A DNA stretch of 64,000 nt from an uncultured virus (IMG/VR IMGVR_UViG_3300028805_000099) (lineage: Duplodnaviria; Heunggongvirae; Uroviricota; Caudoviricetes; Crassvirales), in the IMG/VR virus record IMGVR_UViG_3300028805_000099; one strand, 5' to 3'. Within the stretch, counting starts at the first letter, position 1, and the number at the start of each line of letters is the position of its first letter. The position numbers and the translations under genes were made by a program. The notes under the pieces were generated by a model. It had not been told where the DNA came from and did not search any database. It worked only from the letters and a program-made list of their open reading frames with translations. Of this stretch, positions 1 to 64,000 are shown one piece after another.

Positions 1-1
1 T

Positions 2-178
2 ATGATGGTTAAGGAAGGTACTGAAATACTTTGTGAACTTGCAGAGGAAATGGAAGAACTCTATGGTGAGAGAATGAGTATGAGAAGTGGCTCTATGGGC
101 AGAAGATATGGCCGTAGAGATGATGAGGAATCTCAAGACTATGGTGAGCGTAGAGGTTATTCCATGAGGTATAAATAA
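2..178 (+). CDS. small Arg/Gly/Tyr-rich hypothetical protein (possibly 5'-truncated by window edge)
   Basis: Manual translation MMVKEGTEILCELAEEMEELYGERMSMRSGSMGRRYGRRDDEESQDYGERRGYSMRYK-TAA; followed by a terminator. Confidence 0.65.
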   Translation: MMVKEGTEILCELAEEMEELYGERMSMRSGSMGRRYGRRDDEESQDYGERRGYSMRYK

Positions 179-193
179 CTGATTGTTAATCTT

Positions 194-230
194 ATATAGG
201 GCAGTAGGAATACTATTGCCCTATATTTTT
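194..230 (+). terminator. intrinsic terminator
   Basis: Stem ATATAGGGCAGTAG / CTATTGCCCTATAT followed by a T run. Confidence 0.75.
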
Positions 231-243
231 AATAAATAAAACT

Positions 244-645
244 ATGGAAGCAAGATTAGATAATTATGAGGTAAAACCGTCAGGCATGGATAACTATCTT
301 CAAAATTATGGATGGCACTTTAGCAAGAAAATGTGTGAATGGGCTGTTTCAATGATGAAAGGTAGGGAAGGTAATTCCATTAAAATGGTTGACAAGAATA
401 GTTTGGAACAGCAATTACTGCAAAGAAACCTTAAGATGGAACATAAGGGATATGATATAGTATATGTATATTGTATGGCTAAATCGGATTTCTTTGGAAG
501 CAGTTTAGTAAATGATGAAACTTTGTATAGGTATGTATATGACTATATAGGTGATAAAGATGGTTATGATAGTATAGCTTTCACTAGATTCTATGCTGAT
601 ACCATTGCTAAGGGAATCCCTGTAATATGGGAGGATATGATGTGA
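244..645 (+). CDS. conserved Bacteroidota-phage hypothetical protein (YGWHFSKKMCEWAV family)
   Basis: 133-aa ORF; motifs YGWHFSKKMCEWAVS and FTRFYAD...IPVIWEDMM recalled from Bacteroidales phage proteins. Confidence 0.8.
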   Translation: MEARLDNYEVKPSGMDNYLQNYGWHFSKKMCEWAVSMMKGREGNSIKMVDKNSLEQQLLQRNLKMEHKGYDIVYVYCMAKSDFFGSSLVNDETLYRYVYDYIGDKDGYDSIAFTRFYADTIAKGIPVIWEDMM

Positions 646-1031
646 TTATAAAGACTTTTGATATAAAAAACTATGATTGGGGAGTACATATCTATATAGG
701 TATGGATACATATTACATAGATTAGATACTTGATGATTTAAGTATAATGGGATGTCCTAAGCAATTAATGAAAGAAATTAAGGATAAAATGATAGAAAAC
801 AAGTTAAATACTGGTTTTACATATTCAAAAGGACATCACTCAGTAATAGTAACTGCTCCAACAACTAATCCAAAATAGACAATCAACTCACTTACACATG
901 AAGTAAGGCATCTTGTAGATGATATAGCAAAAACTGAAAGACTTGACCCTTATGGTGAAGATGTTGCATATCTTACAGGAGAAACTATGATGTAGTTGGT
1001 TGATGAACTAAAAATGATACTTTCAAAGTAA
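642..1031 (+). CDS. HExxH (zincin-like) protein, 129 aa, 3 in-frame TAG
   Basis: GTG overlaps the upstream stop (GTGA); reading TAG through gives ...LNTGFTYS...LTHEVRHLVDDIA...DPYGEDVAYLTG...TAA; absent from the ORF track. Confidence 0.75.
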
Positions 1032-1060
1032 TATAGGGAGCCTTATGGCTCTCTATATTT
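1031..1060 (+). terminator. intrinsic terminator
   Basis: ATATAGGGAGCC-TTAT-GGCTCTCTATAT hairpin plus T run. Confidence 0.7.
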
Positions 1061-1139
1061 GTTTAAATACATTGCATTAAATTTAAATTAATATTAATGT
1101 ATTAATTAACCTTAAAATAAACATTGTTTCCTATATTCC

Positions 1140-1158
1140 TATTTTATATACTTTTGCA
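1140..1158 (+). promoter_or_regulatory. Bacteroidota sigma-A-type promoter (-7 element TAnnTTTG)
   Basis: TATTTTATATACTTTTGCA, 23 nt upstream of ATG 1182; identical 19-mer at 15859-15877. Confidence 0.7.
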
Positions 1159-1181
1159 AAAAATTTTAAGGAGAAAATATT

Positions 1182-2357
1182 ATGGAAGAATTAGGATTTG
1201 ATAACCTTCTTACAGACATTGATGTAAATAGTCTATTTGGTGGTATGGAAGAAGGAGCAGATGCAAACAATGATGTTATTCAACAAGGTGATAAAAACAA
1301 TGTTGAAGAAGCAAAGACTGTAACAGAAGAAAGTAATAAACAGAAAACTAACATTACCGATGTAAACCCAGATGAATTGTTTGGAGGTTTGCAGGAGAGC
1401 GTAGGTGATGGAGAAGAAGAAAACTAGGAAGGGGAGACTAGCTCTGGAAAGGGCGGTAACAATTCTTCTCCTAACTTTTATTCTTCCGTGCTTAACGCCC
1501 TTAAGGAAGATGGAAGTCTCCCCGAACTTAGTGACGAGGATATAACTAATGTTAAGGATGATGAAGGATTTAGAGATGCTTTTGAGAAAGTAATCCAAGA
1601 CAGACTTGACGAAAGGACTAGAAGAATTGAGAATGCTCTTAATGCAGGTGCTGATATTGGAGAAATCAAACAGTATGAGAATATCCTTACTACTCTTAAC
1701 AACATTGATGAAGATGCTTTAAAGCAAGAAGGTGCCAAAGGTGATGACCTTAGGAGAAGAATCATTGCACAAGACCTTATGAATAGAGGTTATTCGGAAG
1801 AAAAAATCAAAAGAGAAGTGAAGAAAGCTTTTGATGCTGGCACTGACATTGAAGATGCAATTGAGGCTCTTCAAGCAAATGTTTAGTTCTATACTCAAAA
1901 ATATAGCGACCTTATTGAGGAAGGTAAGGAGCAAGCTAAGAAATATAAGGAAGATATGCGTAGGCAAGGAGAAGAACTACGCAAGTCCATCGTGGAAGAT
2001 AAGGGCATCTTCGATGAAATTGGAATGGACAAAAGAATGAGGCAGAAAGTCTATGACAATATCAGCAAACCTTCATATAAGACTAAGGATGGTAATTGGT
2101 TGACAGAAATCCAGAAATATCAAATGGAAAATCAAGCAGATTTCCTTAAATATGTAAGTTTGTTCTACACTATGACTGATGGTTTTAAAGACCTTTCTCC
2201 TCTGATTAAAAAGCAAGTTAAGAAGGAAAGGACTTCTAGTATCAAGGAACTTGAGAATAAACTCAAAGGAACCAATAGAGTAAATACTGGAAGACTTAAC
2301 TATGTTAACTCTAATTCGGAAGAAAACGATGATTTGAAATTTCTTTTTGGAGACTAA
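1182..2357 (+). CDS. crAss conserved protein upstream of the capsid gene (putative scaffold/capsid assembly protein), 391 aa, 2 in-frame TAG
   Basis: ORFs 1182, 1488 and 1956 share one frame, separated only by TAG (1425, 1884); acidic N-terminus; position before the capsid gene. Confidence 0.8.
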
Positions 2358-2383
2358 TTACTAATTTCTAAATATAAACAATT

Positions 2384-3889
2384 ATGGCAGGATTATTGAG
2401 ACCTGGAATGTCTGTTGGACCTAAAAGATGGAAAGGGTTGCAGACTAGAGAATCTTTAGCCTACTTGTGTATGCATAACCAACAGTAGGCTGCATAGAAT
2501 GTTGTGAATTTGATGGCTTGGAGATATGGCAATACCCTTGATACTTTGATGTCCAAATTGCCTACCAAGACCTTTAAGACTGATGATGAATATACTTGGT
2601 ATATTCAAGGACCTTCTAGAAAGAACTGGCCTTTGCGTGAAGCAAGAACCCTTGATGGTACTCCTATTACTTCTAGTACTAGTGGTCCTATTGGTGCTAA
2701 TCAAGAGCCTTTCTATTTGGTTTTTGACAATGACTGGGTGCATAGAGGGGCTACTATCGTTGGTGAATTGAATGAGGTCTATCAGTTTGTTGTGATGGAT
2801 GAGCCTAGATATGAGGGAAGTAGCACTTGTTATAGATGCTATCTTAGCGGTGCCAATACTGCTGGTATTCCAGTTGAAAGACTGCTTCCTGGTGAGAAGT
2901 TCAGCTTTGAAGCAAACTTTGTTGAGAACGGTTTGGATAGAGAGGTTGGTGACCTTCAAGGTGCAACTCATGCTCAGATGAGAAATGAATTCTCTACTAT
3001 CAGAAGCAAATACAAAGTTGATGGTGCTATGTCTTATGACAAGATGGCTGTTGGTTTGCAAGTTGAAAAGGATGGCAAGATGGTCACTTATGATGGCTGG
3101 ATGCTTTATGTTGACTTCTTGTTTGAAAGAGACTTCAGAGACCAAAAGAACAGAGCACTTGCTTATGGTAAGAGCAACAGAAATGAAAATGGTGAATATA
3201 TGGACTTTGGTCCTTCTGGCAAGGCTATTAGAAAGTCAGCTGGTTTGTATCAACAGCTTGATTATGGTAATGTCAGATATGTCAACCAATTCAACCTTAG
3301 AGTTCTTGAACAGTCACTTATGGACTTAATGAGTGGTAAGGTTGACTATGCCAATAGACATGTTACCATTACTACTGGTGATGGTGGTGCTATGGACTTC
3401 CATAAGGCTATCTTGAATGAAACCCAAGGCTGGACTAACTTGACTCTTGATAATAGTTCAGTCAATATGATTCAGAAGGTTAATTCTCCTTACCATCAGA
3501 ACTCCTTGAGTGCTGGCTTCCAATTCACTCAGTGGAGAAGTCCTATGGGTATCGTTATTGACCTTTTGGTTGACCAATCCTATAATGACCCTGTGAGAAA
3601 CAAGATTAGACTTGATGATGGTTCTCTTGCTTATTCTCATAGAATGGATATTATGGACTTAGGTAGTGGTACTGAACAAAACATCTTCAAGTGCACTACT
3701 GAGGCTTATCCTGAGGTGAGAGGTTATCAGGCTGGTCCTTTTGGTAATCCATTCACTGGTGAAATGGGTAATAACCATGCTTCTTATGATGAGAACAGTG
3801 CAGTTGTCCATAAGAGAGCTGTCTTGGGTATTTGTGTTCTTGACCCAACTAGAGTGGTGTCTATCATTCCTGATGTGTTGAGAGGTTGA
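2384..3889 (+). CDS. major capsid protein (crAss-type), 501 aa, TAG at codons 35 and 38
   Basis: ATG 2384 is in frame with ORF 2504; MAGLLRPG...WKGLQT; crAss capsid-like motifs MRNEFSTIR, LAYGKSNRNENGEY, SAGFQFTQW, GICVLDPTR. Confidence 0.9.
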
Positions 3890-3909
3890 TAAATATACTT
3901 TAATCTATT

Positions 3910-3940
3910 AAAAGGGGGTAGTTAACCTCATCCCCTTTTT
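3910..3940 (+). terminator. probable intrinsic terminator after the capsid gene
   Basis: AAAAGGGGG...TCCCCTTTTT imperfect hairpin. Confidence 0.55.
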
Positions 3941-3944
3941 ACAT

Positions 3945-4020
3945 TGCGGGATGTTAGCAGTGGTAACTAGCCAGTCTCATAAACTGGAGGTCATAGGTTC
4001 AAATCCTATTCCCGCAACCA
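3945..4020 (+). tRNA. tRNA with CAT anticodon (Met or Ile2)
   Basis: Acceptor stem TGCGGGA/TCCCGCA, anticodon arm CCAGT-CTCATAA-ACTGG, T arm ATAGG-TTCAAAT-CCTAT, encoded 3' ACCA; 76 nt. Confidence 0.93.
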
Positions 4021-4041
4021 CTTTTTAAAGGAGAAAATAAA

Positions 4042-4962
4042 ATGGAAGAAGAAATTATTGAAAAGAAAGGCAAGAAACAAAAAGATACTTCTGCATTGAA
4101 GAGTTGCCTTAGAAATGAAAGAGTTATTGTAAGATTCATTAATAAGCCTTCACCTCTTATTAAAGACCCAGAGCATACTCTAAGTGGTGGTCTTGTTGAA
4201 GGTGGTCATGTTACATTTAGTGGTCCTCCTAGACTTACAAACGGTACTATCAAGAATTGCTTGACCAATGATGAAAAAGCTTATTTGGAGTATCTGTTAG
4301 GACTTGAGGATAATGCTTTGTCAGTCTATAGAAAAGATGAAGATAACTTTTGGGCAAGTGGCAATGGTAATGTTGAGATTACCTTGACTAAGGAAGACTC
4401 TTACTTGAATTTAGCTAATGCCCATGATTATATGGTCTATAAGATGTTGCTCTCTTGGTCAGACTATATCTGCCCATCATTAGACCAACTTAAAAATGCT
4501 AATAAGGCAACTTATAGATATGTTATCATTAATGAAAATGATGAGGCAAAAGCTGCTGATGATGAAATGAGTATTACCTCAAGATGCTATTTTGCATTTG
4601 GTCAATATAAGGATAATGCAGAAGTCCTTAGATTTGTCATTGAAACACTCACTGGTAAGAATCTTGCACCTTCAACTAAGATTGAATTCTTGCGTCAACA
4701 GGCTAATGAACAAATCAAGGCTAAACCTAAGTTGTTCTTAAGTGTAATTGAAGACCCGCTTATTGAAACAAAGACTCTTATTCATCAGGCTGTCGACAAT
4801 GGTATTATTTCAAGAAGAGGGGATTTCTATTATATGACTGAAACTAATCAAGCTCTTAGTGAAGGTAGTACTGACCCAACAATAACAAATGCAGCTAAGT
4901 TCCTTGAAAGTCCTAAGAGACAAGACTTGTTGCTTACAATTCAAGCTAAAGTAAAACAATAA
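4042..4962 (+). CDS. crAss conserved protein downstream of the capsid gene, 306 aa
   Basis: Uninterrupted ORF with AGGAG leader; position matches the conserved crAss gene after the capsid gene. Confidence 0.8.
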   Translation: MEEEIIEKKGKKQKDTSALKSCLRNERVIVRFINKPSPLIKDPEHTLSGGLVEGGHVTFSGPPRLTNGTIKNCLTNDEKAYLEYLLGLEDNALSVYRKDEDNFWASGNGNVEITLTKEDSYLNLANAHDYMVYKMLLSWSDYICPSLDQLKNANKATYRYVIINENDEAKAADDEMSITSRCYFAFGQYKDNAEVLRFVIETLTGKNLAPSTKIEFLRQQANEQIKAKPKLFLSVIEDPLIETKTLIHQAVDNGIISRRGDFYYMTETNQALSEGSTDPTITNAAKFLESPKRQDLLLTIQAKVKQ

Positions 4963-4994
4963 TTAAACTATATATAAAGTAAGGAATAAATATT

Positions 4995-5873
4995 ATGACT
5001 ACAACAGAAATGTCCAATGAGTTTGACATACTCTATAATCAAGTCAATTCAAATCAAGCCCCTGGTGTTGATGAATATGAAAAAAGTGTGTTCCTTACTA
5101 AAGCATAGAACCAAGTTATTCTTGCAAAGTTTGACCCTAGAGGAAACAAATTCCAATCAGGATTTAACATCAATGATTTGGGATAGCTTAGGTAGTATGA
5201 TTTCTCAACACTTATTGATAATGCCGAGTTAGATAGGGTTACTTCACAGCAATATTCACCTTATGACCCAAGAGCAATTACTTTTGTATTACCAGACGAC
5301 TACTTCCTTACACTGAATGAAAGTGTTGTTGAAAATTATGATGGGGTTCCTTACATTTATCAAATAATTGATATCAGTTATAATGATTATACAAGATTAA
5401 TGTAGAAACCTTACCAATATCCACCAAAAAGAAGTGTTTGGAAACTTATAACAAAGAATGGTTCTGTAGAGGAACAAATAGAAGTTGAAGACAACCCTCA
5501 AGTTGCTCAAATACAAACAGAAAGAGGTGCTAGGTTACACACTGTGCAAAACATTGAAATCTCAGGAACTTTTTGTGAATTGATAGGTAAATTTATAAAT
5601 GAAGATAATATTACCTATAAGATGAGATATGTAAAGAGACCTACACCTATAGTATTGGTAGATTTAAGTTCTGATAACCTATCAATTGATGGTGTTAGTG
5701 AAGAAACACCTTGCAAGCTTCCTGAAGGAGTACATCATATTATTGTTCAAAGGGCGGTTGAACTCTGTACTGCCATATACAATCCACAGGCTTTAGGTAA
5801 CTTGGTTGGTGTAGGTAATGCAAGTGCAACTGATTTAGGAGTAATTCCATCAAATAATAAGGAGAAAGACTGA
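4995..5873 (+). CDS. tail ring protein (ring 4/5-like), 292 aa, TAG-recoded
   Basis: MTTTEMSNEFDILYNQVNSNQAPGVDEYEKSVFLTKA*N...; same frame as ORF 5544; C-terminal YVKRPTPIVLVDL...HHIIVQRAVEL; paralog of the next gene. Confidence 0.82.
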
Positions 5874-6559
5874 TGAGTACTGAAGAAATGAGTAATTAGT
5901 TTGATATACTGATTAACGCATATTCACAAAGTCCTCAAGACCCTCTGGCTTTTGATGAATATGAGAAGTCAATATTTCTTACTGAAGCACAAGAATAGTT
6001 GGTAATTTCCTTATACGATGGAAAGAATGACTTAGGTAATATGTTTGAACTTACTGAGGAAGATAGGAGATACTTAAGTGACCTAGTAAAAACTTATAGT
6101 ACACCTGTCTCTGAACCTATAAACTATCATATAATAAAGAATTCTAAGTTCTTTAAGTTACCTAATGATATATTATTCATTACTTATGAGAGTGTAAAAC
6201 TAGAGTCAAAAGATGATTCTTGTATAAATAATAAGGTAATAAAAGTTCAACCTGTAACTCAAGATGAATTTCATAAAATAAAGGAAAATCCTTTTAGAGG
6301 AGCTAATGATAATAGAGCATTAAGACTGGATGTTGAAGATAATATGGTTGAGATAGTGTCTAACCAAAACATAAAAGAATATTTTATAAGATATGTAAAA
6401 AGACCTTCTCCTATAGTTTTAGTGAAACTAAACCCTCCATTATCTATTGAAGGAGAAACTAATATAACTGAAAGTGAACTAAACCCTATCCTCCATAATA
6501 AGATAGTAAATTATGCAGTTCGTCTTGCTTTACAATCAAAAAGTATTGGAAGAAAATAA
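5873..6559 (+). CDS. tail ring protein (ring 3-like), 228 aa, 2 in-frame TAG
   Basis: TGATG-coupled start; MSTEEMSN*FDILINAY...FDEYEKSIFLTEAQE*LVISLY; YVKRPSPIVLVKL; paralog of the upstream gene. Confidence 0.82.
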
Positions 6560-6624
6560 TAACAATAAACTTATAAATAATAAATTAATTAATTCACATT
6601 TTGTTTAACTAAACTTTAAGAAAA

Positions 6625-7659
6625 ATGTTTACACAAAATCAAATTAGACAGATGTTTGTAGCTAATGCTTATAGCACTACTGCTGCTGAGGGCAATATCT
6701 CTGTCACAAAAGAAGGTAATGATTACAGAATTCTTCATTACGGTAAGGATGGTCTTCCTACTGTTGCTCACATTCCTGAGGACCATATTCTTTATACAAA
6801 AGCAGTTCCTGCTGATAAAATGAAGTATACTTCAAGAGCATCCTTAATTACTTTGAATAGTAATTATCTTGTTGATACTAACAATGATAGTACTGGTGAC
6901 TCTCTTGTTAGTGGTCAGGACTATATCCTTAATGTAAGAATCAATGGTCTTTATTGGGATTCTGATGAAGTGTGGGGTCATAAGTATGGTGCCGTTCATG
7001 CTACTTATGGTATGTCTCCTAGTAACTTCTATATTAAGATGGCTCTTTCTTTGGCAAAGAATCTTAGTAGAGATGTTGCTCCCATGTTGAAGGTATATGT
7101 TACTATTAGTACTTCAAGTTTTGTTTATTCTGGTTCAGGTCAAACTGTATTTGAAGTGACTGCTGATACTGCTGAGTCTTCACTTACTGGTACTTATGTC
7201 GGTATTGTCATTGATGAAGTTGAGCAACCTTGGAGACTTGGTGTGATGCCTCAACACCCTGTTGAGTTTATTGCCAATCCTTCAACTATTCTCTTCTCTG
7301 GTGAAGAAGTTACTTGGGGTACCTCTAAGAAGATTGCTGGAAACCTGATTATCCAAAACAGCAAGAAGATTGCTGATATGGAATATTTCTACCATGCCAA
7401 CAGAGGTGACTATAACAGAGAAGCTGCTTGGCCTAACAACTGGGCTGCTGCATATCTTGCAAATTCAAATGCTCAGTATGGCTATGATACGGTTGAAATC
7501 CATTGGTATTGGGATGGTGCTAACCATGCAGTGCAGAAATCTGAGAAGGATATTACTATTGCATTTCCTGCTGCTAGTGGTACTGGAGAGTGTGATAACT
7601 TTATCACTGCTTGGAATAATTTAAATGGTGTAGAAATTGAAGAAATTGATAGAGACTGA
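6625..7659 (+). CDS. structural protein, probable auxiliary capsid protein, 344 aa
   Basis: Uninterrupted ORF; MFTQNQIRQMFVA, EQPWRLG, KIADMEYFYHANRGD, QKSEKDITI motifs; synteny with crAss001 gp36. Confidence 0.72.
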   Translation: MFTQNQIRQMFVANAYSTTAAEGNISVTKEGNDYRILHYGKDGLPTVAHIPEDHILYTKAVPADKMKYTSRASLITLNSNYLVDTNNDSTGDSLVSGQDYILNVRINGLYWDSDEVWGHKYGAVHATYGMSPSNFYIKMALSLAKNLSRDVAPMLKVYVTISTSSFVYSGSGQTVFEVTADTAESSLTGTYVGIVIDEVEQPWRLGVMPQHPVEFIANPSTILFSGEEVTWGTSKKIAGNLIIQNSKKIADMEYFYHANRGDYNREAAWPNNWAAAYLANSNAQYGYDTVEIHWYWDGANHAVQKSEKDITIAFPAASGTGECDNFITAWNNLNGVEIEEIDRD

Positions 7660-7681
7660 TAACTCTTAAAAACTTAAATAT

Positions 7682-7718
7682 GGGGAGGTGGGGGAAACTC
7701 TATCTCCCTTTATTTTTT
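7682..7718 (+). terminator. intrinsic terminator
   Basis: GGGAGGTGGGG-GAAA-CTCTATCTCCC (G-U pairs) followed by TTTATTTTTT. Confidence 0.75.
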
Positions 7719-7744
7719 AATTATTCTTTATTAAACTAAGCATT

Positions 7745-8365
7745 ATGGAAATAACAAAGAATATTTATATAGATAGTCAGAGATAGCTGCATGTGTATGT
7801 AGATATCACTGAAGGTAATAATGACCCAGTAGATAATGGCATTTACATTACCTCTGCATAGATTTATAACAATAAGTCATATATTGATGGTAATCCTATA
7901 TATAATATACATGTTGATAGTAATTCCCATAAAATAGATGAGATTATTACCGACAATAATATTGCTGCTATAGATTAGGTATTGAATGACTCTTGTTATC
8001 CTACTGATTTACATAGAAGCTTATTGATTATAGTATTATCATTGGAGTACAGTGATGAATACCAAAATTCACATACTTGTGCATAGACTCCTAATGTCTT
8101 GACTTTTGCAGTATATTATCCATGTACTCTATATACTGGACTATTGCCTAGCATTAATGAGCTTGAGCAGGATTGCACATAGATACCTATGAATTTTGTA
8201 AATGGCTTATTAAGAAAGAAAGCAATTGATGCTTGCATAGAAGCAGGACATTTTGAATAGGCTTGTAAATATTGGTGTAAGTTTTATCAACATGGGGCAG
8301 CTACTTTCAGTTCTGCTTCAACAAACAGTGGAGGTTGTGGTTGTCATGGTTAGTAGTATTCATAA
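7745..8365 (+). CDS. tail hub protein A-like, TAG-recoded
   Basis: Manual translation MEITKNIYIDSQR*LHVYV...IPMNFVNGLLRKKAIDACIEAGHFE*ACKYW...GGCGCHG**YS-TAA; synteny; absent from the ORF track. Confidence 0.7.
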
Positions 8366-8591
8366 CATATTGGATAATTATTTTACTTCTCTTACAGATT
8401 ATGGATATGTAAATAGTCAGATTACTTTAAAGGTGTTGCTTGCTGCTTTGATAGATGATGAATACGATAATATCATACTTTGTAAACCTGAATATCAAGC
8501 AGTTTTAAACAGACTTAGAGTAATGTTAGACAATTCTTCTTGTGTATTTACATTACAATCTAATTGTAGAAGTTCTTGCTAGAATCATTAA
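8346..8591 (+). CDS. tail hub protein B-like (ends at TAG 8582 or TAA 8591)
   Basis: MVSSIHNILDNYFTSLTDYGYVNSQITLKVLL...SSCVF; overlaps the end of hub A; synteny. Confidence 0.62.
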
Positions 8592-8630
8592 ACTATAATT
8601 AAAACCTCTGTAGAGATAAGGTATTTTCTT

Positions 8631-8640
8631 TATTTTTGCA
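8631..8640 (+). promoter_or_regulatory. Bacteroidota-type -7 promoter element
   Basis: Intergenic TATTTTTGCA, 25 nt upstream of ATG 8666. Confidence 0.55.
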
Positions 8641-8665
8641 GAGGTTTTGTATAAAATATAATACA

Positions 8666-9406
8666 ATGAAAGCAAAAGAATTAGTATATATGTGTCTTGA
8701 CCTCTGTAAGGAGTTTTCAGATGATTCTTCATTTACTGAAGAGCATGTGTTATTCCTTTTAAACAAATATAGGTCTCTAGTTCTTAAACAGGAGTATGAA
8801 AGACAAAAGAAGGAAAGTAGCATAGAAAACAAATAGTCAATATGCCTTAATTTGGAGGCAGTTGATGAAAACATAAACAACCCTTGTGGAGATTTGATGT
8901 TAAGGTCAGTTGAAAAGATTCCCACTACATTGGAGTTTAGCTAGCCTTAGGTTTCTACTATAAGTTTTTTCAGTAATCCTATGATGTGTTATGTAACTCC
9001 TGAGAAACTTAAATTTGTAAATTATAACAAGTTTCTTTAGAATATAATATATTGTGCATTAGCTCCTGATGGACATGTTTATCTTAAATCCAGTAATCCA
9101 CAATTTCAATATTTAGAGAGAATAAAACTTTCTGCTGTATTTGAAGATTTTGAAGAAGCAAGTAATCTAGCTTGTGATAAAGAAGGAAACCAAGATAATT
9201 GCAATATTATGGATAAAGAATTTCCTATTGAAAGTTATCTAGTACCAGCTTTAATCAATGATGTAGTAAAGCAACTGCTTGGTTCTAAGTATATTAGCTA
9301 TGACAAATATAATAATGCTAAGGATGATATAGCAGATATTGCACAGTTTGTAAGATAGAATATGAAGTCTTAGGCAGCAAAACAAATTGAAGGAGATGTA
9401 GACTGA
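8666..9406 (+). CDS. tail ring protein (ring 2-like), 246 aa, TAG-recoded
   Basis: MKAKELVYMCLD...SDDSSFTEEHVLFLLNKYR...ENK*SICL...YNKFL*NIIYC...YLKSSNPQF...FPIE...TGA 9406. Confidence 0.82.
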
Positions 9407-9938
9407 TAAACCAAGTGCTGAATACAGGGCAAAAACCTTAAAGATTAAAGGCAAGAGAAACCACGATGTTAAAGGTAGTGTTGGAGTAAGGGATATATAT
9501 GACAAACTACCTTTAGAGAAAAGGAAAGCCTGTGATTTAATCTTATTCAGAAAAATCATCAGAAAGGTCAATTTAAGGCTCTGTGAAGAGATTTCAATAG
9601 GAAATATAGTTACCATACCTTTTAAGATGGGAAGGCTCTATGTGACTAAAAAACTCACTAAAAATAAGATTATAGATGGTAAACTAGAAAACACTATGCC
9701 TATTGATTGGAATAGAACTATGGCACTTTGGGAGGAAGATAATGAAGCCAAAGAAAAGAAAATCCTGATAAAGCATAATGTACCTTCTGTATATAAACTA
9801 ACTTATGACAAACATTATATAGACTATCCAAATAAGGTATATTATCACTTTGGTTTCAACAGACAGCTAAAAATTACTGTAAAGGAAAACATAAACAGTG
9901 GCAAACTTATAGATGCGTTTTCAATAAAATACAAATAA
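9396..9938 (+). CDS. crAss IHF/HU-like DNA-binding protein, 180 aa, TAG at codon 2
   Basis: ATG TAG ACT..., same frame as ORF 9627; FRKIIRKVN...VTIPFKMGRL...PIDWNRTMALWEED; synteny. Confidence 0.7.
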
Positions 9939-9939
9939 A

Positions 9940-10620
9940 ATGATTAGCAATATAAATTTAATTACAATAAGGGAAGTAATGGCTAGAGTATTAGGACACC
10001 CAATGCTTTAGGATGTTACTATAGAGTAGTGTGTGAGACATACTTTGGATTTTATAAACAAAGTAGGTTATCCTTAGATATATGATGAGAAGGAAGTTGA
10101 GGTTGAAATAAATGATTATAGGGGCATTCTACCTTGTGACTTGGTTTCAATAATCTTAGTTAAAGATGGATGTGAAGTATTGAAAAAGAGTACTGGTTAC
10201 TTTAAGAAATGCTGTGGCAATCCTTCTTATAACACAAAAGGAAGATATATCTATACTACTTTTAAGCAAGGTAAAGTACAGGTTGCCTATAGAGCAATTC
10301 CTGTTGATTAGGATGGTTTTCCTTTGATTCCTGATTTACCAGTATTTCTTAATGCTTTGGAACTTTATATCAAATGGAGAGCTTTTATTGTCTTATTCGA
10401 CTAGCAGAAGATTACTCCACAAATACTTCAACATACAGAGAAGGATTATTCAGCAGCAGTTGCACAACTTAATTCAGAAATGGCTTTACCTGATTATGCT
10501 GAAATGGAGAATATAACAAACATGATTAATCAACTTATACCAAGTGTATATGAGTACAGCAGGGCTTTTAACACTCTTGGAGACCATACACATTTGGATA
10601 ATTTAGGAGGAGGGTATTAA
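9940..10620 (+). CDS. tail ring protein (ring 1-like), 226 aa, TAG-recoded
   Basis: MISNINLITIREVMARVLGHPML*DVTIE*CV...INDYRGILPCD...YRAIPVD*DGFPLIPD...ALELYIK; absent from the ORF track. Confidence 0.82.
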
Positions 10621-13600
10621 TGGATAAAAAACTTATATAGGTAGGACTTGGAGGAATGAATAAAGATATTATCAACTCCAAGACTGCACAGCAATTTGCC
10701 TACGAAATCAAGAACTTCAGATTAAATGCTACATAGGACTCTAATGCTTTTGAATTAACTACAGAGAGAGGTACAAAACAAATACCTCTCTCATTGAATT
10801 ATTAGAGTGTTTAGGGTACTATTATAGGTTATTGTGTATTAAATGATTATTTGGTATTGTTTACACATGCTACTTCTAACACAGATAGAATTTATAGGCT
10901 TACTCTTGATGAAAATAGTATTACTGATCTTATTCTTTTATATGAAGGCACTACACTAGATTTTCAAAAAGGTGTTACTGACCTAACAAAAGAGGGACTT
11001 ATAGATGCAATTCCTTACTATGAAACAGAGTTAATTCAAAAAGTATACTGGATTGATGGTATTAATTAGCCTAGGGTTATTAATATAGTAAGTGATAGAG
11101 ACATTCATACTCCTTTAAATAATCCTGTAGATTATGACCCTTATGGCTTTGTATAGGAAATATATAGAGATTATAATTCCATTCAAGTAACTAAAGGTTA
11201 TGTAGGAGGAATGTTTCATGCAGGAGTTATTCAATATGCTTATTCTTTCTTTAATGAGAATGCATAGGAAACTCCTGTGATTGATGTTACTCCTTTATAT
11301 TATATAGCACACGAAGATAGGGGAGAAAAACCTGATACTAGAGTTGGATGTACTTTTACTTTAAGTCTTAATGTTCCTATTGATTTTCATGATAAGTTTG
11401 ATTATATAAGGTTTTATTCAATATATAGAAGTGCTTTAGATACTACTTCTTTAGTTAAGGTAATAAATGAAGTTAAGACAAGTAATCTTACAACCGTCCT
11501 TGTTGACGAAGCTGACCCTTATTCTGATATTGACCATTATACACTGAGTTTTATAGATGATAATACCTAGGGATATGTATATGATGCTCAATAGTTATTG
11601 ATTAGAAATAATAAAATTATTCCTCAAACTTTTAATTACAAAGATGGCAAGCTTTTCTTTGGTAATTTCAAAAACGATTCTTTTGACAGAAAAGTAACAA
11701 ATCTAGAATCTTATACAGGAAATAAAGAGATAGTTTGGGAAACTAGACCATTAAACATTTCTACTGGTAATTACAAATTACTTTATGATTATAAAAATCA
11801 GCTTAAAAAGAACTCAAGAGAAATAAGGACTTTTAAAGGACAGGAATATTATAAAATAGGAATATAGTTGTAGGATATTTATGGAAATTGGGGAGAGCCT
11901 ATATTAATGGGTACCTCCACAAACACTCGATATCCTAAATAGCCTAATAATGATGCTTTTGATACATACGATATTCCTATTGCTCAAGTAGAATGGACTC
12001 ACAGTAGTGGCACAGGAAAAAAGGTATCAGATTTATATAAATATTTAGCTTAGTAGACATATGTAGATTCTGAAGGAAATACTCAAAGTTTTGACTTAAG
12101 TAAATATATAAGAGTAAGGCCTGTGGTATCTTTTCCAAAGCCTTCTGAAAGAAGAGTATTATGTCAAGGAGTAGTAAATCCTACCGTATTTAATTTAGAC
12201 CAAAGAGTAAATGGTACTTTATTTGCTTAGTCTTCTTGGTTTTACAGACCAGTACCTAATTAGTATGGTAATAATAGTCAAGGTGTGGTACATATTATAG
12301 GAGGAGATAATAACCATTTTGGATGGGGAGCAGGATATGTGTAGTGGAAACATAATGCTCCTTTATTCAATACTCTCTTTCCTAACGGTGAAGCACAAAA
12401 TATGTATACTGATGATGTTTTACAAAATAATTTTAATCTTAATAGTCCTACATCTGAAGACTTAATAATTGCACGTCCAGATTGTAGAAATGTTACAAAT
12501 GAACTTTCTGATTATGAAGGTCATTTTATTGGAACATTTGATAATACTTTTAGCTTTTATCATGACAGCGAACTTATACAAACAGATTATTATTTAAGTG
12601 ATAGATAGGGATAGGAAAATTGGTATACTTATGAAGATAGTAACATACAACGAGGAGTATTAGTTGTAAGAGAATGTAGTAATAGTTAGTACACTAATCT
12701 TTACTTGGTAAGTAACGGTTCTCTTTAGGAGGTTACTGTAGGAGGATATGTTATTACACATAAGCATTACGCTGTAACTAAAGAAATAGGAGGAGACGCT
12801 TACGGAAGTCCATTTGGAGGACGTCGATTTTTTATTATTACTAGTAAAGACAATGTTTCATTTTAGGGTTAGAGTGATATTACAGCTTTTATAGAACTCT
12901 ATGGAACTGACACTTATGTATATAAAGCACAAGTTTTTGATGATGATTTTGAAGATAGACCAACTAAATATGCCGATGCTATCTCAAATGAACAAAAACA
13001 AAAATATGAAGGTTTTTACTTTGTAGATAATTAGATTTGTACATTAAATTCCCCAGAAATAGAGTTTAATACTGACATACAAAATACAGATAGTGAAAAT
13101 TATAAAGTTAAGTTTGTAGGCATTTCATAGTTTACACATTTTAATGGTAAATATAACATTATTGCTGAAAATCCATTGTTTTTGAATAATGTGGAAAAGG
13201 ATAGACAACATAAATACTATACTAGAGGAACATAGCTTGCCAAAGGGTTTTGTGATGAGTCTTTTAACGGAAAGAGTTTTTGGGGAGGATAGACTGTATC
13301 TGCTTTAAATTGTTGGTTTGATGATGCTTGTAATCTTTTTACTTGGGAAGACAACAGTGGAATTAAAAATGTATGGCTATGGAATACAGATAAAATAATG
13401 AAATCTTATGTTGTATATCCGTGGCAAAGAAAATATTTAAACAATTTTAACAATAATACATTCTTACTAGAGAAATATTATGCTAATAATCAAAAAAGTA
13501 ATATTACTGAAGAACAGCCTACTTCTACTATAATAAAAAAGATACTAGGAAATATAAAAGTTGGACAAACTATATACAATTTAGGAAACCATTCTTAGAA

Positions 13601-15785
13601 TGTACAAACTCCTTACTGGGACACAAAAAATACTTTTCTCAAATAGTATAATAGTGAAGAACCTACTTTATTAAAATTAATCGATAACTTATATTATAGT
13701 GGTAATATTGATTAGTTAATAACTACTAATAGTGAATATAAAGGGTTATTATTTATCAGCAGACCAAGAGAACACTAGTTTAATTGGGATTGGGATACTA
13801 CGACAGGCTATCCTATTATAGTAGGACAATCAAGATCATTAGGTGATATATATTAGTCTTGTGGAAAATGGAATGAGTATGTACTGCAAGGACAAGAAGC
13901 TTATGGAGATATTACTACTCCTAATAACAGGAGTACAGATACTATTTGGATAAGATACAAATCTTCTCCACATTTTGTATTTAACATAGGAAAAGAAAGT
14001 AATATAGAACGAACTTTACCTATATATAAAGTGTTGTTTAATAGAAATCAGGTATTTTACCCAAATTCTATTTATTCTAACGACATTAGAAATCCTACAC
14101 CTATAAACACAATTTGGAATTCAGAGTCTTAGGATATTTATACTCCAGAAATTGAAACTGATTATTCTTTCCCAGAGTAGCCAGATTCTTCTACCCATCC
14201 TACTACAGTAACATTTAAAGCTTATAACTATCTTTGGATAGCAGATATATTTAAAGATGCTGCTTCAAGTTCTTATACAAATGATAATCCAAAAAGTTTT
14301 GAGAATTTAAACAGATTATGGCTACCTTGTGGTGATAGTCTTCCTTTTAATGCTACAAACAATACTGTAATACAATGGGTTGAAGGAGACACATTCTTCC
14401 AAAGATATGACTGTTTAAAAACTTATCCATTTAGTAATGATGACTATCAATCAGTTGTAGAGATTGGTTCATTTATGCTTGAAACAAGGGTTAACCTTGA
14501 TGGCAGATATGATACTAATAGGGGATTGATGGATAATACAGCTATAACTAAGGAAAACTTTAATCTTATCAATCCTGTATATAGCCAAATGAATAATTTC
14601 TTCTAGTATAAAATATTGGATGAAAGATTCAATAATAAGGAAACTGAATATAAAAATAGGATTACTTGGACTCTTGACAAAAAGAATGGTGATGATGTTG
14701 ATGAATGGACTAGAGTAACTGAATTAGGTATTATTGACTTAGACGGAGACAAAGGTAAAATTACAAAAATTGAAAGGTTTGATAACAACCTATATATCTT
14801 TTAGGATAAAGGCATTTCAAGAATAAACTATAATGATAATATTCAAATTCCTACAGAAGGAAACGTACCTATCGAGATAGTTAATTCTGGACTTATCAAT
14901 GGTAAGAGATATATAAGTGAGAATCAAGGCCTTCAAGATAAATGGTGCAGCGTTTCCACTCCTAGTGGGATTTTCTTTAAAGATGGTTATTCTAAAGCAT
15001 TGTTTAACTTAAAGTATGATGAAAGGAGAAATCCTATTGTAGGAGCCTTATCTTATAATACGATTCAAAAGTGGACTGAATAGAATATAGACAGTATTTA
15101 TAGATTAAACTATGATAATCAAATGAACGAAATATTGTTTATGATAGACAATAATAATTATTCATCATTGGCTTATTCATTACAATACCAGGCTTTTACT
15201 TCATTTTATGATTATGTAAAGTTTGTTGGTAATTATAAGAATTTAAGTTTCTCTATTAACCCAGATGATTCTACTAATATTTGGTTACTTAGAAAAGCAA
15301 AGGATGGAGATGAGCCATTATTCAATTGTTTCTATAGCGATAAGACTAATCCTTATTGGATTAAGTTCACTTCAGTAGTAGATAATTATGATTGTATATT
15401 TGATAATCTATACTTAAAGAGTAATATTTATGATTATCAAAGCAATAGTATGAATGATGAAGATATAGATATCACTTCAAAGGGGGATACCATTTATGAT
15501 GGAGATAGTGTTTTTCCTTTTGATAAAATATCTGTAAGCAATGATAAGCAAGCCTATGAAAATGAGACTACTTCTACTCCTCTTCCTACAGATGAATGGA
15601 AAGAATTTAAACCTATTAAGAAGTTCGGAGTTTGGAGAGGAAGGATTCCTAGAATAAATTCAATAGATGGAAAGTACTTAGGAAGTAGAATTAGAAACCA
15701 TTGGACTAGAATAGGATTGAAAAATTCAAGTCCTTCAACTAATAAAACGGTAATTAGGGATATAAAAGTTGATGCATTTTATTGA
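10620..15785 (+). CDS. tail muzzle/stabilisation protein, about 1721 aa, many in-frame TAG
   Basis: TAATG-coupled start; ORFs 10851, 11277, 11598, 12402, 13398, 14616 and 15123 share one frame; motifs KVYWIDGIN*PRVINI, GDTFFQRYDCLKTYP, ETRVNLDGRYD, KKFGVWR...RIRNHW. Confidence 0.85.
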
Positions 15786-15786
15786 T

Positions 15787-15822
15787 TTAAGGGCTGGCAG
15801 AGATGTCAGCCTTTAATATTTT
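15787..15822 (+). terminator. probable intrinsic terminator
   Basis: TTAAGGGCTGGCA-GAGA-TGTCAGCCTTTAA hairpin right after the muzzle stop. Confidence 0.65.
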
Positions 15823-15858
15823 AATTGATTTTCAATTAATATCATACAATTATAAACT

Positions 15859-15877
15859 TATTTTATATACTTTTGCA
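15859..15877 (+). promoter_or_regulatory. Bacteroidota-type promoter
   Basis: TATTTTATATACTTTTGCA identical to 1140-1158, upstream of ATG 15895. Confidence 0.7.
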
Positions 15878-15894
15878 GTTAAATTATTAATGTT

Positions 15895-18800
15895 ATGGCA
15901 AAAAATAATAATACTTTGGTTTTTAATGGTTTAATGCAAGGAATGTCTTGGGATTAGATTAAGGAAGCTAAAGATGAAATAAAGAGACATTAGGGAGAAA
16001 AACCTCCTACTAAGAAAGATATACTTACTGGTTGGATTATAGGTAAGGATTATATGCTTCAGTAGTAGGGAGAATAGTATAGAAAAGGTGGGCATTTGGC
16101 TTAGGATGGCAGTATGTTAAGTAGTCCTAACGCTGCTGATTTCTATAACTTTGATAATCAATTTAAGTTTAATACAGATATAAACAGTAATACAACTAAC
16201 ACAGATTCTCAATATAGTACGGAAGGAAACAACAATTCTTCTTAGAATAATATTACTATGGGTTCTGGATTATTTGAAGGAATAAATTCTACAGTTGCTC
16301 CTGTTGTTGGTAAAGTGGCTAATTCTTTAACTTATAATGACTACTGGGGAAATTCTAGCGATGTAAATACAGCTGCATACGGAGATTCTTCTGCTGATCC
16401 TATAGTAAGACTTCTTGGAAATATATCAGGTACTGGTTTAAAAAGAGCTTTAGATGAAATAGAGAATAGAAGGCAAGGAAACTATCTTAACTTAAATTAT
16501 GGAGATAATGCAAGTCTTATGGCATAGATTGAAGCCTATAATAAAAGCAAGTTAAGTAAGATACCAACCTTGGGAGAACCAAGAACTAAAGAATTTTTTA
16601 TTGATACTTTAAACTCTACTGCTTAGGGAGCTTTGCATGGGGCAACTCTTGCCAAAGGTGCTGGAGGTGCTGGAGCTTTTATTGGAGGAGTATTAGGACT
16701 TATGGCTAAAGGAGGAAATGGTCTTATTGAAACATCTAATAGAATTAAACTAAATGATGCCATATAGGATGCAAATAACGATTTAATCAGAAATGATTAG
16801 AGAATTGCCTATACTGTTGGTAATAGCCAATCATTAAATGCTTTCAATCAACTTCAACATATGACAAAAAATGGAGGACATCTTGCATAGGACGGAGGAA
16901 AAAAGAAAAACAAATATGCTATTGAAGGTTCCCTTGCAGATAAATATAAATACACTACTTTAGGTGCTTTATTAGGACCTCCTGCTATGACTTATACAAA
17001 AACTCCAGAAGAGTATCAAGAAATTTTAAATAATGAAGCTTAGGCAAGTGCTATCTTACAATCTGCTCTTGCTCCAATTACAATGTCTCCTGTTAATAAT
17101 TGGCCAACATTTGGGTATATTACAGGAATAGGTAGCCCATTTTTATTTAAAAAAATCAACGATTCCTTTACAAAAAAAGATAATGAAGTAAAAGAGATTT
17201 AGAAAAGAATAGGAATAGAATACTCAAAAGGAGGCAAATTAAATAAGGCACATAAATTTGCTGAAGGAGGATTGTTAAGTACTTATGACTATGGTCTTGA
17301 GGAAGTGAATGCTGGAGGTTCTCACGAAGAGAATCCTAATGAAGGAGTTGTTGTAAGTTATGCTCCTGATGGTTTGCCTAATAAAGTTGAAGAAGGTGAA
17401 ACCATACATAATGATTATGTATATTCAAAGAGACTTGAAGCTAATGAAAAGGTTCTTAAGAATAATCTTCTTGATGAAAAATATGAAGGTAAGTCATTTG
17501 CTGATATTTCAAAGAAACTTACTGAAGATAGAAAGCAAAGACCTAATGACCCAATTTCAGTAAGAACTAATGAAGAAAACCTTAATAGGCTTCAAGATGC
17601 TTAGGAAGAACTTAAACTTGATAATAAAACTAGGGAAGTAAAGAAATTCTTAGGTAGTCTTAATAATGATTAGCTTAATGCCCTTCAACAAGAAATGATG
17701 GATGAGTATGAGGCTTATGCTGAACAGTAGGCTCAACAGCAAGAGGCGGAGGATTAGGCTTATCAAGAGGAACAAGCTGCTTAGGAAGGAATGTTTGGTA
17801 AAGGAGGTCATCTCAAACAAGGTACCTATGGTAATTCTTCACTTTCAGAAGTAAGGTCTTCAATTTCAGAATTGCGCCCTGTATATGATGTGGAAGGAAA
17901 CACAGTAGGATGGAAAAATCCTGACTATAATTCTAATGAAAAGGTATTGAATATATCAGGCTATAATCCTAATTATGAAGGTGCGTAGATTTATGCTGAT
18001 AATAGAAATTGGTTCTAGCGTAATATAGCTTCTCCTTGGAATACTTGGTGGAATAATTTACCTTCTCCAGAATTCTCTTGGGCAGCTAGGAATCTTACTC
18101 CTGTTGGTGCTGTTGATGCAATAATAAACGGAGATACTGAAGCTCTTCTTGAAGGAGCGTTGTTTTCAGGATTGTTAGGTAAAGCAAAGAAAGCTTCTAA
18201 AGTAGTAGATAAGACAGATGACGCTCTTAGACTTATGTAGGAAGCTCAATTAGGAGGAAATACTACAAAGGAGGTTACAAAAGAAGCAGCTAAAAATAGT
18301 TCAAAATGGTTAAAAAGCTTAGGAATAGGAGTAGGAGCAATAGGATTACCTTTGGCTGGATTCTATGTTACTGACATAGAAAAGAATAAAGATAAATATG
18401 ATTAGAAAGCTTAGGAGAGAGGTAGAAGTATTGGAGACACTATTGTTGGAGATTGGCAATTTAAGGGAGATACTGTAATTAATACTAAAACAGGAGAGAA
18501 AATTTATTCAAAAGGCGGACATATTAATTGGTGGGGTAATAAATTATCTTAGTCTAGATATGAAGCCATAAAAGCTCTTTATGATTAGGCCTCTTACTCA
18601 AACCCTCATATTCCTAATTATTCAGTGTTTGGAAAGTATCTTAATAATTTAACCCCAGAAGAGGTAGAAGGAAGTACAATAGGTTATAGAGATATATTTG
18701 GAAGATTTGTTCCTTTTGGTGGATAGCCTTAGTAGATTGTACCTTCTTATTAGGGTGTTTCTTCTGGTACTAATACTAATACTGATGCCTCAGAATCGGA

Positions 18801-19593
18801 AAGATAGAAACCTCCTCAAGGACCAAATAAAACTACTACTTAGGAATTTCCTAACTATTTATCTTATTTAAGATATGCTCCCATATTAGGCAGTTTAGGA
18901 TAGGTATTGAGTGATACCTTAGGTTTAACCAATCAACCTGATTATTCAAACATTGATATGTATAGAAGAGCTGTTGATAATATAGGAGGAGTTAATTTTG
19001 TTCCTATTGGAGGTTATTAGTAGTATACTCCTATAGATAGGGAATATATAGCAAATCAACAACTTGCTCAGGCTGCGTCATATAACAGGTCTTTGAATAA
19101 TGTAAATCCTATAGGTTCTTATATCTTAGGTATTATAAATGATGCTAAAGTAAGAGACCAAATTGGAGATATGTACATTAATGCTGCTGCACAAGATTAG
19201 AAAGATAAACTTGCAGTAGCTGAATATAATAGAGGAATTGACATTACTAATGCTAGAAATTCCTTGGCAGCACAATCAGAGAATGCAAGACTTAGAGCTT
19301 AGAGAGCTAATGAATACCAAAAGATAGCAACTATGAGGGATAATGAAAGAAATATTGCTGAGGCAGCTAGAGCAGCTAACTATGATAAATTTATTACTAA
19401 TGTTGGTAACCTGGGTAAAGAAGAGTTTGCTTTTAATTAGGTAGATTCTAATGCTGCTTTACTTGGATATTATACAGATAGAACAGGTAGAGCAAGGTAT
19501 AGAATGCCCGCTTTTATAAAACCTGATGGTTTTGAAGCTTATAAACAATATTTAAAATCTCATGGCGTAGATGAAAGTCAAATTGATGCATAA
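15895..19593 (+). CDS. cargo/ejection protein 1-like, 1232 aa, TAG-recoded
   Basis: ORFs 16258, 17272 and 17791 share one frame; GGSHEENPNEGV...PNKVEEGE and LRYAPILG motifs; Gly/Ala-rich hydrophobic segments; follows the muzzle gene. Confidence 0.8.
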
Positions 19594-19614
19594 CAATAAT
19601 AGGAGAAAATAAAA

Positions 19615-21666
19615 ATGGCAAGAATATTTACAAGTACATATGAACCTTATACATATTAGGATTTAGCTGTAGTACCTACACAACTAGCAGCAATGCATAA
19701 GGAATATCAAGATTCATATGACCAGACACTTAGTATAATAGACCAAATGAGAGCTAGAGCTGACAATGACCCAAATTCAGAGTGGGCATAGAGGTTTTAT
19801 AAGTATATGAAAGGAGTTGAAAAATCATCTTAGGATTTATTAAATACTGGAGTAGTAAATAGGGGCAATTTAGCTAATTTTATGGAAATGAGAAGAAACT
19901 TTGCCTCTGGTGTAGGAAATGCTGCATAGGCTTTTTAGACGTTAGATAATTGGAGAAAAGAGAATGCATCATTAAACAAAAACGGAAGAACTGTTTTTTC
20001 CAATGAACCCACAATAGATGAGATAATAAGTGGTAAAGCAAAGAGACAATCACATATTAATGGTGAAGATATATATAATTAGGCTAAAGATATGATGACA
20101 GCTAATGCTAAAAGAATCTTAGAAACTGGAAGGATAGAATACTATAATGCAATATATGATAAAATAACAAAGCAAGGTGGTTATTCTGGAAGAGATATAC
20201 AGTCTTTAATACAAGACCCAGAATTGCAATATATTGTACAATCTATTGTACCAAATATGTTGGATTATAATTAGGAGGACCAAAGGAGAATAGCTATGGA
20301 AGCTCTTAATGGAGCTTTAGCTGGTGCAATAGGGGCTAGTTCTATTGACTTTAGACAAAACCCAAGAAGATAGGCAAATTACGAACATAGTTTAAATACT
20401 ACTCCAATATATCCTAATTCTTTCAATAACACAGGTAAATTTAACTTTAATGTTAATAAAATGTATAGCAAAAGAGATTAGGATAAAAAAGTGAAAGTAT
20501 TAGATACTTTTAAAGATAATTATAACTATGATATAGTTACTGGAAAGACTTCTATTACAGATAAATTTTATAATGACATAATATCCTATTCTAAGTTCTA
20601 TAATGATGTTTAGGCATACAAAGTTGCTTATGATAAATATAAAGCAGGAGAACTGTCTGAAAAGCTTTTTAAACAACTTGAGAAAAAGATGGATAGAAGT
20701 GTTATAAGTGCCTTTACTAGAAATAGAAATAAAGGATTAAACGAAGGCGTTTATACTAGAATGTCACAATCTACTGGAGGACCACACGAAAGTATGGCTT
20801 TATCAGGTTCAAGAGAAGATGTAAGTAAAGATGAATACTTGTAGAATATAGTATCCTCACTTAATATTACTTCAGATATGACAAAAGAAGATATAGAAGA
20901 GCTATTAACAGGGTATATAAGCGGAGAACAAAGTAACTATGACTTTGCTGATTTAATGATGACTTCTTATATAGATGTGCCATTAGGTCAGCAAAAGGAA
21001 AAATAGGATAATTATAAAAATCATATAAAAAGATTGTATAGTGAAGAGGAAATACCTATTGTTGACTTGAATTAGGAGGGAACAGCTTTTGCCCGTACAG
21101 GAGAAACCATTAAAAAAGATGAATTAGATAAAATGACAATAATGGGAATGAAACTTTCTCCACAAGGAGATATTTGGGAAGTTGGAGACAATAAAAGAAC
21201 TGTTTGGATTAGTGCTCCTCATTAGGGTAGTGCTGGTAATCAAATAAATAATGACTGGTCTAATGCTATTGCTTATAGTGAAGCTATAAATAATGAAGAT
21301 AGAAATTCACTAAGATATTATTCTAGTATATTTGAACAACTTTCAAATAATCCAGAGTTTTAGGAATTTGTCAGACAAAGCTACAATGGACAGGCAGATG
21401 TGTATAGTATACATTAGATGATAAATAATGCAAATACACACCAAGAGGTTAGATAGGTTGTAAACATTCTTGAAAGTTTATTATCTAACATAAATAATCC
21501 TGATATATAGAGTTACATATCACAATAGAGAAGGAAATCATAGGCTTTATATGATGCAACAAATTCATATATAGAATATATAATATAGGGAAATGTAGGT
21601 GAAATAGGAGATACTTATGAAACTACTCCTACTACATTTAAAAATCCTAATATAGAAATCCAATAA
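19615..21666 (+). CDS. virion cargo protein, 683 aa, TAG-recoded
   Basis: AGGAG leader; MARIFTSTYEPYTY*DLAVVP...; same frame as ORF 20092; ends at TAA 21666. Confidence 0.72.
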
Positions 21667-21679
21667 ATAAAATATAATT

Positions 21680-24600
21680 ATGGGAATATATAATACAGAA
21701 GATTTTAATACCTTAGATATAACAGAACTAGGAGCGTTAGATTGGAGATAGCTGTAGGACGAAAATAATCCTTAGGCCATTTATCCTCCTTATGGCAAGA
21801 AAATGACTGCTAAACAATAGCAAGAATACTAGTAGTATCTTAAAGATTTAGAAGATACTAAAATATTAAACGATATGGGGCTAATGACTCCTGCTCAAAC
21901 TAGAATGAGAAGTTTTGACCCAGCTTATGATAGTTTTATTTCTTAGCCTGTAGAATCTAGTGTTGCAAGGACTTCTACCCCATTTGGAGAATCAAAATAT
22001 GACCCAAATGTTATTTTTGGGGATGATATAAACCATATAGAAAACAGTAGGGCAGAAGAATAGTCTACGCTTGCAAAATTAGGTAATGGTCTTGGAAAAG
22101 CTGTTGTTACAGCAGGAACCACTTTTATTAATGGTACTTTAGGATTAGTTGCAGGAGGTATAGGTATGGCAACATCTTTTGTAGGAGATTGGACTGGGTT
22201 AGAAGATGCCTCAACTATGGAAAGTTTGGCTAAATCATTCAGAAATGAAATAACAGACGGTATGTAGGATATAAATAGAGAAATGGAAAATATTCTTCCT
22301 AATTATAGAACTGAAGAGGAGCAATCTAAATCCTGGTACCAAAATATGGGAACTGCAAATTTCTGGGCAGATTTTATTAAACAATTAGGATTTACTGTAG
22401 GAGCATATTATAGTGGTGGAGCTTGGGTAAAAGGCCTAAAAGCTTTAGGTTTAATTTCAAAACCTCTTGGTGCAAATATAGTAGGTTCTTTGGTAGGTGC
22501 TGTTGGTGAAGGAGTAGTGGAAGCTAATTAGAATTCAAGGGATTGGTATGAATATTAGATGGCACAATTGAATGATTAGGCTATAGCACAAAAAAATCTC
22601 CTAGATAAACAATTATATGAAGGCACAATAACAAAGCCAATCTATGATGCTAAAATAAACGAGTTAAGTAGAAATAGGTCAATAGCATAGGATAACTTAT
22701 TAGAAAAATCATATACTGCTGGTATGATTGATTTAGGGACTAACATTCCTCTTTTAATGTTAGATAATATGCTTATGTTTGGTAAGTTATATTCAAAAGG
22801 ATTTAATACTGCCAAAAAAGCTGCTGGAAATACAAGAAAAACCATTAGAAAGGAAGCAATACAATCAATAAATGAAGCTCTTGAAAGTAATAGTCCAGAA
22901 GTTATAGAAAACACACTAAAAAGGAATGGTAGATATGTTTGGGATAAGATAACAAAAGGAAGTACCTATGCGAAAGGTTTTGGTAATTTCTTTAGAGAAG
23001 GTAATGAGGAATTAGCACAGGCATTCTTTTCCGAATTTTCAGGAAATATGGTATCTCCAGATTCTCCAGATGCTTATTATAAAGCTCTTACCGACCCAAA
23101 GGCATTAGACGAAACAAAATCTTTTCTTACTTCATTAACTGAAGGTTTAGCAAATTCTTATGGTAGTTTGGAAAGATGGCAGGAGTTTATTATGGGAGGT
23201 CTTACGGGTTTATTAGGTACTCCAACTTTTGGAAGGTCCTAGAACTCCTCTGAAAACACCTGGCTAGGTAGAAACAAGATGATAGGTATTTCAGGAGGAT
23301 TGTTTGGATAGATAAAATCTGACAAACTAATGAATAAACTTGGTTAGGAAAATGTTGACTTTATAAACGATTATCTTGATAAATATGAGTAGGATAGAGC
23401 AAATGGAATAAGACATTTTGCTGCAAGTAATGCATTTGTTGATGCCATGAATGGTTGGGCAGAGGAAGGTAATGCGTTTGAATATAAGAATGCCTAGGAT
23501 AATGAAGATTTTGTGGCTATATCAAGATTTCATTTTGCTGGAAGGACATAGGATATATTGGATATTATAGACTAGGATTTTGAAAATATATCTGATGAAG
23601 AATTGGATAAAATAGCAAAATACAATACAAACAATGAAAACAATCAATGGAAGAACGCTGATGGGAGCTATAAATCTGAAACTCCTGAAGGAAGGAAGGA
23701 AATGAGAAAAGCATTGATTGAAAAAAGAGATACTATAAAACAAGAAATAAAAGATTTTTAGGACTCTGTAGATTCTATTTAGAATCTTACTGAAAATCAG
23801 TTAGATAAAGATAAAGAAACTGAATTAGCATGGTTGTCTTGGAAAATAAAAAGATTTAATAATAGATTTAATAATATAAAGGAAGAGAATAGAGAGCTTT
23901 TCCAAACACTCAGAAATAACATACAATAGTACTTGTAGGCTACTGATGATTCAGAAGAAGGTAATAAATATAAAAAGAATTTCTAGGCACTTATTGATTT
24001 TATAGATTACCTAAACCAATCTGATTCTTCATTAAAATTTGCTACAAGAATATATGCTAACTTAGAAAACCTAAAAACTCTTAATAATAAAGAATCCTTT
24101 GATTTATATATGTCAGATGCTGAAGGAAACCCTTCTGGAATATCCTTAGATGATTATATAAAAGCGATGACAAACTTGAGGGATGCAGGAAGGTTAGCAT
24201 CAATTTCCAAGACATTTAATGAAAGGTTATATGAATATTTGAATGATGCTTCTTCATAGTAGAAGAGAAGAGATAAAACTGATTAGGAGCAATCTAAAAA
24301 AAGGCAAGACAGGGATAAACAACAAGCAGAGGAAGCTGTAAAAAACAAGACAACAAAAGATATATTAAGTGAATATAACGATGGTAACATTTCTGATGAT
24401 TTTTTAAAACAAGCATCTGAATTTGACGATAGTGTGAAAAAAGTGGATGAGATTGTTGATATACAAAAATCAATATTAGATTATACAGATAAGAATGATT
24501 TTAGTGATGTTGATAGGCAAATAATCGATAGTGTGTTATAGAAACAAATAGATAATTGGGATGATTCAACTGATTCGGATGGAATATTAAGTACTGATAC

Positions 24601-27600
24601 AATACCATTTTTAGATGATTCTACAGTTAATTTTCTTACTGAAGAAGAACAATAGTAGTTTGATGAAGCTAATCAAGAAACTAAAGAGGTCTTAAAACAA
24701 AGAGCTGAAGAAAGGAAAGAAAAAACATAGAGAACTTTTTATGCAGTATAGAGTAATAGAAAAAATGGTACAACTATCCCGTAGACAGATGTACCAGAAA
24801 CCACAGATGAAGATAGAAAGGAAGAAACAAACAATACTACTGGAAATGATAGGACTTCTACAGTAAAATCTCAATCTTAGTAGAATTGGTTAGAAAGAGT
24901 AACAAGTATAATAAATGATGATAATCTTAACTTTGGAGCGTTTAATGACTATATAACAGATAAAGAAAGAGAAGGATATAAAAAACTTCTTGCAAATTGT
25001 CTTGCTTATACTTATAATCTTTTAAAGAAAGGGCCTAAATCAATAAAATTTAAAGACTTGCTTGATAGTATAAAAACACAAAGCTTCTATATTACTTTAG
25101 TAGAAAATGATGTAATAGACGGTTTATAGGATTTATTAGAATGGTATTTTAATAAAACCAAAGAAGAACTTTATGGCAAAACAGAAGAGGAAGTTATTGA
25201 GTTATACGGAGATTCAAATATTAATGAACAAGAAAATCAACACGAACCATTTGAACAAATAGAAAGGAATATAAATAGTTTTCAATCAGAAGCTTTATAG
25301 GATAGTACACATTCTTGGAGACCATAGATGAGTTATCTTCCTTTGTTTAGATTTTATAATAGGAATAAAGATTTCATAGATTCCTTACCTGAAGGAAAAA
25401 ATACTCCTTTCTATAAGATAATAGAAGCTATGGATAAAGAAGGAAAATCTCCATACAACAAAGAATATACACATTATCTTATAGAATTGGGTAAATATTT
25501 AGAATAGAAGAGAGCTTATATAAATAGAAGAAACCTTACTGTAGGACAAAAAATAAACTTTGTAACAGATACTGAATTTAATAATAGAGTGAAAGCTATA
25601 GTATGGTTTATGGTCGATGAGAAAGATAATATAGTTGGCAATCTTCCTATCCTTGGTATTTATGATGATTCTTCTGAAGAAAGAAGGTATATAGAAGGTA
25701 CACAAGAGGCTAATGATAATCAAATTGATTTCTTGCTATTTGCACAATAGTAGTTAGAAAAAGCATATCAATCAGCAAATTCCACTAATATAAAATTAAG
25801 AAAAGGCAATGGAACTTTAGCAGAATCAAAAGTTACCGAAATACTTATAGGAAAACCTTTATATCAAGCACAAAGACTTCCATTAAATGATGTATTTGGT
25901 AATAAATTAAAACTTGCAATTAACAAATCACAGGATATAAACAACCCATCGTTTGTGCTTTCTGGAGTATTCAACCCTAAAGAATTCTCAAAAATTCTTC
26001 AACCAGTAAAAGCCCCTACTGGTAAAGCAGAGGTTATAGTATACACATCTTCAGAGAGAAAACCATATCTTCCAATACCTTTTAGTACTCCAAAGTTTAC
26101 AAAGGAAATATAGGATAGTACTATACATAGATATGTAGTAAACTTACTTGAGAACTATAATAAGAATAAGAACTTAAAAACATTAAAAGAGGGTCTTAAC
26201 CTTATCTTTGGTAAATAGAATTTTGGTTATGATGATTCTTCCTCTTCTGAGACTGTCTATATCCACATAGGAAGTAATACTATTAGTGGTAAGAGAGTGG
26301 CTACTACATCTGAACCTTTCTATTCTTTTAATAAAAAAGAAGGTATAAACATAGATGATTTCCTTAACAGATTGTATTCCTAGAATATGCAGATAAACAT
26401 AGCTTTATCTAAAATAAATGACACAAGACTCTTTTTTGAAAATAAGACATATAATTATATTATAGGAGAGATAGCTAGTGTTAACTTACCTGCAAATGGA
26501 GGATACACAGTAGATGACTGGTTTAAGATAAAAGAAATAGATTCTAATGGAAATACTACTAAAGAAAAAGTAAGAACAACTAAAACACTGGATGAAAATC
26601 CAAATTAGGCCTACACTGTAGTAAGTTTTGGTTAGAAGGAATTTGAAGTAGATAGAAACACTTTTGAAATAAAAGATAAGCCTAATAATATAAGTGCTTC
26701 TACTGAGGATATGATTAGATGTATGGCTTACTGTCAATAGGAAGGCTATACTAAGGACAGTACCTTTAAAATGCCTTTCAAATCAAAGACAGATAACCAA
26801 AGTGAATTAAGGTATAATCCTGTTACAAAACAAATATCATTCTCTTCTTAGGCTGATAATGACTTATTATCAGTCCCAGAAGTTGATGATTTAGAAGAAA
26901 TACCACAAGAAGATGGCTATGATAATCCTAGCGAAACTTAGAACTAGAATTAGACTAATACAACAAGGACTGTTAATGTTACTCCATAGACAGAAAACCA
27001 AAAAATAATACCAAGCACTTTTGCTACCACTCCTAATTCTAATGGAGAGATTAACGTATCTTCTTTAAGTAGTACTAATAATGAAAGAACTTATTATGGC
27101 TTAAGAATTAATGGGAGTACTGCTGATTTAATACTGTTAGATAAGGCTGATTATTCAGTACTGCTTAATTTTAAAAGCGTTATGCTTTATCCTGTAGCTA
27201 CCTTTGAAAATTCTAGTGCTGTATCTACCTCATCTAAATTATACATGATTAAACCTGGAAAGATGCAGCTTGTAGGAGATAAATGGGTAATTACTGAAAA
27301 AATGATTATTGGTATAAAGGATTCTATACCACAAAACACATAGAATCCTATTCTTTCAGAAGAAGAAACATACCAATGGTATGAAGATAATTTTATAGAA
27401 GAAGAAGGAATTAGCTTTGATTTATGGCAATATCTTCCATTAGAATAGAGAAGCAATCTTATTAATGCATATAATACAAGCAGTGATAAAACATTGGTTA
27501 ATGATGCTATATAGGATATTGCAAGAAACAATGATAATCTAGAAGGAATAAGTGCTAGAACAAGAGCTTTATTAAATGGAGAAGAAAAATATAGAAAAGT

Positions 27601-28288
27601 CACTCCATACTCCAAACCTATAAAATAGATATAGCATGAAGAAATGGAATGGTTAAGAAGAACTTACCCTTAGTTATCAGGTCAAGAGAGGTTAAGAATA
27701 ATAAATGGACTTATCTAGGTTGCTAATTCTTCTGATAAAGAATATGCTTGGGGTAAGTTTAAAGATGGAATAATGTATATTTCCAATAAAGCTGCTTAGG
27801 GAACTGTTTATCACGAAGCTTTCCACGCTGTAGTAAATTTACTTATGGATTAGAGAGAAATTGATAATATGTTTGATGCAGCAATGAAAAAATATGGAAA
27901 TAAATCAAGATTGGAGTTAGAGGAAAACCTTGCAGAGGATTTCAGAAGATATATGCAAATGAATGAATCACAAGAGGGAAATGTTATAACAAGATTCTTC
28001 AGGTAGTTAAAGAATATAATAACAAGTTTATTCTCTAATGGAATTACATTAAACAATATATTCGGTAGAATAAGTAATGGTGTTTATGTAAATAAAAACA
28101 AGAATGACCTTGCTGAAAAACAAAAGGATGAAAGCTCTGAGATATTAGACTATCATATTAATAAAATATCCTATAAAAATCTTAATCAAGAGTAGAGGAA
28201 TTATTTATTATAGCACTAGATAACTCCTGAAATATATGAATAGCTTTCATAGGAAGAAAAAGAAAGATTGTTATATTGTATGAGTTAA
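21680..28288 (+). CDS. large virion cargo protein with C-terminal zincin motif, about 2202 aa, TAG-recoded
   Basis: ORFs 22283, 22724 and 26387 share one frame; N-terminal Gly-rich hydrophobic region; GTVYHEAFHAV...LEENLAEDF near 27800-27945. Confidence 0.8.
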
Positions 28289-28304
28289 TATTTTAAAAAC
28301 AAGC

Positions 28305-28344
28305 AAAAAATAAGGGGAGGCTAATAACCTCCCCTTTTTGTTTT
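28305..28344. terminator. bidirectional intrinsic terminator between convergent operons
   Basis: AAAAAATAAGGGGAGG-CTAATAA-CCTCCCCTTTTTGTTTT; A run on one side, T run on the other. Confidence 0.85.
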
Positions 28345-28355
28345 ATTATTAGATA

Positions 28356-31300
28356 TTACCAAGGTCTGGCATAATAGCTAATACTTGTATCAAGCTCACC
28401 AACAAATCTTCCAATTTGTTCTATCTATGCAACTCCATATAAAGGAGCTTTTAAGAAGTTTTTATGCAATGTACTCATTCCTTTGTAAGGTCCTGATTGA
28501 AGTTCATTTGCATAATCTGATGGTGTAATTAAACTTACTCCTAAGTTCACCATATTATTTATACTAGATAATGCAGGTATAGGAGTTTTCACAGTCTTCA
28601 TTGTTTCTTGAATCATTCCTCTTTTTGCAGGAATTGGAGTAAGTCCTCCTAATTCATGCATTTCTCTTTTTGCCATGTATTCAGCAAGCTTTAATGTCCA
28701 AGGTCTGTCTTTATCATCTGGCCATTGAATTAATGATGCTAATGCCCATACAGCTAAGTACTGGAATATTTCAAACAATGACCTTCTTATATTAGCAACT
28801 TCATAATCTTTTAGTTGTGTTTGAGAAGGTGAATAGTTGAATGTTTGCTACCACACTTCTCCTAATTGTATTTTTCCTCTTACACATTCATTTATTACTC
28901 TTACCAAAGTCCTATAATATCCTTCCTATTCCTTACCTAAATTAATATTATACTGTTTTGCCATAAATCTTTTATTCATTTGTGGTTTTATCCACTTTCT
29001 ATATTGTAATAAAAGCCTGCCTATTGCAACTCTATTTGCTGCATTCATATCATCAGTATTGTATACTCCGAATAAACTTTGGTTTATATCTTTGACATAT
29101 AATGAAAATTTGTTAACATCGAATTTTGTACCATCAAGATTCTTTATTGAGGATGTATCAATCGTTTTTACACCATTTCCATCTTCAGTTACCTCTAAGG
29201 CTTCCCACAATGACATTTCTTTACCATCCTTAATAACCCTTTCTCTTAATGCACAAGCAATGGCTGTTCTATTATACAACCAATGGTCTCCTGCATCTTG
29301 TCCTAAATAAGCAATTTGTTCTCCAAAAATCCTTTTTAATAAATTACTATGTTGCTATCTTTTCACCTATTGGTCAAAAGTCTGTCTTACATTAAACAAT
29401 TGGTCAAATAAGGCTAATTTGCTTGTTTTAATGCGTTTTCCAATGTCAGTGGTATAATCTATCATTTCTTGGGCAAAAACTTTATCTGCCTAAAGCAATT
29501 CCTTATAATTGAAAAATTCTCCAGAGGCGGCTTCAATCCTTTGCATTGCTTTTCCAGTAGCAATATTAGCAAGGTTTGCTAACCAGTTAAACCCTAAATT
29601 TGCTAACGATGACCTTCTTAGAATCTCACTTACTACCTTATTGGTATTTATATTAGTATTAAATAATGTTCCGTGGTCTTTTAAATATCTTCCATAAACC
29701 TGACATTCTAAGAAGTCATTTAATTTTTCTGTTATATTACTATTCTATACTATTATATTTTTACTTATTGTATTTCCTAATATCTTAAATCTTTCTATCA
29801 CTTTATTGGCTCCTCTAGTCTACTGTACTTCTAAATTCTCTTTTATAAGAATTCTTCCAATTTCAAGCTAATCCACTATCTTATTAAGTTGCTTATAATT
29901 ATTTGAGGAATAAGCATAACTCATAAGTGTAGAAAATACATCAGTAGATATTTCATTTGGATTTTCAAGTTTAGTAATATACAATGCAGGAATGACCATA
30001 AATTCACTTCCATCAAAATCAACTAAAGTATTTCTAGTGACTTCTCCAAATTGTTGATTATCATCAGACTAGTCAAGAAACCTTTCTTTTTCCAACTGCT
30101 TTAGGTTTTCCCACAAAGCTTGTGGAGATTTTGCAGAATCAGCAAGTCTCTGAAAAGCTCCTTTTCTTACTTGTATACAAGAAAGTTCTTTGACTAATCC
30201 TTCTTTTACTATATTATAGTTCTAGTCTAATTTTAACTTTATAGACATGAATTTATGATATAATTCCTTCTATTTGTCAGAGAAGCTGTCAAAATCTTTA
30301 TTTCTATAATAATTTTTATTTGGACGAAACCCAAATTTCCCTTCACAGTGTATACTTCTCCAAGCATTAAGTTCCTTTAAGTACTCTTTAGCTTTATTTC
30401 CAGTTGGATTTGTACCATATTTATCCTTTAATTCTTTTATTTTTTCATCATAATCAAGCTAGAATTCAGCATAATTAATTTCACTTATATAATTTCCGCT
30501 TTTATTTCCATTTCTATCCTTTTCAAATAACCATTCATAATCTCTTATTTCAGCTTCATCAAATTCTTTCATTAAGGATTGGATTTCTCTAATATCTTTA
30601 ATTGTATCTAATCTAGCAACTCCTTTATACTGTTGTACAATAGAATCAAATACCTATAGTATCATTGATTGTGAGGCACTCATTGGGTCTAACCACCTGT
30701 CAAAGAATGAAATATCTTTTTCTGCTACTTTCATAAGAGTTTCAGCAGTTATTTCCTAACCAGCCTTATCTACCAATCCTTTTGGAACAAAAGGAGTTAT
30801 GAATTTACAAAACAACGGCATTGCATAATATACAAATTTTTGAGATAACTGTTTCTATATCTATACCATCTAGTCAACTACTTCCTATACTGATAATTCT
30901 GTTATATTTCCATTATCATCCAAAAAACTTATTTTTTGTGTGAGCCATTCCTTATCCTCTTCTTCCTCTATTTTTCCATGTAATCTCAAAGATTCTTGAA
31001 TTTCCTCCTAATCGGCTAATATTGCTTGGTTTACACTATCTATAAACTCTTGACAAGAAGCTATGTGTTGCCTTGTTTCTCTAAGAATACTAAATTGCTT
31101 ATCAGTACTGAAATTATTTATGTCATTAAGCCACTTATTCATTCTCTACATCTATGAATTGATATAAGAACCATAATCACAAATACCAGCTACAGTGTCT
31201 CTATCTTTTATGTTTTTATTAAGTTTGGCTATAATATCCCTTATTTTCTCTTTTTTGTCTTGCTTCTAGGATATTTTATATTTTTTGGATTCTATCTATA

Positions 31301-32387
31301 CTGCATTTTTAAGTATATCAAGGTTTCTATCAATTCTTGTACTTAGTCTGTTAAATTGTACATCTCGTTCAGACCCTGCAAGCTATTCTTGAGTAGGAGA
31401 AATAGTACCTTGTAGAATATTCTTGGAAAGTTCTTCCATAGTCTAATCTGCTTCTATAATGGCTTGTTCAATTTCTGAAAAATCATAATCTTCAAATTGA
31501 CTTTGTAAGTAAAATAAAGTTCTATCTAAAATACTATAATCTCCTACTCCATTCCTACTTAAAAGATGGTCTTGAAGTATCTGTCCAAGAGCTTCTTCTG
31601 CCATCAATAATTTGTTTCCGTTAAAAAATACCTTAGTAGGATTATATTCATCCTATAATATGGCCATTAATAACTCATCACTCTGAGCAATAGCGTTAAT
31701 AGCTCTTTGTATTTTTATATCATCCTTGAACAATCCTACAGTAAGGTGGGAAAATTCTTCACTAAGGGCCATAGCACCTTCATAGTTATTAGCTACTCTT
31801 ACAACCTAGGAAAAATCGTTTGCCATTGATTTCACTTTAGAAAAGTCAGTTACTCCTGCTCTTCCTGCCTAAAACTCATAGTCATATAACATTCCTACCG
31901 TAACACCAATATTACCAAATATATCTGATAATCTTCTATTTAATAAAAATGATGAATACTAGTTGTTATATTTACTCTCTTTTTCTTTAGTCCTTTTACT
32001 TATTTTAGTTTTAATTTTATCTCCATCATATTCAAGAGTTGCAATCATTTTATCTCTTAATGGAGATTTCGTATTAAACTCATGGCACTATTCTAACACG
32101 GCCTCAAAATTTTCAAGAGTGTCCTACATAGGCTAAAAGCTATTATCCTGTAGTATTATATTGTTATCTTCTCCTATTATCTATTGTAGATAAGGATTCG
32201 ACAATATAGAGTTTATTGTAGGAACACCCTCATTATCAAGAATGAGGGTATCCCTATAATCATTTATAAAATCTGGATTGATAGCCTAAAGGAATACTTC
32301 CTTTGCTTTTTCATAACCCAAATCTTTCTTCAACCTTTCAAATTGTTTTTTACCTCTTGATGGAGATACTACACAAGATTTACTCAT
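28356..32387 (-). CDS. large virion cargo protein, 1343 aa, TAG-recoded
   Basis: MSKSCVVSPSRG... to ...YYARPW-TAA; ORFs 28425 and 28926 in frame; degenerate zincin-like ALSEEFSHL...EEALG; LLQYRKWI motif. Confidence 0.8.
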
Positions 32388-32405
32388 ATTATATTATATT
32401 TATTG

Positions 32406-35400
32406 TTAATCAAAATCTGCAAAATCACCAAAATCACATAAGCGTTTGTCTAAACTCTACTAAGATTTCTCACTATCATATTTTGGTTCCTACTGTTTAT
32501 ATCCTCTATTTATAGTTATCTAAGTTTCACTATCAGGTAAACTTTCCATAGCTTTCTCCTATCCTTCCAGTTGTTGTTTTACAGAAGAATTTTCTTCAGT
32601 GCTATTATCTAATTCCCAATAAAACCAGTCTGTTGTTACAACTCCATCTTGTTTTTTCTAGGTCTATTTGGAGTTAATAATATACTAGTTTATTTCATCT
32701 ATTGACATATTTGGATTATAGATAGGTGTTTGAGTTCTTAATATAGATATTATAGGAGTAACATCTTCATAAGTATCTTCTTCAACATGTCTTAAGTATA
32801 TGGTATATTTCTCTCCACCAAAGCTATCTTTTCTAGTAAAACTTATAAATTCAGGTTTCTATAATCCTTCAGACTCATCAGTATCTTCAGTAATATATTG
32901 AAATTGTTGAAGACTCTACAGATATTTTACTTGAGAAGGTCTGATACGCTTTGCAAATTTATCTATGTTATTATACATATATTGCTAGGAAAATCTTTCC
33001 ATAAATTCTCTATTAGTAATACTTTCTAACTATCTTAGAATATCAATATATTCAGGGAATTGTTCTATAAAATGAGTACTCAAGAACTAACTATAGGAAC
33101 TATGGTCAACAGCAAATCCATTATAATAGTAAGCATATAGTAGTAAATCCTTTGCAAGTTGCAACGCTTCTGTATTATCCTTATCTTCAATCAATTCATC
33201 AAAGTTTCTAATATAGGTATCTTCTACTGCTGGGTCTGTTTTACCTCCTTTTATCAATACTATTCTTCCTCTCTAGTCAACATCCATCATTTGCATTACT
33301 CCTAATTTCTTTATAAATGATTTATTAGAAGAAAGTAATTCTTTGAATTTATTTGGAAATACATTGAGATAATAATCTCTTTTTTCTAAATAAGACATTC
33401 CATAACCATCTCCAAACAATTCAGTATTAACTAATACAGCCTGTACTAATCTTCTATAGAAATCTTCTATTTGCTTATCTTCTAACATACTTGAAGACAT
33501 ATATTGCAAATAACTAAGTTCTTCTCTTACTTCATCGTTATTCTAAGTAAATAAGTATTTAGAAACCATCTATAATGGTAATTCTGTTCCCAATGTATGC
33601 ATAGCCTATGCCATAGGAATTTTACTCAATAATATCATTCTCCTCAAATCATTTCTTGTCCATTTTTTACTTGCACCATTTTCTATCATTCCTCCTAAAC
33701 CAGAAATAATACTTCGTTTTGGTTTACCAGTATTCTTATTTACTAAAAACTTATATTTGAAATCTTCAACAGCATATACTTTTGCTTGAGCCTGTGCAAG
33801 TGTAGATGAAGCGTTTGTTGGAGAATCTGCCTTTGCAATCTTGCTTAATGCTGATATAGGTTTTGCAAACAATGTCATTTCCTTAAAGAATAATAAACAT
33901 TTCAAAGTGTTCAAAGTGTTTTTCTGTCCTAAAATATCATTATTCTAATTTGTATCGTAGGGTTTTAATATTGCTCTTATAAGGTCAGCAGTAGTGATTG
34001 ATGTGTAATCAAGAGTACTAAGTTCCTATTCACTAAACAATTTAGTTAAATTCTATATGTAAGAATCAATATTGTTATAGCTTTTATCCTATAGGAACAT
34101 GTCTCTTAAAGGTTTTATATTGACTAATAAAGAAATCTCATCAATAGTGAATCCTGCTCTTACCATAAATATTGTAATTCCTGCTGTATTTAAGTTTTGC
34201 ATCAAGTTTGCTAATGACGGGTCTTTCACATTATCTACAGACCCAGCTTGAAAATTTGCCATAACTTTTGTTATCCTTTCTCCTAAACCATTATCTATTC
34301 TGTCTATTTCGTCTATAGTTCTTCCATTAATAAAGAAATTCACCTTTTCATAATTACCATCCTAAGTTTTCTTGGTCTTATTAAGTCTTAACCCTGACTC
34401 CTATAATTTTTGGTGTTGTGAACTTCCGTTTGCATAAGAACCAATAAGGGCTTTACCAGTCATATTCTAAATATAGTTGTATACGAAAGTATCTATACTT
34501 GCAACATTTCTCTTCTACTCATATTTACTAATGTAATTTTCTATATCATCTAATGAAAGACCTTTTGTATTATTTGAATAGAACATTTTCTTTATTTCAA
34601 GCACCACTTCATCTGTGCAAGCGTCTATCTAAGCATCTGTAAAATTCTTTTCTCTACCTTTTTCATCCTTATAGGTTCTTTCATTCTTTAATATAGACCT
34701 TATTATATCATTGTGGGTAAGGATATATGCTGCTTTTGAATATTTTTTAAGAACATCAAAGTTACCAGGATTCTAGAAAATATGTATTGTTTCATTATTG
34801 GTAAGTATTCCCCATTTAAGGTCAAATAAGAAATTATTTCTTTGTTCCCTATTTAATTCTTCAGGTTTAAGTGAAGGGTCATATTGAACAGCTTGATATC
34901 TTATCACATTTCCATCTTTATCCTTGATTTTTTCTCTTTCTCTAAATATAAGAAACATCTTATCAACATCAAAGTCACATCCTGCAAGAGCTGTGATATC
35001 AGAAGCAAGCATTATTGCAGAACCATTTTGTACTGGAAGAAATCCTTTTATTCTTAAAGGGGCTATTGAATATTTATCTTCCGTTGGGATACGATAACCT
35101 ATAGCCTCAAGAAGTTCAGGACATTCCTTCTCCATTCTTTCTATGTCTAATTCCTCATATTTTTCAGTAACTATTTTACCCTATTTTTCATCAAATCTTT
35201 CAACATATTTTTCAATAATATAATCTATATATGCACTTCTCATGTAGAAAGGCATATAACACTCTATATATTTTAGTCGTATATTTGAATCATTAATTCC
35301 AAGTTTCTTTGCCTCCTTATAACTTATAGTTCTTCCACTTCCATCAGTATATTCATATACAACTTGCAATTCATCAGTAAGTCCTATATCAGAAACAAGT

Positions 35401-38400
35401 ATGCTAGCTCCTCCTGTTTGTTTTTGTTTTAATAATCCATTTTTAATAAATGAGAATATAAGTTCTTGGGACTTATACATTTGTGGAGCACAGAAAGGTA
35501 ATCTAGTAACAGTCTTTCCATTTTTATCTTTTATAAGTTGTAATGCTTCTCTAAAAGCTCTATTATATTTTTCATTACCTTTTGTGATTTCAAGCATCTT
35601 ATCAACAAAGTCCTTTAAACTCTCTTCATCACTTACATCAATAATGGATTTTACAGCATAATAGTCGTCCAAAAAATTCTCTACATACAAAGCGTTGTAT
35701 ACCTTTTTAATATCCTTCTCTCCAGCTTCTGCATTAGGTTTTTTAGCAAACACCTAACCATTTATTTCCATTCTAAAATTATCATTTAAGTCAGCTATAG
35801 TAACATTTCTATACTAACTACCATCTGTCTCATCTTTATCAAACAAACTTTCTGGAGTAGGAGATACTATACAATATCCTTCAGTAGGAAGTACTTTAAC
35901 TACATCATAATTAAAATCATATCCATTTCCAGTGTTAGATTTTATCATTCCACTTTCTCTTACTAATGTATTATATACCTCATCCTAATCCATTTGAAGG
36001 GCATCATATATAGCGTTTATCTCTTCTTGGGAATAAGGCATATCTTGGAAATTACTTGCATTATCGTTTTGTGAGTAGAAATATTTTAATATTCTATCAA
36101 AATCAGTTTCTCCCTTACTTCCAGTACTTACAGGAGTGAAGGCATATTCTCCTAAAGGAGTAACTATTTTTCCTTCCTATAAAGCCTTTGTTACCTTTAT
36201 TCTACTATAGTTCAAATCTATTGGGTTAGAACACCCAGTTTTAACCCCGGATTCAAATATTAATGTATCAATACCGCTCTTTTCTAAGAACCTAGACATT
36301 CCTAAAAGTTTTGGAGAATTCTTGGTTTCTCCAGCGAACATTGTGAACATAGCCATAAGTACAAACTCTGAATCCTTATTTTGGTGAGGAACATGATGAA
36401 TATTTCCTTCTGAGTCAGTTTCATCTACTACAGCATATAAGAAAGGTTTTATAGTCTGGTATACAGTATAAAAATCCTGTTTATCCCAAGAACCACTTAT
36501 TATATGTTGATAAGTTTCTTCTAAGTCTTCAGTCCATCTTCCCTACTAATCTAATATCTTTTTATAAGAAGAAATGGACCTTAAAGCCTGAGCATCACTG
36601 TTGTTTACCTTCTTAAATGTACCTAAAATAACCTATTTGTCTATTTCCGTGAGTTTTCCTTCCTTAATTCCTTTCTCACATATGAATCTAATATGATTAT
36701 ATACTCTAGAACGAAACACATCATCTTTTAGGTATATTGCAAGTTGAGTATTACTCTATCCTACAGTATTTAATTTAGTTCCACTTGCATAAATTTCTTT
36801 CCATCTCTTTTGGAAATCTCCAGGATTTTTATAAAATGCTGGGTCTACACCCATCATATGGATTATATTCATTTCAGCAAGCAAGTTATTCCAATAGAAT
36901 TCCTTAAGCTTTCTTTCAAACATATCGTTATTCTCAGCTTCCTATTCTGTAAGAACTTTCTCCTATACTAAATCTCTCTTAATATCTTGTTTGACAGTAT
37001 CTCTTATATCAGAAATAAATCTTGATACATAAGTATCCAATATTTGGTTTATTCCTTGGTCTATAAGAGTATTTTTAGCTTGCTCCTTTGCATAAGAAGA
37101 CATATTACTTTCTTCAATACTTCTAAGTCCTTGAATTAAAGTAATCTAAGTTTCATCAGAAGTACCTTGGTTAATAGGGAATATAGCATTATTGAACTCT
37201 GGAAAGAATTGGAATTCAAGTCCTTTTTTACTATAATTCTATATTTGTTTTCCTCCATTTTCATTCTATCTTCTTACATACTCAATTCTATTAAGTTCAT
37301 ATTTTACTATATTTCTAAACAAAGGAATCATCTTATCCTCGAACTGTCCTTCTCTATCATCGTATTTTATAAACTTAAAGAAAATTGCAGCAGGAGAGTC
37401 AGCAAGGATAGGAGAATTATACCAAGCATACTAGTATCTCATACCACTAGTTTGAGGTATAGAGTAGTACATATGTATAAATCCTCTGTATAGCATATCA
37501 TCAGTCCAAGATTTATAATCTTGCACTTCTCCATTATTATCCTACATAGTAGCCATATGAGCATGTTCTAATTGTTGCATTAATTCATCTTTAGTTCCTT
37601 CACTATCATTAAGAAGGTCTAACCAACTGAAATAAAAATGCTCACCATTACTATCCTAATATACCATCTTTCTATCTCTTGCCCATCTCTCTAACCATTC
37701 CTTGTTTTTTCTTTTATTTTTCAATTTCTTTATTGTAGTAGAGTAATGGCTAGGTTTGGAGAAGCATTGTAAAGCAGTTCCATCCTTCATTCTAACAGAA
37801 GATGAATAATTAAACTCTGACACATAACCTATTTGATTAGCTATTTGGCTATACCAAGAATTATATAGACTAAATATATCAAGGTCCTTCAATGACTCTC
37901 TTCCATTTAAATCCCCAACTATTGATTTTATATTTTCTAACAATAAAAGTATATTAGTCTCTACAGTATCATTATCTTCTTTTAATACCTCTAATGCTGG
38001 TTGTAAAGACTATCTGTTAGTATTAAAACCTATCGCCTTTAGAATCTAAGCAAGCTTGTTGTATACAGAATTATTTCCATCTTCTTCCATATAAGATTGA
38101 AGATTTTTTGTAACATCAGATATTCTATCAAGAATCTTACTAAGGTGTTCTCTGCTTATATTACCCGAAGAATCCCACATTTGCATATCAGGATTCGTTA
38201 TAAGCTAAACATGCTTATTTATGTTCATCTATAATTCATCCATAGCAGCCTGCTATTCTGTCTTTTTAGACATAGGTATCATTTTCTGTACATTAATAAA
38301 AGAACCATCTGGCTGTTCAACGCTTTGTGTAATTAATGTGAGTTCTTGGAAATAATCGTTTCTTAAATCAGCATAAAAAGCATTTGCATAAGAATGATTT

Positions 38401-41400
38401 CTCTATAAAGTCTTCTTTATTCCAGTAAGCCATTTATACTTACTAGTATATTTATCTAATATTGGGAACCTCCAATCTCCTGTTGAAGTTTGTACATTAA
38501 AATCTTCAGGTTCAATACAGTCAGACATTATAAACTTTAATACTGTATGTACATATCTTGGGTCAAGATAGAGTTCATTACCTAAATCATCTTGATTAGG
38601 AGTATTATCAGCCTTCATGTCCTTAATATTCTTTATAATATTAAGAACTATTGTTGAAGTTGTTCTATAAGGATTTGCCTATTTCACATTAAATCCAGTG
38701 ATTTCATTATAACCAGCAGAATTCTCTCCTTCTTGATTAGTTTCCTATTCTTCTGCCTATATATCACTTACTTGTTTTTCTTTACCTTTACTTTCAAGCT
38801 TTATATCTAATATAAGCTCAAATGTGAAAACTGCTTCTTCGACTAATCTATCAAAATTATCTACTATTTTTTGATTTTCCCTAGCTGCATAATCAGTCTT
38901 TGCATTTTTAACTCTTTCTTGATAGCCCTTCTTTACTGATTCTAAGATATTATCAATACCTATAATATTTACTATTGTAGATAAAGGAGTATACTAGTTT
39001 TTAAGTTTTCTTATCTATCTGTTTATTTTTTTCCTTCTTTCCTCTGTAGTTTCAGGTAAATGACTTTCCTAAGCAAGTTCTTTTCTTTTTTCTTTTCTAA
39101 GATATTCGGTATGGTTTTGGAAATCTCTTACAAGAGCATTCACTCTCGCCTTAAGATTGTTTCCAAAAGTAGAATAGAACACAGTGTCATCCGAGTCTTT
39201 TATTTCCATACCTGTAGGAATACCTTCCTAATTTAATGCAGTGGTTTGCTCATTTATAATCATTTCCTTTGTTTTACCAAAGGTTTTCTCATAAACATCT
39301 CTTATTGCCTGCATTGCAACAAGTGCCTTTGCATCCCCAACATACTGGGGGTTATCTACTATTTGCCTATTTTTATTGTATTTTGGATATTTTTGTATAT
39401 CTCTAGTACCTACTCCTGCAAATTTTTGTGTTAAAGTAGGAATATCACATTCAATAAACTTTCCAATTACTCTATCATACTGATACCAATGTTCAGTTGA
39501 AATATCAAAGACAAACACATCTCTTTGTTTATCAGTCATCTTTATTCCAAGCTATACAGCATAATTTGTACCACCAGTTACAGTAGTTCTATTATCATCA
39601 AAGAAAGTTCCTATAGCAAACACAGAGTCTGAATTTGAAATCTACCAAAAGTTTCTGGCAATTAATTCTCCTGTTACCGTTCTGTAATCTATATTCTCTC
39701 CAAGAATTCTGTTTATAAATTCTGCTCCTCTTCTTAAATTCTATTCATTTACTTCAGTTCCTTTAACACCATTTTGTTTTAATGTAGCACTTTTCACACT
39801 TGTTGTATAAGGAGTAAAATGTATAGCATTGGTTAATCCAAATTCTCTGCCTATCTAATCCCAATAGGTATCAGCACCATAGGCTCCTCCAGACAATAAA
39901 ATGTAATTGTTTATATTTGGTTCATTAGTTTCTTCTGTGACTTCCTCGTTGTTTATTGTTTGTAAGTCATCATCAAAACCTGATATTCCCTTACTCTAGT
40001 CTATATTTGTACTTAATTCAACAAGTGAACCACCAAAAGCATCGTCAGAACCTTCTTCAAGAACCATAGTAATATTTCTGCTTCTTGTAAGACCAGTATA
40101 TATATTCTCGGCTTTTCCTTGATTTCCCCAAGCATTGCCTCTAGTTTTTATTTGCTCTTTTTCATATACTGCAATATCATAAGTAGAACCCTATGCTTTA
40201 TGCGTAGTAATAGCATAGCTCATACTTATTTGTGCATATTTGTTTTTCTATGCATAATAGTCACTCCAGTCAGATGAATTTTGTGTAGAAATAGCCTTTC
40301 TTTTTAATTCACTTAAATACCTATTCTATTTATCCATACTTTGTTTATCAGCAATAACATTTACTGCCTAAACAGTTCCATCACTTAGTTTTATAGAATA
40401 TGTGATATAATTTAAGGAATCTCCATTAGGTTCTTCTGATTTCAATACTGAACTCACATCCAATATAACTCCCTCCTCAGCATTATCTATTGATATTCTA
40501 GTATTTGGAATTGTATATGGACTATCAAAAATAATTAATTCTCCTTTACATAATTCATTTGGATTATTTGGGAATAAAGCTTGGTGAATAAGATTATTGA
40601 ATTCGTCTACTTGTTCTCTAAATGGAGCAATTATCTTAATATAATTAGGATTCTCATGGTTAACACCATATCTGAAAGCTTCAATAATTCTCTCTCTTAC
40701 CTTAATGTTATCAGTATTGAATAATAATGCTCCATTTGGAGTCACTACTGTTTTTTCAGCACTTACACTATTTATTGATGAATTTGATTTACCAGTAGCA
40801 ATATCCCAAAACTTGTCAGCATAAGACAATATAGGAGAATTTTCTCCCTATCTAATCCTTTCAGTTAGAGTATCCACCTATATATCCTCTCTAGAAAAGA
40901 CTCCTGATTTACTTGAAATTCCTTTAGCTTTATCTATTGGTCTTAATTGTCCATAATCGCCCAAAAATACTATAATTGTATCTTTCACACTATCCATTTG
41001 TTCAAGTATCTTTGGGGCAACCATTGAGGCTTCATCTACAAATATTAAGTCATAATTTTTAAATCTTTGTTTATTAGGATTTATTGCAAATTCATCCTCA
41101 CTCATTCCATAATTTGCCCCAGCAAGAGTATATAAAGTTTCCTTCTTTACTCCAAAATCCTTCACCTTATTATGTAGTAAATTAACAGCTTTTCCACTAA
41201 GTGCAGATACAGCTATCTTCATTGTAGGATGCTTAGCCTTAAGTTCCTTTATTATATTCCTTATTATTGTAGTCTTACCAGTTCCTGCTTTACCTTGTAT
41301 GGTAATATACTTCTTTCCATCAGTATTTTCTCCACTAAGTTTCTTCTTAATGAACTTTAAAGTATCATTAACTGCATCCTATTGTTCCTATGTAAGCTAT

Positions 41401-44400
41401 ATTGCTCCTTTACCACTACTTACAATTCTTTTTTGTTTAGGTTGTTCAGTCTAAACAGGTTGTTTTCCTCTTAATTCTTCTCTCACTTCCATAAGAAGTT
41501 TAGGAAACTCAGTACCCCATTTACCTTTGTCTTGTGTATGAGTAAGAGTAGCATTACCTGTAGCAAGAAGTCTTTGAAGAGCTTGAGGATTTTGTTCAAA
41601 TGAAGCTTTGATTAGAGCTTTCATTATTTTACTTGAATCTTTATCCCAAGCTTCTGAATCAAAATCTTTTAATGATTTACCAAGCTATCTCGCTCTACTA
41701 GGAGATACTGGCTTATAATCATTAATCAATTCCCTATATATTTTTTCATTTTCTGCATTTTGTGCAGCATAAAATGTTTTTGCTGTCTGAAAAGCAACTT
41801 CAACAGAAGGTTGTGTTCCTTTTAAATTTATCCAATAAGATAAACCTAAATTTTTAAATATATATTCAAAAGGTTCAAAAGGCCTTTCAGCAAAATTACT
41901 TAAATCAGCATTTTGTCTATTAGGGTCATTTTTTCCTGTGCCCCACCAAATATCCATTTTAGTTTCTGGACCAGGAAGAATAGAAACTTGTTGTTGCTGA
42001 GAAGTAGGTTGAGTAGATTGTTGTTCAGTATTTGATTGCTCTAACTCCTATCTTTCAAATCTAAAAGCATCTCTCTCAAGTTCTCTTTGTAATAAGTCAT
42101 TAGTGCTTCTATATTGAGTAGAAGCATCCCTAGCACTATCAAGTTCTCTGAATTTATCCTATGCTAAACTGATAATATCTCTTCCATCTCCATTTTCTTC
42201 TCCCCATTGCATTAATTTACCAGTTCTGACAGAAACAATCTTATTGTCTCTATTCACTACATACTAATTACCTTTATGCTCGACTATAACGGCTCTTCCT
42301 TGTTTTACTGCTAGGTTTGCAAATATTTTTATTCTATCACTGCCTTCATTTGTTGCTCCTTCCTTAAATACTTCCTAACCTTTATCATTAAATATATGAC
42401 TTCCTCTTATGGTATAAGTTCTTCTATATCCTCCATATTCATATGTAACCTATTGAGGTTGTGATTCATTAAGATTCTCATAGAAGGTACCTTCACCATT
42501 AAGCAATACAGGGTTATTTATTATATCAAGTGTTAAAGCTGAAGCTTGTTCTAATAAAGTATTATTTTTACTGAACAGTCTAGTGTATATTTTCTTAAGA
42601 ATATTTCTTAGTTTATCTAATAATGTAACTTTCTTTGTAGCTTTAATAGTACTTAAATCCTCCATTAAGCTAGTATCAGTCCATACATCAGCAATAAATT
42701 CCTCAAGACCATGTTCAGTATAATACTCTTGAGCTTTTACTGGATATACTTTTGCATAAGCATCTATAATTTCGTTTATAGCATTCCTAAATTCTAGTTT
42801 ATGTTGTATCTAAGATACAGTAACATGGTGGAGTATTTCATGTAATAATACCATATCTGCACTACCATCACCATAAAGAGCATTAGTGTTTATCTTAACA
42901 GTCTTACTTTCAGCATCATAAGAAGCTCTGTAAATTCTTCTTTCACCTGATTTTAATACTTGAACAAAAGGACCAGTATATATATAACCCCCTCTACCAT
43001 CACTTATTCTCTATATATCAACTGATTCAAGTTGGAAGTTAATATCATTAAGAATACCTTTTTTATCAAGAAATTCAATAAGTTCGCCATACTTGCCTTT
43101 CTTAAGGTGTCCTATTATAGCTTTCCTAGTCTTCTCATTTTCAGCTTTAGCTTTATTTTCATTTATATATATCTTCTATGATTGCTATAATGATTGTAAG
43201 AAAGAATCCTTCTTTCTATTATTAACATCTGGAACTGCTTCAAGATAGATATTACTTTCTTCAGAATAAGTACCTACATTATCAGTAGCTGATTTAATTT
43301 GATTAGGATTATATACTATATAAGTAGTACCTAAATTATCTTTAACTGCTAATAAAACATCAGAATTAAAGTCAAACACATTCTCAATAATCAAACCATC
43401 TTTTTTGCCTCTAAACAATGATTCAAGTGTTCTTGTAGAATGTATTTTACCATTATATTCTATTTTATTCCAACTTTTACCATTAGCATCAATTATTTTA
43501 GCATCTCTAATATTTAAAAACAAAGGATAAGTTTTTCCAACATATTCAGGTTCTTCTTCATTTTGAATATTTCTTTGATAATCTTTAGAAACTTCATAAT
43601 TAGAAGAAGCATAAATAGCATTTGGTTTTCTTATAGCTATTTGTTTTCCATTGTTATAATCAACTACTTGTTCTTTACTTATATTCCAACCTTCTTTAAT
43701 CCAATCTTCTATTTCTTTATTATAAATCCATTCTTCATTTTTAGATATAGTAGTTTCTTCATAATTTCTAAAAGAAGTTATATTTTTTTCTTTACTACTA
43801 TGATAAACAACCAAAGGCTCACCATTCTTATCTACTACTTTAGAAACACCTTCTCCTTTTTGATAAATAGGTATCTTAATTTTACTTCCATCAGATTTAA
43901 GAGTAGCATCTCTTTCTCCAATTTTAGTCATTCCTCTACCTATGTTATTGTTTAAAGCCCTTAAACCATCTTCTGTAAGGCTTCCCCAAGTAGATACTAT
44001 AGCATCATCAGGAATAGCTTTTGCCAACTCTTCAAAAAGGATTTTAGTATCACCTTTTTCAAGTTTAGATTTATCAGTCTTTAAATGAACACTATATTGA
44101 CCAAATTCTCTATCTTTAACTAATTCAAAATGTCCTTTTTCATGTTGACCTTTAATATAAATTTTAAGAGTTTTATTTCCTTCATGTTCGTTAGGATTAG
44201 AAGTCTCTTCTATGTCAACTCTTGAAATATCTATAGCATCCTTATTAAACTTATTAACTCCAAGCCAATTTCCAAACCATTTTATAAAAGCTTTAGTTCT
44301 AACTTGTAGCCATTGTCTTTCAGTAAGATTAGATTTTTTACCATTAGGTGCAAGGGCATAGTCAAATGTACCATCCTCTTTTAATACAATGTTTCCATTA

Positions 44401-44612
44401 GCAATTGCTTGTTGCCTAATAGATTGTATTTCTTGATTATATTCCTACTCAAACTAATCTTTAATCCATTCTACAGAAGGATAATCATATTCAGTTCTTT
44501 TAGAATCTCGGTTTCTCCAAGTTTGTATTTTAGTCTTTACTACTTCAATAGGAAGCTCTGCTTCTTGAGATAAACTCTTTATCTTCTCATTAGTAACTAA
44601 ACAAGTAATCAT
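32406..44612 (-). CDS. giant virion-associated two-barrel RNA polymerase with ART-like, zincin, NADAR, SF1 helicase and SLOG-like domains, about 4068 aa, TAG-recoded
   Basis: Thirteen minus-strand ORF-track fragments (33273 to 43185) share the frame of ATG 44612 and TAA 32406; catalytic GYRIPTEDKYS...GCDFDVDKM (34962-34976). Confidence 0.85.
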
Positions 44613-44671
44613 ATATTATATATTTTCGATATTATTAACAATAGTATTTTAATGTCTAAAATTATTTTGCC

Positions 44672-44681
44672 TGCAAAAATA
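44672..44681 (-). promoter_or_regulatory. Bacteroidota-type -7 promoter element for the RNA polymerase/cargo operon
   Basis: TATTTTTGCA on the minus strand, between the terminator and ATG 44612. Confidence 0.6.
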
Positions 44682-44739
44682 ATATAATTTATTTAATCAA
44701 TAATTAAAATTAATTGTTTTTTATTATTTATGCTCAAAT

Positions 44740-44778
44740 AAAAAAATAAGGGGTAGCACCAAAACGGCACTACCCCTT
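44740..44778 (-). terminator. intrinsic terminator closing the early-gene unit
   Basis: Minus strand AAGGGGTAGTGCC-GTTTT-GGTGCTACCCCTT-ATTTTTTT. Confidence 0.8.
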
Positions 44779-44812
44779 GAAAAATATATAAAGAAGTCAC
44801 TCTTTTATTTAA

Positions 44813-44935
44813 TCACAAATCCTGTTCATCAGGATAATATTCCTTCATATAGCATCTATAACATAGACTACCAGTATCATTACTATCTTCTATTTCTTTA
44901 CCACAATACTCACAATGTTTTACTTTTTCTTCCAT
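44813..44935 (-). CDS. small zinc-ribbon protein, 40 aa
   Basis: MEEKVKHCEYCGKEIEDSNDTGSLCYRCYMKEYYPDEQDL; two CxxC motifs. Confidence 0.6.
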   Translation of the reverse strand: MEEKVKHCEYCGKEIEDSNDTGSLCYRCYMKEYYPDEQDL

Positions 44936-44947
44936 ATCTTTATAAAT

Positions 44948-45367
44948 TTATTCTGGACAAAACTCAATTTCTTCTTGTTTCCAATCACTACATTGTTCTA
45001 TAAGGTCTTTTACAACTTTTAGTTCCTTTTGTTCTGATTTTGTTAAAGGTCTACAACGAGTAATATCCATTAAATCCTTTAACCTTACTTCTTCTAGATA
45101 AGTCTTTACTGCGACAATAGTTTCAATTGCAGTACATCCTTGTTTCTTATATTCATCCTTCCAAGGTGTGTCAGATGTATCACAATTTCTATAACAACCA
45201 TCTTCATCACAATCTACTTCAAGGTTGTAATTAGTGGTAACTATCGTTACATCTTTACTTAATGTTTCTACTATAGTAACATTAAATTCTTCTTCAGGGT
45301 TTTCTACTTGGTTCCAGGGTGCTGATTCATTATCTGCTCCCAATGGGTAATGATAATTATCGTACAT
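44948..45367 (-). CDS. hypothetical protein (YPLGA...APWNQ family)
   Basis: 139-aa ORF in an operon-like arrangement. Confidence 0.75.
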   Translation of the reverse strand: MYDNYHYPLGADNESAPWNQVENPEEEFNVTIVETLSKDVTIVTTNYNLEVDCDEDGCYRNCDTSDTPWKDEYKKQGCTAIETIVAVKTYLEEVRLKDLMDITRCRPLTKSEQKELKVVKDLIEQCSDWKQEEIEFCPE

Positions 45368-46202
45368 TTTCAGATTTACTTTTATGTTTTCTAATATTAA
45401 CCTTTTCTAACCTTTCTTCGATAGATTCATCGGCTTTGAGAAATATTTTACCACCGATGGTAGATACTTCACCTTTTCCACATTTTCTAATATTACTACC
45501 TGCTATACCATAGGCTCTAGCAGCTTCTTGCGAATTAGGCCAAACTGTTACAAAAGTACCATCAATTGTGTACTCATAAAGGGCAACATATCTACTTTCA
45601 TTTGAGTCATGCCCATATCGTTCTTTTCTTCTTTTTTGCTTTTCTGGAATGGGCTTTTTTTGAAAAGACTCCCCATGATATCTAAACTGGTATCCAGCAC
45701 ATGTACCATATTGGCTTTTGCAGCAACGTGAAATATCTGTACTATGTGTATTGTATTTAGCAGCTGCATCTGTAAGTGCATTTAAAGTCTCAACATATAC
45801 ACCATCTTTAGTATAAACATCAACAGCTTTTGCATTACTGTATCTTACATTATACTGAGGAGTACACCATTCAAGATTTTCAACATGATTATTAACTTTA
45901 TCTTCGTCGATGTGGTTTACCATTGGAAGATTCTCAGGATTTGGAATGAAAGCTTTTGCTACTAACAAATGAATTTCAAAAGTTTTTGCTCTCCCATTAT
46001 CATAAAATCTGGTTTGCATATATCCGTTTCTACCATGTTTTTTATGTAGCTTGATAAGTTCTCCTTTTTTACAAGTATTATAAGTCCCAATACTCATAAC
46101 TCTACCATGAGAACTAACTAGATATTTATTCTCAAATTCAGGACAGGGTTTCCAAATTTCTCCTTCTTCGCTAATTGCGGCAATTTTCTCTTCTATATTC
46201 AT
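45357..46202 (-). CDS. NUMOD4-HNH homing endonuclease with C-terminal NUMOD1-like repeats
   Basis: EIWKPCPEFENKYLVSSHGRV (NUMOD4); HLLVAKAFIPNPENLPMVNHIDEDKVNNHVENLEWCT (HNH). Confidence 0.92.
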   Translation of the reverse strand: MNIEEKIAAISEEGEIWKPCPEFENKYLVSSHGRVMSIGTYNTCKKGELIKLHKKHGRNGYMQTRFYDNGRAKTFEIHLLVAKAFIPNPENLPMVNHIDEDKVNNHVENLEWCTPQYNVRYSNAKAVDVYTKDGVYVETLNALTDAAAKYNTHSTDISRCCKSQYGTCAGYQFRYHGESFQKKPIPEKQKRRKERYGHDSNESRYVALYEYTIDGTFVTVWPNSQEAARAYGIAGSNIRKCGKGEVSTIGGKIFLKADESIEERLEKVNIRKHKSKSENVR

Positions 46203-46217
46203 ATTTTTTAGTTTTGC

Positions 46218-46227
46218 TACAAAAATA
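46218..46227 (-). promoter_or_regulatory. Bacteroidota-type -7 element upstream of the HNH gene
   Basis: TATTTTTGTA on the minus strand, 15 nt before ATG 46202. Confidence 0.5.
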
Positions 46228-46297
46228 CGAAATTATTTTTGATTATACAAATATTTATGGTCAAATTTAGTACCTAGTGCATAAAATCCGCTCTCTA

Positions 46298-46708
46298 TCA
46301 TAATTTTTCTACTTTTACTATTTTTATTTTATTAGATACTAATTCTCCATCAGTACCTAAGTATATTTTACTTCCTTTTGGTATAATGCATACTGCTAAA
46401 CCATTACTACCATGAACTTCAGAATAATAAGGTAGATGAGATTCTGCAATTGCCCTATGCATATATGAATGATATCCGTTATGTACTTCATTATTATATC
46501 TACCTTCTATACTAAATTTAGTATTATATATATTATCAATCAAATATGTATAATCTTGTATAGCGGAATTAATCATTTGTATATCCTTTTTATGCCAATC
46601 AACATTTATAAATTTATATACTTCAAGATTTTTTCTAATTTTGATTGGTATATATTTTCCAAATAGCTTCTTATGTATAGCTGTATTTATATATAAACAC
46701 ATACACAT
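46298..46708 (-). CDS. hypothetical phage protein (GYHSY...CIIPKGS family)
   Basis: 136-aa ORF; motifs VHNGYHSY and CIIPKGSKIYLG...VSNKIKI. Confidence 0.75.
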   Translation of the reverse strand: MCMCLYINTAIHKKLFGKYIPIKIRKNLEVYKFINVDWHKKDIQMINSAIQDYTYLIDNIYNTKFSIEGRYNNEVHNGYHSYMHRAIAESHLPYYSEVHGSNGLAVCIIPKGSKIYLGTDGELVSNKIKIVKVEKL

Positions 46709-46714
46709 TTATTT

Positions 46715-47011
46715 TTAATTACTTTTAGGTCTATAAGATACTGTAATATATTCTTCATATTCACAAGCTTCACAAATAACATCCAAATCTTCCCACATTT
46801 GCATTTCTGAAAAAGATTGATATGCTCCCCAAATTCCTACAAACCCATCTTCAACTTGATATACATTAACTGCTGTACTATACCAGCGATGTTCATCTAA
46901 ATTAAGACCTTCTGCAACTTGAGGAACATCTTTTGGAATAATGTCTTCAGCTTGCCAAAGACTGTGATAATACCCGTTATTTATTTTATCTATTAACTCT
47001 TGCTTTTTCAT
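46715..47011 (-). CDS. hypothetical protein
   Basis: Likely start MKKQEL at 47011, directly after the upstream stop; LDEHRWYSTA motif. Confidence 0.7.
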   Translation of the reverse strand: MKKQELIDKINNGYYHSLWQAEDIIPKDVPQVAEGLNLDEHRWYSTAVNVYQVEDGFVGIWGAYQSFSEMQMWEDLDVICEACEYEEYITVSYRPKSN

Positions 47012-47012
47012 A

Positions 47013-47222
47013 TTAAAATCCAAATTTAGTAAATTCATAATTCTCTGAAACCATCCAATAGCAATCATTTAGATTAAAGTTATATTTCTCTTCCAAACAA
47101 TCTGCCATAAATGTTTCAAAGTTCTCATAATTATCCATTAATTCTTTATCTTCTTTGGTTAATTTAATTACAATACATTCTGCTGTATTGTAATTTAATA
47201 GCCATAAATAGTTATATTCCAT
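47013..47222 (-). CDS. hypothetical protein
   Basis: Likely start MEYNYL at 47222; tightly packed. Confidence 0.6.
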   Translation of the reverse strand: MEYNYLWLLNYNTAECIVIKLTKEDKELMDNYENFETFMADCLEEKYNFNLNDCYWMVSENYEFTKFGF

Positions 47223-47607
47223 TTGTTTCTTCCTTATTATTAAGATATTGGTCAAACATTTGACTAAATAATTGTTTATGCATGTAAACTATTGGAGAAA
47301 CAATATTCCACCTTTCTTTAGCTTCCTTAGAAATTCCTACCAATCTACCAGTTCTATAAGGATTCTTCTCATCTTCCTTAGTATCATCTGTAACTTCTAG
47401 AATAAAAGTTCCTTTTTGCTTTTCTATCAATTCTTTACATTTATCACATAATTCTCCAGTCATACATTCTCTTGGAGCTTCAGCATCATCTTTTAATCTT
47501 CCCATTAAAGCAATACTGTTAGTTAATTCTCCACATACAAAACATCTGACAAGAGAAGGATTTAATCCATGTTTTTCACTTAGTGTTATTGAATCTTCTT
47601 TACTCAT
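47212..47607 (-). CDS. hypothetical zinc-binding phage protein
   Basis: SITLSEKHGLNPSLVRCFVCG...LCDKC. Confidence 0.75.
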   Translation of the reverse strand: MSKEDSITLSEKHGLNPSLVRCFVCGELTNSIALMGRLKDDAEAPRECMTGELCDKCKELIEKQKGTFILEVTDDTKEDEKNPYRTGRLVGISKEAKERWNIVSPIVYMHKQLFSQMFDQYLNNKEETNGI

Positions 47608-47906
47608 AACTCAGTATAATAACATTTTACTACATTTAATTCATTATCTTTTCCAAAATCAAGTTCTTCATTAGTAACTATCGTTCCCCAAAAGTTTACT
47701 GTAAGACCTTTGTTTTTCTTTATTCCACATATTTCAGTCCAATCTTCATCTGAATGTCTGGCATAATAATCATGTTTTCCTTCAGGTAATTCATCAGTGA
47801 AATATGAAGATTCATAACCGTCAGCATTAATTATCAAACCATCATCTAAAACTAATTCAAGCTTCCAATCAGGTTTGCTTTCATTAAATTTGATTCTCTG
47901 TGCCAT
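47604..47906 (-). CDS. LPD28-like (large polyvalent protein-associated) domain protein
   Basis: LPEGKHDYYARHSDEDW...VNFWGTIVTNEELDFG resembles the recalled LPD28 consensus. Confidence 0.6.
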   Translation of the reverse strand: MAQRIKFNESKPDWKLELVLDDGLIINADGYESSYFTDELPEGKHDYYARHSDEDWTEICGIKKNKGLTVNFWGTIVTNEELDFGKDNELNVVKCYYTEL

Positions 47907-48627
47907 AACTTGTATATTTAGCCTTCTTCATATTAAGGTATTCATCTAACTCACTATAATCTTGACTTTTAAATAATATATATGGATTATCTGTGTCTAT
48001 AGTATTAACTGTAATGTTAAAACCAAATTTACTTATAACATTATTAATTAAAGTCTTCCAATAATCGTTAGCTATATTACCCTCAACAACTTTTACTGGC
48101 AATGGTGAATAATCTGATAAACTGAAATTACTGCTTAACACATTATCTAGCTCTTCAACATTATAATCAAGCAAATACATACTATCATTAAGATATTTAT
48201 TATAATTAAATACCCTCAACACTTCAATATTAAATTCAGAGTTTACTCTTAATATTTTTTTCATATTAAGTAACCTTAAATCTCTTGACCATGTGACAAA
48301 ATAGTATTTGGTTAAATCAAACTCTTGATTTAATTCGTCAACAGTAATTAAGTAAGGATATGGTTCAATAAAACTAATATCGTGAATAGTAATAATTACA
48401 TATTCTCCACACTGTTTAATAAATACATGAAGTCCTTTTAAATTTTGATATAATTCTTCTTCATTACCTTTCATCATCCCAAGATAATGTTTATTGCCAG
48501 TATGAATACAATGACCAAAATCGTTACTAGTTATTAACTTTAATTCATCTGGTATTGTTATAGTTGAATCTATAATTCCTCCATATTGTCCTTGTTTAAC
48601 TTTATATGTTTTAAAATTTATATCCAT
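47884..48627 (-). CDS. hypothetical protein
   Basis: 247-aa uninterrupted ORF. Confidence 0.7.
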   Translation of the reverse strand: MDINFKTYKVKQGQYGGIIDSTITIPDELKLITSNDFGHCIHTGNKHYLGMMKGNEEELYQNLKGLHVFIKQCGEYVIITIHDISFIEPYPYLITVDELNQEFDLTKYYFVTWSRDLRLLNMKKILRVNSEFNIEVLRVFNYNKYLNDSMYLLDYNVEELDNVLSSNFSLSDYSPLPVKVVEGNIANDYWKTLINNVISKFGFNITVNTIDTDNPYILFKSQDYSELDEYLNMKKAKYTSYGTENQI

Positions 48628-48648
48628 AACTTTTATTATTTATAAAAA

Positions 48649-48990
48649 TTATTTATCTTCACAGTTTTCTAACTTAGACAATCTTTCTTGAAGAGGAGTT
48701 AAAAGATTATTCTGAATCTTCTCAATCTTTCTTTCTAAAGCAAATTTTTCATCATATCCAATATAATATTCAGTGTCTTTGCTTTTAAGGTCATCCTCCT
48801 CTAAAATAAAGCACTTCTTAGGACCATAAATAGTAGCAAAATAACCACTTTTACTTTTATATTCTTCATTATTTATCATTGGATTTCTTCCAACGAATTG
48901 AATAATTAAATCTTCAAAGTCAGGAGTAATCATTGTAAAACAATCTCCTACTTTAATATCTTTAAGACTTGTTAATTTTTGTAATTCCAT
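48649..48990 (-). CDS. hypothetical protein
   Basis: 113-aa ORF. Confidence 0.7.
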   Translation of the reverse strand: MELQKLTSLKDIKVGDCFTMITPDFEDLIIQFVGRNPMINNEEYKSKSGYFATIYGPKKCFILEEDDLKSKDTEYYIGYDEKFALERKIEKIQNNLLTPLQERLSKLENCEDK

Positions 48991-48993
48991 AAT

Positions 48994-49224
48994 TTAAAAA
49001 ATTGGCGGTAAAAACTATATAGTTCTAGTAGGGTCTATTATTGTATGAAATTGTAGTAATCGCCTATCTAAATCCAATTGGTTTTTTAATTGTGCCAAAT
49101 GGTCTTCTATAGCAACTATTTCTAAGTTATTATCATAGACTTCTCTGCCACAATAAGCACATACTTTCTTATCTTCTTTATATTCAAATTTAACAGACCC
49201 ACAAGATTTACATTGTGTTTCCAT
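48994..49224 (-). CDS. zinc-ribbon protein (ends at TAG 49015, or at TAA 48994 with read-through)
   Basis: CKSCG...CAYCG; read-through adds QFLPPIF and ends 3 nt before the next ATG. Confidence 0.65.
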
Positions 49225-49397
49225 TATAACTTTAATTGTTTATCAATATAGTTAATAATCTTTCTTAAATCCCCTTGGATTTTCTCTCTTTCTGATGTAG
49301 ATAGTTTACTACCTTCAATAGCAGCACAACTATCACATTCCATAGCAAGGGAGCTGAGTTTATTCCTCAGCCCCACTATCCATTTGTGTCTTATCAT
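49224..49397 (-). CDS. small hypothetical protein, 57 aa
   Basis: MIRHKWIVGLRNKLSSLAMECDSC...KQLKL-TAA, TAATG-coupled to the next gene. Confidence 0.5.
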   Translation of the reverse strand: MIRHKWIVGLRNKLSSLAMECDSCAAIEGSKLSTSEREKIQGDLRKIINYIDKQLKL

Positions 49398-49635
49398 CTT
49401 GTTTTGTTTCTACTTTTTTCATTACTTCACCTGCATATAGTAAAATATGCTCCATATGAGTTTTTGTGTCTTTTTTAAATTCATTAAGAACATCTTGAAA
49501 TTTCTTTATCATTGGAAAGTCTTTTCCAAAGAATCCTTTCATACAGTCAAGAAAATCTTGATAATCTTCAATATTCTTGTTTGTTCTATTAAATACAACT
49601 TTCCATTCTTGCCAAATCCAATCTTTTGGAAACAT
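49360..49635 (-). CDS. hypothetical protein
   Basis: 91-aa ORF with AGGAG leader. Confidence 0.65.
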   Translation of the reverse strand: MFPKDWIWQEWKVVFNRTNKNIEDYQDFLDCMKGFFGKDFPMIKKFQDVLNEFKKDTKTHMEHILLYAGEVMKKVETKQDDKTQMDSGAEE

Positions 49636-49658
49636 AATTACTCCTATTTATTTTGATT

Positions 49659-49922
49659 TTAAGGAAATACATATAATATAACATATTGTTCACTATAGTC
49701 GTCTGGTAATCCTTCTGAAGTATAGCCACTTAATGGAGGTACTCCACATCCAAAAACTCCCATATTTATCATATTCCCTTTCCAAGTAGTAGTAAATACT
49801 CCTTCAACAGGATATACATCAATGTGGTCATTAGGAAATCCTGCACTTTTATCAATGCCTAAAAGACATTCTTTATCTTGAGGCATCTTTTGCAGTTCCT
49901 CTATAAGTTCTTTAGTTGTCAT
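49659..49922 (-). CDS. hypothetical protein (MTxKELIEELQK family)
   Basis: 87-aa ORF. Confidence 0.7.
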   Translation of the reverse strand: MTTKELIEELQKMPQDKECLLGIDKSAGFPNDHIDVYPVEGVFTTTWKGNMINMGVFGCGVPPLSGYTSEGLPDDYSEQYVILYVFP

Positions 49923-49924
49923 AG

Positions 49925-50401
49925 TTATTTCTTTTCAGATTTAACAGGCTTTCCAAAGTTCTTCAAGTTCTCAATAAACTTATTTCTTGGACCAATGAAG
50001 TAGTAATCACCTTCACAATTAATTCCCATAAGAAGAAGGTCTTTCTTTTCATAAGCCTCGTTTATATAAGACCTATATTGTTCAAGCCATTCCTTTTGTT
50101 TATCACTTACTTCTTCTTTTGTATAATAAGGATTAATGAGAAGATATAATTGAAGCACAGTATCTTTATCTTCCTCTTTGGTAAGCTTTAATCCAATTAC
50201 ATCATTATCTTCATATCCTCTCATTAAATCCCAAGCGTCTTCTTTTGCTACAATAAGGTCTTGAAATTTAAGTTTAAGTACTCCTTTAGCACTCTTTTCA
50301 TACTTTTCACATTCCTCCTTGGTATCCCATAGATTACCATCAAAAGATTCGTATTGATAAGTATAGTCTTTCCTAATTATTTCTTTTTTAATTTCTTTCA
50401 T
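49925..50401 (-). CDS. hypothetical protein
   Basis: 158-aa ORF; YESFDG...EECEKYEKSA. Confidence 0.75.
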   Translation of the reverse strand: MKEIKKEIIRKDYTYQYESFDGNLWDTKEECEKYEKSAKGVLKLKFQDLIVAKEDAWDLMRGYEDNDVIGLKLTKEEDKDTVLQLYLLINPYYTKEEVSDKQKEWLEQYRSYINEAYEKKDLLLMGINCEGDYYFIGPRNKFIENLKNFGKPVKSEKK

Positions 50402-50425
50402 TTTAATAAAACTTTAATCAATTTT

Positions 50426-50842
50426 TTATTCGTTAATATCATAAACATGAGTGTTTGTATCTCTTGGCTCAGGTATAATCCTACACATAAAATTATAGTA
50501 TTCTTCTGCCAAGTGTTCTATTTGTTCAATGATATCAGAATTTTTCCAAGCAAAGACGAGTTCTAACTTTTCATCAATTGTTCTTGACATATCTACATGA
50601 ACTTCAAGGCCCACTCTATCTCTAAATGATTCAGGTATTCTATCAAAATATTCTGGATGAAGAGTCCAATCATATACTGAAATAATGATTTGATAGGCTG
50701 CTCTGTCTTCTTCCCACGGATTATCATCCTTATGAAATGCCTTTCCTATGATATAATCTTCGTGATGCCATTGTTGGTTATGTTTTCTATAACCTCTTTC
50801 AATCAAAGATTGCTCTAATTTTTCAAACTCTTTTTTAATCAT
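50426..50842 (-). CDS. hypothetical protein
   Basis: 138-aa ORF. Confidence 0.72.
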   Translation of the reverse strand: MIKKEFEKLEQSLIERGYRKHNQQWHHEDYIIGKAFHKDDNPWEEDRAAYQIIISVYDWTLHPEYFDRIPESFRDRVGLEVHVDMSRTIDEKLELVFAWKNSDIIEQIEHLAEEYYNFMCRIIPEPRDTNTHVYDINE

Positions 50843-50854
50843 AGTTACAATTAG

Positions 50855-51016
50855 TTAGTAGTTCCAAGATATTCTTTTACTGGCAACATAAATCATTTCT
50901 TTATCCTTATGGTTTTTTGCAATATCTTTAGTTAAATAAATCTTTCCATCAGTGATAAAGTCACTATTATGAAAGTATATATTAACCCATCCTTTATATA
51001 ATATACTAGGTTTCAT
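50855..51016 (-). CDS. small hypothetical protein, 53 aa
   Basis: MKPSILYKGWVNIYF...RISWNY-TAA, overlapping the thyX end. Confidence 0.5.
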   Translation of the reverse strand: MKPSILYKGWVNIYFHNSDFITDGKIYLTKDIAKNHKDKEMIYVASKRISWNY

Positions 51017-52202
51017 ATTTACTTGGATATTTCATTATTCCTTCCCATACACCAACTTTCTCAAATTCTTGCTTGATAAGTTCTGCAAGCTGTTTGATTT
51101 GGGGGTGAGGTTCACCTGTCTTACCAAACAACCTTTGTGCAAACCATTCCCTCCAATCACTCTCAAAAGCTGTATAAACCACTTCTGTTTTAGTACATAA
51201 TGGCAATACTTGCCTTGCTTGCTGAGGGGTAAGAGGATTGTTCTTAAAGCCAGTTCTAAATCTCTTATCTTCTTTCTTGTTTTCCCAAGCCTTGAGTAAC
51301 CTCATATAAGCCCTATTACAGGAGTCCAAGGAATGAAGATAACAAGATATAGCCTCAGCATCATCAAAGTTGGCAGGCATAACTGAAATACCCATCATAA
51401 GATTCTCGTCAGATGCACCCACTCTAAAGCATATTCCATCATGCCAATAGGCAGAACCCTCTGGAATATCAAGCCAGTTTGGTATAATGAAAGTTAGTTC
51501 ATTACCAAACTTATCTTTTGAGAAATTGCAGTATCTTGTAGATTGCTCAACAATGCTGAATGTTCTATGACGATTAAACTCCCTTGTAACCCCAATATCA
51601 GTGATTACTTTCATAGATAACCTCTTCTCATGGAATTCAGTTGGTTCACAGATATATTTTAAATCATCAAGCCAATTGTTTTCTATAATCACACGAAAAT
51701 TTGTTGTAATATATGCTATATGTTCAAAATAAATTCCATCATCATCATATTTGTAATCATCACTTTCATCATATGATAATGATTTATTTTCATCAACATA
51801 TGTTCTTTTTGTTGTTATTGGAGAACATCTTTTGTAAGTTGATTCAATATGGCACTTAGAATATTTATTATGATAATATTTAGACGCTTTTATTGAAGAT
51901 TCATTTATTATATTAAACTCTTGGAATGGAGATGGAAGCTTATCATGGTCTACAATTTTACGCCACCAAGATTTACCATACGAATCTGATATAAATGGAA
52001 TTTTTAGATATACAGCCCCATGCTCTAGTACTGAGAAGTGTCTACTCTTAATAAGCATATCCACAAATTTCTTTGCAGAGTCATCAGTCATCTTATCCCA
52101 ACTGAGATATGATGTTCTTCCAGCTAATTCTATTTGCTTATAAATACCATCAATACCTGCTTGTTGAGGCAGGTATTGAGCTGATTGGTTTATTAGTTTC
52201 AT
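51006..52202 (-). CDS. thyX: flavin-dependent thymidylate synthase ThyX
   Basis: HFSVLEH, REFNRHRTFSIVEQSTRYCNF (RHRx7SxR), ARQVLP, HPQI; ends at TAG with TAA 4 codons later (50994). Confidence 0.93.
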   Translation of the reverse strand: MKLINQSAQYLPQQAGIDGIYKQIELAGRTSYLSWDKMTDDSAKKFVDMLIKSRHFSVLEHGAVYLKIPFISDSYGKSWWRKIVDHDKLPSPFQEFNIINESSIKASKYYHNKYSKCHIESTYKRCSPITTKRTYVDENKSLSYDESDDYKYDDDGIYFEHIAYITTNFRVIIENNWLDDLKYICEPTEFHEKRLSMKVITDIGVTREFNRHRTFSIVEQSTRYCNFSKDKFGNELTFIIPNWLDIPEGSAYWHDGICFRVGASDENLMMGISVMPANFDDAEAISCYLHSLDSCNRAYMRLLKAWENKKEDKRFRTGFKNNPLTPQQARQVLPLCTKTEVVYTAFESDWREWFAQRLFGKTGEPHPQIKQLAELIKQEFEKVGVWEGIMKYPSKYET

Positions 52203-52618
52203 TTTAAAATTCTCCTTATTAACATAAACAAAAACTTATGTTTGTTTTTATAGACAGATTCCTCTGATGTATTCTTTACATTACTATTCAAATAATTGGT
52301 ATCTCCTATTATACTAAATGCAGAAGGCATATTAAACTTAGAAACAGGGTCTGGAAAATACTTACTATAGCAATAATGATTTCTAGAATAATACCTTGCT
52401 TTCAGTAGATTTACAGAAATACCACTTTTATCTGCTGCTCTATTAAAAGCAGAATTTATATTTCCAGGAGTTTTTGTTATTTCTTCATACAAAATAGCAG
52501 CTATCTCTTTTGATTTATTATAATCTTCTTCAATAGAATCTATAAATTTAGAAATATTATTATCCTTATTGAATCTGATTATTTTATCTTCTAATTTTTT
52601 AGCGATTTTCCTCTTCAT
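52199..52618 (-). CDS. hypothetical basic protein
   Basis: 139-aa ORF coupled to thyX. Confidence 0.65.
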   Translation of the reverse strand: MKRKIAKKLEDKIIRFNKDNNISKFIDSIEEDYNKSKEIAAILYEEITKTPGNINSAFNRAADKSGISVNLLKARYYSRNHYCYSKYFPDPVSKFNMPSAFSIIGDTNYLNSNVKNTSEESVYKNKHKFLFMLIRRILK

Positions 52619-52620
52619 AT

Positions 52621-53376
52621 TTAAGCTAATTTAAACATTTCCTTAAATAATTCATGAGTACTAATATGGTCAGAAATGTAACTTATTGGATGTGAGGACT
52701 TTAGGGATTGTGTCACATGATTGTACAAATCAAAGGCAGTAAAGTCTTTATCAAACAAGTGCTTAAAGTTCTTACTAAAACTTAACTCTTTCTTAATTAT
52801 AGACATTTGAGTTATGGTAAGTACTTCTTTCTTAAAGAATAATTCACCAAGAATATTATAAGTATCTTGAGGACTAATCTCAAAGTGTTTTAATTCATTC
52901 ATTTGTCTTACAATATTCTCAAATGCTGTTTGTAATACTGAAATACCTCCATTAATATTGGTTACAATATCTTCCTTTGTAGTACTAGTTTCTCCTAAGA
53001 TAACTCCTTTATGAATCCTCTTATATTGGTAATCTCCTGATACACAGCCATTTGAGCAGATAAAGACATTTACGCCACAACATACAGCAAAACTCATAGT
53101 CTTATCGTAGGAGTTTCTAAACATAAGTCTTTGTCCAAACTCTCCATCATCTGTACCAATATCATAAGAACCAATTACTCCTTTAACCAAGCCAGTGTTG
53201 GTATTAGTTGTTTTATAGCTCTCATTCTTTATAGTTAGTCCAAGATTTCTAAGTTTATCTTCTATTGTATCCATAATAAACTTATTGGATACTGGAGTGT
53301 AAGTATCACTATCCCAAGGAATAGTAGGAGCATTATATACACTATCTCTATTGCTTAAATTAAATTGTTTTCTCAT
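52621..53376 (-). CDS. DUF932-like domain protein
   Basis: TYTPVSN, RNSYDKTMSF...FICSNG, FDLYNHVTQSLK; likely start MRKQF at 53376. Confidence 0.7.
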   Translation of the reverse strand: MRKQFNLSNRDSVYNAPTIPWDSDTYTPVSNKFIMDTIEDKLRNLGLTIKNESYKTTNTNTGLVKGVIGSYDIGTDDGEFGQRLMFRNSYDKTMSFAVCCGVNVFICSNGCVSGDYQYKRIHKGVILGETSTTKEDIVTNINGGISVLQTAFENIVRQMNELKHFEISPQDTYNILGELFFKKEVLTITQMSIIKKELSFSKNFKHLFDKDFTAFDLYNHVTQSLKSSHPISYISDHISTHELFKEMFKLA

Positions 53377-53380
53377 AGTT

Positions 53381-53584
53381 TTATTCTTCTGGATAAGGAT
53401 TGTGGTCATCTGTTTTTGAATAACCGTTATCATCAAACATTTTACATTCTTTAATTTCTACTATATGCCAACTTGGAAACTGCCCTTTTATAATTAATTC
53501 TGCATCTTCTATACAAGTTGCTTCAATTCTTTCTGTTCTTTTCAAACCTTCTTCAGGTTCTTCAATATCTATTAAGTAAGTCAT
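53381..53584 (-). CDS. hypothetical protein
   Basis: 67-aa ORF, tightly packed. Confidence 0.6.
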   Translation of the reverse strand: MTYLIDIEEPEEGLKRTERIEATCIEDAELIIKGQFPSWHIVEIKECKMFDDNGYSKTDDHNPYPEE

Positions 53585-53589
53585 AATGC

Positions 53590-54192
53590 TTATATCTCTT
53601 TATAATATAATAATGTAGGGTTATTCTTATGTATGTCAATGTTAGGATATACTTCTCCAAAATGTCTTAAGTCAAAAGGTTTTGTTATTATATGAAAACC
53701 ATGTAGTGTAGGAACTGTCAAAATTACCTTATTTGTATTGTCAAGAGGTTGGCATTCATTATTTATATACTTTATACATTCATCGACAAATTCCTTTTCT
53801 TTTGTATCAATATCTACAAGAAAAGTCTTATCACTGCTTTTACATCTTCCAACTGATGTTGAATATAAATGTTTTACACCATGATAATTTTCTTGGCTTA
53901 AGTATTCAGCAAGAGTGTTTAATACTTGAAATCCTACATCTTTATAGGTTTTCTTAGATATATGTATATAAGCTCTTGCATTAAAGAGTTCACATAATGT
54001 GATTATTTCATTCTTATGTTTTTCCAAATATTCAGGGTTTTCAACCATGTATTCTCTTATTACATGATTGTTGCTTCCTAAATCTGGATTTTCCTTACTT
54101 CTTTGTATAATTTAAAGAAAATGGAACTCTCCTTCCTTACAAGGATGAGAGTTCATATATTCTTCAATCAGTTGAAAGTTATCTATTATCAT
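53590..54192 (-). pseudogene. AEP/primase-like protein interrupted by an in-frame TAA at codon 27
   Basis: MIIDNFQLIEEY...EFHFL[TAA 54112-54114]IIQRSKENPDLGSNNHVIREYMVENP...; motifs FNARAYI, LVDIDTK, PTLHGFHII. Confidence 0.6.
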
Positions 54193-54490
54193 CTATGTTT
54201 ATTTCAAATGTTATTTTACAACCGTTTCCTAGATTACATGTTAAGGATTCATATTTATAACTCTTTGCTGCGCAATCTAATAATAGTTTGTGTAATCCAG
54301 AAATATAAATAATGCCTAAAATATCATTTTCTATATCATTCATTGTCAAAACCTTTTCCTATAAGTATTTTCCAACAATCTTTGAAACCTTGTTCATAAC
54401 ATTTCATCATTGTTTCTGACATTGTTTCTATCAAAGGTTTTAAGTTGTTATCAAACTCTTTCTTAAATAATTCTCTTAGTTGTTGTTCAT

Positions 54491-54881
54491 TCATTTCTCA
54501 CCTCCTTCCAGACTTGGGATGGGCATCCAATGAGTAATAAACTCTGGCTTGAAATAGTATGTAGAAACCCACATATCGAAACCATAATCATACCTTGCAA
54601 TCACATAATATTCATTGTCATAATATTCCTGTCGAGTAAGAACATATTTACTATAATTCTTGTTTTCTATTTTTTTTTGGCAATGCTTCATCAACTGAAA
54701 TCCATTTGTTTTGCAATGCAAAGGATATTCCATGCTCAAAAAATACACTTCCTGCCTTCTCAAGGAAAATCTTAATAGCAGGCTCTAACTCCATACCGTT
54801 TTCATATCTAAATGATTCGACATATTCTTGAATTATTTTCTTTTCTGTTGCCTCAATCCGTTTTTGTAGTATTGTGTTCAT
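54491..54881 (-). pseudogene. DUF551-like protein split by a frameshift in an A9 run
   Basis: WISVDEALP (frame of 54881) and ITHWMPIP (frame of 54491) join if one A is removed at 54670-54678. Confidence 0.7.
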
Positions 54882-55150
54882 AATGTTACTTCAATTTCTG
54901 TTATATTTCTGTGATAATTGTTTTCATCTTCATTGTAAGACTTGCAATATTCTTCGGCTTTGTTTTTATCGAAGAATACTTTTTCTACTTCATCGTAGTG
55001 TAAGTCACTTCTTGTTACAACATAAGCTGTTTTGTATTGTTCATCTTTCCATTGAGCCATTCCCATGCAAGCTGTTAAAATGTCCAATGAATCACATTCA
55101 TCGTCTTCATAAGAATTGGAAATCTCTTTTGCTTTCTCTAAATCGTTCAT
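54878..55150 (-). CDS. hypothetical accessory protein
   Basis: 90 aa; MAQWKDEQ motif; ATGA-coupled. Confidence 0.7.
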   Translation of the reverse strand: MNDLEKAKEISNSYEDDECDSLDILTACMGMAQWKDEQYKTAYVVTRSDLHYDEVEKVFFDKNKAEEYCKSYNEDENNYHRNITEIEVTL

Positions 55151-55425
55151 TTTATGTAAGGATTTGAATTTGGCATTTCTTCATTGAATAGTTCTCTGTA
55201 AATTTCCTCAATGGTGCAACGTCTTATTGAATCCTGTGCTGCTGATGAGGATAGAAGTTTTGTTTTTTCAATTAGGAGTTGCTTCACTTGCTCGTCTTTC
55301 CATCGAGCCATATCTAAACAAGCATCACTAATGTACTTTCCTATGTTTAGGTTTTGCTTTTTGCTTTCTTCAAAGTCACTCCAAGTAATCATTAAAATTT
55401 CTTGGGCTTTCTCTTTGTTTGTCAT
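55147..55425 (-). CDS. hypothetical accessory protein
   Basis: 92 aa; MTNKEKAQEI...MARWKDEQ, N-terminus similar to the neighbouring gene. Confidence 0.7.
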   Translation of the reverse strand: MTNKEKAQEILMITWSDFEESKKQNLNIGKYISDACLDMARWKDEQVKQLLIEKTKLLSSSAAQDSIRRCTIEEIYRELFNEEMPNSNPYIK

Positions 55426-55426
55426 A

Positions 55427-55636
55427 TCAAATCAAGTTTTGAATTTGTCCAAATACTTTTTCTCTAAATCTTTCAGCTTCTTCATCTTTTGCTTGATAAT
55501 AAGCATATAAAGCAACATCCATTGCAAGTTGATAAGCTGTTTGATTATGTTGAATCCAATTTTCAGCATATTCAACTTTTACTATTCTCTTCACAGATTC
55601 TAATACAATCTCCTTTGCTTTGTCTGATGTAATCAT
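55427..55636 (-). CDS. hypothetical accessory protein
   Basis: 69-aa ORF. Confidence 0.6.
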   Translation of the reverse strand: MITSDKAKEIVLESVKRIVKVEYAENWIQHNQTAYQLAMDVALYAYYQAKDEEAERFREKVFGQIQNLI

Positions 55637-56004
55637 ATCAAGTTTTTCAAAACATATAATAACGCTGCTTCAATAGCTTCTTCTGGCTTATCAAAACTAA
55701 GTTTTTCTAATTCTTCAAAGTATTGAATATCCCAAGATTCTTCCGTCATTGTGTAAATCGCAGGATAGAAACAATGTTTATCGTTTATATCTGGTTCAGA
55801 TGTGATATAAATACTATGCACTTCCCTCAACCATTTAAGAGCAAGGGATTGTGAAGGACAATCAAGAAGTTCTTCATCACAAAAACCATACATAGTGTAG
55901 TCAACAAGCGAACCATTAAAGTAAGCTTGCCTACAAGGTATATCAAACCCTTTCTCTTTCAAGAGTTCGGCAATTTCAAAGCTGCAATAGTCCTCGGTTA
56001 TCAT
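55633..56004 (-). CDS. hypothetical protein (MITEDYCSFEIAELLKEKGF family)
   Basis: 123 aa; LALKWLREVH, EEAIEAALLYVLKNLI. Confidence 0.78.
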   Translation of the reverse strand: MITEDYCSFEIAELLKEKGFDIPCRQAYFNGSLVDYTMYGFCDEELLDCPSQSLALKWLREVHSIYITSEPDINDKHCFYPAIYTMTEESWDIQYFEELEKLSFDKPEEAIEAALLYVLKNLI

Positions 56005-56066
56005 AGCTCAATAGTTTTTTCAATTCCACAAAGTTTTAATGCGTGTTGTAATAATGTTATCTGGAA

Positions 56067-56285
56067 TCATAATTCTTCCTCCATGTAGTTTTTGAAATCT
56101 TCTACTGTCCAAAACATTGGTCTTGACATAGGTTGCTTAGATAGCCACTCACAAGCCTTATCCAAGAAGTCTTGCATGGCTTGGTCGTAACCTTGGACAT
56201 AACCTTTAAATATAGAACCTGTATCCCAAGGATAATCATATTGCTTTACAATTTCCAATGCTTTTTGTTCTGCAATCTTGCTCAT
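56067..56285 (-). CDS. hypothetical accessory protein
   Basis: 72 aa; DKACEWL...VEDFKNYMEE. Confidence 0.7.
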   Translation of the reverse strand: MSKIAEQKALEIVKQYDYPWDTGSIFKGYVQGYDQAMQDFLDKACEWLSKQPMSRPMFWTVEDFKNYMEEEL

Positions 56286-56932
56286 TGTTGTTCAGTTTTA
56301 ACGATGATTATTTTTACTTTATCACCAAATTTAATATCTCTGAAAGCATCATTTAATGGTTCTGATTTTACACTTAATTGGTTATGAATGTCTTTAACAA
56401 CTTCACCCCCAATCAATGCTTTCATCATCTCCTCTCTCATATCAAACCTACCTTTTTCATACTCAGTTTGGAGAGCTTCTTTCATCTGCTGTTTCTGCCA
56501 TTCACAGGCTCTTACCCATGCTAATGCTGCACTTGTATTATCTTGAGTAGACTTCCATCTATTATAAGCATCCTTACAATCTTTTAGGTTAAGAAAACCA
56601 AATTGTTTGTTATGATTTTCTTTTTGCCATTCAGCACCTGCGATAAAGGTTTCTTTACTTTCAGACATTTTATGTAGTATACCTTCATCCCACCAAGATG
56701 ATTTTGCTAGATTACAGTTGTTGTAAAACGCCTCTGCTGCTTCCTCCAAATCCTTGTTTGCGGGTTCTTCCGTAAGGGAGTCAATGAATTTAAGAAGACT
56801 TTCTAATGCAGTATATTTTGGATGTTGGTCAGCCCATTTTGCTCCGTCCTTAAAACCTTCATAAGATTTTTCAGAATCTAATGACGGATAGTTTTCATTT
56901 GCTGCTTGTACTATTTCTTCTTCTCGTGTCAT
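56282..56932 (-). CDS. hypothetical protein with GAxWQK repeats
   Basis: GAKWAD, GAEWQKE, ACEWQKQQM, GDKVKIIIVK. Confidence 0.78.
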   Translation of the reverse strand: MTREEEIVQAANENYPSLDSEKSYEGFKDGAKWADQHPKYTALESLLKFIDSLTEEPANKDLEEAAEAFYNNCNLAKSSWWDEGILHKMSESKETFIAGAEWQKENHNKQFGFLNLKDCKDAYNRWKSTQDNTSAALAWVRACEWQKQQMKEALQTEYEKGRFDMREEMMKALIGGEVVKDIHNQLSVKSEPLNDAFRDIKFGDKVKIIIVKTEQQ

Positions 56933-56936
56933 AGTT

Positions 56937-57092
56937 TTATTCTTCTTTTGGTAAGGTTTTCAATATAGACAGTACCGTACAATCTTTTATTGCTGAATCA
57001 TCTTGTATCCGTTTAACAATCCTAGCTTTAACGCCATACGGCAACCTTGCGCAAATGTCTTTTAATAAAAGTTGTTTTTCTTCTTGTGTCAT
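56937..57092 (-). CDS. short (probably truncated) MTQEEKQLLLKDICARLPYGV-family protein, 51 aa
   Basis: Manual translation; recognisable N-terminus, early TAA. Confidence 0.55.
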   Translation of the reverse strand: MTQEEKQLLLKDICARLPYGVKARIVKRIQDDSAIKDCTVLSILKTLPKEE

Positions 57093-57095
57093 GAT

Positions 57096-57329
57096 TTATG
57101 CAAATTTTACTACCTCACATAAATTATCATATGTTTCCCAATCCGTATCCAGAATTTCTTTTGGATTAGGGTTCGTCAGGTCTTCTGTTACACACAACCA
57201 ATATCCGTCAAAGTCTTCACCTGTATTGCATAAGAAAAACTTGAACAGTACTTCTTTTTCTTCGCCGTTGATTTCAGTTCTTAAGATTGATTTTCCTGGT
57301 ATTAATTTTCTAAATTCTTCTTGTGTCAT
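57096..57329 (-). CDS. hypothetical accessory protein
   Basis: 77-aa ORF. Confidence 0.65.
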   Translation of the reverse strand: MTQEEFRKLIPGKSILRTEINGEEKEVLFKFFLCNTGEDFDGYWLCVTEDLTNPNPKEILDTDWETYDNLCEVVKFA

Positions 57330-57330
57330 A

Positions 57331-58503
57331 TTAAAGTTTTTTTAGGTCGTTGTAAAGTGATTCTAATGAAATTTGCTGCCTACAAGTCATAGGGACGGTT
57401 TCAATGACATCTTTTAACCATTTCATCTGTTCCTCGCTTGGCTTCCAACTGTTATACTTTGCAGCAGAATAACCATCGTTATAACCTTTATCATATAGAC
57501 TTGATTGTGGCTTGAGCGATTTGAGCCAATACCCAAAATGCCTTTGTTTGTCAATCGTCGTGCATCTTGTTTCATAGTCACCTAAAAAGAAATCAAGTAT
57601 TTCATTATAGATTCTTTCATCCTCTTCACTCCAATCTTTCTTATGTTGTGGTTGTACTTTGTCTTTTAGTGATTTGAGCCAATCAATTTCTCTTTCATAA
57701 ACAACTTGGTTGACTTCGTGATTATGAGCTTTCTGCGTAAATTGTATATCAGCAATAACAGCGTCAAACATTTCTTCATCCTCTTCACTCCAATAGGCGG
57801 ATGGTTGTTCAATCTTAACAATATCTTTTTCGGCAGCAATTCCTATTGCTGTTTTTACTTCTTCTGGGTCAGATGGCTCACCAATTATAGATACATTATA
57901 AATGAAATTATTTCCACATTTTTCAATATTTTTGATTTTATAATTTTCACCTTTATATCTAATATAGTCCCCAGATATAAATTTCGGCTTTACTTCATCA
58001 GTGACTTTCTGCTCACCTTGCTCTTCATTATCCTTTGGGCAATGTTGGTGTGTGAAAAGAGTGAACAATTGTTGAGGTGTGATATGAAATCTTTGGTTCA
58101 AAATGTTATCACTTCTACCGATGTAAGTATCGTCTCCAACATATTCAAACCAATAAGACCCGAATTCTTTGAACTCATTAAATGATTTTCTACACTCAAT
58201 GAATTGACCACTGACAAAATCATTCTTTTCTTTTTCTGCCTCTTCAAAGTTTGCAGTATTTTGCTCACCTTGCTTTTCAAGCCAAGCAAGTATTTGTTCC
58301 CTTGTGAAACCATCAGCAGTAGGAAAATTACCTGAATGTTGATTAGTAAAGTTTCTAATGAGAGCTTTTCTTATTCTCTCATCCTCTGATTCTTTGAGTT
58401 CTGGGAAGAGTTTTTCCAATATCTGAATTGCCAGGTTGTTATTGTTCTCTTTTGCAATTGCGAGCCATTCCTTTGCTGATTCTAAATCTTCTTCGTAATT
58501 CAT
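57331..58503 (-). CDS. WSEEDE-repeat protein
   Basis: FPELKESEDERIRKAL, AWLEKQGEQ, two WSEEDE...WLKSLK repeats, WKPSEEQM; likely start MNYEEDL at 58503. Confidence 0.8.
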   Translation of the reverse strand: MNYEEDLESAKEWLAIAKENNNNLAIQILEKLFPELKESEDERIRKALIRNFTNQHSGNFPTADGFTREQILAWLEKQGEQNTANFEEAEKEKNDFVSGQFIECRKSFNEFKEFGSYWFEYVGDDTYIGRSDNILNQRFHITPQQLFTLFTHQHCPKDNEEQGEQKVTDEVKPKFISGDYIRYKGENYKIKNIEKCGNNFIYNVSIIGEPSDPEEVKTAIGIAAEKDIVKIEQPSAYWSEEDEEMFDAVIADIQFTQKAHNHEVNQVVYEREIDWLKSLKDKVQPQHKKDWSEEDERIYNEILDFFLGDYETRCTTIDKQRHFGYWLKSLKPQSSLYDKGYNDGYSAAKYNSWKPSEEQMKWLKDVIETVPMTCRQQISLESLYNDLKKL

Positions 58504-58877
58504 TTTATTTCTCCTTGTTCTAAAAGCCATACTATTGTTTTTATAGCTGATTCTATTAAAGTATTTTCTTCTTCTTTGTGGAGAGCATTTCCATTAAATG
58601 TCCACTGATCTATTAATGCGTATATAATTTGATTTCCAATAATAATTAAGGAATTCCAATTTAATGATTTTGGCATTAATTCAATCAATGTTCCAATACT
58701 CCAACAAGGAATAGCCTTTTTAGGTTGATTTATTCCTTCTTGTTTTACTTCTACATAATATTCAGTCTCTTGCCAATCTAATGCAACCAACCACATATCA
58801 GCAGTATTTGGGTCTAATCCTGCTTTAATAAGTTTTTCAGACTGTTCAATTGTAGTATATCCTAATTGTTTTTTCAT
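58500..58877 (-). CDS. hypothetical protein (TTIEQS...TADM...PCWS family)
   Basis: 125-aa ORF. Confidence 0.75.
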   Translation of the reverse strand: MKKQLGYTTIEQSEKLIKAGLDPNTADMWLVALDWQETEYYVEVKQEGINQPKKAIPCWSIGTLIELMPKSLNWNSLIIIGNQIIYALIDQWTFNGNALHKEEENTLIESAIKTIVWLLEQGEIK

Positions 58878-58894
58878 AATTTAAATTCTAATTT

Positions 58895-58920
58895 AAAAAG
58901 CCCTCATATAGAGGGCTTTA
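58895..58920 (-). terminator. intrinsic terminator after the PNK gene
   Basis: Minus strand AAAGCCCTC-TATAT-GAGGGCTTT-TT. Confidence 0.7.
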
Positions 58921-58923
58921 TTA

Positions 58924-59826
58924 TTAAAAGTCACCATAATAGACTTGACAACATAAGATACCTAAATCTCTCCACATCTTCACTACTTTATCCCTGTCAT
59001 CAAATACACACGCTACATTGTATTTAGGTTGTATGTATTCAAAATACATTTCCTTCTTTACAATATCATCAGACCTAAAGTCTTTAGACTTTCTCATATA
59101 AAGTTGGTGTTCTCCAAAACCGTTGTCTTCCAACCACTTTTGAGTAACATCACGAGAATCTTCGCTTCTTCCTGAGAAGAAGATTATCTTATAACATTGT
59201 GATAGACTGTTAAGAAAAGATTTCATTCTAGGGTCAAAAGTATCTTCTGATGCTTTATCATAATCAAATGGATTTCTGCCATTATGTAATGCTATAGTAC
59301 CATCTATATCACATAAAATTATACTTTCTTTATCTATACTAGGCAAAGTTATAGGTCTATCATCTGTATAATTATAAAGAAGTTCTGGAAAATAAGCTAT
59401 AAAGAATTTTCTTATTATATTTTTTCCAACCTTGTCTTCTCTATTATTATCTCTTTCTATAGCTTCCTTATAAGAGATTTTAAATAACTTAAAGTCTATT
59501 TTAGAAGCAGCAATATCAGCAATTTTATTCCACTTTTCTATAGTCTTAGGATTAAGGTTAGTTGCATCTATAATAACATTCAAGTCAAGTTTCAATGCAG
59601 ATAAAATTGCATTTTGTTCCAATTCATCTATATAATTTTCTTGGCTTGGTAGCCAATAGGTACCCCTAGCTTTATGCATAGAGTCCCTATTGACTATCAC
59701 CCAATTGGTATGTTCAGTAGCCAGCTTTCTAGCAAAAGTGCTTTTACCAGATGCTGGCACTCCCTGTAAGACAAGAATTTGTCTCTTACCATTAATATCT
59801 AATTTTCCTAAATTAAATGTTTCCAT
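58924..59826 (-). CDS. pseT: polynucleotide 5'-kinase/3'-phosphatase (T4 PseT-like)
   Basis: P-loop GVPASGKST, IIDATNL, HAD motif DIDGT, FSGR, FDDRDKVVKMWR. Confidence 0.92.
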   Translation of the reverse strand: METFNLGKLDINGKRQILVLQGVPASGKSTFARKLATEHTNWVIVNRDSMHKARGTYWLPSQENYIDELEQNAILSALKLDLNVIIDATNLNPKTIEKWNKIADIAASKIDFKLFKISYKEAIERDNNREDKVGKNIIRKFFIAYFPELLYNYTDDRPITLPSIDKESIILCDIDGTIALHNGRNPFDYDKASEDTFDPRMKSFLNSLSQCYKIIFFSGRSEDSRDVTQKWLEDNGFGEHQLYMRKSKDFRSDDIVKKEMYFEYIQPKYNVACVFDDRDKVVKMWRDLGILCCQVYYGDF

Positions 59827-61232
59827 TAGTTATTGTCTTCAATGTTTGCAATTCCTTTATCAAGTTCTTCACTTTCTTTTCCAAGAAATCTAAAGCTCTT
59901 AAGTTTAACTGCGTTAGGTGTCATATTATCTACTTTAATCACTATACCTTCATGAGGTACTTTATTCTTACAATCAGGAGAATCAAGTTCCATATAGAAG
60001 TTCTTGTCATCTGCTAATTTGTCTATGAATGCATCATTCCAATTCTCAGAATCCTTAATATCTGGATAAAGGTCTGATGCTTTTCCATAATATAGTTCAA
60101 CAACAGGCTCTAAACCATTGTTTTTACACCAATATTGTACTTCCTTTGGAGATAATTCAAATACTTTACCATCAGCGTTAGTAATGGTAATTCTGTATAC
60201 CATTATCCTAAAATGCTTATTTATGGTATATTTCTCTCCTTCTTCAGGTGGTAAACATCCATAGTCGTAATCCTTTTGTATATAACCCCCAGTAGGAAGG
60301 AATCCTATTATCTCATAATACAAACTATAACCTTTTGGAATTAATGAAATGAGGATTTTATTAGCTTCTCCCCATACATCGCAATTATAATATCCAGGAC
60401 CTACAGACTTATTATAATATTTATTCTTTACAACAGTTCTTGAAGCATAGACATTATCATACCTATAGTTATTGTTTACATCTGCAATCTTATTTTCTTT
60501 ATTAAACAAATTGTGAATTCTGCATACAATCTTATCTATCCAAGACTTAGGAAACTTACATATAACATTTGCAGAAATTGCAGATGTACCATGAAACTTA
60601 CTACTAATATGAATAATATCATCTTTTTGGATTGCATAAGGATTCTTTCTTAGCTGCTCTGTGTCATAATGGAATCTAAACTGTCCTTCAACAAGTTTAT
60701 CATATTTCTTTACGTTGGCCCTTTCTTTAGGTTCATTTGAACCATGAGTTCTTTGCTCAATTATGATATACTTCTTGTTAATCCAAATCTCTTTACCATT
60801 ATGTTCTACAGCATCAAACTCTTTATTTATACAAGATTCCTTGTCGTCAATTTTCTTATTTACAGAATCCATTAACCAGTTCTGAAGAACTTCAAAAGGC
60901 AATAAAAAACCTTCAGATACCATTCCCTTAAGTTTTATTGCCTTTACTCTTCCATTGTCTTCAAAGAATCCTGTTTTCTCTGGATTTGAGTTTAAGTTAC
61001 CATGTCTATATAGATTTGCATAAGATAGTAAATTAGAATTAATTTGGCTAAGAGCAGGAAAATAAATATATACACCTTCCTTCTCATTAATGCCTACAAT
61101 CATATTGTAACCATCTACTTTACATACCTTAAGCTTGGTTACTTCTGGATTAGGATGTGGAAAAAATTCCTTTATCTCAACAACCTTCGCCAAGTAATTC
61201 GCACTGGCATTCTTTGTTTGGATTAATCTCAT
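59826..61232 (-). CDS. RNA ligase (Rnl2-like nucleotidyltransferase with N-terminal OB-like domain)
   Basis: Motif I SKFHGTS, YYEIIG, HEGIVIK, KLKSFRFL; TAATG-coupled to PNK. Confidence 0.85.
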   Translation of the reverse strand: MRLIQTKNASANYLAKVVEIKEFFPHPNPEVTKLKVCKVDGYNMIVGINEKEGVYIYFPALSQINSNLLSYANLYRHGNLNSNPEKTGFFEDNGRVKAIKLKGMVSEGFLLPFEVLQNWLMDSVNKKIDDKESCINKEFDAVEHNGKEIWINKKYIIIEQRTHGSNEPKERANVKKYDKLVEGQFRFHYDTEQLRKNPYAIQKDDIIHISSKFHGTSAISANVICKFPKSWIDKIVCRIHNLFNKENKIADVNNNYRYDNVYASRTVVKNKYYNKSVGPGYYNCDVWGEANKILISLIPKGYSLYYEIIGFLPTGGYIQKDYDYGCLPPEEGEKYTINKHFRIMVYRITITNADGKVFELSPKEVQYWCKNNGLEPVVELYYGKASDLYPDIKDSENWNDAFIDKLADDKNFYMELDSPDCKNKVPHEGIVIKVDNMTPNAVKLKSFRFLGKESEELDKGIANIEDNN

Positions 61233-61536
61233 TTTTGTATATGTTTATTTCTTTTACAAAATCTTCTACTGAGTTACATATAATTACTTTTTCTCCTTGC
61301 TTAGCTATACTAATAATTTCTTCCTTTAATATTTTTATAGGAAGTGGGTTAAATCCTGCATTATGACCTACTCCAGCTCCATGAATGTCAGTTGACATTC
61401 CATTAAAGTATAGCCAAGGATTATTTTCAAATTCAGTACAAATACAAAGATGGAAACCCAAATCCTTGAGTTTCCCCCTGATTTCTTCACTATTATTACT
61501 TAAATAAATAGTCTTTGTTGGTTTAAAATAACTCAT
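61177..61536 (-). CDS. hypothetical protein
   Basis: 119-aa ORF. Confidence 0.65.
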   Translation of the reverse strand: MSYFKPTKTIYLSNNSEEIRGKLKDLGFHLCICTEFENNPWLYFNGMSTDIHGAGVGHNAGFNPLPIKILKEEIISIAKQGEKVIICNSVEDFVKEINIYKNEINPNKECQCELLGEGC

Positions 61537-61829
61537 TGTTCTTTGAATTTAATTTTAAAACCTTCTTTTGTAGATTCAATACTTTCTACTACATAACCTT
61601 CAGTGATTTTTGACCCTATTGAGATATAAGGACCTCCTGATGGATCTATAGCTGTGATATTGTTAAGGTTATAATGAAAAGTTACTCCTACTGCCATTAA
61701 AGCTTCTTCATCTCCTCTTAGATAATAGATATTGTTTTCTTTATGTTCTAAAAACACTTTACTTCCATATCTATTAAATAGAGGAATTTCATTCTCCCAT
61801 TCTTTCGTCATAGTCTTTTGTTTCATCAA
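61533..61829 (-). CDS. hypothetical protein (IDPSGGPYISIG family)
   Basis: LFNRYG...IDPSGGPYISIG. Confidence 0.72.
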   Translation of the reverse strand: MMKQKTMTKEWENEIPLFNRYGSKVFLEHKENNIYYLRGDEEALMAVGVTFHYNLNNITAIDPSGGPYISIGSKITEGYVVESIESTKEGFKIKFKEQ

Positions 61830-62370
61830 TCCAAGAAATTGTTTGTACAGAGATTTTTGAAATTTCCAATAGACAGCTTTTTAATGTTTCATAATATTGG
61901 TCATCAGCCATATCTGAATAACAAGCTTTTTTGAAATTCTCAAAACCTCTTGTCAATTCTATCAGAGGATAATTCAATCCAAAGTCTTTTAATAACAAGT
62001 CAAAAGTAGTTAAATCTTCTTTAGAAAGCTCTTCAACTTTAGATAAGACTTCTTTTATTTTGTTGTCTTCCTCCTTATTATCCACTAATTCTTCCACATT
62101 TTTGTTTTGTGCATATACTCCAAAGCCCCTTACTACTGGAGAAGCAGAGGGGCTAAATTCAAAGTAATCCATACATATTGATATGTCAAGAGGATAAGTT
62201 TTGTCTGGATATCCTACTTCACAAACAATAACTCTTCCATCATTTACATTGACTACTTCATATTCAGTATCTACCTTAAAAGGTAACAATTCATATTCTC
62301 TGACACACTTAAGTCTGTGTCCAACTCTAAGTTCACTAAAATCCATATTAATTAAATTTAATGTATCCAA
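61789..62370 (-). CDS. hypothetical protein
   Basis: 193-aa ORF overlapping the polymerase stop. Confidence 0.65.
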   Translation of the reverse strand: MDTLNLINMDFSELRVGHRLKCVREYELLPFKVDTEYEVVNVNDGRVIVCEVGYPDKTYPLDISICMDYFEFSPSASPVVRGFGVYAQNKNVEELVDNKEEDNKIKEVLSKVEELSKEDLTTFDLLLKDFGLNYPLIELTRGFENFKKACYSDMADDQYYETLKSCLLEISKISVQTISWIDETKDYDERMGE

Positions 62371-64000
62371 TGGTCTCCAACAGATGCTTCTGCTGGAATA
62401 GGCAATTTATGGTAAAATTTAGCTGCTGCATCTTGCATTATTTTTGATACTATATTTGGATAAGTATCTTTCAATTCTTTTGGAAATTCAGTATTGATTT
62501 CATCATGAGTAAAATTACAAAACAATATTTTATTAAAATAATTGTTATCTATAACCCAGTTAAAAAGATTTATTATAGCTGTCTTAAGGACAATGGCTCC
62601 TCCACCTTGTGTTGGGCTGTTTAAAGCAGCTCTATCCCAAGAAGATGCAGCTTTAAAATGATTTTTAACCATTATAGCAACATCATCATTTGTTCCTTTA
62701 TGATTTAATTTATAATCTTCCCAAAATTCTGGAGTAAATGAAGCTTGTCTTTTTTTCCATTCCTCCCAATCCCACCAATATTGTTTATGCCCAGTATCTT
62801 TCATTATAAGGACATATCCTTTATTTCTTACTTCTTTGCTTCCTCTTATTTTAAAAGCCGCTAAACCTGTCATTCCACTAAGCAGATTTGTAACTAATGT
62901 TCTTGCTTCTTCAACAGGTATACCTAATTGAGGAGCTACAGCAGTACCATCCGAACCAAATTGAACAGCAAATTCAATACTCTTCACTTTATTTCTTAAA
63001 TCAGGCCTTTTGCTTTTTACATCCTTAGTATCAATATCTTTTAGTTCTTCAGAAAACACAGCTTTAGCATAAGCAGCATGAGAGTCACCTGAGCCATAAA
63101 TGAATTCATCAAGTAATTTCTTTTCATTATATACTTCGGCACCTATTCTTGCTTCCATAGCACTATAATCACAACTACAGAATAAATTTCCCTTTTCTGC
63201 AACAAAACATGCTCTGGTTTCTTCATCATGTGGAAGTTGTTGCATATTAACCATTTTAACTTCCTTTAGTTTCTTATACTTTGCTAAATCAGTATCTTCA
63301 CCTGAGCCTGATGACATTCTTCCAGTTGAAGTACCTATTTGCCAATAACTGGTATGAAGTCTTCCTGTAACAGGATTAATTAAGTTCAAATGACCTTGAC
63401 CAAAAGAAGTAGTAAGTTTATAATATCCTTGATAATCAAAGTATAAACTTAAAAATTTATCATCTATTCCTTTTTGAGTTTTAAGGTTCTTCTCTTGCAC
63501 AGAGTCAGCTTCTTTATTTGTAACTTTGCTAACTGCAACTAAATTGAATCCAAGAGCTTTAAATACTTGCTTTGCTTCATCTTTTTGCCAATCTATTCTA
63601 AACTTTGGTGTTGGGTCAAATTCAGCAAATAAATCAAGCTGATTATCTACATATACCCACTTTTGTAATTTAGGATTTGATATACAATAGTCATTCAAAG
63701 CTTTCAAAGACTTATCAAGATTCTCTTTGTCTTTTTGCATCTTGGCTTTCCATTTTGTTTCATCTAATTTTATTCCACACCATTCTAGATAAGCCATTGC
63801 AGGTACTACATCACACTCTAGTTTAGCTCCAACTAAACATTCTTTTTCTTTGCATTCTTTTATTTGAGATTGCATTATATCATAAAGAGGAACTACATCA
63901 TTTGCAGCATATCTTATTACACTTTCATCTAGGCCTCTCCATATAATTTGGCCTCTTATAGACTTATCTATATTTTTATTTAATCTTCTTAAGGCTACTG
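62358..64000 (-). CDS. polA: family A DNA polymerase (5' end outside window)
   Basis: TGRMSS, NMQQLP, motif A DYSAMEARI, motif B RNKVKSIEFAVQFG, motif C HDEI; frame stays open to the window edge with exonuclease motif YAAND. Confidence 0.93.
   Translation of the reverse strand, partial: VALRRLNKNIDKSIRGQIIWRGLDESVIRYAANDVVPLYDIMQSQIKECKEKECLVGAKLECDVVPAMAYLEWCGIKLDETKWKAKMQKDKENLDKSLKALNDYCISNPKLQKWVYVDNQLDLFAEFDPTPKFRIDWQKDEAKQVFKALGFNLVAVSKVTNKEADSVQEKNLKTQKGIDDKFLSLYFDYQGYYKLTTSFGQGHLNLINPVTGRLHTSYWQIGTSTGRMSSGSGEDTDLAKYKKLKEVKMVNMQQLPHDEETRACFVAEKGNLFCSCDYSAMEARIGAEVYNEKKLLDEFIYGSGDSHAAYAKAVFSEELKDIDTKDVKSKRPDLRNKVKSIEFAVQFGSDGTAVAPQLGIPVEEARTLVTNLLSGMTGLAAFKIRGSKEVRNKGYVLIMKDTGHKQYWWDWEEWKKRQASFTPEFWEDYKLNHKGTNDDVAIMVKNHFKAASSWDRAALNSPTQGGGAIVLKTAIINLFNWVIDNNYFNKILFCNFTHDEINTEFPKELKDTYPNIVSKIMQDAAAKFYHKLPIPAEASVGDHWIH

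Follow-up and report, generated by a model that had tools for sequence, protein, structure and literature searches.

The frame running from the ATG at 44612 to the TAA at 32406 of the window (the whole 64,000-nucleotide stretch of gut phage DNA analysed here) is a real gene, and it encodes a virion RNA polymerase joined to seven exchangeable enzyme-like modules. Translated with table 15, the frame contained 84 TAG codons, no TGA and a single TAA, its terminal stop. This agrees with the earlier note, which had described a frame interrupted by TAG alone, and no TAA or TGA splits it before its end. Each of the five alternative frames across 44612–32406 carried 103–265 TAA codons. Translation with table 11 gave only fragments of at most 280 aa, so that standard-code annotation misses the gene, as had been anticipated. 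The 280-aa fragment, P0139, is the gene's representative in the 50%-cluster library. TAG is read as Gln because it occupies two conserved helicase glutamines: the TAG codons at Q1255 and Q1474 match Gln in solved helicases, and the recoding proposed earlier holds. Moreover, 75 of the 84 TAG codons align with Gln in P0002, a ~90%-identical relative that may itself use either code. A search of the 64-kb window for a suppressor tRNA found tRNA-Met alone. Late-gene TAG recoding in crAss-like phages is already in print (PMC7886860, PMC9523058). The features of the gene and its surroundings are listed below, in the order in which they are read.

44748..44778, minus strand: terminator-like 14-bp hairpin and T run (consensus match only)
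32406..44612, minus strand: whole ORF, 4068 aa, about 468 kDa, TAG = Gln; crAss001 gp50 orthologue
44439..44612, minus strand: conserved Cys-bearing N-terminal leader, aa 1–58 (homologue comparison)
44262..44438, minus strand: N-terminal part of ART-PolyVal, aa 59–117, no TAG; continuous with the ART in the polymerase L005, absent from P0002
43848..44261, minus strand: GNAT-like domain, aa 118–255 (138 aa), inserted in the ART
43248..43847, minus strand: catalytic part of ART-PolyVal, aa 256–455, with H271, Y334 and candidate D414; no TAG
42468..43052, minus strand: zincin-like domain, HEILHH (591–596) and E638 (motif)
42138..42467, minus strand: 110-aa module without family match, found in 5 of 120 homologues
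41463..41972, minus strand: NADAR of phage (gp30.3) type, E938, K945 and H1025; allele unlike that of P0002; TAG-poor
40053..41420, minus strand: SF1B Dda/RecD2-like helicase, aa 1070–1518, motifs I, II, III, V and VI
39273..39920, minus strand: SLOG/DprA-like domain (phrog_768, family alignment)
32409..39197, minus strand: crAss-type virion RNA polymerase body, the C-terminal 2260 aa, crAss001-gp50 type
28356..32387, minus strand: gp49-like cargo gene, 1343 aa, recoded, 18 nt downstream of the 4068-aa gene

The module order is thus leader, ART with nested GNAT-like domain, zincin, 110-aa module, NADAR, helicase, SLOG and polymerase core, with low-complexity Q/T/E linkers separating the modules.

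The polymerase core could be identified by both profile and synteny, as the earlier note had it. A profile of the body (A2) matched PDB 6VR4 with an E-value of 1.1e-40, a structure that a single-sequence search with the polymerase did not reach, and the body was 27–30% identical to the polymerases of cr85_1, cr128_1 and crAss001. The catalytic DFDVD lies exactly at 34976–34962 as first described and corresponds to D3213, D3215 and D3217; it is a DxDxD with Val in position 4, the position which, according to bioRxiv 2020.03.07.982082, is occupied by Ile or Val in gp66-type enzymes. Gene order is syntenic with crAss001 across gp50/49/47/46/45/44, and the gene sits in a Crassvirales cargo block of muzzle, cargo 1, capsid and ring genes in crAss001 order. 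The gp49-like gene has the position and size of crAss001 gp49 and likewise begins with a Cys-bearing leader. The hairpin at 44748..44778 divides a TAG-free upstream block from the recoded gene; three terminator-like sites were found versus 0.3 expected, and the number of promoter-like sites (6, against 5.8 expected) was no higher than chance would give. A NUMOD4-HNH protein is also encoded in the window.

At the N-terminus, a Cys occurs within the first 10 residues in 117 of 120 homologues, and an alignment of 25 leaders showed conserved C, W and P; the leader may have a role in packaging or ejection. The region behind it, previously described as ART-like, indeed contains an ART-PolyVal domain above the Pfam cut-off (PF18760, aa 261–448, 42.2 bits versus 31.2), but as a whole it is an ART split by the 138-aa GNAT-like insert. 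H271 and Y334 of the H-Y-D triad are present, and D414, conserved in most aligned copies, is a candidate only, as the single-sequence fold of ART plus insert (pLDDT 35) was too poor for placing it. The AF2 model of the insert reached pLDDT 91. In Foldseek, 35 of the 36 matches listed for it were acetyltransferases, with a best E-value of 0.0098 (none at or below 0.001), and in VIA the top matches were acetyltransferases as well, with a best Z of 7.1 (below 8) and an rmsd of 3.4 over 106 aligned positions. The atlas lead for the insert was weak (0.90, Acetyltransf_1 on 27% of members), and no relevant name came up when its alignment was used for sequence searches in PDB and Pfam. The canonical acetyl-CoA loop of acetyltransferases is R/Q-x-x-G-x-G/A. 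This loop is absent from the insert family of 145 matches, in which the consensus there is LTxxxK and a conserved WGxxSxGG follows further on.

The zincin motif HEILHH was found precisely at 42842–42825, and HExxH and the downstream E were kept in a 7-sequence alignment; no family model passed its cut-off in library scans including Pfam, and zincin and SLOG both lie below every Pfam cut-off. Other beta-type crAss polymerases also carry the 110-aa module near the N-terminus, whereas in delta-type ones it is C-terminal; it occurs in 23 further proteins at 54–61%, and family scans, a search for stand-alone homologues and a contig scan were all blank. A possible resemblance to NUMOD4 received no support from a comparison with the window's own NUMOD4-HNH protein. 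The NADAR and helicase assignments of the earlier note were borne out, and the SLOG-like one is consistent with the match described below. For NADAR, the Pfam match at aa 936–1037 scored 47.9 against a cut-off of 35.1; the catalytic pair E938 and K945, and H1025 in the last strand, correspond to residues that have been shown to be essential in T4 AdfN and other phage NADARs or that are diagnostic of them, and H1025 aligns with Glu of 8bau and 2b3w. NADARs from outside DarT operons often fail to protect cells against DarT1. The helicase matched phrog_325 (E = 9.5e-63) and AAA_30 above the Pfam cut-off, and its intact motifs aligned with those of three solved helicases (PDB 8jx6, 9kwf and T4 Dda 3upu). 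The SLOG-like domain is suggested by the DprA-like phrog_768 (E = 1.5e-9, aa 1568–1714), without a Pfam match.

Comparison with relatives indicates that the modules are optional cassettes, exchanged even between ~90%-identical strains. P0002 was 76–97 identical per shared 100-aa block over 501–800 and 1101–3900, but it lacks aa 59–444 (ART and GNAT), has an extra ~150-aa domain and carries a different NADAR (39 of 100 identical over aa 901–1000). Among 120 homologues, NADAR was found in 8, SLOG in 7, the 110-aa module in 5, helicase in 3, zincin and ART in 1 each and GNAT in none. Other uncultured crAss polymerases combined four of these modules in other orders (6 of 225 proteins, in a set that the GNAT search had enriched), and GNAT-like and ART modules were also present on gp47-like and gp49-like proteins. 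crAss001-type genes encode 2418–2756 aa, with a cpYpsA SLOG in 2 of the 7 slots scanned. In the best carriers other than P0002, module identity exceeded core identity: 66 versus 24% for ART (its catalytic part, in L005), 79 versus 23% for GNAT, 53 versus 30% for NADAR and 49 versus 27% for helicase.

Codon usage points the same way for two of the cassettes. TAG made up 0 of 14 Gln codons in ART+GNAT and 2 of 18 in NADAR (2 of 32 pooled), versus 82 of 197 elsewhere in the gene (Fisher p = 0.001 and 0.011, respectively, in a test of one gene); an unguided test on the longest TAG-free Gln run gave p = 0.06. GC3 of the ART module was 8% versus 16%. Since ART+GNAT and NADAR are TAG-poor and have their best matches on polymerases with distant cores (23–30%), recent import of both is indicated. 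P0002 retains the ART tail motif, and therefore loss in P0002 fits as well as gain here. The 82 relative frames and 9 listed frames had 0–2 TAG each, with Gln-containing search patterns biased against recoded relatives. Among 20 direct and 25 inverted repeats listed, none clearly marked cassette borders.

In favour of an assembly chimera of modules from different phages, the contig breaks at 41554–41583 (inside NADAR) and 43268–43297 (ART tail) do fall where other copies branch; these overlaps are 30 nt each, and neither join is bridged by one contig. This explanation is nevertheless extremely improbable: the gene is covered end to end by three contigs of run X1, at equal depth (15, 14.1 and 16.2) and with 0 differences, leader and ART lie on one and the same contig, the backbone order recurs in P0002, and L005 has leader-ART-zincin. 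X1 may be the sequence's own source, in which case the contig agreement is not independent. Runs with small word shares were left out, and the depth of X3 over the ART may derive from other phages. No close relative was found in viral contigs, and one distant fragment in metagenome contigs.

The reading we favour, and regard as probable, is a protein made late, packaged and injected, combining early transcription with counter-defence by slot cassettes. A Steigviridae-like (beta) crAss phage would make it late, while TAG = Gln, and pack it in the capsid for ejection ahead of the DNA, as orthology with gp50/gp66 suggests. PMC10172136 places gp50 in crAss001 virions, and bioRxiv 2020.03.07.982082 describes gp66 as injected and transcribing early genes. 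The C-terminal body would transcribe early genes and work without any of the modules. The leader-to-core stretch would be a payload slot, its small domains gained and lost, as comparison shows, by recombination with crAss-like phages, and the payload would most likely act in the first minutes of infection. Here NADAR may remove ADP-ribose from guanines of phage DNA, or a comparable mark set by the host, while host targets may be modified by ART and by the GNAT-like fold within it. SLOG may bind or process a nucleotide, the helicase may unwind or clear incoming DNA, and the zincin may cut the chain. As a more tentative proposal, the leader might be a portable packaging signal, the slot a strain-level hypervariable bay from which crAss phages deliver ready-made counter-defence enzymes into the host, among them an undescribed GNAT-fold family that hops into ARTs, and TAG share a means of dating cassettes in recoded phages. 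The same slot varies in crAss001-type genes, and the bay reading is therefore testable in a cultured phage.

The earlier note had suggested one injected polypeptide combining early transcription with unwinding and counter-defence. The domains it named are supported, and those catalytic residues that could be checked are present (NADAR residues, helicase motifs, HExxH plus E, DxDxD), but the optional nature of the modules, a helicase in only 3 of 120 homologues and the recurrence of four of the modules in other orders weaken the case for a special machine. In its strongest form, with the fused helicase opening dsDNA for the polymerase and the chain acting as one unit, we consider it quite unlikely. 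Recombinant gp66 transcribed ssDNA well and dsDNA poorly (bioRxiv 2020.03.07.982082), the helicase motifs are intact, and the helicase, shared with P0002 and having the host gene's TAG share (10 of 25 Gln codons), would therefore be an older resident. Yet it is undetectable in 117 of the 120 homologues and in crAss001 gp50, SLOG intervenes between it and the core, and it takes other positions in other proteins; among the best 15 of 1700 records, no reference phage joined a helicase to this polymerase. Cleavage of the chain by its own zincin or that of the gp47-like gene, the fusion serving only to get effectors packaged, is unlikely but compatible with the late-made, injected payload. The Q/T/E linkers fit it, and cleavage has been proposed for fused crAss polyproteins by Drobysheva et al. 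and by MPTases by Iyer et al. (PMC5512222). However, the zincin was detected in only 1 of 120 homologues though many carry cassettes, the N4 virion RNAP with MPTase is packaged unprocessed (PMC5512222), and no conserved cleavage motif was evident. It is very improbable that the cassettes bring no benefit and have settled in a tolerant loop as neutral or selfish passengers: they are gained and lost fast, and GNAT-like/ART modules also sit on gp47-like and gp49-like proteins and in cr130_1, but catalytic residues are retained across distant copies, the gene showed neither a nuclease nor an intein domain, and the extra cargo costs about 190 kDa per copy.

The principle of fusion is already known, and the gene takes a familiar type of protein to an extreme, although the exact module order was not found in print. 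It shares with crAss001 gp50 and phi14:2 gp66 (6VR4) the core, the DxDxD with Val in position 4 and the Cys-bearing leader, and with crAss001 a gp50-gp49 pair facing gp47-46-45-44; in gp50, however, the slot measures ~200 aa and the code is standard, versus a ~1750-aa slot, seven modules and 84 TAG here. Iyer et al. 2017 (PMC5512222), whose main text does not use the words SLOG or NADAR, describe polyvalent proteins in which N4-like virion RNAPs are joined to MPTase and ART. These are injected polymerases, as the present protein probably is, and they too carry a zincin and a Tox-ART-HYD2-type ART, but the N4 polymerase is T7-like, unlike the crAss-type body. GNAT typically adjoins ART in polyvalent proteins, whereas here a GNAT-like fold of a family without Pfam match lies inside it. 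The 5801-aa polyprotein of RefSeq cr130_1 (Suoliviridae), named merely 'DprA-like', also carries SLOG-like, NADAR and DUF7831 modules on a polymerase chain, and its next cargo gene has ART-PolyVal and HExxH; its modules are C-terminal and include no helicase. T4 AdfN (gp30.3), an anti-DarTG1 NADAR (PMC11825919), has the same E-x6-K pair and the same His, a hallmark of NADARs in phages, but stands alone in T-even phages, whereas the putative NADAR here forms part of a virion cargo protein. Should the payload be active, abundant gut crAss phages would carry on their injected polymerase a variable counter-defence kit that escapes standard annotation and could contribute to setting host range. Useful handles are two close strains that differ in entire cassettes, the GNAT-fold family nested in ART, and, in recoded genes, codon usage from which the age of a cassette may be read.

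Translation with table 15 gave a single frame from the ATG at 44612 to the TAA at 32406 (minus strand), with 4068 amino acids, 84 TAG codons and no internal TAA or TGA, in agreement with the earlier note, which had found only TAG interruptions. In-frame TAG was present in 15 of the 18 listed genes of the window between 244 and 44612, and absent from 27 of the 28 from 44948 onward, the sole exception being a TAG within a 4-codon upstream extension. None of the 46 listed genes ended in TAG. TAG recoding in the window is regional, with a terminator-like hairpin (44778-44748) between the recoded and TAG-free blocks, and agrees with the late-gene recoding described for beta, delta and zeta crAss-like phages in sections of PMC7886860 and PMC9523058. 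Since TAG encodes helicase residues Q1255 and Q1474, and solved helicases carry Gln at both sites, TAG is Gln here. No suppressor tRNA was found within the window; a lone tRNA-Met (3945-4020, plus strand) separates the major capsid gene from the gene after it. The TAG-free block (44948-63875, minus strand) holds HNH endonuclease, LPD28, Thy1, DUF932, PNKP, RNA ligase and PolA genes, of which PNKP and RNA ligase suggest RNA-repair counter-defence.

The multi-domain polymerase gene is real. Run X1, possibly itself the source of the window sequence, has three contigs that cover 32000-45200 with 0 differences (depths 15, 14.1 and 16.2). Their overlaps fall at the conserved NADAR end and the ART tail, so neither join is spanned by one contig; one contig contains both leader and ART. 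X3, a run from another study, gave eight listed pieces with 0 differences, none of them in the ART; across 41500-41553 its letters differ from the gene, which hints at another NADAR allele. The runs that matched best were labelled sheep gut or bovine gut.

The proposed crAss-like virion RNA polymerase core was borne out. Residues 1805-4068 matched 76 phage records, with the cr85_1, cr128_1 and crAss001 polymerases best (27-30% identity), and a 12-homologue profile matched phi14:2 gp66 (6VR4; E 1.1e-40). Gene order follows crAss001 (gp50, gp49, then gp47, 46, 45 and 44 on the opposite strand), and capsid, ring and PolA genes agree. A Prevotellamassilia MAG also has a beta-type polymerase gene, on a contig of 137 kb (L089).

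All six accessory domains listed in the earlier note were found, its ART-like region proving to be an ART split by a GNAT-like insert.

Modules in order after the 58-aa leader, with detections among the best 120 of 388 homologues (many near-identical; queried with the window's own domains, which distant copies may escape)
ART-PolyVal: 1
GNAT-like insert within the ART, residues 118-255: 0
Zincin: 1
Unassigned module: 5
NADAR: 8
Dda-like helicase: 3
SLOG-like domain: 7

A Cys lies within the first 10 residues in 117 of these 120, the longest of which has 3827 aa. Locus L005 carries the same ART unbroken. Both fold searches paired the insert's predicted model (pLDDT 91) with acetyltransferases, at scores short of a clear match. 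GNATs usually carry an acetyl-CoA loop motif; comparison of this motif with the family sequence did not find it in the insert. Among 145 relatives of the insert, the match was located in 143, and in 11 of these it lay within an ART, judged by both flanking motifs; it also occurs alone on polymerases and on gp47-like and gp49-like proteins. In the homologue P0122 (residues 2441-2578) the insert is 92% identical despite a distant flanking ART, so that it moves on its own. The NADAR carries E938, K945 and H1025; T4 AdfN requires the Glu and Lys (per passages of PMC11825919), and the His marks phage NADARs (likewise PMC11543638, PMC11125620). The unassigned module also occurs in 23 other proteins, mostly C-terminal halves of delta-type polymerases.

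No description of this exact architecture was found in the portions of literature searched, including PMC11054128, nor in PMC7886860, of which the main text and seven supplements were covered. Partial precedents come from Iyer et al. (PMC5512222), who describe virion polymerases of N4-like phages joined to MPTase and ART, as well as GNATs adjoining ARTs, and from Drobysheva et al., who note fused crAss polyproteins carrying a zincin. RefSeq cr130_1 has SLOG-like and NADAR domains at the C-terminus of the polymerase chain, and ART and HExxH on the next gene; its 5801-aa polymerase polyprotein (L002, 6778-24183) is named 'DprA-like protein' after a small SLOG module.

Among 225 core-bearing proteins, a set enriched by search with the insert, none of the seven modules was detected in 173, insert, NADAR, helicase and SLOG were combined in six, and all seven occurred only in the window protein; several additionally bear DUF1848 or PD-(D/E)XK domains. 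Full-length crAss001-type frames span 2418 to 2756 codons, and cpYpsA SLOG was present in two of seven slots scanned. In loci L032-L074 the N-terminal slot of crAss001-type genes varies by 140-340 aa, several inserts lacking a Pfam match.

The ~90% identical P0002 is without residues 59-444, has a different NADAR and carries an additional ~150-aa domain. Its residues 641-785 form a further unassigned ~145-aa slot module, recurring in P0017, P0093, P0100, P0236, L008, L087 and delta-type proteins. In two stretches not common with P0002, TAG made up 0/14 and 2/18 Gln codons, versus 82/197 elsewhere (Fisher p 0.001 and 0.011); GC3 there is about half, and an unguided run test gave p 0.06 only. 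A search for published accounts of this codon observation found none. For ART, insert, NADAR and helicase, the best-matching modules are 49-79% identical and sit on polymerases with 23-30% core identity; loci L005 and L076 do not use TAG. The simplest reading of these sequences is that the cassettes were recently imported from standard-code relatives. Loss in P0002 is also possible, because P0002 retains the ART tail motif.

The frame, code, domains, motifs and domain exchange are documented here; beyond these, the chain would be synthesised late, packaged through its leader, ejected ahead of the DNA and used to transcribe early genes, while its payload modules may give early counter-defence. 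In PMC10172136, gp47, gp49 and gp50 are described as cargo proteins of the virion, which have to unfold in part before they can leave it. According to bioRxiv 2020.03.07.982082, gp66 enters the host by injection and transcribes the early genes; in vitro it favours single-stranded templates. The helicase might be a required opener of DNA for the polymerase; this is unlikely, since a search with the window's own domain did not detect it in 117 of 120 relatives. Of the earlier proposal that one chain joins early transcription, unwinding and counter-defence, the domains and motifs stand, but the idea of one integrated machine is weakened, as the modules are optional and change even between ~90% identical strains. 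The chain may also be cleaved into pieces. The gp47-like cargo gene (21680-28288, plus strand, 2202 aa, 68 TAG) encodes a further zincin motif close to the C-terminal end, giving the phage two candidate cargo proteases.
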